Shown: positions 1 through 47,835 of the stretch, piece by piece
Layout: each line of letters begins with the position of its first letter
How positions within the stretch are numbered: position 1 is the first letter of the stretch
From: a virus
Taxonomy: Duplodnaviria > Heunggongvirae > Uroviricota > Caudoviricetes
Direction: 5' to 3' (one strand)
Length of the DNA: 47,835 bases
IMG/VR virus record: IMGVR_UViG_3300033076_000838
Coordinates: 1 to 47,835 of that record
Position numbers and translations under genes: made by a program
The notes under the pieces: model-generated
Told to the model about the DNA's origin: nothing
Database searches by the model: none
Seen by the model: the letters and a program-made list of their open reading frames with translations, nothing else

Positions 1-2184
1 GATGGAACATACTATACAGGGTACGCAGTTCAAAACTATTTAAGAGAAGCAGGGACAGTAACTATTGTTCGTGTAGGACACGTTGGTGGATATTCTCAAG
101 TTGCACCGATTGCTATCAAAGCAACATTAATATCAGGTTCAGCATCTGGTATCTACGCAAGTGGTAGTTCACATATCATCGCAACATTACATGCTACAAA
201 ATCTGGTTCACTTAGTGCAGGTTTCCCAACAGCATCATTAACATTTACCGAAGGTAGTGGAACTGATTCTTTATTCACTATTAGTGGTTCTTCAATCGCT
301 TATAGTGGTTCAGTATCAATCGCACCATCTGCAGGTAATGATATAGCTGATGTATTTGGTGAATCTCCATTTGGAACTAAGAAAGCATACACTTATACAT
401 ACTTTGAGAAAACTGCCACTGATTTAGCAGCATATTTAAGTGCAGGTTCTGCATCTTTATCATTAGTTCAATTAGATACACAAGATTTTAGTGATGATGT
501 AACATTCGCTACTACTCCTTATATTAAATCTCAATTGATTAGTGGTGAAAGACATGACCTATTCCGTTTCCATACATTAGGTGATGGTAATACTGCAAAT
601 ACTGAATACAAGATTGGTATTTCTAACGTAAAAGCAGCAGGTGAATCTGCAGCAACTGATTACGCTACATTTACTGTCACTGTCAGAGGATTTGCTGATA
701 CGGATAAAAAGAAAATTGTATTAGAAACATATAATAACGTAAACTTAGACCCTGCATCTCCAAACTATATCGCTAAAGTAATTGGTGATAGACATGTAAC
801 AATTGATGCAAATGGTAAACAAAACGAAACTGGTGATTACGCTAATCGTTCTAAGTTTATTAGAGTAGAAGTTAAAGAAGAAGGTTCATTCCCAATCATC
901 GCTGGTCCATTTGGTCACGCTGGTTACGATGCACCAGTAGAAGGAAACTCAATTCCAGCAGTTATTTACTCAACTGGTTCTGCAGTAAACACTTCATCTT
1001 CAACAACTAAATATTCTGGTATTGATTTAGAATCTACAACAATTAAGATAAACAACAATCAATATTTAAAACCAATTCCTGCAAACGCAGCTAGTGATTC
1101 AATCTTCGCTTTCGACGCAGCAGTAACTGCAGTAGTAGGTGGTGTATTATCTACAATTAACTTAGGATATGAATTAACTGGTTCAAATTCAACTGATATT
1201 GCAAAAAGACAATTTATTGTAGGTTTTCAAGGTGGATTTGATGGTGTAACTCCAACAAGAACAATTGATAAAGGAACTGATTTATCCGAAGGTAATTCAC
1301 AAGGATTTGATTTATCAACTTCAATTGCAAGTGGTTCAGTTGCATATAAGAAAGCAATCGATGCAATCTCTAATCCAGATGATTTCGATATTAACTTAAT
1401 CGCAGCACCTGGTGTAGTTCGTAGATTACACTCTTATGTATTCGATTATATTTCTGAAATGTGTGAAACTCGTGAGGATGTATTCTTTATCGGTGATGTA
1501 ACATCAGTAAATGATAGTATTTCACAGGCAGTAGAGCAGGCAGGAAACGTTGATTCTAACTATGTTGGTACTTACTACCCGTGGGTTAAAACAATCGATA
1601 GAAACACCAATAAATTAACTGCAGTACCACCATCAGTATTGATGCCAGGTATATACGCAGCAAACGATGCAGTTGCAGCAGAATGGTTCGCACCAGCAGG
1701 TTTGAATAGAGGTGGAATTATCGGAGCAGTTTCAGTATTGAATAGATTAACACACTCTGAAAGAGATGAATTATATGAAGGTAAAGTAAACCCAATCGCT
1801 TCTTTCCCTGGTGAGGGTATCGTGGCATTTGGACAAAAAACTTTACAAGAAAAATCATCTGCTTTAGATAGAATTAACGTAAGAAGATTACTTATCAAAG
1901 TTAAGAAGTATATTGCTTCTACATCAAGATACTTAGTGTTCGAACAAAATACAGCAACAACTCGTTCAAGATTCTTAAATACTGTCAACCCATATTTAGA
2001 AGGAATCCAACAAAGACAAGGTTTGTATGCATTTAGAGTAGTGATGGATGAATCAAATAACACTCCTGATGTAATCGATAGAAACATCTTAGCTGGTCAA
2101 ATTTTCTTACAACCAACTAAAACAGCTGAATTTATCGTATTAGATTTCAACATCTTACCGACAGGAGCATCATTCTCAGCGTAA
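1..2184 (+). CDS. Contractile tail sheath protein (5' partial; frame open from base 1)
   Basis: Frame 1 reads DGTYYTGYAVQNYLREAG... without a stop into the 535..2184 ORF. The C-terminus has sheath motifs YYPWV, WFAPAG.NRG, DRINVRRL, FEQN, PTKTAEFI. Confidence 0.95.
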   Translation, partial: DGTYYTGYAVQNYLREAGTVTIVRVGHVGGYSQVAPIAIKATLISGSASGIYASGSSHIIATLHATKSGSLSAGFPTASLTFTEGSGTDSLFTISGSSIAYSGSVSIAPSAGNDIADVFGESPFGTKKAYTYTYFEKTATDLAAYLSAGSASLSLVQLDTQDFSDDVTFATTPYIKSQLISGERHDLFRFHTLGDGNTANTEYKIGISNVKAAGESAATDYATFTVTVRGFADTDKKKIVLETYNNVNLDPASPNYIAKVIGDRHVTIDANGKQNETGDYANRSKFIRVEVKEEGSFPIIAGPFGHAGYDAPVEGNSIPAVIYSTGSAVNTSSSTTKYSGIDLESTTIKINNNQYLKPIPANAASDSIFAFDAAVTAVVGGVLSTINLGYELTGSNSTDIAKRQFIVGFQGGFDGVTPTRTIDKGTDLSEGNSQGFDLSTSIASGSVAYKKAIDAISNPDDFDINLIAAPGVVRRLHSYVFDYISEMCETREDVFFIGDVTSVNDSISQAVEQAGNVDSNYVGTYYPWVKTIDRNTNKLTAVPPSVLMPGIYAANDAVAAEWFAPAGLNRGGIIGAVSVLNRLTHSERDELYEGKVNPIASFPGEGIVAFGQKTLQEKSSALDRINVRRLLIKVKKYIASTSRYLVFEQNTATTRSRFLNTVNPYLEGIQQRQGLYAFRVVMDESNNTPDVIDRNILAGQIFLQPTKTAEFIVLDFNILPTGASFSA

Positions 2185-2206
2185 ACAATTAAAAAAAGAG
2201 AAACAT

Positions 2207-2215
2207 TATATTTAT
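2207..2215 (+). promoter_or_regulatory. Putative late promoter motif TATATTTAT upstream of tail tube
   Basis: The same motif recurs in intergenic gaps at 2803, 3822, 12032, 19075, 23715 and 29839, with variants at 8857, 26895 and 34657. Confidence 0.55.
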
Positions 2216-2239
2216 TAGTATAATAGGAGAAAATAAAAA

Positions 2240-2731
2240 ATGGCAGAAGTATTAGAATTTAACGAAATGTTTTATACCAATTTCGAACCAAAGATGAAGA
2301 ATCGTTTCATCATGGAAATCGATGGTATCCCTTCATATCTTATCAAAACAGCAAATAGACCTTCAATTCAGTTTGAAGCAGTAACCTTAGACCATATCAA
2401 CGTAAAAAGAAAGTTGAAAGGTAAAGGTGAATGGCAAGATATTGAAATCACACTTTATGACCCAATTGTACCATCAGGTGCTCAAGCGGTAATGGAGTGG
2501 GTTCGTTTATCACATGAATCTTTAACAGGTCGTGATGGTTACGCAGATTTCTATAAAAAAGATGTAGATATTTATATGTTAGGACCAGTAGGTGATAAAA
2601 TCGAGCAATGGAAAATTAAAGGTGCTTTCATCTTAAATGCAACATTCAACGATTTAGATTGGGCAAACGCTGCAGACCCTGCTGATATTACTTTAACATT
2701 AGCATATGATTACGCAGTATTAGAGTTCTAA
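2240..2731 (+). CDS. Tail tube protein (T4 gp19-like)
   Basis: 163 aa directly after the sheath; FEPK..NRF, W.DI.ITLYD and terminal LAYDYA patterns; AGGAG upstream. Confidence 0.9.
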   Translation: MAEVLEFNEMFYTNFEPKMKNRFIMEIDGIPSYLIKTANRPSIQFEAVTLDHINVKRKLKGKGEWQDIEITLYDPIVPSGAQAVMEWVRLSHESLTGRDGYADFYKKDVDIYMLGPVGDKIEQWKIKGAFILNATFNDLDWANAADPADITLTLAYDYAVLEF

Positions 2732-2755
2732 TAACAAGCCACAAAATAAAAATAC

Positions 2756-2784
2756 AAAAGGAGATAGAAATATCTCCTTTTTTT
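2756..2784 (+). terminator. Rho-independent terminator
   Basis: Perfect stem AAAAGGAGATA-gaaa-TATCTCCTTTT followed by a T tract. Confidence 0.85.
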
Positions 2785-2836
2785 ATAACTTTTTTTAAAA
2801 CATATATTTATATACATAACAAAATAAAGGTTAATT

Positions 2837-3589
2837 ATGTCACAATATGATTTCGCAACGGAAATTGTTGCATTACCATCCGAAGGTAAAGGGTATCCAG
2901 AAACTAATCCTCTTTCATCTGGACAAATCGAGTTAAAATATATGACTGCTAAAGAAGAAGAAATTCTTTCAACCCAAAGTTTAATAAAAAAAGGTGTTGT
3001 ATTGGATAAACTATTTGAAGCAATTATAGTAGATAAAAAAATAAATGCAGATGATATTCTTTTAGGAGATAAAAATGCTATTATGTTAGCAACACGTGTA
3101 TTGGGATATGGTCCAGAATATAAAATTGAAGTTATATCAGATAATGGTGAAAAAGAAGAAGTAATTGTTGATTTGGGAAAAGTTCAGACAAAAGATATTG
3201 ATGTGAATAAATTAAATCCACAAAATAGATATACTTTCAAAACATCATTAGGTAACGAAATCACATTTAAGTTATTAACACATGGTGATGAAAAGAAAAT
3301 TGATGCGGATGTTAAAGCGATGCAACGATTAAGTAAAGATGGTGGTAATGAACTAACAACCCGTTATCGTTATATGATTTTATCAGTTGATGGTAAAGAA
3401 GATACTAAATCAATTACTGATTTTATCAATAATCGTTTCTTGGCAAAAGATACAAAAGCTTTTAGAGAACACCTAAAAGAATTACAACCGGATATTAAAA
3501 TGGAATTTGATTATTATAACCCAGAAACGGGAGAAACGGAGGTACGCCCAATTCCTATGGGTGTAGGGTTTTTTTGGCCTACCGAATAA
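2837..3589 (+). CDS. Baseplate hub / tail assembly chaperone (T4 gp26-like)
   Basis: LPS.G..Y and MTAKEEEIL motifs, C-terminal GFFWP, located between tube and tape measure. Confidence 0.7.
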   Translation: MSQYDFATEIVALPSEGKGYPETNPLSSGQIELKYMTAKEEEILSTQSLIKKGVVLDKLFEAIIVDKKINADDILLGDKNAIMLATRVLGYGPEYKIEVISDNGEKEEVIVDLGKVQTKDIDVNKLNPQNRYTFKTSLGNEITFKLLTHGDEKKIDADVKAMQRLSKDGGNELTTRYRYMILSVDGKEDTKSITDFINNRFLAKDTKAFREHLKELQPDIKMEFDYYNPETGETEVRPIPMGVGFFWPTE

Positions 3590-3800
3590 TTATTCAATCC
3601 ATTTACATAAACAAATTTTTGAATTATGTTATTATGGTAATGGATTTACACAAATGGATGTTTATAAATTACCAATACATCTTAGAAATTTTTACTATAA
3701 CCAACTGGTTGAAGCAAAGAAAAAAGAAAATGATGACGTCAAAAAATCATCTAAATCTTCAAATACTACAAACGGACCAAATATAAGAGTGAGGAAATAA
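3570..3800 (+). CDS. gp51-like chaperone extension, probably reached by +1 frameshift from the upstream ORF (not in the ORF track)
   Basis: The +1 frame reads FFGLPNNYSIHLHKQIFELCYYGNGFTQMDVYKLPIHLRNFYYNQLVEAKKKE...RK*. It opens after TAG 3564-3566, has no early start codon, and overlaps GGG TTT TTT T. Confidence 0.65.
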   Translation, partial: FFGLPNNYSIHLHKQIFELCYYGNGFTQMDVYKLPIHLRNFYYNQLVEAKKKENDDVKKSSKSSNTTNGPNIRVRK

Positions 3801-3815
3801 TTCCTCACTTTTTTT
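3787..3815 (+). terminator. Rho-independent terminator
   Basis: AGTGAGGAA-ataa-TTCCTCACT hairpin plus T tract, overlapping the TAA at 3798-3800. Confidence 0.8.
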
Positions 3816-3851
3816 ATGCTCTATATTTATAGTAGTATAAATGGAGAACAA

Positions 3852-4118
3852 ATGAAAATTACAAAGGAAGATAAGAAATTATTTAAAGAAACCTATTCAA
3901 AATACAAATTGAAAGAAGGTATTTTAAGTAGATTATTTTTACGCGTTCTAAGTAAAAATATAAAGAACGATAAAGATGTGCAAAAAGCTATCAAAGATGC
4001 TGATGATTCATTACAAAATGCACAAAAAAGTATTGAAAATCGTTTTGATGGTGATAAAGAAAAAGTTAAACAAGCAATACCAGATAATGTAAGAAAATAT
4101 TTGGGATTTGATTATTAA
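3852..4118 (+). CDS. Hypothetical protein (possibly virion-associated)
   Basis: ATG 3852 is preceded by GGAG and by the TATATTTATA motif at 3822; preferred over the track start at 3816. Confidence 0.65.
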   Translation: MKITKEDKKLFKETYSKYKLKEGILSRLFLRVLSKNIKNDKDVQKAIKDADDSLQNAQKSIENRFDGDKEKVKQAIPDNVRKYLGFDY

Positions 4119-4120
4119 TT

Positions 4121-6493
4121 ATGGCTAATAGACAAACACAAGACGAAAGAGAATATCAAGATAGTTTGAAAATTACTCAAAGTATGTTGGGTGAAATTTC
4201 TCGTGCAATGGCCGATACTGCAAATTCTACCGATGGTAGGAATAGAGCATTAGAACAACAAATAGATATAACTAGAGATATACTAAATAATATAAGTGAT
4301 GTTAAAGATTATGAAAAAACAATAAATCAATTATTAACTCAACAAACTCAAATCAATAATACAAATTATGGTGTTAATGAACGATTAAGACAAGTTCAAT
4401 TGGCACAATTAGATGCTGCGTTAGGTATATTGAGAGCAGGAGAAGATACTGAAAAAGTATTCAGAAGAGTAAGCGATATTGCTTCAGAAGCAACAGATAA
4501 ATTTGGTAGTGGAGTTGATGATATATTGGATAAAATAGGTGAAATTCCATTAGTCGGTAGTTCCTTACAAAATCTTTTTCAACCATTAGCAGATAAATCT
4601 AAACGAATTATAAATGTAACTACACAAAAATTTACAAAAGGATTTACAACTGCGTTTTCAAGTGCTCGAGCAGGTGGTGCTTCATTTACTCAATCATTAG
4701 GACAAGGATTGAGTGGTGGTATTAAAGGTATTGGTAATATGTTACGTCTTATCAATCCATTAGTACTTGGAATTGTAGCAATTGGTGTTGCAGCATATGC
4801 AGGATTTAAGAGATTTGAAGAATTAGATAGTGCAGCAAAACGATTTAGAGAAGAAACTGGTTTATTAAATTCACAAACATTAGGTATAAGGGATAATATA
4901 AAATCCGTATCAACCGAAATGGCTGGATTGGGTGTTTCTACTGATGATGTTGCATCAGCAGCTATAGCGTTTACAAATGAATTAGCCCCAACGGAACAAA
5001 TTTCAAAAGCAACATTAGGTTCTATGGTTGCGTTGAATAAAAATTTTGGAATTGGTGTTCAAGAAAGTGCACAATTAAATAAAATATTTCAAAATATTGG
5101 TGGATTAACTCAAGAACAATCCCAAGCTTTAATTGGTCAAACTGCATCAATGGCTAAAATGGCTGGTGTAGCACCGGATAAAGTAATAAAAGATATGGCG
5201 GAAAACTCCGAATATGCATATCGTTATTTTAATGGTTCTCCTGAAGCACTTGCTAAAGCAGCAGTTCAAGCAGCAAAATTAGGAACTTCAATTGGAGAAG
5301 CTGGAAAAGTGGCAGATGGGTTATTAGATTTTCAAAACTCAATTACAAAAGAATTAGAAGCAAGTGCATTATTAGGAACAAACTTAAATCTTTCACAAGC
5401 ACGATATTTAGCAGCAAACGGAGATGTTTTAGGAGCACAACAGGCCGTATTAGACCAAGTTTCAAATTTAGGAGATTTAACAAAACTAAATAAATTTGAA
5501 CAAGATGCATTAACGGAAGCAACCGGTATGCAAATGGGAGATTTAATAAACCAACAACGTATCAGAGAAAGATTCGGTACTTTAAATGATGAGCAATTAA
5601 AAGCAGCAACTTCATTAGTTGAATCTGGTAAAGATATATCTAAAATGTCTGCAAAAGATTTAGATTTACAAACACAACGTTTGAAATCACAAGAAGAAAT
5701 GCAATCACAAATGGATAAGATACAAAATACATCTTCTGCAATTGGAACTGCGTTTATGGATATGTTCGAACCGGTTGCATCATTTGTAATGCCAGTTTTA
5801 AGTGATTTATTTACAATATTATCAAAAGTATTACTACCAGTTTTTAGAGTCATTGGTATAGTATTCAAAGTGGTGTTTGGAACACTTAAAGCAATATACG
5901 ATGTTATATCTGCGATAGTAATGCCATTATTTGAAATTGGTTCTGCTATAATAGATGCAATAATAACTCCATTTGAAATGGGATTGGATGCTATTCAACC
6001 ATTTTTTAACGCAATTGCTAGTTTAAAAACTACTACTATGGAAATGGTAGGTCCCATACTGAATTTTTTTAAATCAATAGGTCAATTTATTGGAGATTTT
6101 ATTATAAGTCCAATTAATGCTATAATTTCTACAATTACTAGCATGGCAGGTGTATTCTCATCTATTGGTTCATTTTTTGGAATGGGTGGTGCTGAAGAAA
6201 CTACTGCTGGTCAAACAACTATACCGGCAATAAACGATGGTGTAGTACAAAATGGTAAAGTAGTATCAACAAATCCAGCAGATACTCTAATTGCAACTAA
6301 AAATCCTGCAGGATTAGCAGGACAAGTTGGTGGTGGAATTGATATTTCGGCATTGGTAAATAAAATGGATGAAATGATACAAGCAGTTTCTGCAAATAGA
6401 GATGTGTATATGGATAGAGAAAAGGTTTCATCATCGGTAGTAAGAACATCAGAAAAAAGTTCACAAAATAGATTTGGATTAATGGGAGCGTAA
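4121..6493 (+). CDS. Tape measure protein
   Basis: 790 aa, Ala/Gly/Gln-rich helical sequence with hydrophobic amphipathic repeats near the C-terminus; canonical position after the chaperones. Confidence 0.85.
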   Translation: MANRQTQDEREYQDSLKITQSMLGEISRAMADTANSTDGRNRALEQQIDITRDILNNISDVKDYEKTINQLLTQQTQINNTNYGVNERLRQVQLAQLDAALGILRAGEDTEKVFRRVSDIASEATDKFGSGVDDILDKIGEIPLVGSSLQNLFQPLADKSKRIINVTTQKFTKGFTTAFSSARAGGASFTQSLGQGLSGGIKGIGNMLRLINPLVLGIVAIGVAAYAGFKRFEELDSAAKRFREETGLLNSQTLGIRDNIKSVSTEMAGLGVSTDDVASAAIAFTNELAPTEQISKATLGSMVALNKNFGIGVQESAQLNKIFQNIGGLTQEQSQALIGQTASMAKMAGVAPDKVIKDMAENSEYAYRYFNGSPEALAKAAVQAAKLGTSIGEAGKVADGLLDFQNSITKELEASALLGTNLNLSQARYLAANGDVLGAQQAVLDQVSNLGDLTKLNKFEQDALTEATGMQMGDLINQQRIRERFGTLNDEQLKAATSLVESGKDISKMSAKDLDLQTQRLKSQEEMQSQMDKIQNTSSAIGTAFMDMFEPVASFVMPVLSDLFTILSKVLLPVFRVIGIVFKVVFGTLKAIYDVISAIVMPLFEIGSAIIDAIITPFEMGLDAIQPFFNAIASLKTTTMEMVGPILNFFKSIGQFIGDFIISPINAIISTITSMAGVFSSIGSFFGMGGAEETTAGQTTIPAINDGVVQNGKVVSTNPADTLIATKNPAGLAGQVGGGIDISALVNKMDEMIQAVSANRDVYMDREKVSSSVVRTSEKSSQNRFGLMGA

Positions 6494-6496
6494 ACT

Positions 6497-8848
6497 ATGC
6501 CAACAATATTAGAATTATTTAAAGGTTCAAACAAAGATATAACACCAAAGATATTGGACCAAACTCCTGTGCAAGAAAAGTTTACAGGTTCTACGCAAGA
6601 AAAAAGTGTAAAATCAGACCAACTATCTAAAATAGAACAAGAATTTAGAGGAGTTCGTTTCCGTAGTGGAGTTGAACTTAATAATCCTTTAATATATGGT
6701 AATCAAGCAATTCGTATTGCAACACGTTCTACATCATCGGTTGAAAAGATGAAAGATGCAACAGGTGGTAGTGCAGGTGATGGTGGATTGATTGGAAAAG
6801 GTTTGGGTAAGATTACCGAAGGTAAGTTTGGTAAATTTGTATTTGGTGGTAAAGTAACATCTTTAAATCAAGCAAGAGATGGTGTAAATTCACGTTTGGG
6901 TATTCCTACAAATTTAATTCCAACAAATGTGTATAATACTGGTGATTTACAAAAAGGTATAGAACCAGATACGATGATTACACTTTCCAAAATTAAAAAT
7001 GATGGAAAAGGAACATTAGTTGGTAGATTTTTAAAACAAACAGGTGGTGGTAATCCTAAAACATTAGGAAATCAAATATTAGGACAAGGTATTACGTTAG
7101 TAAAAGATAAATTAAGAACTACACTTTTTGGTAATCCAAATTCATTAGGAACTAATGGTGCATTGGCAAGTCAAAAATGGGAATATAGTTCAACTTTACC
7201 ATATTCTAAACAAATTAGTAATGTTAAATTTAATAGTAAAAAAGTAAATGGTATTGAAGAAAGTGCATCTACTAATATTACTAAAAAAATAACACAAGTT
7301 CAATTAGATGCTAAAAAGAAATTAGGTGAAGCAAGTTCAAAAGCTACATCATTCTTAAAGGAAAAATTAAAAGGAACATCTGAAAGGACTAAACCTGCGA
7401 TTGACCAAGCAATTGAAAATCAAACAAAAACAAAACCTACATCAGAAACCCCATACACTAAAACATTAGATGGATATAAAACGGAAGATGTAACGGAACG
7501 TATAGATTTATCATTAGTATCACCACTTAAAGGTATTAATAGAAAGGCTACAAAAGGAGTATTTGGTGCTACTGAATATGGATTTAAAGCACCAGATAAT
7601 AATACTGGTAAAGTAATGCCGTTTGACCCAACTCGTCCATATGAAGGATTAGCTGGAAATCAAAATAGACCAACATTAGAAACTAAATATGGTTTAACAA
7701 GTAATAAAGGAGATTCGGTAAATAAAATATTTAAAGCGGGTCCTTTAACGGAGGATAGAGATTTAATACCAATTCAAATAAAAGGAATCGGTGATAAAAA
7801 TGAATGGGTTGCTTTTAGAGCATTAATGACTGGATTTTCTGAAACAGTCTCACCTCAATGGGAAACTGCTAAATTTGTTGGTAATCCATATTCATATCAC
7901 ACATATAATGGAGTTGAAAGAAGTGCAAGTTTTAGTTTAAAGATGTATTGTATGAACCAACAAGAGTTATCAGTTATGTGGCAAAAGATAGAATTTCTTA
8001 CAAAGAAAGCATATCCTACAATAAATAAACAAAGATTGGTAAATGCACCTTTTATTAAATTAACATTAGGTAGTATCTATGCAGAAAGAGAAGGATATAT
8101 CAACTCGCTTTCATATACAATAGCAGATGATATTACATGGGAAATTGCAAAAAATAACTGGTTACCGAAGGTAGTTGATATTCAATTAGAATTTAAATTA
8201 GTAGAATGGGCTGGTTCGGAAAAAACACCATATTCATTTGGACGTTCTAATGAGTCAGTTAAGGCTATAAATAGTCAACGTAAAGAAGAGGGTGCACCTG
8301 CAGTTGGAACTAATCCAATAACAACTCCTGCAACTGCTAATACCAAATCAAATGGTCAATTACAAGAAGTAAAACAACCGGAATTAAAAATTAATAATAT
8401 AGGAGTAGAACAAACTACAACTAGTCCATCTGAAACATCAAAACCAAAAATGTTAGATACTGGTAAACCTGCAGAAACTCCAAAAGAAAATGCAGATACT
8501 AGCACACTTAATTCAATTGCCACAACTGCAAAAACTGAATGGGAAGTGGAAATGGAAAAACGTGTAGAAAAACTAAAAGCTAAAGGTGTTCCAGAAGTAT
8601 TAATATATGGACTTTCTAGAAGTAACGCAAATCCAAATTCGGTTAAAAAAATACAAGAAGGTGTTTATTATTACGAACAACCTCGAGGAGATACTGGCTA
8701 TACTGATAGATTATATGCAGAAATTAATGGAAATGGTTGGGGTGGTGGTCAATATGATACATGGGTTTCGTATCAAAACAAAGGTGTAGACCCATTAAAG
8801 GATACTGGTTCAAAAACTGGTAAATTACAAACAGCATTACCATTTTAA
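6497..8848 (+). CDS. Baseplate / tail-tube initiator protein (gp48/gp54-like domain)
   Basis: Central domain FRA.MTGFSE..SPQW...FVG....TYNGVERS.SFSL...PFIKLTLG; follows the tape measure gene. Confidence 0.6.
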   Translation: MPTILELFKGSNKDITPKILDQTPVQEKFTGSTQEKSVKSDQLSKIEQEFRGVRFRSGVELNNPLIYGNQAIRIATRSTSSVEKMKDATGGSAGDGGLIGKGLGKITEGKFGKFVFGGKVTSLNQARDGVNSRLGIPTNLIPTNVYNTGDLQKGIEPDTMITLSKIKNDGKGTLVGRFLKQTGGGNPKTLGNQILGQGITLVKDKLRTTLFGNPNSLGTNGALASQKWEYSSTLPYSKQISNVKFNSKKVNGIEESASTNITKKITQVQLDAKKKLGEASSKATSFLKEKLKGTSERTKPAIDQAIENQTKTKPTSETPYTKTLDGYKTEDVTERIDLSLVSPLKGINRKATKGVFGATEYGFKAPDNNTGKVMPFDPTRPYEGLAGNQNRPTLETKYGLTSNKGDSVNKIFKAGPLTEDRDLIPIQIKGIGDKNEWVAFRALMTGFSETVSPQWETAKFVGNPYSYHTYNGVERSASFSLKMYCMNQQELSVMWQKIEFLTKKAYPTINKQRLVNAPFIKLTLGSIYAEREGYINSLSYTIADDITWEIAKNNWLPKVVDIQLEFKLVEWAGSEKTPYSFGRSNESVKAINSQRKEEGAPAVGTNPITTPATANTKSNGQLQEVKQPELKINNIGVEQTTTSPSETSKPKMLDTGKPAETPKENADTSTLNSIATTAKTEWEVEMEKRVEKLKAKGVPEVLIYGLSRSNANPNSVKKIQEGVYYYEQPRGDTGYTDRLYAEINGNGWGGGQYDTWVSYQNKGVDPLKDTGSKTGKLQTALPF

Positions 8849-8871
8849 TAAAATTGGATACTTAATATAAT

Positions 8872-9162
8872 ATGGCGAGTAGATATACAAATAATGAAAT
8901 TCAAAAACTAAAAGATGGTAGAGAGGTATATAGAACAAGAATATATCCAAACATACCACTTTCAGATAATGATATTTATGCAGTGACCCAGACGGGTGAC
9001 CGATTAGATACACTTGCATATCAATTCTTCGGAGATGCATCCTTATGGTGGATTATAGCAAGTGCTAATAACATACATGATGCACCATTTGCAATTGCAG
9101 ATGGAACAATCCTAAGAATACCACAAAATTATAATGATATTATAAATAATTTTATAGAATAA
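8872..9162 (+). CDS. LysM-like baseplate wedge protein (T4 gp53 / P2 gpX-like)
   Basis: GDRLDTLAYQFFGDASLWWIIASAN...GTILRIP signature. Confidence 0.85.
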   Translation: MASRYTNNEIQKLKDGREVYRTRIYPNIPLSDNDIYAVTQTGDRLDTLAYQFFGDASLWWIIASANNIHDAPFAIADGTILRIPQNYNDIINNFIE

Positions 9163-9165
9163 TAC

Positions 9166-11643
9166 ATGCCAGGTTCATTTCCACAATATTCAAACGTTTA
9201 TCCAGAATTAACTAAATTACTAAAAAGTAGAGGTGGTAATAATCGCCCTATGCAAGAAGGTGGAGTTAGTGGATTAAGTGTTTGGTTTCGTTTAATAAGT
9301 TCGGTTACACCACCAAAAGGTAGAACCGGTCTTGTATTACAATCAAATGGTAGTTTAGGTGGTAAATTTGAAACACATTATGGTAATGATTCAAAATCAG
9401 GTGTAGTTGGATATTCGTTTGATGATAAACCATTACAAGTTTCTGGAAGAGGATTAAGACCTTCTCCAATTATAACATCGGTAAGTGTAGATGAAACAGC
9501 CGAAGGTGGTTCTCGTAGTGCAACAATTAAAATAACAGCATTTACATCAGAACAATCGGATATATTAGCTTCATATTTTTTAGAACCCGGTTTCCATTTA
9601 TTATGTGAATGGGGATGGAATACTCAAAAATCGATTGCACAAAAATGTGGTGGAGGTAAACCAATAACACCATGCGCAATTGCAGAATATGATAGTTGGA
9701 AAACTATAAAAAGAAAAAGAGAACAATCTGGTTATACATATGATGCAGTTTTAGGTATCGTAGTTAGTGGTGGAATGACATTTGGGGATAATGAAACATA
9801 TGAATTAGAAATAAAAGTAACAGGTGTTGGTAATGTAGCAGAATATATGCAAACACATAGAGATGCCAATAAAACTGATACTGCAGTAAAAGATTCTAGT
9901 AACACATTTAATTCACAAGAAATAGATGCAGCTGCAAGTTCTAAACAATTGGGGAAAGCTTTATTCATGCAAATGTTTAATGAATTACCTGGTCAAAAAA
10001 GAACTAATTTAGTAAAATCATTAGTAAATGACCCTCGTTGGGCAGATGAGGCTAATTTTGTAAATATGGATAAGGTGGTAAAGGAAACTCTTACCGATGC
10101 AATGTCCGAAGGTTCTGAATTAAAAAGTAAGGATGGAACAAAAGATGCAAAAATTCCAAAAGATATTCCTTTAATTACAACTGATAGATTTATTAGATTT
10201 GAATTAGCAACTGAAATAATAAATTCATATCCTGTAAATTTAAGACCACAAAAAATAGGAGAATGTGGTAAGAATTCAAGAGACCAACGAATTCAAACTA
10301 ATAATACAATATGTTCTGGATTTCCACATATGTTTTCAACGGATAAAACTAAATTGTATATACCAAATGCAACTGCACCAAATTTTAATTTATTAAGTGC
10401 TTTATCTGCAACCAAAGAACTTAATCAGTTTATTGTTTATGATAATTTAAATACTCCAGAAAATTTAGCAAATTTACATCCACTTACTGGTGATAAAAAA
10501 TATGATGAAAAATTATATCCTAACGGAAGTTCAAAAGAATTTCCAGATGGTCCCAATAGACCAGTTCCGTATGCATTTCCTGCTAGATACGATTTAGAAT
10601 TAAAAAGTAAGGTAGATGATTCATTTAAAATTATTAAAGAAAAATCAGGATTTTGGGGTCATTTAAAAAATTTATACATAAATTTTGATTTTTTTGTTGA
10701 ATGTATTTCTAAACCAAACTTTGTGGTTAGAGATGTATATTATGAAATGTTGAATGGTATGTCATCTGCATGTAATTCAATATGGAATTTTCAAATTATA
10801 GAAACAATAAATAAGGAAACTGGTGCTTTAGAAGTATCGGTGGTTGATTTGAATTTTTCAGGACAAGTAGATGTAAAAAATATAACAATATTTCAAGCAA
10901 GAGGAGTTGATTCTCCATTCGTAAGTTGTGATTTTAACGTAGAAACACCTGGTGCTATGATTTCATCACAAGTTCAAAAGAAATTAAATTCGGATATAGA
11001 ACATAGTCCAGAATTAAACCCACGTCCTATGTTGGGTAATGTATTTAGTAATTATGAAGATAAAGTTGGAACTATTTTACAAGGATTAAAATCGTTACAA
11101 AAAGAAACTGAAGCTAAAGAAGACCCTAAAACTGGTAATAATGAGGCTCCACCACAAAAATCTGCAAGTGAATTGGAAGAAGAAGCTAGAGCGTTAAATT
11201 ATGAGTATTACACCAAAACAGGTGCAGTACTACCAAAAGTACAAGATAGAAATGGTAAATTGGATATAACTAAATCTTTCTTTGATTATAGTGGAAATGA
11301 TGGAACAATTGAAGGGTTATTAATGGTTGGTGCATGGAACGATAGTTCTGCGTTAAGACAAGTATTTTTAATAGATAAAGGACTTGTTAAAGGCGTAAAT
11401 AGTCCACAAAAAAAATCTGATAATAATAGGCAAAATCCACCATTTGGATTGGCTTCATTTAATTTTAGAGTACATGGAGTTAGTGGATTCAAAGTTGGAG
11501 ATGAATTTAGAATATCAGGCTTACCAAACAAATTTGGTCAACCAAACTTTTTCCAAGTGGTTAAAGTAGACCATTCAGTAGAGGGTATGAGTTGGTGGAC
11601 TGATGTAAAAGGTGAATTAAGAATAATAGGAAACGAACAATAA
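9166..11643 (+). CDS. Baseplate hub protein (gp27 / P2 gpD-like)
   Basis: Follows the LysM gene; FLEPG..LLCEWGWN near the N-terminus; C-terminal HGVSGFKVGD.F...FQVVKVDHSV..W.T typical of hub proteins. Confidence 0.6.
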   Translation: MPGSFPQYSNVYPELTKLLKSRGGNNRPMQEGGVSGLSVWFRLISSVTPPKGRTGLVLQSNGSLGGKFETHYGNDSKSGVVGYSFDDKPLQVSGRGLRPSPIITSVSVDETAEGGSRSATIKITAFTSEQSDILASYFLEPGFHLLCEWGWNTQKSIAQKCGGGKPITPCAIAEYDSWKTIKRKREQSGYTYDAVLGIVVSGGMTFGDNETYELEIKVTGVGNVAEYMQTHRDANKTDTAVKDSSNTFNSQEIDAAASSKQLGKALFMQMFNELPGQKRTNLVKSLVNDPRWADEANFVNMDKVVKETLTDAMSEGSELKSKDGTKDAKIPKDIPLITTDRFIRFELATEIINSYPVNLRPQKIGECGKNSRDQRIQTNNTICSGFPHMFSTDKTKLYIPNATAPNFNLLSALSATKELNQFIVYDNLNTPENLANLHPLTGDKKYDEKLYPNGSSKEFPDGPNRPVPYAFPARYDLELKSKVDDSFKIIKEKSGFWGHLKNLYINFDFFVECISKPNFVVRDVYYEMLNGMSSACNSIWNFQIIETINKETGALEVSVVDLNFSGQVDVKNITIFQARGVDSPFVSCDFNVETPGAMISSQVQKKLNSDIEHSPELNPRPMLGNVFSNYEDKVGTILQGLKSLQKETEAKEDPKTGNNEAPPQKSASELEEEARALNYEYYTKTGAVLPKVQDRNGKLDITKSFFDYSGNDGTIEGLLMVGAWNDSSALRQVFLIDKGLVKGVNSPQKKSDNNRQNPPFGLASFNFRVHGVSGFKVGDEFRISGLPNKFGQPNFFQVVKVDHSVEGMSWWTDVKGELRIIGNEQ

Positions 11644-12029
11644 TGAGTATATTAGATTCATATAATAAAATAATGAGTAAAAAGGTCGTTCCATACACGT
11701 CAATATCTACTCATATACCTACCCCAACTGAATCGGATTATAATAGGGGATATATTGCTCGTTATTTCACTCAAACAGCAAATGATACAAATTCTGCTAT
11801 TTATGAAATAAATGAAAATACATTTACAAGATTACAAACAAATCCGATGTATGTATCAATTTCGTTAAAGTGGAGATTGACTGGTCCAAAAGAAACTCAA
11901 TATAGAGAAGATGGACAACTATTGGATGTGAACGTTTCAGAATCAAATAGAAGGGCTATTTTATTACATTATGATAGAATGCCAAATTTGAAACTTTATT
12001 TACCAAATCTTTTACAATTTTACAAATAA
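11643..12029 (+). CDS. Hypothetical tail/baseplate-associated protein
   Basis: Translationally coupled (TAATG) to the hub gene; PTESDY.RGYI.RYF motif. Confidence 0.6.
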   Translation: MSILDSYNKIMSKKVVPYTSISTHIPTPTESDYNRGYIARYFTQTANDTNSAIYEINENTFTRLQTNPMYVSISLKWRLTGPKETQYREDGQLLDVNVSESNRRAILLHYDRMPNLKLYLPNLLQFYK

Positions 12030-12060
12030 TATATATTTATATAAAATAAACAAATAAGTT

Positions 12061-12834
12061 ATGGCATACAAACATCTTACACAAGAAGAACTTCAACAAA
12101 TGTCTTTTGATTGGAGATACCGCGGATTTACTGTCTTAGAATTACTTACCGAAGAGGAAGTTGATGAAATCAATGCAGAATTAGACCGTTTACGTTTAGA
12201 ACGAAACGAAGCAGAACCAGGAAAATGGCAAGAATTTGAACCTATTATGTATCCACATAGAGTTTCTGATAAAATTGCTAAATTATTCGCACATCCAAAA
12301 ATTTTAGAAGCAGCAGAATTCTTAATGGAAGGTGATGTAGTTGGTTTACAAACTTGGGGTTATTACAAACCAAAAGGTGAATTAGGTAGAGACCAACACC
12401 AAAATGCATTCTACACTGGTTGTGGACATAATGAAATTATCAATACTGCTCTTGCATTAGATAATCACGACCCTGAAAATGGTGCAGTATGGAACTATGA
12501 AGGTTCACATAGATTACCAGTTTTACCGGTAGAAGATAATGAAGAAAGAAAAGCAACAAATACTGATAATTGGAGAAGTGAAAGAGGAATCAGTTGTGTA
12601 ATGCCAGAAGGACATGATTTTCGTAAAATTGAAGGTTATTTGAAAAAAGGACAAGTTGCACTTTTACACTCACATGTAGTACATGGTTCAGAACCAAATA
12701 GAGACCCAAATAGAATGAGAAGAAATTTCTTAGGTGGGTATTTGAAAAAAGGTGCATATTTTAATCCTGGTAATCAAATGAAGCGTGAAGCAATTGATAT
12801 GTATGAACTTAGAAAACAGCATTGGGGAGAATAA
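12061..12834 (+). CDS. Phytanoyl-CoA dioxygenase (PhyH) family 2OG-Fe(II) oxygenase
   Basis: GF.VL.LL.EEV, HP.IL, KP.G...HQN, ALD....NGA....GSH, HGS.PN...RR motifs. Confidence 0.85.
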   Translation: MAYKHLTQEELQQMSFDWRYRGFTVLELLTEEEVDEINAELDRLRLERNEAEPGKWQEFEPIMYPHRVSDKIAKLFAHPKILEAAEFLMEGDVVGLQTWGYYKPKGELGRDQHQNAFYTGCGHNEIINTALALDNHDPENGAVWNYEGSHRLPVLPVEDNEERKATNTDNWRSERGISCVMPEGHDFRKIEGYLKKGQVALLHSHVVHGSEPNRDPNRMRRNFLGGYLKKGAYFNPGNQMKREAIDMYELRKQHWGE

Positions 12835-13540
12835 ATATGAACACATTTATGTGTTTGGATGTTCACATTCTTTAAATACAAATTCTATTGATAATACTTG
12901 TAAAACGTATTCAGAAAATTTAGCTGATAACTTAAACATACCATATAAAAATATTTATAATTATTCAATAAATGGTAGTTCGAATATTGAAAATTTATAC
13001 TATTTAAATTGTATTAATACTGAATTGAGTTTTTATCATTCTATGAGTGATATTCGTTATAATAAATATGGTGAACATTTACCGACTAAAATACATAATA
13101 ATTCATTAATTATTTTTCAATTAACTTATTGGTATAGGAATGCCTTCCAACACACAATTGATAAAAACAAATTAGATTATAAAATAATTCCAATTTATTA
13201 TGATGGAATAAATTCGGATGATGATATAAATAAGTTTAATGAAATCTATTATAAAAAATTATCAAATGAAATTTTTTTACAAAGAAATATCATATCATCT
13301 ACATATTATACACTAAAAGGTATATCAAATGAACGAAATAATGTTTCATCACTAATAATTTCGTGGGATAAATTAAAAGATGATAATATTCAAAAATATA
13401 TACCATTAAATTTAAGTAATTTAAAACAAAAGTGTATAGATAATAAATGGACTTGTGATTCTGAAATTAAAAATAATGATTTACATTTATCACCCATAGG
13501 AAATGTAAAATTAGCAGAGTATTTATATCAATTTATATAA
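12803..13540 (+). CDS. SGNH/GDSL-hydrolase-like hypothetical protein
   Basis: VFGCSHS (block I-like), GSSN, and C-terminal DLHLS..GN (DxH). Very AT-rich; start uncertain (12785 or 12803). Confidence 0.55.
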   Translation: MNLENSIGENKYEHIYVFGCSHSLNTNSIDNTCKTYSENLADNLNIPYKNIYNYSINGSSNIENLYYLNCINTELSFYHSMSDIRYNKYGEHLPTKIHNNSLIIFQLTYWYRNAFQHTIDKNKLDYKIIPIYYDGINSDDDINKFNEIYYKKLSNEIFLQRNIISSTYYTLKGISNERNNVSSLIISWDKLKDDNIQKYIPLNLSNLKQKCIDNKWTCDSEIKNNDLHLSPIGNVKLAEYLYQFI

Positions 13541-13587
13541 CTAATTGATAATCAATCATTTATAACTCGTTGAAAATCAACGAGTTA
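13538..13587 (+). repeat. Two tandem 25-bp dyads TAACnnnTTGA-N3-TCAAnnn(G/T)TTA (IHF-like half sites); the second may also act as a terminator
   Basis: TAACTAATTGATAATCAATCATTTA followed by TAACTCGTTGAAAATCAACGAGTTA and a T tract. Confidence 0.7.
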
Positions 13588-13626
13588 TTTTTTTGTCAAA
13601 AAAAAGTGAAAATAATTGATAAAATA

Positions 13627-13663
13627 TTTGGAAAAATGAAATATTCTTCGTATGTTAGCTTTG
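13627..13663 (+). promoter_or_regulatory. Bacteroidota-type promoter, early-cluster variant (TTTG-N20-TAtgTTAG-CTTTG)
   Basis: Same architecture at 14164, 14941 and 15671. Confidence 0.75.
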
Positions 13664-13680
13664 TAATAAGAGATAAAGAT

Positions 13681-13908
13681 ATGAAAATTAAAGAATTTTA
13701 TTTAGAGGCCTACCCAACCGATGAATTGGGTTTAGAGATTAATCCAAAAGCTAATTTTACTGATTTATGGGTAATCATTCGTAGTGGTTTGATTTATGAG
13801 TATTTGGGTGTTCATGATAGTTTAGTCAGAGAAAGGGTATTTGAAAAATTCTCCGAAATCACCGGCCACGATTATGATTACATTTACGAACAATGGTTAA
13901 ATAATTAA
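13681..13908 (+). CDS. Small early hypothetical protein
   Basis: ATG 13681 lies downstream of the promoter; the track start at 13570 runs through the promoter and repeat. Confidence 0.7.
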   Translation: MKIKEFYLEAYPTDELGLEINPKANFTDLWVIIRSGLIYEYLGVHDSLVRERVFEKFSEITGHDYDYIYEQWLNN

Positions 13909-13920
13909 AATATAAAAGAT

Positions 13921-14172
13921 ATGAGTTATACAAGATTTAATAGACACGAAAACATGAGTATGGAAACCCTAAGAGAGATTGGGGATATTCTAATGGAAGA
14001 AGGTCGTTGGGAGGCTAGTTTTGATGTGGTAAATATGATATATGGGTTATACGATGGATACCTATATGATGAGTTACTACCAAAGGCTAAAAAAGAGTTA
14101 TCAGAGGGTATATTTAACCGCCTAAAAAATGTGGTAAATATTGTGAAAAAATACCCTAAAATATTTGGATAA
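13921..14172 (+). CDS. Small early hypothetical protein
   Basis: ORF with A-rich leader TAAAATATAAAAGATATG. Confidence 0.7.
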   Translation: MSYTRFNRHENMSMETLREIGDILMEEGRWEASFDVVNMIYGLYDGYLYDELLPKAKKELSEGIFNRLKNVVNIVKKYPKIFG

Positions 14173-14200
14173 TTCAGAAAAAAACCCTATATTAGCTTTG
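14164..14200 (+). promoter_or_regulatory. Bacteroidota-type promoter, early-cluster variant
   Basis: TTTG(14164)-N20-TAtaTTAG-CTTTG. Confidence 0.75.
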
Positions 14201-14232
14201 TAATGAGAGATACACAATTAAACTTTAAAAAT

Positions 14233-14592
14233 ATGAGCTTACCATTTAACCTTAATTCCGTTCTTGCTTCTTCTCAATTGATAGAAGGTTTTGATATTGT
14301 TAAAAATTCTTTCCCGGTTGAGGGACGTTTTACAAAGAGAGTGATTACTTACTCTGATGCAGTTTTCTCCGCATTGAACGAAGTTGCTGAAGATTATGAA
14401 GATTGGCCAGAAGACCAGGGGTTTGGTAGTTCAGATATGACCTATGTTCGTAAATCGTTTATTGATTATATGATTGATATGGCTAATTTACGTGGGTATT
14501 ATGAAACCAAATTTCAACCTTACTTAAAAGTGGTTGAATATTCAGAATTTGAAAAAGAAGAATACGATTTGCGTAGAGAACAAGGATTGTAA
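14233..14592 (+). CDS. Acidic early hypothetical protein
   Basis: ATG 14233 follows an A-rich leader downstream of the promoter. Confidence 0.7.
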   Translation: MSLPFNLNSVLASSQLIEGFDIVKNSFPVEGRFTKRVITYSDAVFSALNEVAEDYEDWPEDQGFGSSDMTYVRKSFIDYMIDMANLRGYYETKFQPYLKVVEYSEFEKEEYDLRREQGL

Positions 14593-14621
14593 TAAAAATT
14601 AAACTTTAAAATATAAAAGAT

Positions 14622-14864
14622 ATGATACATAGAGCAAAGTATGAGAAATTGTTAAAGAATTCAAAAGGTGAATACCGATACCAATTTTGTTGGAAAGGTG
14701 GTGGGTTCAACGATGTTTGGGCTAAGAACTTAAAGGAATTCAAATCAGAGTTAAAACGCCAGTTTGGTAATTCTAATTTAGATGTGGATTACAATACCTT
14801 ACATAAAGCAACCGAAAGTGGTGCTAGGAGTTGGGATAGAGCAGGTAATATGATGTGTTGGTAA
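14622..14864 (+). CDS. Small early hypothetical protein
   Basis: Same leader TAAAATATAAAAGATATG as the 13921 gene. Confidence 0.7.
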   Translation: MIHRAKYEKLLKNSKGEYRYQFCWKGGGFNDVWAKNLKEFKSELKRQFGNSNLDVDYNTLHKATESGARSWDRAGNMMCW

Positions 14865-14874
14865 ATATAATATA

Positions 14875-14899
14875 TAACCTATTGATTTTCAATAGGTTT
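14875..14899 (+). repeat. Single 25-bp dyad of the same family
   Basis: TAACCTATTGA-ttt-TCAATAGGTTT. Confidence 0.65.
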
Positions 14900-14940
14900 A
14901 TTTTTGCCCCTAAAATAGTTGAAAAAAAAGTAGTAAAATA

Positions 14941-14972
14941 TTTGGTAAATTGGAAAAAAAGGTGTAGATTAG
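14941..14972 (+). promoter_or_regulatory. Bacteroidota-type promoter, early-cluster variant
   Basis: TTTG-N20-TAgaTTAG. Confidence 0.7.
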
Positions 14973-15007
14973 CTGTATAAGATTAAGAGATAATAAAACC
15001 TAAAAAT

Positions 15008-15451
15008 ATGAATAACACATTAAGAACTTTCAACAACGTAAACAACATTTTCATCGATTCTCGTCACGAGGAATTGTGGTCTGATAAATTAGAAAGAGAA
15101 CACTGGTCTAATATAAATAAAAGATACCTATTAAGGGTGTATAACCCACTAATGGAAGCGGTAACTTATTTACAACGTCCTAAATGGGGTGATGTGGTTG
15201 AAATGATGTTAGGGTATAAACATAAAGGTTATTATTCTACCGTCTATAAATCTCTTAAAGAAATAGGAGTTATTAAATATTCACCTTTACAAAAATGTAT
15301 CATTCCTGGTCCAAATTGGGTTCGTTTCTATGGTGTTGAAAATTGGGATTGGTTCTATATGAATACATCATCAGGTATGTTATCATATGAAACACAAACT
15401 ACATCAGGTGAATCAGTTCGTAAAGTATATCAATCAAATTATAAAAAATAA
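15008..15451 (+). CDS. Early hypothetical protein (possible winged helix)
   Basis: ORF downstream of the promoter; YKSLKEIGVIKY resembles a winged-helix wing region. Confidence 0.65.
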   Translation: MNNTLRTFNNVNNIFIDSRHEELWSDKLEREHWSNINKRYLLRVYNPLMEAVTYLQRPKWGDVVEMMLGYKHKGYYSTVYKSLKEIGVIKYSPLQKCIIPGPNWVRFYGVENWDWFYMNTSSGMLSYETQTTSGESVRKVYQSNYKK

Positions 15452-15455
15452 AGTT

Positions 15456-15668
15456 ATGATAAAGACAAAGAAAAATACAGGTATTGAAATTGATTTAACC
15501 GGCCCACAAGGTAATGCGTTCTTTTTATTAGGAACTGCCGTTAATTTGGGTAGACAATTGGGGTTGAATACTGAAAAGGTATGTGAGGAAATGAAAGAAA
15601 AAGACTACGAACATTTGGTAGAAACCTTTGATAAATATTTTGGAAATGTCGTAACTTTATACCGATAA
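15456..15668 (+). CDS. Small phage hypothetical protein
   Basis: IDLTGPQGNAFFLLG...DYEHLVETFDKYFG; ATG 15456 preferred over 15387. Confidence 0.75.
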   Translation: MIKTKKNTGIEIDLTGPQGNAFFLLGTAVNLGRQLGLNTEKVCEEMKEKDYEHLVETFDKYFGNVVTLYR

Positions 15669-15670
15669 AA

Positions 15671-15707
15671 TTTGGAATTGTGAAAAATATTTCCTATATT
15701 AGCTTTG
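15671..15707 (+). promoter_or_regulatory. Bacteroidota-type promoter, early-cluster variant
   Basis: TTTG-N20-TAtaTTAG-CTTTG. Confidence 0.75.
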
Positions 15708-15733
15708 TAATAATTGATTAAACTATAAACGAT

Positions 15734-16102
15734 ATGAATTCTTCTAATTTTGAAAACACCACTGGTCAATTCATCGATGTGACAGTTTCACTTGGTGGAA
15801 AAACTAAGACTCGTAATCTTAAAGTATGTAAGGTTAAACCCCGCTCAGTTCTCTTTATTTTGATTGATAAAGTAAATAGGGTAAATACCTTCTTTAAGGT
15901 TAAATATGGTGATATTAAGGAGTTCTTGCCCGCAATCGGATTACTAAGAATAAAAGATGGTGTAATACCTGATAAATGGGAATCTGCTTGGGATTCAATC
16001 AATCCTAATCCTACTAAAATGTCTTCATATGGTAGAATGGCGATGGCATCAAAACCTTTTCGTTCAACAACAAACTCATCTGCTGGGTTTCCAATGGTAT
16101 AA
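15734..16102 (+). CDS. Early hypothetical protein
   Basis: ORF downstream of the promoter, in the packed + strand run. Confidence 0.65.
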   Translation: MNSSNFENTTGQFIDVTVSLGGKTKTRNLKVCKVKPRSVLFILIDKVNRVNTFFKVKYGDIKEFLPAIGLLRIKDGVIPDKWESAWDSINPNPTKMSSYGRMAMASKPFRSTTNSSAGFPMV

Positions 16103-16105
16103 ACT

Positions 16106-16456
16106 ATGACAATCAATTCACTATTACCACCAACATCATTCCAATCAGTAATATCTGGTCAATGGTATATTGTAACAACCGACCCTAAATTAGGTTGGAT
16201 TGAAGTTGATAGAAAATATAGTTGGGAAGAGTTAAAAAAGATATGGCAACCCAAAGAGTTTAAAAATACCGAAGAATCCGTAGTATCACTACCAAAATCT
16301 AGACAAAAACAAACCTTTTCGGTTGAAGGTAGTAAAGGTAAGATATATGAGATATCAAATAGTAATGGAAGATGGAGTTGTTCCTGTCCAGCGTTTGGAT
16401 TCAATAGAGGAAACGAATGTAAACATATTAAACAAATTAGATTAAATAAAAATTAA
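16106..16456 (+). CDS. SWIM zinc-finger protein
   Basis: V.GS.GK.Y...WSCSCPAF.....ECKHI (CxC...CxH). Confidence 0.8.
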   Translation: MTINSLLPPTSFQSVISGQWYIVTTDPKLGWIEVDRKYSWEELKKIWQPKEFKNTEESVVSLPKSRQKQTFSVEGSKGKIYEISNSNGRWSCSCPAFGFNRGNECKHIKQIRLNKN

Positions 16457-16467
16457 AACTTAAAATT

Positions 16468-16710
16468 ATGGCGAGTATTGATATTGATATTGATGATATT
16501 GTATATAGTTTATCATCATACGAAAAACAGGAATTAGTAAATGAACTTTATGATGATGGTTATTGTCCAAAACAAATAGGGGCACATCCTGATGATGAAG
16601 TCCGTAGTGAATGGGATGACCAAATTATTAAACTAATCGGTAATAGTTGGAGATTATCCAAAGAAGATGAAGCAACAATTTTACGAATCACAAATAAAAT
16701 CATACAATAA
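16468..16710 (+). CDS. Acidic hypothetical protein
   Basis: ORF coupled (TAATG) to the next gene. Confidence 0.7.
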   Translation: MASIDIDIDDIVYSLSSYEKQELVNELYDDGYCPKQIGAHPDDEVRSEWDDQIIKLIGNSWRLSKEDEATILRITNKIIQ

Positions 16711-17189
16711 TGGGAGTAGATATTTCGGGTAAAAACCCAATAAATGAAACTGGCGAATATTTTGGTTCAAATTGGTGGGGGTGGAGACCAATCAATACTA
16801 TTTGTCAATTAGCCGCATATGATTCAAAACTTTCAATTGATTTTGAATATTGGGGTTCAAATGATGGTAAGGGGTGTGAAACACAAGAAGAATGTAACGA
16901 ACTTGCTGATGCATTAGAAGAATACTTAGGTAATGAATTGGAGGCTAAGGATGATGACGATAGAGTTTATTTATGTTTAGGTAGTTGGTGTGAAGCAGGA
17001 ACTGGCCGAATGGTAACACATGAGGTTGAAGCTTCGTTAAATGTCCAATACGAATATGGTTCTATTCATTACACTCCAATTGTTTCGGAATCCGGTATGT
17101 TAGTAGAATCATCACATTCAACATCGGTTCATAGAATCAAGCAATTTATTAGTTTCCTAAGAAATTGTGGAGGATTTGAAATATGGTAA
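16710..17189 (+). CDS. Phage hypothetical protein
   Basis: MGVD.SG...YF..NWWGWRP...FLRNCGGFEIW. Confidence 0.75.
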   Translation: MGVDISGKNPINETGEYFGSNWWGWRPINTICQLAAYDSKLSIDFEYWGSNDGKGCETQEECNELADALEEYLGNELEAKDDDDRVYLCLGSWCEAGTGRMVTHEVEASLNVQYEYGSIHYTPIVSESGMLVESSHSTSVHRIKQFISFLRNCGGFEIW

Positions 17190-17371
17190 TTTACATAGAA
17201 CATACAATCGGATATATGTTTCATCAAGCTCAACAAATAAGTGAAGAAGCAGTGATGGAAGTCCAGAGATTAGTAGAATCTGGTACAATCAAAGAAACTA
17301 AAACAGGTTACAAATATTTAGTAGTAGAAGATAAAGAAGATTTAAACGATAAACAAGATGAAACTATTTAA
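17183..17371 (+). CDS. Small hypothetical protein
   Basis: Fills the gap and overlaps both neighbours. Confidence 0.55.
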   Translation: MVIYIEHTIGYMFHQAQQISEEAVMEVQRLVESGTIKETKTGYKYLVVEDKEDLNDKQDETI

Positions 17372-17744
17372 TTCAATTAGACAAAAATTCTTTCCCGAGT
17401 ATGAGATGAACGAGAAAGAACAACTTATTTACGATGTTGTAAAAAACTTATGTGCACAAGAGGATACTGATTTAAAAGTTGCACCTCTTTCTCACAAATA
17501 CTTTATGGTAAATAAAAGATTATTGTATTGGGTTAGATTAGATGAATTCGGTGTAACAATCACCAATCACAAATTTACACTTAGTAATTCATTTACCACT
17601 ACTTATCATCAGATGTTATTAGCAATGGTAGAACAATCGATTGAAAGAAACCGAAATGAATTTGAAGAGGCTGTTTTTCAAAATGAGGTAGACCTATTAC
17701 ATACCATTAAAAATAACATAGAATCTGGTAGTGCACAATTCTAA
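17358..17744 (+). CDS. Hypothetical protein
   Basis: 128 aa ORF ending just before the next promoter. Confidence 0.7.
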   Translation: MKLFNSIRQKFFPEYEMNEKEQLIYDVVKNLCAQEDTDLKVAPLSHKYFMVNKRLLYWVRLDEFGVTITNHKFTLSNSFTTTYHQMLLAMVEQSIERNRNEFEEAVFQNEVDLLHTIKNNIESGSAQF

Positions 17745-17776
17745 TTTGGAAATACCAAATAAATTTCGTATCTTTG
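17745..17776 (+). promoter_or_regulatory. Bacteroidota sigma-A-type promoter (-33 TTTG, -7 TAtcTTTG)
   Basis: TTTG-N20-TATCTTTG; the ATG lies only 4 nt after the -7 box. Confidence 0.85.
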
Positions 17777-17780
17777 TAGA

Positions 17781-19076
17781 ATGATTATAGTAGAATCTCA
17801 ATATGAGATAAATGATTTTTTGAACCATTGGGGTAATGAAACCTCAATGGTTATTCCTATTTGGACTGATTTAGAACAGCATCCAATGAATACCCACTTG
17901 TCATTTATATATGTGAGATTTGAATCTGGTAATTACATTATTCCGTTTGACCATAACGATTGTGAGAAAGTAAATATTGACCTTTCTCAATCTACACAAA
18001 TAAAATGGGTATGGAATAAAAAAGGAATCCTACAAACTGATTTAGGATTGCAATCGGTAAGAGATATTCAAACCGAAACATTCTTTCAACATAATCAACT
18101 AATTGATATTACAACCTTTACGGATTCCATAACAAACTTTTATACTCGTTTGGGATTGCATGATGGATTAGGTAAATCCATTCCTATTATGAAATGGGTA
18201 GAAGTCCTAAACAATATGAGTAACTCAATTTTACCACTTTTACCAAAAAATGGTAATATCGAGAAAAACTCATTTTTACCACTTAGTTGGATTGATACGA
18301 TAATGATTCCCATTCTTTCAGACGTCGAGAAACGAGGCCTCCGAGTCGATACGGAAAAATTTTTTGATAGATGGCCATCCAATTCCAAACAATTAAAAGG
18401 TGATACCATTTGGACAGAATATAATCCATATACCCTTACATCACGTCCCTCCAATCGTCACGGGGGTATAAACTTTGGTGCACTAAATAAAAAGGATGGT
18501 TCGAGGGAAGTCTTCATACCACGTGAGAATACGATGTTCTTACAATTCGATTATGATGCATATCACGTTCGTATTATCGGTAAGTTGATTGGATATCAAT
18601 TACCAACGACATCCGTTCACCAATGGTTAGCAGACCAATACCATTGTCCTTATGATGAATCCAAAGGAAGAACATTCCGAATCCTTTATGGTGGGGTAAG
18701 TGAAGAAGATAAAGAAATTCCGTTCTTTAAGGGGGTAGACGAGTTCATACAACGGGTCTATACCGAATCCCAACAAAGAGGATACCTCCTAACTCCAAAA
18801 GGAAGGAAGATACCTCTAACGTGGATAGAAGGGGAGAATCCCCAAAAGGTATTCAACTATCTTTTACAAGCAACGGAGACGGAATTTAATATGGAAGTCT
18901 TAGTCAAATTAAAAAAAGAAGGTTACGACTTACCTATCTTATACACATACGACTCATTCTTATTTGAGTACGACTTGAGCTGGGATACTGAAAGGGCAAA
19001 GGGGATTAAATCCGTGCTCGAAAGTTTTGGGTTTCCCATTAAGGCAAGTTGGGGTATGGATTACTCAAAAATTTAA
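17781..19076 (+). CDS. Divergent, truncated family A DNA polymerase
   Basis: TSRPSN....NF, motif A FDYDAYHVR, motif B SKGRTFRILYGG, FNYLLQATE, motif C YTYDSFLF. Confidence 0.85.
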   Translation: MIIVESQYEINDFLNHWGNETSMVIPIWTDLEQHPMNTHLSFIYVRFESGNYIIPFDHNDCEKVNIDLSQSTQIKWVWNKKGILQTDLGLQSVRDIQTETFFQHNQLIDITTFTDSITNFYTRLGLHDGLGKSIPIMKWVEVLNNMSNSILPLLPKNGNIEKNSFLPLSWIDTIMIPILSDVEKRGLRVDTEKFFDRWPSNSKQLKGDTIWTEYNPYTLTSRPSNRHGGINFGALNKKDGSREVFIPRENTMFLQFDYDAYHVRIIGKLIGYQLPTTSVHQWLADQYHCPYDESKGRTFRILYGGVSEEDKEIPFFKGVDEFIQRVYTESQQRGYLLTPKGRKIPLTWIEGENPQKVFNYLLQATETEFNMEVLVKLKKEGYDLPILYTYDSFLFEYDLSWDTERAKGIKSVLESFGFPIKASWGMDYSKI

Positions 19077-19107
19077 TATTTATATACTAAACGAGAGGAT
19101 TTAGTAT

Positions 19108-19743
19108 ATGAAAAAATTTTTTACACTAATTGTAGTGTTACTTCTTGCCTTAGGTCTTAAGGCACAAGATGTTGTGGTTCTTAAACACACAAATTATACA
19201 TCACATTTTTCAAAATCAAAAAGATACCCTGTCTTAGTAGAATGGTGGGAAACTAAAATTAAAATTGGTTGCTCAAATCCATTACCTCGTAAAGATAATT
19301 TCAAACCAGACCCCCTTTTACCTAATGAAACTAATATTGGTGCAGATTATATAAATAGTGGATATGATAGAGGACATTTGATGCCAGCAAAATCAAACCA
19401 ATGCCAAACTACATTTGTACAAGATGAGTGTTTCTATTATTCTAATATGGCTGCACAAACTCATAGATTAAATGCAGGAGATTGGAAATCATTAGAAACT
19501 CTAACAAGAGAATGGGCGGTTAAGGAAGATTCAATACATATATGGGCAGGAAACGTTGGTGAATTGAAACGAATTGGTAAAGTTGCCGTACCGACACAAT
19601 GTTGGAAAGTGGTATATGTTAAAAAAACAAATGAATGGTTTGCATATTTATTTGAGAACAATACATCTAATCCAGATGGTTTAAATAATAACAAAGTTTT
19701 AGTTTCGGATATTGAAAAATTAACAGGTTTGAAATTTAAATAA
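19108..19743 (+). CDS. DNA/RNA non-specific endonuclease (DRGH family) with Sec signal peptide
   Basis: SGYDRGHLMPA, SNM.AQ...LN.G.W..LE, VPT.CWKVV; N-terminal MKKFFTLIVVLLLALGLKA/Q. Confidence 0.9.
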   Translation: MKKFFTLIVVLLLALGLKAQDVVVLKHTNYTSHFSKSKRYPVLVEWWETKIKIGCSNPLPRKDNFKPDPLLPNETNIGADYINSGYDRGHLMPAKSNQCQTTFVQDECFYYSNMAAQTHRLNAGDWKSLETLTREWAVKEDSIHIWAGNVGELKRIGKVAVPTQCWKVVYVKKTNEWFAYLFENNTSNPDGLNNNKVLVSDIEKLTGLKFK

Positions 19744-19762
19744 TTTCGAAGGATAAAGTATT

Positions 19763-22606
19763 ATGGCGGATAAAAGAATTTCCCAACTTAACTCACATAC
19801 ATCTCCATCTGGTAGTGACCTTTTAGTAATCGTAAATAATAACGAAACTAAAAAAATTACCTATGCGAATTTAACTGCAGCACTTACTGGTTCTCAAACC
19901 AATATTACTGCATTAAATCAGTTTACACAATCGTTTAATAGTTTCTCAGCTTCGGTTCATACTGAAATTCTTGCAGGAACAAACGAACAAGACCTTTCAA
20001 ACTTAGTAACAAATGTAACATTAGGAGTTTTAAGTGGTAGTGTAGATGGTAGGTTGGATAGATTAGAAGCAAATACTGGTTCTTATTTAACATCTTTAAA
20101 TGGTGCAATAAGTTCATCATCACAATTAACATCATCATACGATAGTAGATATGTTTTAAGTGGTAGTATTACTCAAACAACTTGGGATAATATTAGTGGA
20201 AAACCTGATGGATTGGTTTCACAATCTACGAATTTAACTTCTCTAAATTTATTTACACAAAGTATTGATAATAGAGTTGATAATTTGGAAAATGTAACAT
20301 CTTCATACGAAACAAAAGGTAGTGGTATTTTAAGTGGTAGTGTTTCTTATACATCTCTTACAAATATTCCATCTGGTATAGTTTCACAATCAGTAAATTT
20401 ATCATCATTAAATGCATTTACGTCATCGTATTTTACCGATAGTGCATCGATTGATAGTAGAGTATTAACCGAAAAAGGAAGAATAGATGCTATTCTTTCT
20501 GCATCAACTGCTAATGCAGATACTTTTGCAGAAATTGTAACCCTAATCAATTCAGTTGATACGACAAATGATAATGCTTTTGCATCATATTATACATCTT
20601 CTAATGCTAGAATTAGTTCATTAGAAAATACTACATCATCTTATGAAACAAAAGGTAGTGGTATTGTTAGTGGTTCTTCACAATTAACATCTTCATTAGA
20701 TTTAAGATATGCAACATCTGCATCTTATTTAACATCTTTAAATGGTGCATTTAGTTCTTCTATTCAAACTTTGGGTGGTAGTGGTGTGTATAGTTCTTCT
20801 GCACAATTACCAAATGGTTTAATAAGTGGAAGTTCTCAATTAACAAGTTCATATGACATTCGTTATACATTAAGTGGTTCAGTACAACCTTTACCAAATG
20901 GATTAATTAGTGGTTCATCACAATTAACCGCTTCTTACGATACTCGTTATGCTTTAAGTGGTAGTAGTGTAAGTATTAATACTGGTTCATTTGCAACAAC
21001 GGGTTCAAACACATTTATAGGAACTGAAACAATTAGTGGTTCTTTATTATTGAGTGGTAGTTTTAGTTACAATGGAACACCTCTTCAAAATGGATTTGCA
21101 TTTGCACAACCACAACTTACAAGAATACTAGATAATGTATCTTACACAGGTTCTTCTGCATGGGTAACTTCATATAATGGCAATGGTGGTGCAATTATTG
21201 TAACTGCAAATGTTAGTGGGTATAGAACCACAGGTGGTTTAGGAACTGCACAATTATTGAGAGATGGTGTTGCAGTTGCATCACAAACATTTTATTTTAA
21301 TCTTGCAAATTATCACACACCATTACCTCCGATTGTATATGTAAGAAATAGTGAAACAGGTTCACATACATATTCAATCTATTTTAGTAATATTTTAGCT
21401 GATACAAATGATTACGCAACTATAAATGTATTGGAATATGGAAATAGTGCAATGTTCCCAACTACTATTATTAGTGGTTCAACTCAATTGACAAGTTCAT
21501 TTGATGTGAGATATGAGGGAGTTGGTAGAGGTATAGTTAGTGGTTCAACACAACTTACATCATCATTTGAAACAAAAGGTAGTGGAATTTATAGTTCTTC
21601 TGCTCAATTACCAAATGGTTTAATTAGTGGTTCTTCACAATTACCAAATGGATTGGTAAGTGGAAGTTCTCAATTAACCGCTTCATATGATACAAGATAC
21701 GCTTTAAGTGGTAGTGGTGGTTCTACTACAATTCCTGCTGGGACAGTTAGTGGTTCTTCACAATTGACAAGTTCATATGATGGTAGATATACTTTAACAT
21801 CTTCATTTAACGCGTTTACCGCATCGGCACAAGCAGTAACTACGGGTTCAAACTCATTTAATGGTACACAAACTATTACAGGTTCGTTAATTATAACAAC
21901 TGGTAGTTTTGTAGGTTCTCAAATTCTTGCAAATACTTCATCACTTTATTTGACAAGTGGTAGTAATATGTATGTTCAAAACAATGGTGTAGTTGAAATT
22001 ACTGGTTCATTAAAAGTTAGTGGTTCTGCGAACTTTAATGTTTCGGTATTAAGTGTGGATGGTCGTAGTGGAGACGAGGGTGGTGAAATCAATTTAGCAA
22101 TTCCTGTAACAAACACTACATTACAAAATCGTGTAACAACTGATATTTGGCAAAATAGATTTAGAGTTTTTGAAGGTAGTGCCAATGCAAAGGGAGTATT
22201 TGTTGATTTAAGTAAAGCACCTGCCGGTGTAGGTGGTGAATTGTTGTGGAAAGCAAGTGGGATAGTAAATACAGGTGTTGATGTAATATTGGGTGATTTG
22301 AAAGCAAGAATACCTTCAACTGGAAATAAAAGTTTACAACTTTCAACAACTTCTGGTGTAACATATAGTGTTCATGGAAGTGGAGTATATTCACAATCCG
22401 GTACTGTCGTAGGTACTACTCTATCAACAGCATTATCGGTAACATCAACACCTACATATATTGTGTCTGGATATAATTTCGGAACTGCCGGTGCAACTGA
22501 TACGTGGGTACTAATGGATACATCAAACGCAATTGCTTGGAGAATAACAATGATAATTGGTTTTGCGTTTAATAACAACTTTATTTCAATAGAACGATTA
22601 CATTAA
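19763..22606 (+). CDS. Long Ser/Thr/Gly-rich tail fibre / virion fibre protein
   Basis: 947 aa with many SGSSQLTxSYDxRY and TGSN.F.G repeats; N-terminal KRISQL module. Confidence 0.75.
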   Translation: MADKRISQLNSHTSPSGSDLLVIVNNNETKKITYANLTAALTGSQTNITALNQFTQSFNSFSASVHTEILAGTNEQDLSNLVTNVTLGVLSGSVDGRLDRLEANTGSYLTSLNGAISSSSQLTSSYDSRYVLSGSITQTTWDNISGKPDGLVSQSTNLTSLNLFTQSIDNRVDNLENVTSSYETKGSGILSGSVSYTSLTNIPSGIVSQSVNLSSLNAFTSSYFTDSASIDSRVLTEKGRIDAILSASTANADTFAEIVTLINSVDTTNDNAFASYYTSSNARISSLENTTSSYETKGSGIVSGSSQLTSSLDLRYATSASYLTSLNGAFSSSIQTLGGSGVYSSSAQLPNGLISGSSQLTSSYDIRYTLSGSVQPLPNGLISGSSQLTASYDTRYALSGSSVSINTGSFATTGSNTFIGTETISGSLLLSGSFSYNGTPLQNGFAFAQPQLTRILDNVSYTGSSAWVTSYNGNGGAIIVTANVSGYRTTGGLGTAQLLRDGVAVASQTFYFNLANYHTPLPPIVYVRNSETGSHTYSIYFSNILADTNDYATINVLEYGNSAMFPTTIISGSTQLTSSFDVRYEGVGRGIVSGSTQLTSSFETKGSGIYSSSAQLPNGLISGSSQLPNGLVSGSSQLTASYDTRYALSGSGGSTTIPAGTVSGSSQLTSSYDGRYTLTSSFNAFTASAQAVTTGSNSFNGTQTITGSLIITTGSFVGSQILANTSSLYLTSGSNMYVQNNGVVEITGSLKVSGSANFNVSVLSVDGRSGDEGGEINLAIPVTNTTLQNRVTTDIWQNRFRVFEGSANAKGVFVDLSKAPAGVGGELLWKASGIVNTGVDVILGDLKARIPSTGNKSLQLSTTSGVTYSVHGSGVYSQSGTVVGTTLSTALSVTSTPTYIVSGYNFGTAGATDTWVLMDTSNAIAWRITMIIGFAFNNNFISIERLH
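20080..21790 (+). repeat. Intragenic imperfect repeats (SGSSQLT(S/A)SYD.RY, LPNGLISGSSQ, SSYETKGSG) in the fibre gene
   Basis: Recurrent DNA blocks such as AGTGGTTCTTCACAATT, CCAAATGGTTTAAT and GAAACAAAAGGTAGTGG; boundaries approximate. Confidence 0.8.
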
Positions 22607-22607
22607 T

Positions 22608-23714
22608 ATGGCAATAGAATTTAGAGGAGGAAGTTTATCAATTGGTCCTAATGCATTGTATCCATTTACATCGTTTATGTTTACAACTGCAAGAGCAAGT
22701 GGTTCAATTGGACCATCTGGTTCTGCAATTCTTGCTGAATATACTGGTTCATCTTCGGGAAGTTATTTTTCAAATCCAACATTTTTTACAACGGGTTCAT
22801 TTCAAGGTTACCAAATATGGACAGTTCCTCAAACTGCAACTTATGAAATTGAAGTGGCTGGTAGTAGAGCAGGTGTTCCTAGAAATAACTTTTCAATTGG
22901 ATATGGTAAAGGTGCTATTATAAAAGCAAGAGTACCATTAACACAAGGACAAAAATTGATGATGGTGGTTGGTCAATATACTGATGCATTGGGAGCAAAT
23001 ATCAACCAATCTGGTTCTTATATGGGATTAGGTGGAGGCGGTGGTTCTTTTGTAACTATATCAGGTTCAGTACCAACTCCTGTTTTAATTGCAGGTGGGG
23101 GTGGTGGAACTGGTAAATATTCTAGTTTCAATCTTGGTAGTATTCAAGTAGGAAAAAATGGGTCAACATCAACATCAGGTTCTGCATCAGTTTTAGGTGC
23201 ACCAGGCGGTAGTGGTAGTTTAGGAGGTCGTTCTCATATAAACACAGGTTCAATTACATCATTAAATCAATATGATGGTGGTGCAGGTGCTGGATTTAAT
23301 GGAAACGGATATAATGGCGATGGTAATCTTACTAAACCATATAATGGTACGACATATGGAGAAGGTGGATATGCTTTTATAAGTGGTTCAAAAGGTGGAC
23401 AAGAAGGTTCATCGTGGGGTAGACCATCTACCTATGCCGGTGGAGCTGGTGGATTTGGTGGAGGTGGTGGTGGTAATGGTATTATCGATGGTGGAGGTGG
23501 TGGTGGATACTCCGGAGGTGGTGGTGGATATGGTTCGGTAAACACTGCTGCCGATGGTGGAGGAGGGGGTGGTTCATATATTATAACAACCGCAACATCA
23601 ATTTCAACATCAGATGGAAATTATGATGGATTATCTACATTTAGTGGAAGTGCAATCACAAACTTAAATAACTACAATACCGGTAGTGGATACATACTAA
23701 TAACTAAATTATAA
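22608..23714 (+). CDS. Glycine-rich virion / receptor-binding protein
   Basis: GYQIWTVP.T..Y.IE.AG, multiple GGGGG runs and GGGGGSY, typical of polyglycine-II glycine-rich domains. Confidence 0.75.
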   Translation: MAIEFRGGSLSIGPNALYPFTSFMFTTARASGSIGPSGSAILAEYTGSSSGSYFSNPTFFTTGSFQGYQIWTVPQTATYEIEVAGSRAGVPRNNFSIGYGKGAIIKARVPLTQGQKLMMVVGQYTDALGANINQSGSYMGLGGGGGSFVTISGSVPTPVLIAGGGGGTGKYSSFNLGSIQVGKNGSTSTSGSASVLGAPGGSGSLGGRSHINTGSITSLNQYDGGAGAGFNGNGYNGDGNLTKPYNGTTYGEGGYAFISGSKGGQEGSSWGRPSTYAGGAGGFGGGGGGNGIIDGGGGGGYSGGGGGYGSVNTAADGGGGGGSYIITTATSISTSDGNYDGLSTFSGSAITNLNNYNTGSGYILITKL

Positions 23715-23727
23715 CATATTTATACAT

Positions 23728-23955
23728 ATGCAATATATTAGTTGGCAAGAATGGTATAAAATGTGGAAGGATAAAAAACCTCTAAATGAGATTACGTCTG
23801 ATTACAATTGTTTTTTATACCAATACGAAACTTACGAACAATATGAAGCATGTATAAGAAAATTGGGAAGTGAAACACGATATATACTTCAACAAAATAG
23901 AAATAATATTTTACAACAAAATGGATTTAAACTTGTATGGCAGATAAAACTATAA
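23728..23955 (+). CDS. Small hypothetical (probably virion) protein
   Basis: Follows the CATATTTATA motif; C-terminal YILQQN...ILQQNG repeat. Confidence 0.6.
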   Translation: MQYISWQEWYKMWKDKKPLNEITSDYNCFLYQYETYEQYEACIRKLGSETRYILQQNRNNILQQNGFKLVWQIKL

Positions 23956-24575
23956 CCGAATTAGATAATTTAGTAAACTTATCAAACGATGATGTGTTTG
24001 TATGTGTCGATATTAGTGAAGAAACCACTAAGAAAGTTACATATGGTAATTTAATGAACAATGTGACTGGTTCATTACCTCCTGGTTTGGGTGGTAGTGG
24101 ATTGGGTTGGGCTAGATATGATGATACACAATATACAACTTCATCAGTATTTAGTGTAACGACTGCAGATGGTGATGTAACGTTACCAAATAATGCTGGT
24201 AATACCATAGAAACTCATTTACATTCATCTATATCGTTTTATAATAGTGGTTCTCAAAAAATACAAGTTGAAAATAATGCAGATGTATATATGACAACTG
24301 TCGTATTTAGAGCAAAAACCTCAAATGCAAATGGAACTCATATAAGATTACAATTGGATAGTACAGGTGCAACTCCATATGAAAGAGTTGGTAAAGATTT
24401 ATTTTTTGGTAAGGGAAATGATGTGTGGCATGATTTTCATGAAGTATTTCAATTTTATGCAGATGATGATTTTGTAACAAATGGTAATAGATGGAAAGTT
24501 AGAGCAGTTGGAAACAATGTTAGTATTGCAAATATAATATTTTTTATACAACGAACACAAAATCATTCACAATAG
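23937..24575 (+). CDS. Virion protein sharing its N-terminal module with the fibre
   Basis: MADKTITEL...D.F.CVD...TKKVTYGNL versus MADKRISQL...DLLVIV...TKKITYANL. Confidence 0.7.
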   Translation: MADKTITELDNLVNLSNDDVFVCVDISEETTKKVTYGNLMNNVTGSLPPGLGGSGLGWARYDDTQYTTSSVFSVTTADGDVTLPNNAGNTIETHLHSSISFYNSGSQKIQVENNADVYMTTVVFRAKTSNANGTHIRLQLDSTGATPYERVGKDLFFGKGNDVWHDFHEVFQFYADDDFVTNGNRWKVRAVGNNVSIANIIFFIQRTQNHSQ

Positions 24576-24593
24576 TAAATAACTCCATTAAAA

Positions 24594-24625
24594 TTTGGAT
24601 AATTCAAATATATTTCGTATATTTG
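24594..24625 (+). promoter_or_regulatory. Bacteroidota sigma-A-type promoter
   Basis: TTTG-N20-TATATTTG. Confidence 0.8.
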
Positions 24626-24647
24626 TAAAACATAAATTAGATAAGTA

Positions 24648-26867
24648 ATGCAAAAAAAGTTTATTACAAAATTATTGAGAGAACTTTCGTATAGAAGTAA
24701 AGAGGGTTATCCTATACTATCTAAGAAAGAACATATTCAAATAATTTCAGATATTCTTACCGAATGGGGTATGAGTGAAATTCAGTCAGAGTTAATTAAA
24801 AATTTAACCGAAGGACCTGAAGATGATAAATATACCCACGTTGGTCAGGGTTACTATGTGAAAAAAGGTGAAGAAAAGAAAGAAGATGCTCAGAAATTTA
24901 CCAAAGATGATAGTGGTAAATATAACGTAGTATCCCAAGCAGAATACGAAAAGCAAAAACAAAAAGCAGGTGAAGAAGGAGGACCAACTAATAATCCAAA
25001 CGCTGAACCTAAAAAAGATACACAAGGTGGAGGAGAACAACCTCAACAAGAACCACCAAAGGGAACATCATTACAAACACCCGAAACTCAAGCAAGATTT
25101 AAGAAAGAAGCAGATGCAGTTGCTAAACTAAATAGACAAGAAAACCGAACATATTCAAAAGAAGGTAAAAAAGCTATTAATAGTTTCGAAGCAAAAGTAA
25201 CTGAAACACAAGAGTTTTTATCATCGGAACAATATGAATTGGTAAGTGAAGCATTAGAGCATATTAGAGATTTATACGATGAAAATTCTTCGGAAGAATT
25301 AAGAGCAGAAGCAGCACAATGGATTATTGATAATATGAAATTTTCTACAAATGAAAATGGTAGAAAAGCATATTTCAACGTATTGGGTGGTAATAGAAAA
25401 ATCATATCGGGTACACAAGGAACGAATAGTTCAGAAGATTTGGTTAATAGAATCAAACAATATGGTGAGGTAAAAGAATTCAACGCAAAAGGTATTAAAG
25501 ATAAATTAGCTGCAGCAGCAAAACCTGATTTAGGTAAAGCAAATGAAGCTAGTCCAAAAAAACATCCGAAAGTAAAAGATTTTTTCCAAAAAAATCCAAT
25601 TCTTAGTAGAGTAAAAGAATCGATGTGGGGATTTTTTGCAGTAATGGATGAAAATGGTAATCCAAAAATGCCATCAAATGAATATTCACAAGAATACTTA
25701 CAACAAAGTTTTAATAATCCTGCGTTGAATAGAACAATTGAAACAAGTAAGGAATTAGTAAAAAATGGTGAATTAGACCCTAAATTTGTAAGTGCATTAG
25801 AAGAACATCAAAAAAGACAAAGAGACCTTATAGAAAAATACACAGCACCTAACGAAGAATTAGCAAAAGAAATCGATGATTCATATAATAAAATGATGAC
25901 AGATTTACATTCAGCCGATTCTGATGCAGCAGGTGCAGTAATGAAACAATTAGCTGAAAATCGTTTATATGAAACTATGTTAGCTAGAGGTGAAGAAGTT
26001 TATTTACCATCAAATGGTTCATTCCCTGCAGGTGATGTGATTCATAGAGGAAGCACAACTGGTGTATCTCTAATTAGTGTTAAATTTGGTAAATCAGGTA
26101 GAACATATGGTTGTCCTGCTAACGCAAAGGCAATTCAATCAATACATCCAGACCCTGCTAAAAGAGAAATGACTGGACAATATTTAGGTGAAAAAGACCA
26201 TTTATTAGTATTAAAAGATGAATTGTATAGAGGAGAAACTAAGGAAGAAACCATTAGTAAAACTAAACAATTTGTATTACGTTCATTAGGTGAAATCGGA
26301 TTACAAGATTTATTTACTTCCGCGGAATTAAATGAATATTCTACTCTCATTGCCGAATATACTGAAATACTTACTAATCTTAAAGAAGATTTAAAATCCG
26401 TTAATTTTCCAAATCAAGCGAAATATTGGGAAGAATTTAATAAACGTCTTGCTGATGTAGAAAAAGAATACTCATCGAAAATGGGTAAGATTATGACGGA
26501 AGATAAGATTGCAACATTAATCGGTAAAAATAATGTTGGTAACGCAAAGAGTAGTAGAACTGGTAGTGTACCTGTTGAAGTTGCATTATGTATGATTAAT
26601 GATGCTAATAGTATCAGAACATCAGATGGGTTTGGATTATCTCATAATAAACAATATTACGATTCTAAGGGAGAACCACACTTTGTAACTGATAAGGGAA
26701 ATAATGACCCTAACTCATATTCTATTACATATAGAACAAAGAGAACTGCTGGACGTGCCGGAGGAGGACCTCAATATTCATATACCGGTGATGGTGATTC
26801 AGCGGAATATGATTTAGATGATTCCGGTAACACATATGATTCTGAAACAGGTGAATATGTAGAATAG
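24648..26867 (+). CDS. Large hypothetical protein with possible PD-(D/E)xK-like domain
   Basis: 739 aa; N-terminal LRELSYRS..GYP module, charged linker, then QLAE...FPAGDVI...LISVK. Confidence 0.6.
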   Translation: MQKKFITKLLRELSYRSKEGYPILSKKEHIQIISDILTEWGMSEIQSELIKNLTEGPEDDKYTHVGQGYYVKKGEEKKEDAQKFTKDDSGKYNVVSQAEYEKQKQKAGEEGGPTNNPNAEPKKDTQGGGEQPQQEPPKGTSLQTPETQARFKKEADAVAKLNRQENRTYSKEGKKAINSFEAKVTETQEFLSSEQYELVSEALEHIRDLYDENSSEELRAEAAQWIIDNMKFSTNENGRKAYFNVLGGNRKIISGTQGTNSSEDLVNRIKQYGEVKEFNAKGIKDKLAAAAKPDLGKANEASPKKHPKVKDFFQKNPILSRVKESMWGFFAVMDENGNPKMPSNEYSQEYLQQSFNNPALNRTIETSKELVKNGELDPKFVSALEEHQKRQRDLIEKYTAPNEELAKEIDDSYNKMMTDLHSADSDAAGAVMKQLAENRLYETMLARGEEVYLPSNGSFPAGDVIHRGSTTGVSLISVKFGKSGRTYGCPANAKAIQSIHPDPAKREMTGQYLGEKDHLLVLKDELYRGETKEETISKTKQFVLRSLGEIGLQDLFTSAELNEYSTLIAEYTEILTNLKEDLKSVNFPNQAKYWEEFNKRLADVEKEYSSKMGKIMTEDKIATLIGKNNVGNAKSSRTGSVPVEVALCMINDANSIRTSDGFGLSHNKQYYDSKGEPHFVTDKGNNDPNSYSITYRTKRTAGRAGGGPQYSYTGDGDSAEYDLDDSGNTYDSETGEYVE

Positions 26868-26931
26868 TAAAATAAGTCTTTCAATTTCGTTTTTTATACT
26901 TATTATAGAGAGTATAAAATTAGGAGAATGA

Positions 26932-27333
26932 ATGCAAACACAACTATTGTGCACCTTTACAACAAAGGATGAGTTACAAAATACATTAGAACAAATAAAA
27001 CAAACTTATTATATAGTTTACAATTATATTTACGTCTTACAAAATAAGGCTAATTTAGAAGAATTATATATAACATATAATATAGATACACAATATAAAC
27101 CAACTATCCCATTAAAGGATACGATTTTGGTTCATAGAAAAAAACAATCTAATACACTCTATACCATCAACGCCCTAAACGAATTGGTTAAGGAAGAAAA
27201 TGGTGGTAAAGCAGATAAGGATTTTATAGTGGATTGGGATAAATTCAAAAATACGATAATTGTTACTAATACGGAGGGTACGAAGAAGATTAGTACAAGA
27301 ATTTTTGAAGTAATTGAATATTCTCAAAAATAA
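26932..27333 (+). CDS. Phage hypothetical protein
   Basis: QLLCTFT...ILVHRKK.SNTLYTINALN; AGGAG upstream. Confidence 0.75.
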   Translation: MQTQLLCTFTTKDELQNTLEQIKQTYYIVYNYIYVLQNKANLEELYITYNIDTQYKPTIPLKDTILVHRKKQSNTLYTINALNELVKEENGGKADKDFIVDWDKFKNTIIVTNTEGTKKISTRIFEVIEYSQK

Positions 27334-27334
27334 A

Positions 27335-27366
27335 TTTGGAAGTCTAAGATTTTTTTCGTATATTTG
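27335..27366 (+). promoter_or_regulatory. Bacteroidota sigma-A-type promoter
   Basis: TTTG-N20-TATATTTG. Confidence 0.85.
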
Positions 27367-27404
27367 TATTCAATTAATTTATAAACAAACAAAACAAAAA
27401 ACAA

Positions 27405-27569
27405 ATGAAAAAAGTATTAGCATTAGCAGTAATTTCATTAGGAATTATGAGCTGTGGGTCAAACTCACAAACCGAAGTAGCATCAGATTCAACAGCAGTG
27501 GCAGTAGACACAGCAGTAGTTGCAACTGATTCAGCAGCAGTAAAAGTAGATTCTGCAGAAGTAAAATAA
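27405..27569 (+). CDS. Small lipoprotein, 54 aa (not in the ORF track)
   Basis: MKKVLALAVISLGIMS-CGSNSQTEVASDSTAVAVDTAVVATDSAAVKVDSAEVK*; lipobox-like signal; own promoter and terminator. Confidence 0.85.
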   Translation: MKKVLALAVISLGIMSCGSNSQTEVASDSTAVAVDTAVVATDSAAVKVDSAEVK

Positions 27570-27579
27570 AGATTATATA

Positions 27580-27604
27580 GGGGGTGGTATTTTACCACCC
27601 TTTT
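27580..27604 (+). terminator. Rho-independent terminator
   Basis: GGGTGGTA-ttt-TACCACCC followed by TTTT. Confidence 0.8.
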
Positions 27605-27607
27605 ATA

Positions 27608-27639
27608 TTTGGTATTATCAAATATTTTTCGTATCTTTG
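27608..27639 (+). promoter_or_regulatory. Bacteroidota sigma-A-type promoter
   Basis: TTTG-N20-TATCTTTG. Confidence 0.85.
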
Positions 27640-27661
27640 TAAAAGAAAAAATAAAGGTTAT

Positions 27662-28123
27662 ATGTCAAAGAGTACAACTCAAACACCAAAAATCATTAAG
27701 CAAGAAGCTAAGAATAAATTAGAACTTAATATTGCTCCCAAAATAGAACAAACCGAAGATGAGGTTTCGTTCATCAAATACGATAATCCTAAAATCGTAG
27801 AAGAAATCGAAAAACAATATCCAGAAATGACTGATGAGTTCAAACGTATTATGTTTACTCAATATGAATTATTCTGCATGAAACAATCCAATTATGGGCC
27901 AGGAAACATTGCAGTAGGAACTTCATTAGAAACTGCAGATGATAAGAAATTATCTTTGACTGGGTTATGGTTCAGAGTAAATGATAAAGTACAACGTTTG
28001 AAACAATTAGTGGTTCTAAACAAAGAGGATTTAGTTGGAGAATCATTAGATGATACGTTTCAAGACCTTTCAGTATATGGGATTATCGCTCAAATCGTTT
28101 CCAACGGAAAATGGGCAAAATAA
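27662..28123 (+). CDS. DUF1599 / nucleotide-modification-associated domain 1-like protein (all-alpha NTP pyrophosphatase-like)
   Basis: KQ.NYG..NI, R.NDK..RL, ES..DT..DL..YGIIA; ATG 27662 follows the promoter. Confidence 0.75.
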   Translation: MSKSTTQTPKIIKQEAKNKLELNIAPKIEQTEDEVSFIKYDNPKIVEEIEKQYPEMTDEFKRIMFTQYELFCMKQSNYGPGNIAVGTSLETADDKKLSLTGLWFRVNDKVQRLKQLVVLNKEDLVGESLDDTFQDLSVYGIIAQIVSNGKWAK

Positions 28124-28134
28124 ATGTAAAAATA

Positions 28135-28166
28135 GTTGGTAGTATCAATTATTTTTCGTATCTTTG
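28135..28166 (+). promoter_or_regulatory. Bacteroidota sigma-A-type promoter
   Basis: GTTG-N20-TATCTTTG. Confidence 0.8.
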
Positions 28167-28215
28167 TATTATAAACTCGAGTGTCATTTATACAGCACTC
28201 ACAAACTAAATATAT

Positions 28216-29817
28216 ATGCAAAAAACAAAAAGAGCCGTAGAATTAGATATCTTATCAGATGTTTATGTGACACAAGATGGTGCGGCGTACAATTCACCAT
28301 CTGAAGCAATTGAAGATGCAATGGACAATTGCTTAAAAGGATTTGAACCAGATTTAGTAACGAAAGAAACCCCAAGAAAAATCCAAATCATTTTTTATAC
28401 AATCTTCAAAGAAAGTAGTATTCCTCATGCAATTGATATTATTGATAATAGTATTGGTATGGATGAAGATGTTATATTAAATTCTTTGTTTTTAACAAAC
28501 ATAGAAAATACAAAAAAACATGGTAAAGGTGGTACATCCACGTGGGGAATGGGGTATAAATCACTTTGCCATTATCTTGGTGAGCCAGGTGAAGTTTATA
28601 CAAGAACAATTGAACAGGCTAAGAATGACCTGCCTGGAACATTAGCAAAGGTAACATATCAAAAGGGGTCAAAACCAATCGCAGAAATTGAAAGTTTAAG
28701 TGCTGAATTGTTTTCACATGAACTTTCTCATATTTGTGAAAATGGACATGGTACTAAAATTTCAATTAGAAATATTAAACCAGAAAAATGGACTAATTCA
28801 TGGTGGAATCCTCAAGGTCAAACGTATTCAAAATCTTGGTCAAAAAGATATAATAGACAATTATCGAATGGAACTTTAGAAATTGAACTTATACTTAAAA
28901 CACCTGAAAAAATTTATAAAAAAACATTAGAACCATCACACAAAGTTTTAGATTCAAATCCACAAGTAGATGTTGATGGACAGGATACTAATTATTTAAG
29001 TTGTAGTAGAAATAGTTGGAATGTACGTGGAGAAGATTTACAAGTACATGGATATACTCAACCATTTTCCGTAAACATCGGTAAACATTTATCACCAATA
29101 CAAGTTAAAGCATGGAAAACGATAGGAAATATTCCTCTTATATCTCATACTGCAACATCTTCGGCTAATCCGACGGTTTATTTATATCAAAATGATGTAT
29201 TAATTGCAACGCTTCCATACAAAGAAAGTGACCGCAGTGGTGGTTTAAATCATTTAAATGGATTGTTTGTAGAAGTCGATATTCCAACTGATGTACGCAT
29301 ACCAACTAATTTACAAAAGACAACTGTCGATTCATCATTTAGAGAACTAATTCAAACGGAAGTTAAAAAACGAGCAGAAGAATTATGGAAACCAGTTGAT
29401 GTAAGTGAAGCGGAATACCATAAAATATTTCACGAAATGGTATTAAATCAATTTTTAGGTAAAGGGATTAGAGATACTTTTTTAGATGGAAAATCGATAG
29501 ATGACTTGAAAGGTGGTAAATTTGTACATGAACACCAACAAGGTTCTATGAAACCGGACTTTAAATTTTTAGATGACGATAACAAAATAAAGAGAGTTAT
29601 TGAAATGAAAGATGAAGTTTGTAATGCCGAAGTTGCACATCAATTAGCTGCTTACAAATTAGAACATCCTGAAGCAATTGAAGTTATATTAATAGCACCA
29701 GGTTTTAAAGAAACATTAACACAAACATTAAATAAATGGAGTGGTACATCTGGTACTAAATTTTCTTACTATTCATTTAATCAGTTGGGTATTAAAGAAA
29801 TAAGTTCTTTAAAATAA
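28216..29817 (+). CDS. GHKL (MORC-like) ATPase fused to a C-terminal PD-(D/E)xK nuclease
   Basis: EDAMDN, IDNSIGM, WGMGYK, HGTKI (GHKL boxes); C-terminal KPDF...VIEMK...QLAAY. Confidence 0.8.
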   Translation: MQKTKRAVELDILSDVYVTQDGAAYNSPSEAIEDAMDNCLKGFEPDLVTKETPRKIQIIFYTIFKESSIPHAIDIIDNSIGMDEDVILNSLFLTNIENTKKHGKGGTSTWGMGYKSLCHYLGEPGEVYTRTIEQAKNDLPGTLAKVTYQKGSKPIAEIESLSAELFSHELSHICENGHGTKISIRNIKPEKWTNSWWNPQGQTYSKSWSKRYNRQLSNGTLEIELILKTPEKIYKKTLEPSHKVLDSNPQVDVDGQDTNYLSCSRNSWNVRGEDLQVHGYTQPFSVNIGKHLSPIQVKAWKTIGNIPLISHTATSSANPTVYLYQNDVLIATLPYKESDRSGGLNHLNGLFVEVDIPTDVRIPTNLQKTTVDSSFRELIQTEVKKRAEELWKPVDVSEAEYHKIFHEMVLNQFLGKGIRDTFLDGKSIDDLKGGKFVHEHQQGSMKPDFKFLDDDNKIKRVIEMKDEVCNAEVAHQLAAYKLEHPEAIEVILIAPGFKETLTQTLNKWSGTSGTKFSYYSFNQLGIKEISSLK

Positions 29818-29914
29818 TTTACGAAAATCGGTAATTCGTATATTTATAAACACACACCGCGAGTAGGAAAGACTCGTAAATAAAACCATAAAACAAATTA
29901 ATTTTTAACCGATG

Positions 29915-29964
29915 TAACCCTTTGACTATCAGTTAGTTATAACTCGTTGACAGTCAGATAGTTA
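29915..29964 (+). repeat. Two tandem 25-bp dyads of the same family as 13538-13587
   Basis: TAACCCTTTGACTATCAGTTAGTTA followed by TAACTCGTTGACAGTCAGATAGTTA. Confidence 0.7.
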
Positions 29965-29985
29965 CAATTTAAAACTTCAAAAACA

Positions 29986-30816
29986 ATGGCATTAGACATT
30001 AACGCAATTAGAGGTAGACTAAACAAACTACAAAACACACAAAAGAAAACGGATGCATTATGGAAACCAACTCCTGGTAAATCACAAGTCCGTATCGTAC
30101 CTTACAAATTCAATAAGGATAATCCTTTTATCGAATTGTATTTTCACTACAACGTAAACAACAAAACTTATTTATCACCAGCATCGTTTGGTAGACCTGA
30201 CCCGATTGTTGAGTTTGCAGACAAACTTAAAAGAATGGGAGATAAGGAAGATTGGAAAGCAGCAAAGGCAATGGAGCCTAAATTGCGTACATTCGTTCCT
30301 GTAATCGTTCGCGGTCAAGAAAATGAAGGTGTTAAGTTTTGGGGATTCGGTAAGACAGTATATCAAGAAATCTTAGGATATATTGCTGACCCAGATTATG
30401 GTGATATTACTGACCCAATGGCCGGTAGAGATTTGACGGTTGAATATATTTCTGCAGAAGATGCAGGAACATCATATCCAACGACTACTCTTAGAGTAAA
30501 ACCAAATCAAACTCCATTAGCAGAAGGTGGTGATATTGCTAAATTCTTAGAAAATCAAACCGAAATTACGGAGTTGTATCAAGAATTATCTTATGCAGAA
30601 TTAAAAAATGTATTGGAAGGTTGGTTAAATCCATCAGCAACATCTGATGATGAAACCGAAGGTTCGATTGCAGAGGAAACTCTTTCAACAAAACCAACGT
30701 CATCCGTATCACATGACCAAGGTGGTTCTTACGAAACACCTACACAATCTGCTCCACCAGTTTCTAAGAAAACTGATGATGTTGCAGCAGCATTTGATGA
30801 TTTATTCAACAACTAA
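29986..30816 (+). CDS. Single-stranded DNA-binding protein (T4 gp32-like)
   Basis: WKP..G...VRIVP, GVKFWGFGK.VY, DITDP..GRD; acidic tail AAAFDDLFNN. Confidence 0.85.
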   Translation: MALDINAIRGRLNKLQNTQKKTDALWKPTPGKSQVRIVPYKFNKDNPFIELYFHYNVNNKTYLSPASFGRPDPIVEFADKLKRMGDKEDWKAAKAMEPKLRTFVPVIVRGQENEGVKFWGFGKTVYQEILGYIADPDYGDITDPMAGRDLTVEYISAEDAGTSYPTTTLRVKPNQTPLAEGGDIAKFLENQTEITELYQELSYAELKNVLEGWLNPSATSDDETEGSIAEETLSTKPTSSVSHDQGGSYETPTQSAPPVSKKTDDVAAAFDDLFNN

Positions 30817-30829
30817 TTAAACCCATTTT

Positions 30830-31954
30830 ATGGCAAAAAAAGAAGAATTGGATTTAGCCGATATCCTAGCGGGTGAGCTAAATAAACAATCAAAAGACCA
30901 AAAGGTAGCATTCTTTTTGGATGATGATTCGACCCCTACAAACGTTGAGGGTTGGGTTTCAACCGGATGTGCAATGTTAGATGTAGCGATTTCAAATCGT
31001 CCTTATGGTGGTTTGCCAGTTGGTAGAATTGTTGAGGTAACGGGATTAGAACAAAGTGGTAAATCATTACTATCAGCCCACTTACTTGCGGAAACGCAGA
31101 AACAAGGTGGAGTTGCAGTATTGATTGATACTGAAACAGCAGTAAGTAGAGAATTTTTAGAAGCAATCGGTGTGGATGTGAAAAAATTACTTTATGTATC
31201 GGCAGATTCAGTTGAACAAATCTTTGATTTTACTGAAACCATTATTGAAAAAGTTAGACAAACTGATAAGAATCGTTTGGTAACAATTGTAACCGATTCA
31301 GTTGCAGCCGCATCAACAAAAACGGAGTTGGCAGCAGATTATGGTAAAGATGGTTATGCAACCGATAAAGCAATCATCATTTCAAAAGCGATGAGAAAGA
31401 TTACTAATATGATTGGTAGACAAAAAATCTTATTAGTATATACCAACCAATTAAGACAGAAAATGAACGCAATGCCGTTCGGTGACCCTTGGACAACAAG
31501 TGGTGGTAAGGCATTGGCATTCCATGCATCCGTAAGATTACGTTTGAAAGGAATGGGACAGATTAAATCTAAAATTGGTGGTAACGATAGAATTGTTGGT
31601 ATGAAAGTTCGAGCACAAGTTGTGAAGAATCGAATGGGCCCACCATTAAGAGCAGCAGATTTTGATATTTTCTTTGATAGAGGTATTGATAACTATGGTT
31701 CGTGGTTGTCCGTAATGAAAGACAATAAAATCGTAAAACAAGCCGGTGCGTGGTATGAATATACCGATACCGATACTGGTGAAGTAATCAAATTCCAATC
31801 TAAGGATTTTATTCCTTTGATGACGGAAAGAGAGGATGTTAGAGAACAAATTTATAAAAAGATTTGTGAATCTACAATTTTACAATACAAATCCGATGGT
31901 ATCGATATGGAAGATTTAGAAATAGATGTTTCAGGTCCTGGCATGGATGATTAA
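30830..31954 (+). CDS. recA: RecA/UvsX recombinase
   Basis: GGLPVGRIVEVTGLEQSGKS, IDTE, DSVAA, NQLR.K, TTSGGKAL.FHASVR, KNRMGPP. Confidence 0.95.
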   Translation: MAKKEELDLADILAGELNKQSKDQKVAFFLDDDSTPTNVEGWVSTGCAMLDVAISNRPYGGLPVGRIVEVTGLEQSGKSLLSAHLLAETQKQGGVAVLIDTETAVSREFLEAIGVDVKKLLYVSADSVEQIFDFTETIIEKVRQTDKNRLVTIVTDSVAAASTKTELAADYGKDGYATDKAIIISKAMRKITNMIGRQKILLVYTNQLRQKMNAMPFGDPWTTSGGKALAFHASVRLRLKGMGQIKSKIGGNDRIVGMKVRAQVVKNRMGPPLRAADFDIFFDRGIDNYGSWLSVMKDNKIVKQAGAWYEYTDTDTGEVIKFQSKDFIPLMTEREDVREQIYKKICESTILQYKSDGIDMEDLEIDVSGPGMDD

Positions 31955-31965
31955 AAAGAAAGGCA

Positions 31966-33009
31966 TTGAAAGCAATATACAAAAACATTTTAGAATCGGT
32001 AGAGAGTGAGCATGTGAGTAATTCTACCAAAACGAAAAACTCACGAGTTCTTATAATTGATGGATTAAATACATTCATCAGATGTTGGTCATCAATACCA
32101 ACTATGAATGAAGATGGAGACCATGTTGCAGGAGTAACAGGTGTTCTAAAATCAATTGGTTACGCTATTCGTCAAACTCAACCTACTCGTGTTATTGTAG
32201 TTTTCGATGGAAAGGGTGGTTCTGCTAATCGTAAAAAACGATTCTCTGGATATAAGGCAGATAGAGACCAAAACAAATTACGCGTAAATCGTCAATATGC
32301 AGATATGATGAATGTTGAGGATGAACGCGAGTCTATGAAAAGACAGTTTGTTTGGTTAGCAGAAATGTTACATCACTTACCTGTAACCACTATGATTTAT
32401 GATGGTGTTGAAGCAGATGATGTAATGGCCTATATCACTACCCAACTTCTTAAAGAGGATGAACAAGCGGTGGTAATGTCAACCGATAAGGATTTCCTAC
32501 AATTGGTAAATGACAAGACCATCGTTTGGTCTCCTACTAAGAAGAAAATTTACAACAAAAAAGCAATCAAAGAAGAATTCGGTTTAGAATCCAAAAACCT
32601 ATTGATGTATCGTATATTAGATGGTGATAAATCAGATAATATACCGGGAGTTAATGGGTGTGGTATAAAAACCCTTGTAAAGAGGTTTCCTGAACTGACT
32701 GAGGATGTCGAATTATCAGTTGATGATTTACTACGTTTATGTGAAGAAAAGAAGGGTAAAATCAAAATATACAACGATATATTAGAATCAGAAAAACAGG
32801 TTCGTATGAATCACGAACTAATGCAGTTAAAAGACCCCGATATTAGTGGAATCATTAAGATGCAAATATTGGAAAAATTTAACGAACCGAACAACCCAAT
32901 CAATAAATTAGATTTTATGAAAGTTTGCCTAAAATATAAAGTGGTAAATAGTTTCGGAGATTTAAATGATTGGTTAAAGGGTACATTCGGAAATCTTATT
33001 ATTAAATAA
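31966..33009 (+). CDS. 5'-3' exonuclease / T4 RNase H-like flap nuclease
   Basis: LIIDG.N, VVFDG, YKA.R, EADD, STDKDFLQL, GDKSDNIPGV.GCG.KT. Confidence 0.93.
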   Translation: MKAIYKNILESVESEHVSNSTKTKNSRVLIIDGLNTFIRCWSSIPTMNEDGDHVAGVTGVLKSIGYAIRQTQPTRVIVVFDGKGGSANRKKRFSGYKADRDQNKLRVNRQYADMMNVEDERESMKRQFVWLAEMLHHLPVTTMIYDGVEADDVMAYITTQLLKEDEQAVVMSTDKDFLQLVNDKTIVWSPTKKKIYNKKAIKEEFGLESKNLLMYRILDGDKSDNIPGVNGCGIKTLVKRFPELTEDVELSVDDLLRLCEEKKGKIKIYNDILESEKQVRMNHELMQLKDPDISGIIKMQILEKFNEPNNPINKLDFMKVCLKYKVVNSFGDLNDWLKGTFGNLIIK

Positions 33010-33032
33010 CAATTAAACATGGAGGAAAAACT

Positions 33033-33203
33033 ATGAAGTGTATTAAAGCAATTAAGGAAACAACACACTACAAATTAAATGAAATTCGTAGAGTAGATGA
33101 TAAAGATGCTGATGAAAAAGTGGCAAGTGGAGTTTGGAAATTTATTCCAAAATCAGAGTGGAAATTAGCAACAAGACCAGAAAAAACAAAAGGAGATAAA
33201 TAA
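33033..33203 (+). CDS. Small hypothetical protein, 56 aa (not in the ORF track)
   Basis: MKCIKAIKETTHYKLNEIRRVDD...KGDK*; GGAGG upstream; TAATG coupling to the helicase. Confidence 0.75.
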   Translation: MKCIKAIKETTHYKLNEIRRVDDKDADEKVASGVWKFIPKSEWKLATRPEKTKGDK

Positions 33204-34561
33204 TGCAAGAGATAGACAACTTAGCGAAGTATGGTCAATCCTTTCAATCAAAAGTTGTATCTGCATTATTGAGTGATGAAAAATTCTTAGATACTATTTC
33301 AGAAATTGTTACACCAAAATTCTTTGAATCAGATGCTAACAAATGGATAGTAAGTGAAATTCTCTCATATCATACTGAATATCGAAAAGCACCATCTTTG
33401 GATGTGTTTAAGGTAAGAATATCAAAGTTAGAAAATAAGGGATTAGAAACCACAATTGTAGACCAATTAAGACATATCTACACACAAGTAGGTAATACGG
33501 ATTCGGATTACATTAAGAATGAATTTTCATCGTTTTGTAAAAACCAAAACTTAAAACAAGTAATCTTACAATCAGTTGATTTATTAAAGGCAGGTAACTT
33601 TGATAAAATCAAAGATTTGGTTGATAAGGCTATGAAAGTTGGGGTTGAAAATGATTTAGGACACGATTACATATTGGATTACGAAGACCGTGCAACGGAT
33701 GTTAAACGAGATACTGTCCCTACCGATTGGAAACCTATTACCGATTTAATGGATGGTGGATTAGGACCGGGTGAATTGGGAGTAGTAGTTGCACCATCTG
33801 GTGTTGGTAAGACTTGGATTTTAACAGCATTGGGTGCAGCAGCAGTAAAACAAGGATTAAGTGTGGTTCATTATACTATGGAATTATCTGAGCACTATGT
33901 TGGTGCTAGATATGATACTGTCTTTTCACATATTCCCTCTGCGGATTTGAAAGATAAAAGAGATGAGGTTCGTCATAAAATCAAATCGTTACCGGGAAAA
34001 TTACTTATTAAATATTACCCACCAAAAGGAGTTAGTGTTAAGAAATTGCAATTGCATATTGAAAAAATGATTGCGGCCGGAAACAAACCTAATTTGATTA
34101 TCGTAGATTACGCAGATTTATTATTATCACATTCAAATAAGACAGATTCAACTTATGCTGAACAAGGAGGTGTTTACATCGATTTGAGGGGTATGGGTGG
34201 TGAATTGGGTATACCTGTATGGACTGCATCACAAACAAATCGTTCTGCAATTGATTCGGATGTAATTGAAGCAGATAAGATTGCGGATTCATACGCAAAG
34301 GTGATGAACGCCGATTTCATTATGAGTTGGAGTAGAAAATCAAAAGATAAATTGAATAATACTGCAAGAGCTCACGTTATGAAAAATAGATTCGGACCAG
34401 ATGGTTTAACGTTTCCTTGTAAGATGGATACAAACACCGGATGGATTGAAGTTTATGATGCTCAATCATCAGATGGGATTATGGCAACGAAGGAAGCTGC
34501 AAGTGGACAAATCCTTCAAAAACAACTTCTCCACAAGAAGTATGTGGAAAATATGGGCTAA
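33203..34561 (+). CDS. DnaB-like replicative helicase (T4 gp41-like)
   Basis: GGL.PGEL...APSGVGKT, YTMEL, IIVDYADL, WTASQTNR, KNRFG. Confidence 0.95.
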   Translation: MQEIDNLAKYGQSFQSKVVSALLSDEKFLDTISEIVTPKFFESDANKWIVSEILSYHTEYRKAPSLDVFKVRISKLENKGLETTIVDQLRHIYTQVGNTDSDYIKNEFSSFCKNQNLKQVILQSVDLLKAGNFDKIKDLVDKAMKVGVENDLGHDYILDYEDRATDVKRDTVPTDWKPITDLMDGGLGPGELGVVVAPSGVGKTWILTALGAAAVKQGLSVVHYTMELSEHYVGARYDTVFSHIPSADLKDKRDEVRHKIKSLPGKLLIKYYPPKGVSVKKLQLHIEKMIAAGNKPNLIIVDYADLLLSHSNKTDSTYAEQGGVYIDLRGMGGELGIPVWTASQTNRSAIDSDVIEADKIADSYAKVMNADFIMSWSRKSKDKLNNTARAHVMKNRFGPDGLTFPCKMDTNTGWIEVYDAQSSDGIMATKEAASGQILQKQLLHKKYVENMG

Positions 34562-34724
34562 ATATATTATAATAAAGTGTTTCATTTGTGTTAATATGGG
34601 ATAATGAAAAAAGAAAAAAAAAGTTTCAAGTTTCTATTTCGTTTTTTAATATATACAATAGTTATACTCACCAACAACATTCTAAGTTGGTGTTTTGTAT
34701 AACAATTTAAACCAAAAACATTTT

Positions 34725-34895
34725 ATGGCAAATTCACAAGAATTATTTGAGCAAATGAAAGATTTATTTACTCAATTCGAATCAGAGCACAACGGAACAA
34801 CAAAAGCAGCAAAGTCAAGAGCAAGAAAAGCAATTGGTGAATTAAAAAAATTGATTACTGAATATAGAAAACAATCAGTAGAAGAAGCAAAATAA
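34725..34895 (+). CDS. Histone H1-like (Hc1-type) small helical protein
   Basis: KAAKSRARKAIGELKKL..EYRK resembles the Hc1-family KAA..RARK motif; ATG 34725. Confidence 0.65.
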   Translation: MANSQELFEQMKDLFTQFESEHNGTTKAAKSRARKAIGELKKLITEYRKQSVEEAK

Positions 34896-34910
34896 AATAA
34901 GTTACGAAAG

Positions 34911-35924
34911 ATGAGCAAATTATTTACCGAAAGAGTTCCTTTCAAACCATTTGAATATCCTGAATATTATACCGAAGGTTGGTTAAAGCAAATGCAAGCA
35001 TTTTGGTTGCATACTGAAATACCAATGCAAGGTGATTTTAAGGATTGGAATGAAAAACTAACTGAATCTGAAAAACATTTGGTTGGTAATATCCTTTTAG
35101 GATTTGCTCAAACGGAATGTGCAGTTTCTGATTATTGGACAGGTATGGTTACTAAGTGGTTTCCCAAACATGAAATCAGACAAATGGCTATGGCGTTTGG
35201 TTCACAAGAAACTATACATTCAATCGCGTACTCTTATTTAAATGAAACGTTAGGTTTAGAAGATTTCGAAGGGTTCTTACATGATGAAACGATGAAAGCA
35301 CGTTTCGAACTTCTAACTAACACAACAGCAGATTGGACTCCTGCCGATTTGGATACTAACCATAAAGCAAGAGTTGAAGTTGCTCGTTCATTAGCAATAT
35401 TTTCTGCATTCGCAGAAGGTGTTGCATTGTATTCTTCATTTGCGGTTCTTTACTCATTCCAAATGAGAAACCTATTAAAAGGTATTGGACAACAAATGAA
35501 ATGGAGTGTTAGAGATGAATCTCTACATTCAAAAATGGGATGTCAATTATTCAGACATATGTGTCAAGAATTTCCAGAATTATTAGAGGAAGCAAAAAAA
35601 GATATTTACACAGCAGCTAAAATTATCATAGATTTAGAACACAAATATATTGATAAGATTTTTGAAATGGGTGATTTGGAGAATCTTAAAAAAGATGACC
35701 TAAAAGAATTTATTACAAAAAGAGTTAATGAAAAATTAGGAGAATTGGGATACAATCCAATTCCTGGTGGAGATGATTATTTTGAATTCGATGATACAAA
35801 GGCATCCGAATTAGATTGGTTTTATCACCTTACCGGTGGGGTTACTCATACGGACTTCTTCGCAATCAGACCAACTGATTATTCAAAAGCAGGAGAAGGT
35901 GAAGATTGGGGTGATATATTTTAA
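34911..35924 (+). CDS. nrdB: Ribonucleotide reductase class I beta subunit
   Basis: KPFEYP, FW...E, QETIHS.AY, AEGV.LYSSF, RDESLH, DFF..R.TDYSK. Confidence 0.96.
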   Translation: MSKLFTERVPFKPFEYPEYYTEGWLKQMQAFWLHTEIPMQGDFKDWNEKLTESEKHLVGNILLGFAQTECAVSDYWTGMVTKWFPKHEIRQMAMAFGSQETIHSIAYSYLNETLGLEDFEGFLHDETMKARFELLTNTTADWTPADLDTNHKARVEVARSLAIFSAFAEGVALYSSFAVLYSFQMRNLLKGIGQQMKWSVRDESLHSKMGCQLFRHMCQEFPELLEEAKKDIYTAAKIIIDLEHKYIDKIFEMGDLENLKKDDLKEFITKRVNEKLGELGYNPIPGGDDYFEFDDTKASELDWFYHLTGGVTHTDFFAIRPTDYSKAGEGEDWGDIF

Positions 35925-35938
35925 AAAATAAAAAAATT

Positions 35939-37720
35939 ATGGCAAAAAATTACGCAGAAGACTTAGGTTGGGAATTAGGTGTTGATTTTCCTGAGTGGGG
36001 TAATACGGAGGTATATGTTAAAACCATATCCAAAGGTTACTTACTTCCCGGAGAAACACCAAAAGATGCATATTGGAGAGTATCTACCAAAGTAGCACAA
36101 AGGTTGAATAAACCACAATTAGCATCCAAATTCTTCGATTATATTTGGCGTGGTTGGTTATGTTTGGCAACACCTGTGTTATCAAATACTGGTACGGATA
36201 GAGGTTTACCTATATCTTGTTTCGGTATTGATGTAGCAGATTCCATTTTTGATATTGGTAATAAAAACTTAGAGTTGATGTTACTTGCAAAACATGGTGG
36301 TGGTGTTGGTATTGGTATAAATCAGATTCGTCCTGCTGGTTCACCTATCACAGGAAATGGAACATCAGATGGTGTAATTCCATTTGCTAAGATATACGAT
36401 TCTACTATCCTTGCAACTAATCAAGGTTCAGTAAGAAGAGGAGCAGCATCAGTAAACTTAAACATCGAACATAAAGATTTTGAAGAGTGGTTGGAAATCA
36501 GAGAACCGAAAGGTGATGTGAACCGCCAATGTTTGAATATGCATCAATGTGCAGTAGTTGGTGATAAGTTTATGAGAAAGTTACAAGATGGTGATGAAGA
36601 GGCTAGAAGAAAATGGGGTAAATTACTTCAAAAGAGAAAGGCAACCGGAGAACCTTACATTATGTTTAAGGGGAACGTAAACAAACAAAATCCACCGATG
36701 TATAAACAAAATGGATTGAAAGTGTTTATGACTAACATCTGCTCTGAAATCGTTTTACATACTGATGAATCACATTCATTTGTATGTTGTTTATCTTCAT
36801 TAAACTTAGCAAAATATGATGAGTGGAAAGATACTGATTTAATTTACACATCGACTTGGTTCTTAGATGGAGTTCTTTCAGAATTCATTCAAAAGGCTAA
36901 GAATATGAAAGGTTTTGAAAATTCAGTACGTGCGGCAGAAAAAGGTAGAGCATTAGGTTTAGGTGTTTTAGGTTGGCACACTTATTTACAACAAAGAGGT
37001 ATTCCGTTTGAAGGTATGACCGCTCAATTTGAAACTCGTAAGATTTTCTCTCAAATGAAAATCGAATCAGAACAAGCAAGTAGAGATATGGCATCTGAAT
37101 TAGGAGAACCTTTATGGTGTAAAGATAGTGGATTCCGTAACACTCACTTACGTGCAATTGCACCGACAGTTTCCAATTCTAAATTGAGTGGAGATGTGAG
37201 TTCCGGTATCGAGCCGTGGGCAGCAAACGTATTTACCGAACAAACATCAAAAGGTACTTTCATTAGAAGAAACGCAGAATTAGAAAAGGTATTAAAGAAA
37301 GTTGGAATCAATACAAAAGAAACATGGGATAAAATCCTTGCAGATGGTGGTTCTATACAAGATATTGCTGAATTAGATAATTGGTGTTTTGTAAATGGAA
37401 AAGTAGTATTATGTTCAGAAGTAACCGATGAAGACAGACACAAAACCTTCAACGTTAAAGATGTATTCAAAACATTCAAAGAAATCAATCAGTTAGATTT
37501 GGTAAGACAAGCAGGTATTAGACAACAATATATTGACCAAGCAGTTTCATTAAACTTAGCATTCCCCGCAATTGCAGAACCAAAATGGATAAACCAAGTA
37601 ACATTAGAGGCTTGGAAACAAGGTGTGAAAACACTTTACTATATGAGAACGGAATCCGTATTGAGAGGTGATATTGCAACAAAAGCAATGGACCCTGAAT
37701 GTTTAAGTTGTGAAGGATAA
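35939..37720 (+). CDS. nrdA: Ribonucleotide reductase class I alpha subunit (short, no ATP cone)
   Basis: ATPVL.N.G, ISCF, GGGVG, QG..RRGA, TNICSE, CCLSSLNL, AIAPT, KTLYY, C-terminal CLSC. Confidence 0.96.
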   Translation: MAKNYAEDLGWELGVDFPEWGNTEVYVKTISKGYLLPGETPKDAYWRVSTKVAQRLNKPQLASKFFDYIWRGWLCLATPVLSNTGTDRGLPISCFGIDVADSIFDIGNKNLELMLLAKHGGGVGIGINQIRPAGSPITGNGTSDGVIPFAKIYDSTILATNQGSVRRGAASVNLNIEHKDFEEWLEIREPKGDVNRQCLNMHQCAVVGDKFMRKLQDGDEEARRKWGKLLQKRKATGEPYIMFKGNVNKQNPPMYKQNGLKVFMTNICSEIVLHTDESHSFVCCLSSLNLAKYDEWKDTDLIYTSTWFLDGVLSEFIQKAKNMKGFENSVRAAEKGRALGLGVLGWHTYLQQRGIPFEGMTAQFETRKIFSQMKIESEQASRDMASELGEPLWCKDSGFRNTHLRAIAPTVSNSKLSGDVSSGIEPWAANVFTEQTSKGTFIRRNAELEKVLKKVGINTKETWDKILADGGSIQDIAELDNWCFVNGKVVLCSEVTDEDRHKTFNVKDVFKTFKEINQLDLVRQAGIRQQYIDQAVSLNLAFPAIAEPKWINQVTLEAWKQGVKTLYYMRTESVLRGDIATKAMDPECLSCEG

Positions 37721-37740
37721 ACAAAAAGGAAAAACAAAAG

Positions 37741-38004
37741 ATGGTAACATTAAAGAAATTTTCAGCAGCATGGTGTGGCCCTTGTAGAGCATTAGCACCA
37801 GTGATTAACGAAATTAAGGGTCAATTCCCTAATGTACAATTTATAGATTATGATGTAGATGTTGCATTTAATGAAGCAACACAATATGGTATTCGTTCAG
37901 TACCGACAGTTATAATTGAGAAAGATGGTAAGGAGATTGAAAGATTTACCGGAGCATCTTCTAAAATGGCATATGTAAACGCATTAAATGAGTGTATCAA
38001 ATAA
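37741..38004 (+). CDS. trxA: Thioredoxin
   Basis: WCGPC active site and SVPT; adjacent to RNR. Confidence 0.93.
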   Translation: MVTLKKFSAAWCGPCRALAPVINEIKGQFPNVQFIDYDVDVAFNEATQYGIRSVPTVIIEKDGKEIERFTGASSKMAYVNALNECIK

Positions 38005-38173
38005 AAGAGTTGGTGAAAATCATCCTCGTGCAAAACTTACAAACGAACAAGTTAGAACAATAAGAGAACTCTTTAAACAAGGGTTCTCTACTAATGTTAT
38101 AGCTAGAAATTTTAAAGTTAGTAAGTGGAATGTGGAAGAAATTGTAAAACGTCACACTTGGACACACATTTAA
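37988..38173 (+). CDS. Small HTH protein resembling the DNA-binding tail of HNH homing endonucleases
   Basis: GENHPRAKLT..QV..IR...IARNFKVS...TW.HI. Confidence 0.7.
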   Translation: MSVSNKRVGENHPRAKLTNEQVRTIRELFKQGFSTNVIARNFKVSKWNVEEIVKRHTWTHI

Positions 38174-38205
38174 TTTGGAAATACGAAATATTTTTCGTAT
38201 CTTTG
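38174..38205 (+). promoter_or_regulatory. Bacteroidota sigma-A-type promoter of the putative modification operon
   Basis: TTTG-N20-TATCTTTG. Confidence 0.85.
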
Positions 38206-38229
38206 TAAAATATAAAAGAATAAAAGGTT

Positions 38230-39462
38230 ATGTATTTAGATTACTTTGATAAGTTTTATGGTATGACACCATATCTCTTTATCGGTAAAGAAGAATGGGA
38301 ATGGATTAAAGAAACTTTTAATAGAGAAGATGTAAAAGAATCTCTTGCAAAAGTAGCAGCAACATATGATATTCCATATGCAGAAATTACCGAAGGAGAA
38401 GCAAGAAACGAATATCTTAAATTAAAAGGATTTCGTTGGCACGAATTATTTACCGAAGGAGAATGGGTGCCACGAAAGGCATCTGAATCTCGTTATCCCT
38501 TAACATTTCAAGGTAAACAACAATTCGTTAGAAGAATAAACACTGGCAATCCTGCCTCAAATTATTTTCAACAAGCAAATAGATGGAGTGTCGATGGGAC
38601 AGTATCGCCTGGTCCATATAGGACTTGGAATAACCCTGATTTTATGTTCTCACTTATGGGTGGAATGTACACTTTGAAATTTGATGAGGTTAGTAAAAAT
38701 ACCCTAAGAACTTGTCTATCCTTACGAAAATATATTTGTTCACAATTCAAACCAAACGTTGCAAAAGTACTATACGATTTTGTAGAAGCAAAGAACGTAT
38801 TAGATATTTCAGCTGGATGGGGTGATAGATTGTGTGGATTTTATGCATCAGAATATGGTGAACATTATGTAGGTATCGACCCTCGTAAAGAAAATCACCC
38901 AATTTATAGACAACAAGCAGATTTCTATGAAAAAAATAATGGATTCTTTGAAACCGAAAAGAAATCTACATTTTATGAATCTCCTGCGGAAGATTTGGAT
39001 TTAAGTGAATATAAAGAATACTTTGATATAGTATTCAGTTCACCACCTTATTTTAATGTAGAGAGATATTCATATGATGATACTCAAAGTTGGGTTCGTT
39101 ATAAAACAATCGATGATTGGAATACTAATTTCTTACATAAAACAATTGCAAATGTATGGCCTACAATTCGTAAAGGTGGGTATCTTGCTGTAAACATTGC
39201 AGATGTATATGCATCATCAAAAGGTGATGGTAAAGGACAACAAGAAATTACCAACCCTATGAATGATTTTATTGGTACTCTTGAAGGTGCACATTACGAG
39301 GGATGTTTGGGTATGGAAATGGCCAAACGGCCGGGTTCTGCAGGTGCAGGAATGATTATAGATGGTGATGAAGAAAGATATTCCGAAGAAGAATTAAAAA
39401 AGAACGAAGAAGCAAAAGATAAAACATTTTGTGAACCAGTTTGGATTTGGCGTAAATTATAA
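38230..39462 (+). CDS. SAM-dependent amino-methyltransferase (DNA N4-C/N6-A type)
   Basis: Motif I VLDISAGWGDR, YVGIDP, motif IV FSSPPYF..ERYS. Confidence 0.85.
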   Translation: MYLDYFDKFYGMTPYLFIGKEEWEWIKETFNREDVKESLAKVAATYDIPYAEITEGEARNEYLKLKGFRWHELFTEGEWVPRKASESRYPLTFQGKQQFVRRINTGNPASNYFQQANRWSVDGTVSPGPYRTWNNPDFMFSLMGGMYTLKFDEVSKNTLRTCLSLRKYICSQFKPNVAKVLYDFVEAKNVLDISAGWGDRLCGFYASEYGEHYVGIDPRKENHPIYRQQADFYEKNNGFFETEKKSTFYESPAEDLDLSEYKEYFDIVFSSPPYFNVERYSYDDTQSWVRYKTIDDWNTNFLHKTIANVWPTIRKGGYLAVNIADVYASSKGDGKGQQEITNPMNDFIGTLEGAHYEGCLGMEMAKRPGSAGAGMIIDGDEERYSEEELKKNEEAKDKTFCEPVWIWRKL

Positions 39463-39473
39463 AATAAAAATAT

Positions 39474-40172
39474 ATGACAGTAATAGAAGCAACATCTCCC
39501 GGTGATGCATGGGTAAAGGTATCTAAACATCTTATTGCAAACGGAGAAAAAGTAGGTGATTTAACCGAAGAATTAAATGTGATGACAGAAATCACAAAGT
39601 TTGAATCTGATGATTGGTTTGACCCTCATTTCAGAGAGATTATGGGTGATGATAGAATTGATTACGCAAAGACCGTAACATTCTTAGAACCACAACCATT
39701 TGTTTCAGATTCTCCATTTTTTCAAGCAGAAGAAGGATTGGAATACAAATTCATTAAAGATAAATGGCATGATTCATATTGGGGTAGAATGGTTTCGTGG
39801 CAAGGTACATTTAATCAAGTAGAAAACGTAATCAAAATCTTAAAGACTGGTAAAGCAGTTAAAAGATGTGAATTGATTATCTTTGACCCAAGCAGAGATG
39901 CTAGAAATCCATACTCACAACCTTGTATGTTAGCAATTGATATTAAACCTCGTAATGGTAAAATCTACCTAACATCAATCATTCGTTCAAATAGAGTATC
40001 TAAATCCGGTTATGCAGATTACACTGCGTTAGTTGAAATGGGTAAATTCTTAGCAAAAGAAAGTGATATGCAATTAGAAAAAGTTTCAGTTTTGGCGTGT
40101 TCTTGTCATATTGGTAAAATGAATGATGAAACTAAAAAAACTCATAAATTATTAGAAGTCTTAAATAGATAA
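39474..40172 (+). CDS. Thymidylate synthase-fold protein, dCMP-hydroxymethylase-like (divergent)
   Basis: YWGRM, NQVE.VI..LK, IFDP..D, catalytic PC, IRSNRV...GYADY, SCH. Confidence 0.85.
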   Translation: MTVIEATSPGDAWVKVSKHLIANGEKVGDLTEELNVMTEITKFESDDWFDPHFREIMGDDRIDYAKTVTFLEPQPFVSDSPFFQAEEGLEYKFIKDKWHDSYWGRMVSWQGTFNQVENVIKILKTGKAVKRCELIIFDPSRDARNPYSQPCMLAIDIKPRNGKIYLTSIIRSNRVSKSGYADYTALVEMGKFLAKESDMQLEKVSVLACSCHIGKMNDETKKTHKLLEVLNR

Positions 40173-40173
40173 T

Positions 40174-41679
40174 ATGTGTGGAATCGTAGCAACCATAGGG
40201 TGTAGTAAAGATGAGGTAAATGAAATGTTGGAAGCGATAGAACATCGCGGAAGAGATAATAGAGGAATTAGAGAATTCCAATATGGAGATAAACACATCA
40301 TCTTAGGGCACAATCGTTTATCCATCAACGATACATCACCATTAGGAAATCAACCGATGGAATATGATGGGGTACAATTGGTAGTAAATGGTGAGATTTG
40401 GAATTATCCAACGTTGCGTAAAGAATACGAAGAACGAGGTTATACATTCAAATCAAATTCAGATTCAGAAATTATTCTTTTCTTATATAAAGAGGGTGAA
40501 TTGAATCGTTTAGATGGTATGTTTTCATTTGTAATATATGACAATAACAAATTACTATTATCAAGAGATTGGGTTGGTAAATTACCACTTTATATTCTAA
40601 ATAATAATGAATATATCATTGCAAGTGAAATTAAAGCAATCACTACTAAAACTAAAAGTGCAGATATTAAATTTGTACCAAAAAATAGTTTGGTAGAAAT
40701 AGATTTGGATACTGATAAACTTACGATTCATTCTAATTATTATTTTCAATTCTCAGCAGAACCTACTAAGGTAGAATCACATGAAGAGGTTGCAGAAACT
40801 ACATTTAAGTTATTAGAAAGAGCAGTAGATAAACGATTATTATCAGATGTACCTATTGCAACATCCCTAAGTGGTGGTATTGATTCCGCAGTTATTACTT
40901 ATTTACTTTCACAACGTATTCCAAACTTAAAAGCATATACCATTGCGTTTGATGAAACCTCTAAGGATTTACAAAAAGCAAGAGTTTGTGCCAAATATTT
41001 AGGAGTAGAATTGGTAGAGGTATTTGTCCCAAAAGATGATGAAATAATCAAACAACGTTTCTTAGAATCAATCAAAGTAATTGAATACCCATCGACAGTT
41101 CAAATGGAGGTAGGTATTTTACAATCATTTATCGCAGAACAAATGGCAAAGGATGGGATTAAAGTAGCATTTAGTGGTGAGGGTAGTGATGAATCATATG
41201 GTTCATATGGTACATTCAGAATGTTTAGTAAGAAACCAGATTGGAGTGATGTTCGTAAAAAATTATTTGAAAAACAATATCATGGAAACTTATTGAGAGG
41301 TAATACTATTTTTATGAATTATGGAACAATCGAATTAAGATGTCCATTCTTTGATACTGATTTTTTAAATTACACTACCAACTTAACCGATGAATTTCTT
41401 GCAGATAAAGGACAATGGAAAAGACCTCTTGCAGATGGATTTAGAGGTAAACTACCAGATGAGATATTAGACCAAGAAAAAAGGGCATTTCAAAAAGGAA
41501 CAAACTTTAAACAATACATCGAAGAAATTATTGTAAATGATAAGAATATCAATTTCAAAAATAGAAAGAAGATATTACACGTTATTGGTGATAATTTTGA
41601 AAAAATACATGGATTCTCCCATAAAAATATGAAAGGAGAATTATCATCAAATACAGGAGGAATTTACAAATGGATTTAA
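40174..41679 (+). CDS. Asparagine synthetase B-like glutamine amidotransferase / ATP pyrophosphatase
   Basis: MCGI Ntn nucleophile, HRG.D, HNRLSI, NGEIWN, SDSE, PP-loop SLSGGIDS, SGEGSDE, ELRCPFFD. Confidence 0.93.
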   Translation: MCGIVATIGCSKDEVNEMLEAIEHRGRDNRGIREFQYGDKHIILGHNRLSINDTSPLGNQPMEYDGVQLVVNGEIWNYPTLRKEYEERGYTFKSNSDSEIILFLYKEGELNRLDGMFSFVIYDNNKLLLSRDWVGKLPLYILNNNEYIIASEIKAITTKTKSADIKFVPKNSLVEIDLDTDKLTIHSNYYFQFSAEPTKVESHEEVAETTFKLLERAVDKRLLSDVPIATSLSGGIDSAVITYLLSQRIPNLKAYTIAFDETSKDLQKARVCAKYLGVELVEVFVPKDDEIIKQRFLESIKVIEYPSTVQMEVGILQSFIAEQMAKDGIKVAFSGEGSDESYGSYGTFRMFSKKPDWSDVRKKLFEKQYHGNLLRGNTIFMNYGTIELRCPFFDTDFLNYTTNLTDEFLADKGQWKRPLADGFRGKLPDEILDQEKRAFQKGTNFKQYIEEIIVNDKNINFKNRKKILHVIGDNFEKIHGFSHKNMKGELSSNTGGIYKWI

Positions 41680-42509
41680 GATTAAAAGGATTAAACGAAG
41701 ATACTCCATTAGAACTTTATCATATTAAAGGTAGAGAAGTTTGGGTAAAAAGAGATGACCTTATGGGGGATGGTATTACACTACCGCCGTGGGGTAAGAT
41801 AGCAGCAGTATATGAATTGGTAAAAAAATATGTGGATAGAAGCAAACCATTAACACATCTTTCGGTAGATGGTAGTTGGACAGCTTGGGTTCTTGCAGCA
41901 ATATGTGAACAATTAGATATTGAATTTTATGCATCACATCCTGATTCTAAAAAAATATCACAAGAGTATTTGAATTTAATTAAAGAAAAATATCCAAAAA
42001 CACATTTGAATCCTATTAGACCTAATATGATGCAAATTATGTATAATTCTTTAAGAGGTCAAGCTAGAGAAAACGGATGGCAAATGTTACCTTATGCTTT
42101 TGACCACGATTTCTATAAAGATTATCTTGCGGAAAGAATTCAACCATTTGTACATTTTGATAATTTAGTTGTATCATCAGGTAGTGGTGTAACCTTAGCA
42201 GGATTAGCAAGAGGATATTATAGAGAAGAATTGAAGGAATTTTTTCCTAATGTCAAACGAAAGATTTGGACAACATGTGTATCATCGGAAAGTTCAATCA
42301 AAAAAACACTTAAAAAAAGTGGAATACCAATTCCTTTGAACATTCGTAAATCAGAGTATCTTTTTGAGAATAGATTGGATGGGTATTCAGCTCCATTCCC
42401 TTGTAATCAATTTTGGGATATAAAGCAATGGAAATGGTTGGAAGAAAATATAGACCAAATTGAGGGTACAATCCTATTTTGGAATATTGGTGGAATTTAT
42501 AAGTTTTAA
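41670..42509 (+). CDS. Fold-type II PLP-dependent enzyme (ACC deaminase / D-cysteine desulfhydrase-like)
   Basis: TPLE...VWVKRDDL...GK, phosphate loop SSGSGVTLAG, C-terminal LFWNIG. Confidence 0.8.
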   Translation: MDLRLKGLNEDTPLELYHIKGREVWVKRDDLMGDGITLPPWGKIAAVYELVKKYVDRSKPLTHLSVDGSWTAWVLAAICEQLDIEFYASHPDSKKISQEYLNLIKEKYPKTHLNPIRPNMMQIMYNSLRGQARENGWQMLPYAFDHDFYKDYLAERIQPFVHFDNLVVSSGSGVTLAGLARGYYREELKEFFPNVKRKIWTTCVSSESSIKKTLKKSGIPIPLNIRKSEYLFENRLDGYSAPFPCNQFWDIKQWKWLEENIDQIEGTILFWNIGGIYKF

Positions 42510-42516
42510 TAAAACT

Positions 42517-42548
42517 TTTGGAAATACGAAAATAATTTCGTATCTTTG
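42517..42548 (+). promoter_or_regulatory. Bacteroidota sigma-A-type promoter
   Basis: TTTG-N20-TATCTTTG. Confidence 0.85.
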
Positions 42549-42571
42549 TGTAACATTAAATTAATATAATT

Positions 42572-45079
42572 TTGTATAAAAATATCTATTATCAACGCGA
42601 AAAAAATCTAATACATTTATGGGATTCTCATTTAGGTTATAGAACTTTCCCATATACTCGTTATGCATATGAAAGAGCAGAAAGAGGTGAAGCACGTTCT
42701 ATCTATGGTGATAGATTAACAAAAATTTACAAATACAAAAACGATGACCCCGATTTGTTTGAATCGGATGTACCAGAAACAACTCGTGTTTTGGTGGATA
42801 CTTATGTTGATTCTGATATTCCATCCGAAGGTATTGTAACGATGACCTTCGATATTGAGGTGGAAATGGAAAGTGGATTACCCGATACTGAAAAAGCAGA
42901 GAACGAACTTACCGCTATTGGTTTACAAGATAGTGTAACAAATCAATATTGGGTATTGGTAATGGATAAGAAAGGTCAAATGATTGAACGCAAAACCGAT
43001 AAGGCAATCGTAATACCTTTCAGAGATGAGAGAGATATGTGTATGAAATTCTTAGAGTTATACGAAGGAATTCAACCAGACATATTAACCGGTTGGAATA
43101 TTGATAATTTTGATATTCCGTACTTATTCAATCGAATGAAACGTATCTTAGGTGAATCGCAAGCAAAAAGATTATCACCAATTGGTCAAGCATTCTATTC
43201 ACCCTATCGTCAGAGATGGTTTTTAGCAGGTGTAAGTTGTTTAGATTATCTTTCTCTTTATAAGAAATTTAACTATAATGAATTACCTAACTACCGATTA
43301 GATACGATTGGTACAATTGAATTAGGTAAGGGTAAAATTGAGTATAAGGGTTCATTAGATGATTTATTCAACGAAGATATTGAAAAGTTTATTGAGTATA
43401 ACTTAGTCGATGTGGAGATTGTGGTAGAATTAGATAAGAAACTACAATTCATCGATTTATGTAGAGGTATCTGCCACGCAGGCCACGTTCCATATGAGGA
43501 TTTCGTTTATTCATCTAAATACTTAGAGGGTGCATTACTTTGTTTTCTTAAACGTAAAGGATTAGTTGCACCAAACAAACCGGCAGATAGAAAAGAGAAA
43601 CTTGCAGCAATGGCAGAAGCAGGTGAAGAAAAGTTCATCGGTGCATATGTAAAAGACCCTATTGTGGGTAAGTATGATTGGGTATATGACTTGGATTTAA
43701 CATCACTATACCCATCAATCATTATGACTTTAAACATTAGTCCAGAAACTAAGGTTGCTAAGATTTCAGATTGGGATGTTCAAGCCTTTATGAAAAAAGA
43801 GGTACAATATTATCAAATGGGAGATGATAGAATTTCTCGTGATAATTTAGAAAAATATATTAAAGAAGCAGATTTAACAATATCATCAAATGGTGTGTTA
43901 TATCGTAAAGATAAAATGGGATGTATTCCTGAAATATTAGATATTTGGTTTAATGAAAGGGTTGAATTTAGAAAATTGGAAAAAAAGTACGGCCAAGAGG
44001 GTGATAAAGAAAAATATGCCTTTTACGGCAAAAGACAATTGGTTCAAAAAATTCTACTTAACTCTCTTTATGGTGTTCTTGGCCTTCCTGCCTTTCGGTT
44101 TTACGATGTTGATAATGCAGAGGCAGTTACGACTACGGGTCAGACGGTTATTAAGAACTCGGCGAATATGGGGAACATCAAATACAACAAAGAATTAGGT
44201 ACAAAAGATGTAGATTCAAACATTTATATTGATACCGATTCAGTATTCTTTTCAGCAGTACCACTTTTAGATTTCCGTCATCCAAATTGGAAACAAATGC
44301 CAGATGCAGAAGTTGCACAATTGGTAGATGGTATTGCAGGTGAAATGCAAGATTACCTTAATAAATTCTACGATATACTTTCCGATAAATTCTTTAACGT
44401 ACAAAAACACCGATTAGAGATTAAGAAAGAATATGTTGCTAGAGCAGGTATTTGGATTGCAAAGAAACGATATGCACAATGGATTATTTCCAATAATGGT
44501 ATTGCAGTAGATAAATTAGATGTGAAAGGATTGGATGTTAAACGTTCATCATTTCCAAAGGCATTTCAGGAGTGTATGGGAACTGTCTTAATTGATATTC
44601 TTAGAGGTAAATCCGAAGAAGAAATTTCAGATTTCGTACTTGCATTTAAAAAGAGTATGATAGATAGACCAATCCAAGAGATTGCTAAAAACTCTGCAGT
44701 AAAAAACTTATCAAAATATCTACCGAAGAAAAGACAATTATTCCAAATGGAAAAAGGAGTACCTGCACACGTTAAAGCAGCAATCCTATATAATGATTGT
44801 TTAAAACACTTTAATGCTCCATTTAAGTATTCACCTATGAAAGATGGTGATAAAGTAAAGTGGGTATATTTGAAAAACAATCCATTAGGATTAGATGGAC
44901 TAGCATTTACAGGTTATGATGACCCCGAAGAGATTACAAATTTCATTTCAACTTATATAGACCATAATAGAATCTTTGAAGCTGAATTACAAGGTAAGTT
45001 ACAAGATTTCTTTAATGCTTTAAGTTGGGGTGATGTGATTAGTGAACAACGAACAGCAGAAAAATTCTTTAGCTTTTAG
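42572..45079 (+). CDS. Family B DNA polymerase (T4 gp43-like)
   Basis: Exonuclease FDIE, GWN...FDIPY, YNLVD; polymerase DLTSLYPSI, KILLNSLYG, YIDTDS, KKRYA; TTG start. Confidence 0.97.
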   Translation: MYKNIYYQREKNLIHLWDSHLGYRTFPYTRYAYERAERGEARSIYGDRLTKIYKYKNDDPDLFESDVPETTRVLVDTYVDSDIPSEGIVTMTFDIEVEMESGLPDTEKAENELTAIGLQDSVTNQYWVLVMDKKGQMIERKTDKAIVIPFRDERDMCMKFLELYEGIQPDILTGWNIDNFDIPYLFNRMKRILGESQAKRLSPIGQAFYSPYRQRWFLAGVSCLDYLSLYKKFNYNELPNYRLDTIGTIELGKGKIEYKGSLDDLFNEDIEKFIEYNLVDVEIVVELDKKLQFIDLCRGICHAGHVPYEDFVYSSKYLEGALLCFLKRKGLVAPNKPADRKEKLAAMAEAGEEKFIGAYVKDPIVGKYDWVYDLDLTSLYPSIIMTLNISPETKVAKISDWDVQAFMKKEVQYYQMGDDRISRDNLEKYIKEADLTISSNGVLYRKDKMGCIPEILDIWFNERVEFRKLEKKYGQEGDKEKYAFYGKRQLVQKILLNSLYGVLGLPAFRFYDVDNAEAVTTTGQTVIKNSANMGNIKYNKELGTKDVDSNIYIDTDSVFFSAVPLLDFRHPNWKQMPDAEVAQLVDGIAGEMQDYLNKFYDILSDKFFNVQKHRLEIKKEYVARAGIWIAKKRYAQWIISNNGIAVDKLDVKGLDVKRSSFPKAFQECMGTVLIDILRGKSEEEISDFVLAFKKSMIDRPIQEIAKNSAVKNLSKYLPKKRQLFQMEKGVPAHVKAAILYNDCLKHFNAPFKYSPMKDGDKVKWVYLKNNPLGLDGLAFTGYDDPEEITNFISTYIDHNRIFEAELQGKLQDFFNALSWGDVISEQRTAEKFFSF

Positions 45080-45082
45080 AAT

Positions 45083-45406
45083 ATGAAAGGATGGTATTGT
45101 ATATACGAATGTAGTCAAAATAAATGGTTGATGGAGGGAAATTGGTGGCAGTTGGATAGAGAATTTATTCCAGTTATGATGCCACTTACAACTAGATTAG
45201 ATAAAAATTGGAATAGTGATGGGGATGAACATTATGTTTTAACACAATATGACCACAAAAATATAATAACAATAGGTGAGGGTAAAATCAATCCCTGGTC
45301 AGTTTTTAAACGAGAAACTCTTAAAGAAGCAGAAGATTTTTTACTTAATGGTGGATTTACAACAAGTAATGGTGAATTTTATTCTATTCGTAAAATATAT
45401 TTTTAA
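45083..45406 (+). CDS. Hypothetical protein
   Basis: 107 aa ORF filling the gap between PolB and the next promoter. Confidence 0.6.
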   Translation: MKGWYCIYECSQNKWLMEGNWWQLDREFIPVMMPLTTRLDKNWNSDGDEHYVLTQYDHKNIITIGEGKINPWSVFKRETLKEAEDFLLNGGFTTSNGEFYSIRKIYF

Positions 45407-45412
45407 AATAAA

Positions 45413-45444
45413 TTTGGATAATTGGAAAATTATTCGTATCTTTG
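45413..45444 (+). promoter_or_regulatory. Bacteroidota sigma-A-type promoter
   Basis: TTTG-N20-TATCTTTG. Confidence 0.85.
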
Positions 45445-45477
45445 TAACAATAAATTAAATTAATAAAAAACAAACAA

Positions 45478-46191
45478 ATGGAAAAAGGTAAATTAAATCG
45501 TTTCGTACAAAAGTACAATCTTGCTGGTTTAGTAGAATCGGTAAAGTGGGAAACAAAAGACAATGAATTGACAACTTCATTCATTTCTGATGATAAATCA
45601 GTATTGGGTAAAGTGACAATGAAAGAGTTTAATTTCAACGATGCAACATTCGGTGTATATGATACATCTAAATTAACAAAGATGTTATCAGTATTGGGTG
45701 AAGCAGTTGAATTTGAAATTTCTGATGTTGATGGTAAACCAGTTTCTTTGAAATTCAAAGATGGCTCTACATCCGTAAATTATATGTTGGCTGACCTTTC
45801 GGTTATTCCTAACGTACCGGATTTGAAGAAATTACCAGATTTCAATATCAAAATCAAATTGGATGAAAACTTTATTTCAAAATTCATCCGTGCTAAGAGT
45901 GCATTGGCAGATGAGAATAACTTTACATTCGTTGTAAAGAATGGTAAGGCACAAATCGTATTAGGTCATTCTAATATCAACACAAACCGAATTTCAATTG
46001 ATGTTGAAGGTGAAGTAGACGGTGATGTAAATCCAATCTCTTTCTCAGCAACATACTTAAAAGAAATTTTAGTAGCAAACAAAGAAGCAAAAGATGCTAC
46101 ATTAAACATTTCATCACAAGGTTTATCACACATTCACTTTGAAGTAGGTGAATATACATCTGATTACTACTTAGTAGAAATCGCTAGTTAA
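45478..46191 (+). CDS. DNA polymerase sliding clamp (gp45/PCNA-like)
   Basis: 237 aa with two-domain alpha/beta pattern, FGVYD..KL..ML, C-terminal YYLV; located near PolB. Confidence 0.8.
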   Translation: MEKGKLNRFVQKYNLAGLVESVKWETKDNELTTSFISDDKSVLGKVTMKEFNFNDATFGVYDTSKLTKMLSVLGEAVEFEISDVDGKPVSLKFKDGSTSVNYMLADLSVIPNVPDLKKLPDFNIKIKLDENFISKFIRAKSALADENNFTFVVKNGKAQIVLGHSNINTNRISIDVEGEVDGDVNPISFSATYLKEILVANKEAKDATLNISSQGLSHIHFEVGEYTSDYYLVEIAS

Positions 46192-46194
46192 TAT

Positions 46195-47832
46195 ATGAGT
46201 AAATACTACTACGAACGCTCGAAATTTTCTGAATTCCAATCCAACACAACTTATCATCAGTTACTACAAATGACCGATGATGAGTTTGTTAGTTGGGCTA
46301 AATTACTGCGTAAAGAGGTAACGAAGCAATGGGATGAAGATGGTGTGCCTCCTGTTATCGGTAAAGATAAGGATGGTATCATCGAATCATTTAAGAAATT
46401 AAAAGGAAACGATTGTGATTTCCTACAAAAAGATTTATCAGGCGATGATGAGTCGTTGGGTATTATTCAGAACTTTAACAAAGATGCATCTGCTATTAAT
46501 CAGTTTTTTCCTACTATGTTGAAAACTAAAATTTCAATTGGAAAATCTGCTGATGGTGGTTTATCTATTTATGACCATTTCTCTGACCCAAATTTAGAAG
46601 AACAATTTGTGAAGATTATGCGTAGAGCTGTTAAAAGAGATTCTATGTATTCGTGGTCACGTTCTATTGTAAATAAAAAAGATGAGAACGAATTTTGGGA
46701 TGGTGAAACTGGTGTTGAATTTATCCAAAAAGTGTATGAAGGTAAAATCTTTGTTGGTAAACATTCTGATTTAGATATTGTAATTGCAAAAGTAAAAGAA
46801 GATACTATTGATAATTATGGTACGATTAACGAACAATATATTGGGTTTGGTAATTTATATCTTAACGCAGAACAATTACAACAATGCGTGGATAATGGTT
46901 GGTTAAACCCTACTCAAATGTCTAACGTTAAAAAGATTGAAGACCACTTAACACTTGCAGATGGTAAAACCACTAAAAAGTTTTATTATCTAATTCGTTG
47001 GTATGATAAGACAGTGGGTATATTCCCTAAAATTTTACAAGTATTTCGTTTAAGTTGTGGACAACCTGCAGTGAATTTTCCTGCATTAACCGCAAAGTGG
47101 ATTTACGAAAACTATACATCGCACATCGAACAAGAAGAACCTCTTCACATTTATGATTCATCAAGTGGATGGGGTGGTAGAATCTTAGGTGCAATGAGTA
47201 GTAGAAAGAAAACTCACTACGTTGGTACTGACCCTAACCCTGATAATTTTATTCCAGAATTAGGAATATCACGTTATGAATATGCAGCTAAATTCTATAA
47301 CGATAATTGTGTAGATGATTTTTCAGAAACATTTACTAAATTCTTTGATGTAGAGAAACAAGGTAATACATATGAATTGTTTCAAGATGGGTCGGAACTA
47401 ATCCAACACAATCCTAAATTCCAAAAGTATAAAGGTAAATTGGATTTGGCGTTCACATCACCTCCATACTTTAATAGAGAACAATATTCACAAGATGAAA
47501 ATCAATCTTTCAAAGCATATGGTGAGTATGATGATTGGAGAGATAATTTTTTACGTCCTACATTAACTACCATTTATGAGTATATGAAGAACGATAGATA
47601 CATTCTTTGGAACATTGCAGATATTAAAATTGGTAAAGATACCTATTATGCATTAGAACAAGATTCTATTGATATTCTAAAAGAATTAGGTTGTGAGTAT
47701 AAAGGTAAATTGAAGATGTTGATGACACGAATGGTAGGATTAGACCCAACTAAGACAGGTATTAAAAACGCAGTGAAACACGATGGTAAAGCATATAAGT
47801 TTGAACCAATCTTTGTTTTTTACAAACCATAA
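46195..47832 (+). CDS. Second SAM-dependent amino-methyltransferase, paralogue of 38230-39462
   Basis: IYDSSSGWGGR, YVGTDP, FTSPPYF.REQYS, terminal EPIFVF matching EPVWIW. Confidence 0.85.
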   Translation: MSKYYYERSKFSEFQSNTTYHQLLQMTDDEFVSWAKLLRKEVTKQWDEDGVPPVIGKDKDGIIESFKKLKGNDCDFLQKDLSGDDESLGIIQNFNKDASAINQFFPTMLKTKISIGKSADGGLSIYDHFSDPNLEEQFVKIMRRAVKRDSMYSWSRSIVNKKDENEFWDGETGVEFIQKVYEGKIFVGKHSDLDIVIAKVKEDTIDNYGTINEQYIGFGNLYLNAEQLQQCVDNGWLNPTQMSNVKKIEDHLTLADGKTTKKFYYLIRWYDKTVGIFPKILQVFRLSCGQPAVNFPALTAKWIYENYTSHIEQEEPLHIYDSSSGWGGRILGAMSSRKKTHYVGTDPNPDNFIPELGISRYEYAAKFYNDNCVDDFSETFTKFFDVEKQGNTYELFQDGSELIQHNPKFQKYKGKLDLAFTSPPYFNREQYSQDENQSFKAYGEYDDWRDNFLRPTLTTIYEYMKNDRYILWNIADIKIGKDTYYALEQDSIDILKELGCEYKGKLKMLMTRMVGLDPTKTGIKNAVKHDGKAYKFEPIFVFYKP

Positions 47833-47835
47833 TAT

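Follow-up and report, generated by a model that had tools for sequence, protein, structure and literature searches.

In Synechococcus phage S-B43, the enzymes CmoA, CmoX and CmoY give rise to 5-carboxymethylcytosine and to a glycine amide of this base (Yang et al., Nat Commun 2025, PMC12783734). The same work, of December 2025, demonstrated that homologues of the asparagine synthetase AsnB, termed CmoY, join amines to this base in DNA (PMC12783734). Thymidine hypermodification in Pseudomonas phage M6 and Salmonella phage ViI employs a 5-hmdU kinase, an amino-acid:DNA transferase, a radical-SAM isomerase and the PLP decarboxylase gp52 or gp226 (PMC5889632, PMC8989533). M6 gp52 has been proven to decarboxylate amino acids that are attached to DNA bases, with C-alpha-GlyT (containing a base-CH2-CH(NH2)-COOH unit) as natural substrate; ViI gp226 was reported to be homologous, and both serve as tailoring decarboxylases in kinase-plus-aGPT thymidine pathways (PMC8989533). 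The flavin-dependent 5-hydroxy-dCMP synthases are represented by RB69 gp48, DLP3 gp80 and HY126 AfhB (PMC13326640, PDB 9iqu/9iqc); the residue at the E. coli D169 position is Asp in folate enzymes and Asn in flavin hydroxylases (PMC13326640).

Here, we report on a four-gene locus of an uncultured aquatic phage which, on balance, probably constitutes a self-contained operon for an undescribed hypermodified DNA cytosine carrying a carboxamide, formed by a chemistry that we infer. In agreement with the initial annotation, no paper was found in the literature that describes the combination of thymidylate synthase (TS)-fold, AsnB-type, PLP and SPPY methyltransferase genes. Its contrast with the known modification pathways needs correction for two of the members, the PLP enzyme being a gp52 homologue and AsnB homologues acting as CmoY.

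Organization of the locus

The window analysed comprises 47,835 nucleotides of IMG/VR record IMGVR_UViG_3300033076_000838, from a genome of 287 kb rated 100% complete by CheckV. Genes for RNR beta (34911–35924), RNR alpha (35939–37720), thioredoxin (37741–38004) and a 61-aa HTH ORF (37988–38173) are located upstream of four plus-strand ORFs (38230–42509). The latter encode an SPPY amino-methyltransferase-like protein (P0001; 38230–39462, 410 aa), a TS-fold enzyme (P0002; 39474–40172, 232 aa), a glutamine-dependent AsnB/CmoY-like amidotransferase (P0003; 40174–41679, 501 aa) and a fold-type II PLP enzyme of the M6 gp52 family (P0004; 41670–42509, 279 aa). The first three frames are separated by 11 nt and 1 nt, and the last two overlap by 10 nt, matching the tight packing between RNR/thioredoxin and polymerase described initially. 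The family B replicative DNA polymerase PolB (42572–45079, plus strand; PF00136 3.3e-37, phrog_262 6.7e-191) shares 50% identity with PolB of Microcystis phage Mel-JY01, and a paralog of P0001 (o545, 545 aa, SPPYFN motif) is encoded at 46195–47832 on the same strand.

The four genes are bracketed by two plus-strand copies of a recurrent promoter-like element. Copy 1 (38174–38205) consists of the boxes TTTG and TAtcTTTG, 20 nt apart, which flank a hairpin made up of the inverted repeat ATACGAAA..TTTCGTAT; copy 2 (42517–42548) precedes PolB and closes the four-gene unit. For the core TTCGTATCTTTG, 8 plus-strand occurrences were counted in the window versus 0.41 expected, and the element fits the Bacteroidota -33/-7 consensus. 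A sigma-70/terminator scan detected no terminators and sigma-70 sites in numbers not above chance. Where the earlier view had one promoter drive all four genes, the sequence shows them bracketed by two copies of a promoter-like element; a single transcript is presumed.

Neither CmoA (TIGR00740) nor a C5-methyltransferase (PF00145), and neither a 5-hmdU kinase nor an amino-acid:DNA transferase (PF18724, PF18748), was detected in the complete 287-kb genome, and BLAST of the M6 proteins against it matched the PLP enzyme only. A separate canonical ThyA (L143, D169 and N177 present) is encoded elsewhere, as is a nucleotide-kinase-like protein (genome positions 55486–56073; phrog_2107 'thymidylate kinase', 2.5e-15).

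Assignment of the four gene products

The family assignments made initially for the four genes hold, Pfam evidence being strong for the AsnB-type protein and weak for the other three. P0002 matches PF00303 below the Pfam cut-off (E 4e-4); VIA comparison of its AF2 model (pLDDT 84) confirmed the predicted TS fold, with Z scores of 20.7 for the dCMP hydroxylase AfhB, 20.3 for MilA (also the best PDB sequence match) and about 18 for thymidylate synthases. The catalytic nucleophile Cys151 is retained and Asp182 occupies the position of E. coli N177, consistent with the proposed dCMP-type TS homologue; in residue-level alignments, Asp182 coincides with the Asp that confers specificity in MilA and AfhB. 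The L143 position is taken by the small Ser148, and Arg174 stands at the D169 position, which across 13 clusters at 50% identity holds Arg or Ala and never Asp or Asn. Together with the invariant family motif SKSGYAD (in its wider form SK[SA]GY[AG]D, with Lys), this suggests a distinct cytosine-type TS subfamily.

P0003 displays clear similarity to PF00733 (1.8e-40), GATase_7 (2.5e-31) and E. coli AsnB (1ct9, 2.6e-39), and possesses Cys2, the SGGIDS PP-loop and GEGSDE. Its best match among isolated phages is gp124 of Streptomyces phage TurkishDelight (33% identity over 91% of the length), and a family alignment that includes gp124 shows no variation at Cys2, at the glutaminase residues Asn-Gly-Glu and Asp, or in the PP-loop. 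Since the glutaminase Cys2 and the PP-loop are intact, glutamine-dependent amidation of a carboxylate is the most likely chemistry, as the initial annotation had put forward. P0003 appears closest to the glutamine-dependent branch of CmoY, the activity of which is putative. It scores far below the AsnB-specific model (257 vs 499 bits) and exceeds the NCBIfam asparagine-synthase equivalog cut-off TIGR01536 (292 vs 267 bits), which leaves plain asparagine synthesis as a less likely reading.

P0004 is below the Pfam cut-off, matches phrog_7093 (1.5e-24) and aligns over its full length with M6 gp52 (26% identity, E 8e-21). The predicted PLP lysine Lys43 aligns with K36 of gp52, and both proteins share the C-terminal signature PFPCN..WD.K.W.WL..FWNIG. 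The nearest folds to its AF2 model (pLDDT 91.7) are D-cysteine desulfhydrase, an ACC deaminase homologue, the lanthionine synthase Fn1220 and CysK, including beta-elimination and beta-replacement enzymes (D-cysteine desulfhydrase, Fn1220, CysK). Homology and modelled fold concur in a predicted fold-type II PLP enzyme.

P0001 consists of an N-terminal domain of ~170 aa without known function, followed by LDxSxGWGDR, AED and SPPYF motifs; by its SPPY motif it is a candidate N6/N4-type methyltransferase-like protein. SPPY methyltransferases normally methylate amino groups of bases. No Pfam or NCBIfam match was obtained for P0001, phrog_12517 matched at 6e-16 and DNA methyltransferase PHROGs only weakly, and its ESM Atlas neighbours are viral PF01555 clusters. 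The paralog o545 (32% identity, E 9e-26) just reaches PF01555 (27.3 bits), and an alignment of the P0001 family shows invariant residues.

Conservation of the gene module among viral loci

The gene order TS-like, AsnB or PP-loop ligase, PLP is contiguous in 51 of 51 distinct related IMG/VR loci with enough sequence, bearing out the conserved neighbourhood looked for after the initial annotation. Identity across loci drops to 43–48% for the TS-like and PLP proteins, and contiguity with overlapping or abutting frames spans three phage backgrounds, down to about 45% identity. T4-like contigs (L105/L106) carry exactly four genes (methyltransferase-like, TS-like, AsnB, PLP) between the clamp-loader genes gp44 and gp62, and in some relatives a synthetase-only PP-loop protein replaces the AsnB-type gene at the same position. 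The module's neighbours are always genes of replication or nucleotide supply (RNR, Trx, PolB, clamp loader). A pattern-seeded scan covering 185,579 species genomes yielded no TS-like relatives, and the module, conserved beside replication genes, appears to be restricted to viruses.

The TS-like gene is immediately preceded by a near full-length P0001 homologue in L105/L106 and L115, and by an o545 orthologue in more distant relatives (synteny L034–L064). Related loci differ in how many methyltransferase-like genes they have and where these lie, and P0001-type copies may therefore simply be ordinary anti-restriction methylases.

In some relatives, a B12-radical-SAM enzyme adjoins or is fused to the TS-like domain (fused in L118, abutting in L120 and L122), and L043 harbours both radical-SAM and PLP genes, adjoining each other. 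In the 16.7-kb locus L115, no PLP gene was seen; with at least this one PLP-less locus and the B12-radical-SAM relatives, the PLP enzyme is not a universal source of the carboxylate.

Proposed pathway, alternatives and known systems

According to the favoured reading, modification would start prior to replication with the attack of P0002 Cys151 on C6 of dCMP and placement of a handle on C5, a well-grounded step in which Asp182 would select cytosine. The product would be brought to the triphosphate by the phage nucleotide-kinase-like protein and host kinases (likewise well grounded) and incorporated by the adjacent PolB, which would have to accept the modified dNTP. Since an amino-acid:DNA transferase, 5-hmdU kinase, CmoA and C5-methyltransferase are absent from the genome, the gp52-family PLP enzyme is proposed to bring in the carboxylate: P0004 might attach an alpha-amino-acid unit that derives from serine or homoserine to the C5 handle through beta- or gamma-replacement, giving a base-linked amino acid of the kind bound by gp52 and gp226. 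P0003 would adenylate the carboxylate on the appended group and amidate it with glutamine-derived ammonia, again a well-grounded step. Finally, the SPPY methyltransferase could N-methylate the new amide or amine, similar to PrmC/HemK, which methylates a glutamine amide, or methylate a nearby exocyclic amine; the amine or amide named initially as the capping target is likewise putative. If true, a cationic amino-amide side chain on cytosine would shield the DNA from host nucleases. Counting against this reading, the variable Arg/Ala at the D169 position points to no particular co-substrate, the methyltransferase-like copies may be anti-restriction methylases, and the characterised enzymes of the PLP family all decarboxylate rather than install; a carboxylate removed by P0004 would no longer be there for amidation.

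The best-surviving alternative, albeit unlikely, has the TS-fold enzyme install an amino acid on the nucleotide, the side-chain nucleophile of which, in place of water, would trap the exocyclic-methylene intermediate. The alpha-carboxylate would next be removed by the PLP enzyme, in the manner of gp52 and gp226, and the AsnB-type enzyme would amidate a second carboxylate or act at a different subset of sites. It conforms to the sole activity shown for the PLP family (PMC8989533), to established TS chemistry, in that TS-family hydroxymethylases trap this intermediate with water, and to the open site left by Ser148. However, it requires a two-carboxylate adduct with a free alpha-amine, which no simple amino acid linkage gives, and the absent folate-contacting Asp renders a methylene-folate route doubtful.

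About as unlikely is the initial model in extended form, in which the PLP enzyme (or the relatives' B12-radical-SAM enzyme) generates an aminoacrylate or a 3-amino-3-carboxypropyl electrophile or radical that the TS-fold enzyme joins to C5 of dCMP by a C–C bond, followed by amidation and methylation as in diphthamide synthesis. The radical-SAM fusion and abutting genes argue that the TS-like enzyme works with a partner, gp52 accepts a substrate of matching structure (C-alpha-GlyT), and an ArsL-type aminocarboxypropyl-transferring enzyme is among the weak radical-SAM matches. On the other hand, PLP-bound aminoacrylate and TS-bound covalent nucleotide reside in two separate active sites, co-occurrence in L043 argues against the radical-SAM and PLP enzymes being simple alternatives, and the radical-SAM proteins best match the B12-dependent methylase class, all scores being far below cut-offs. 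Transfer of an amino-acid unit from the PLP to the TS-fold enzyme for C–C attachment at C5, as originally envisaged, is speculative, though the fusions of relatives would be compatible with it.

It is improbable that a free nucleotide, nucleoside-type small molecule or RNA is modified rather than genomic DNA, for instance in a MilA-like start of a peptidyl-nucleoside pathway aimed at the host or its defence signalling. MilA, which is the CMP hydroxymethylase in the making of mildiomycin, ranks level with AfhB in structure comparison, and nucleoside-antibiotic pathways often include AsnB-type and PLP enzymes; yet the invariable replication-gene neighbourhood, the accompanying DNA-type N6/N4 methyltransferase paralogs and the action on DNA of the closest characterised relatives of two module enzymes speak against it. 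Least probable are independent auxiliary metabolic genes (asparagine synthetase, spare thymidylate/dCMP methylase, amino-acid deaminase, anti-restriction DNA methyltransferase), for although the TIGR01536 score, the likeness of P0004 to catabolic desulfhydrases and deaminases and the variable methyltransferase-like copies would fit, strict contiguity across three backgrounds, the PP-loop replacement, the TS::radical-SAM fusions, the low AsnB-specific score and the separate ThyA do not.

The favoured cytosine pathway resembles the S-B43 system in that an asparagine-synthetase homologue would make an amide from a carboxylate on a C5-modified DNA cytosine. TurkishDelight gp124 is flanked by a C5-methyltransferase and by a class I SAM methyltransferase (CmoA candidate), beside ParB-like genes; this is the context of the glutamine-dependent CmoY cluster of putative activity (PMC12783734), to which gp124 may, judged by its neighbours, belong. 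In contrast to S-B43, the present genome has TS-fold and PLP enzymes instead of CmoA and C5-methyltransferase, and without CmoA the carboxylate would have to derive from a source other than carboxy-SAM. As in M6 and ViI, a TS homologue would provide the C5 handle, and P0004, homologous to gp52 over its full length, has the matching predicted PLP lysine and C-terminal signature; some relatives also have a radical-SAM enzyme beside the PLP enzyme (L043). Here, however, the target would be cytosine rather than thymine, an amidotransferase is present, kinase and transferase are absent, and the relatives' radical-SAM enzyme is of the B12-binding class without BLAST similarity to gp53. P0002 resembles the TS-fold C5 enzymes (T4 dCMP hydroxymethylase, MilA, 5-hydroxy-dCMP synthases) in its fold and catalytic Cys and in having Asp for N177 and a small side chain for L143, and it is the size of AfhB (about 230 aa); it differs by Arg/Ala at the D169 position instead of Asp (folate) or Asn (hydroxylases), by its family's own invariant motif and by the lack of an adjoining glycosyltransferase. 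In diphthamide synthesis (Dph1/2, Dph5, Dph6), a radical-SAM enzyme appends an amino-acid unit, followed by N-methylation and PP-loop ATP-dependent amidation; the proposed pathway would parallel this order of appending, methylating and amidating in its logic only, the target there being a protein histidine and the order of steps here provisional. On this reading, the locus would represent a new cytosine hypermodification pathway, two parts of which belong to published pathway families (gp52, CmoY).

Locus organization and a recurrent promoter-like element

The window covers the initial 47.8 kb of a viral record of 287,455 bp (CheckV completeness 100 %). According to the ORF listing, four consecutive genes on the plus strand code for a methyltransferase-like protein (P0001, 410 aa; 38230-39462), a thymidylate synthase (TS)-like protein of predicted TS fold (P0002, 232 aa; 39474-40172), an AsnB-type amidotransferase (P0003, 501 aa; 40174-41679) and a PLP enzyme (P0004, 279 aa; 41670-42509). 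The tight packing described in the initial annotation was reproduced, with spacings of +11, +1 and -10 nt. Genes for RNR beta, RNR alpha, thioredoxin and a 61-aa HTH ORF are located 5' of the unit, and the family B polymerase (PolB) gene 3' of it.

One element (TTTG, 20 nt, TAtcTTTG) is present in both the 56-nt spacer 5' of P0001 and the 62-nt spacer 5' of PolB, and the four genes form a single unit between two copies of this recurrent phage promoter-like element. Its boxes are wrapped about an internal hairpin (ATACGAAA..TTTCGTAT). The 12-nt core was detected in 8 copies on the plus strand of the window (0.41 expected; 17765, 24614, 27355, 27628, 28155, 38194, 42537 and 45433; TTTG, about 20 nt, TA(t/a)(c/a)TTTG), every copy just 5' of a plus-strand ORF start. 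Both boxes match the Bacteroidota -33/-7 promoter type, the stem is operator-like, and the element perhaps represents one temporal class of phage promoters. The single promoter originally assigned to the four genes stands insofar as this element precedes P0001, but a generic sigma-70 and terminator scan gave no signal above chance; a single transcript, and with it co-transcription of the four genes, is what we infer. A 533-aa ORF (28216-29817) with a weak GHKL ATPase match (PF13589, E 2e-4) and zero PHROG matches possesses its own copy of the element.

The four encoded proteins

The PF00303 score of P0002 (20.1) is under the Pfam cut-off (24.3). Its AF2 model (pLDDT 84) predicts a TS fold, with Z-scores of 20.7 to the dCMP hydroxylase AfhB of phage HY126, 20.3 to the CMP hydroxymethylase MilA and values near 18 to thymidylate synthases (about 195 residues aligned, rmsd 2.5-2.9). 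Mapping to E. coli ThyA by HMMER alignments to MilA, AfhB and S. aureus TS, combined with ungapped counting, assigned C146 to C151, L143 to S148, R166/S167 to R171/S172, D169 to R174 and N177 to D182. C151, R171 and S172, i.e. the nucleophile and the Arg-Ser phosphate/base contacts, are invariant in both TS-like alignments, as is D182 in the family of P0002, which aligns to the Asp of AfhB and MilA (dCMP specificity). With C151 in place of C146 and D182 in place of N177, the nucleophile is conserved in P0002 and the Asp that specifies cytosine is present.

The position of D169, by contrast, departs from both described classes. Folate-dependent members retain Asp169, and all tested flavin-dependent 5-hydroxy-dCMP synthases have Asn, a residue proposed as diagnostic (PMC13326640); the aligned column holds Asp in MilA and Asn in AfhB. 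Searched in full with HMMER, a set of 1.84 billion representatives contained 13 full-length clusters of the TS-like subfamily. At 50 % identity, 13 of 13 clusters carry Arg or Ala at this position (Arg174 in P0002), and neither Asp, the mark of folate-dependent TS and hydroxymethylases, nor Asn, the mark of 5-hydroxy-dCMP synthases, occurs in them. At the aligned columns AfhB reads RSQN as compared to RS[NQMC][RA] in the family of P0002, which also displays its own invariant motif SK[SA]GY[AG]D; Lys177 and Tyr180 of P0002 are among the invariant residues. Judged from these residues, P0002 belongs to a new TS-fold subfamily with an active-site signature outside both the folate and the flavin classes. 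A canonical ThyA (368 aa; L143, D169, N177) is encoded elsewhere in the genome, outside the window (genome 189256-190362; L110:1486-2592), and P0002 is therefore not the thymidylate synthase of the phage. This ThyA owes its length to about 100 inserted residues that separate the catalytic Cys region from the QRSxD motif.

P0003 comprises a complete class II glutaminase and an asparagine-synthase domain (PF00733, 1.8e-40). Glutaminase residues C2, R48, N72-G73-E74 and D97 are invariant in the AsnB-type alignment, including gp124 of Streptomyces phage TurkishDelight, and the PP-loop S233-G-G-I-D-S238 and G335-E-G-S-D-E340 are invariant among the relatives of P0003. The protein scores 292 bits with TIGR01536 (cut-off 267) but 257 bits with the AsnB model NF006949 (cut-off 499); the match covers residues 2-357 only, and the C-terminus is shorter than that of AsnB. 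Among isolated phages, the protein most similar to P0003 is TurkishDelight gp124 (33 % identity, 91 % of length), whose gene is flanked by a C5-cytosine methyltransferase gene on one side and a class I SAM methyltransferase gene on the other, with ParB-like genes beside. This context equals the CmoX/CmoY/CmoA arrangement, in which the asparagine-synthetase homologue CmoY ligates glycine to 5-carboxymethylcytosine in DNA; a second large CmoY cluster, with a glutaminase domain, is predicted to use glutamine-derived ammonia and was not obtained in soluble, purified form (PMC12783734).

P0004 shares 26-27 % identity over its whole length with the 'threonine dehydratase' of M6/YuA-like Pseudomonas phages, i.e. 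gp52 of phage M6 (26 % across 278 aa, E 8e-21). Its invariant K43 aligns to K36 of gp52, the predicted PLP lysine (PMC8989533), and both proteins have a distinctive C-terminal signature in common. In vitro, M6 gp52 decarboxylates C-alpha-glycinylthymine in DNA to 5-(2-aminoethyl)uracil in a PLP-dependent reaction, and its homologue gp226 of phage ViI decarboxylates O-seryl-thymine (PMC8989533). The folds nearest to the AF2 model of P0004 (pLDDT 91.7) are those of D-cysteine desulfhydrase, an ACC deaminase homologue, lanthionine-forming Fn1220, threonine deaminase and CysK, which places the modelled structure among the beta-elimination/beta-replacement clade of fold type II. Complex prediction for P0002 and P0004 gave a score of 0.00 (mark 0.32), which counts neither for nor against a complex.

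P0001 yielded zero Pfam and NCBIfam matches. The motifs LDxSxGWGDR (D192xSxGWGDR in P0001), AED and SPPYF (S271-P-P-Y-F275) are invariant in the methyltransferase-like alignment, and both the catalytic (D/N/S)PP(Y/F) and the SAM-binding motif of N6/N4 DNA amino-methyltransferases (PF01555) are present. Enzymes with an (N/D/S)PPY motif methylate planar amino or amide nitrogens, PrmC/HemK acting on a glutamine amide. P0001 has a match to phrog_12517 and weak ones to PHROGs of DNA methyltransferases; its language-model neighbours in the ESM Atlas are viral PF01555 clusters, and a methyltransferase-like profile found only marginal matches among PDB sequences. It is 32 % identical to a paralogous 545-aa ORF (46195-47832), which scores 27.3 with PF01555 (cut-off 26.7), as compared to 23.6 for the homologue of P0001 in the related locus L105. 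A third paralog is located at 100182-101507 of the genome. TurkishDelight gp123 was rejected as a homologue, being a C5-methyltransferase devoid of homology to P0001.

Conservation and variants of the module

IMG/VR scans with P0003 and P0002 yielded 106 loci, 51 of which after deduplication comprise at least 2.6 kb 3' of the TS-like gene. In these, the gene following the TS-like one codes for an AsnB-type protein (47 of 51) or for a 308-aa synthetase-only PP-loop protein (SFSAGIDSS) without glutaminase domain (4 of 51), and the PLP gene is next in all 51. The predicted co-occurrence of TS-like, AsnB-type and PLP genes is largely borne out in these loci; in a further locus, L115, no PLP gene was seen within 16.7 kb. 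A methyltransferase-like paralog is present inside 45 of the 51 loci, in 23 directly 5' of the TS-like gene, and gene order is kept down to 43-48 % identity of the TS-like and PLP proteins. The clearest boundary of the module is provided by two T4-like contigs (L105, L106), in which exactly four genes, for methyltransferase-like, TS-like, 579-aa AsnB-type and PLP proteins, are inserted between those of clamp loader subunits gp44 and gp62, followed by regA.

Further variants of this order were found around the TS-like genes of the 13 HMMER clusters and in related loci. In L115, the methyltransferase-like, TS-like and AsnB-type genes are followed by one for a B12-binding radical-SAM protein. L118 encodes a methyltransferase-like protein, a PP-loop ligase, an ATP-grasp-like protein and a fusion of TS-like and radical-SAM domains; a radical-SAM gene abuts the TS-like gene in L120 and L122; and L123 contains TS-like, AsnB-type, 204-aa ORF and PLP. 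TS-like, AsnB-type, B12-radical-SAM and PLP genes are arranged in one row in L043 (281-4707; IMGVR_UViG_3300038326_000132), and since both partners occur there, the radical-SAM protein was rejected as a straight substitute for the PLP enzyme. These variants indicate a constant core of TS-like protein and AsnB/PP-loop ligase, usually together with a methyltransferase-like paralog, and with PLP and/or radical-SAM enzymes as partners.

Individual loci display further peculiarities. In L115, an IS605 OrfB/TnpB-type gene (6766-7944) separates the methyltransferase-like gene from the TS-like one, and a DUF723/PvuRts1I-N-like gene (8825-9361) lies between the latter and the AsnB-type gene; mobile elements therefore entered the module and did not remove it. 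The natural fusion in L118 (7088-9118; ENA ERZ27271471, contig k99_1004475) spans 676 aa with TS-like and B12-binding radical-SAM domains; N6/N4 methyltransferase-like, synthetase-only PP-loop and 395-aa ATP-grasp-like genes are located 5' of it and UvsX/RecA 3'. The 308-aa PP-loop protein in place of the AsnB-type one was observed in L099 (8696-9622) and at the same place in L091, L097, L098, L100 and L104; the TS-like proteins of this subgroup are otherwise 75-79 % identical, the PP-loop protein is 29-31 % identical to that of L118, and zero matches to it were found in the phage collection. Its nitrogen source may be free ammonia or some other amine. In L103 (8001-10133; IMGVR_UViG_3300023478_000001), the TS-like frame runs into the AsnB-type one to form a single 710-aa ORF with the first glutaminase residues out of frame; the fusion is either real, with loss of Cys2, or due to a frameshift or an error in assembly.

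The TS-like enzyme alone forms 228 protein clusters at 90 % identity, including Tara ocean samples, on contigs of up to 289 kb. In a pattern-seeded scan, 185,579 species genomes of bacteria and archaea contained zero relatives of the TS-like family, a DNA-level search against isolated phages gave zero matches, and Microcystis phage Mel-JY01, the nearest isolate by PolB, is without the module.

Proposed chemistry and relation to known hypermodification pathways

The observation behind the initial annotation as a base-hypermodification operon is confirmed and its interpretation partly supported, the chemistry being one that we infer throughout. The proposed action of P0002 at C5 of a cytosine mononucleotide prior to replication is well grounded, considering the chemistry of the family, the Cys and Asp residues and the separate ThyA. 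Equally well grounded is that P0003 would adenylate a carboxylate and amidate it with glutamine-derived ammonia, because all catalytic residues are present and CmoY sets a precedent on DNA. By analogy with gp52 and gp226, P0004 would, on good grounds, handle a group bearing a primary amine, most likely a base-linked alpha-amino acid.

If P0004 were only to decarboxylate, it would compete with P0003 for the same carboxylate. P0004 could instead install a Ser- or homoserine-derived unit onto a C5 handle through beta- or gamma-replacement, the reaction type ancestral to the enzymes closest to it in structure; this is the sole scheme that gives each enzyme a role consistent with its family. The carboxylate would be amidated after installation, and N-methylation by the SPPY enzyme P0001 would come last. 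The modified dCMP could be phosphorylated by the product of a 195-aa 'thymidylate kinase'-type ORF (phrog_2107; genome 55486-56073), located about 13 kb 3' of the module.

The originally proposed joint action of the TS-like enzyme and a partner supplying the appended unit is kept alive by the fusions of TS-like and radical-SAM domains. A carboxy-SAM route, with N-carboxymethylation by the SPPY methyltransferase and amidation to a Mom-like base, was set aside, the phage being without CmoA. Amination of a base lactam oxygen by the AsnB-type enzyme (TilS/GMP-synthase style) was likewise set aside, since to our knowledge every characterised PF00733 member acts on carboxylates, and base pairing would change.

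On balance, we lean towards a new cytosine hypermodification with an amide-bearing base as end product. The particular order of PLP-dependent installation, amidation and N-methylation is unlikely to hold in just this form. Similarly doubtful is the fuller picture, in which the TS-fold enzymes would represent a third, non-folate, non-flavin catalytic type of the cytosine branch, a new C5 bond formed with the PLP enzyme (radical-SAM in relatives) would add an amino-acid unit, and glutamine-dependent amidation and N-methylation would yield a 'diphthamide-like' cationic amino-amide cytosine common in aquatic Bacteroidota phages and some T4-like phages.

Hypermodifications determine which restriction, CRISPR and type IV systems cut phage DNA and are a source of enzymes for sequencing and DNA-labelling chemistry. 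The present module is widespread, virus-only and compact, its four enzymes all being small, and its elucidation would probably reveal a natural DNA base not known before, a first enzymatic activity within the glutamine-dependent branch of CmoY and a reaction type new to the thymidylate-synthase superfamily. Full-text literature searches on TS homologues, asparagine synthetase/amidotransferase and phage DNA modification turned up no account of it.

Among known systems, the CmoA/CmoX/CmoY pathway differs by the co-occurrence of CmoA and a C5-methyltransferase-type CmoX, and M6/ViI thymidine hypermodification by a 5-hmdU DNA kinase and an amino-acid:DNA transferase. None of these starters, CmoA (TIGR00740), C5-methyltransferase (PF00145), kinase (PF18748) and transferase (PF18724), was found in the complete 287-kb genome, CmoA exceeding the cut-off only in E. 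coli among 14 control genomes; therefore, a carboxylate or amino acid on the DNA cannot arise in the phage by either of the published routes. BLAST with M6 gp51, gp53 and gp54 against the genome was negative, leaving the PLP enzyme as the only component of the M6 cluster found. The radical-SAM and PLP pairing in L043 recalls M6 gp53/gp52, without BLAST similarity of the L043 radical-SAM protein to gp53. Because each part has a published relative (dCMP-premodifying TS homologues, CmoY ligases and gp52/gp226 PLP enzymes), the module represents a known kind of phage DNA hypermodification pathway; new are the absence of every known starter enzyme, the variant family with B12-radical-SAM partners and the combination of parts drawn from three separately discovered pathways.
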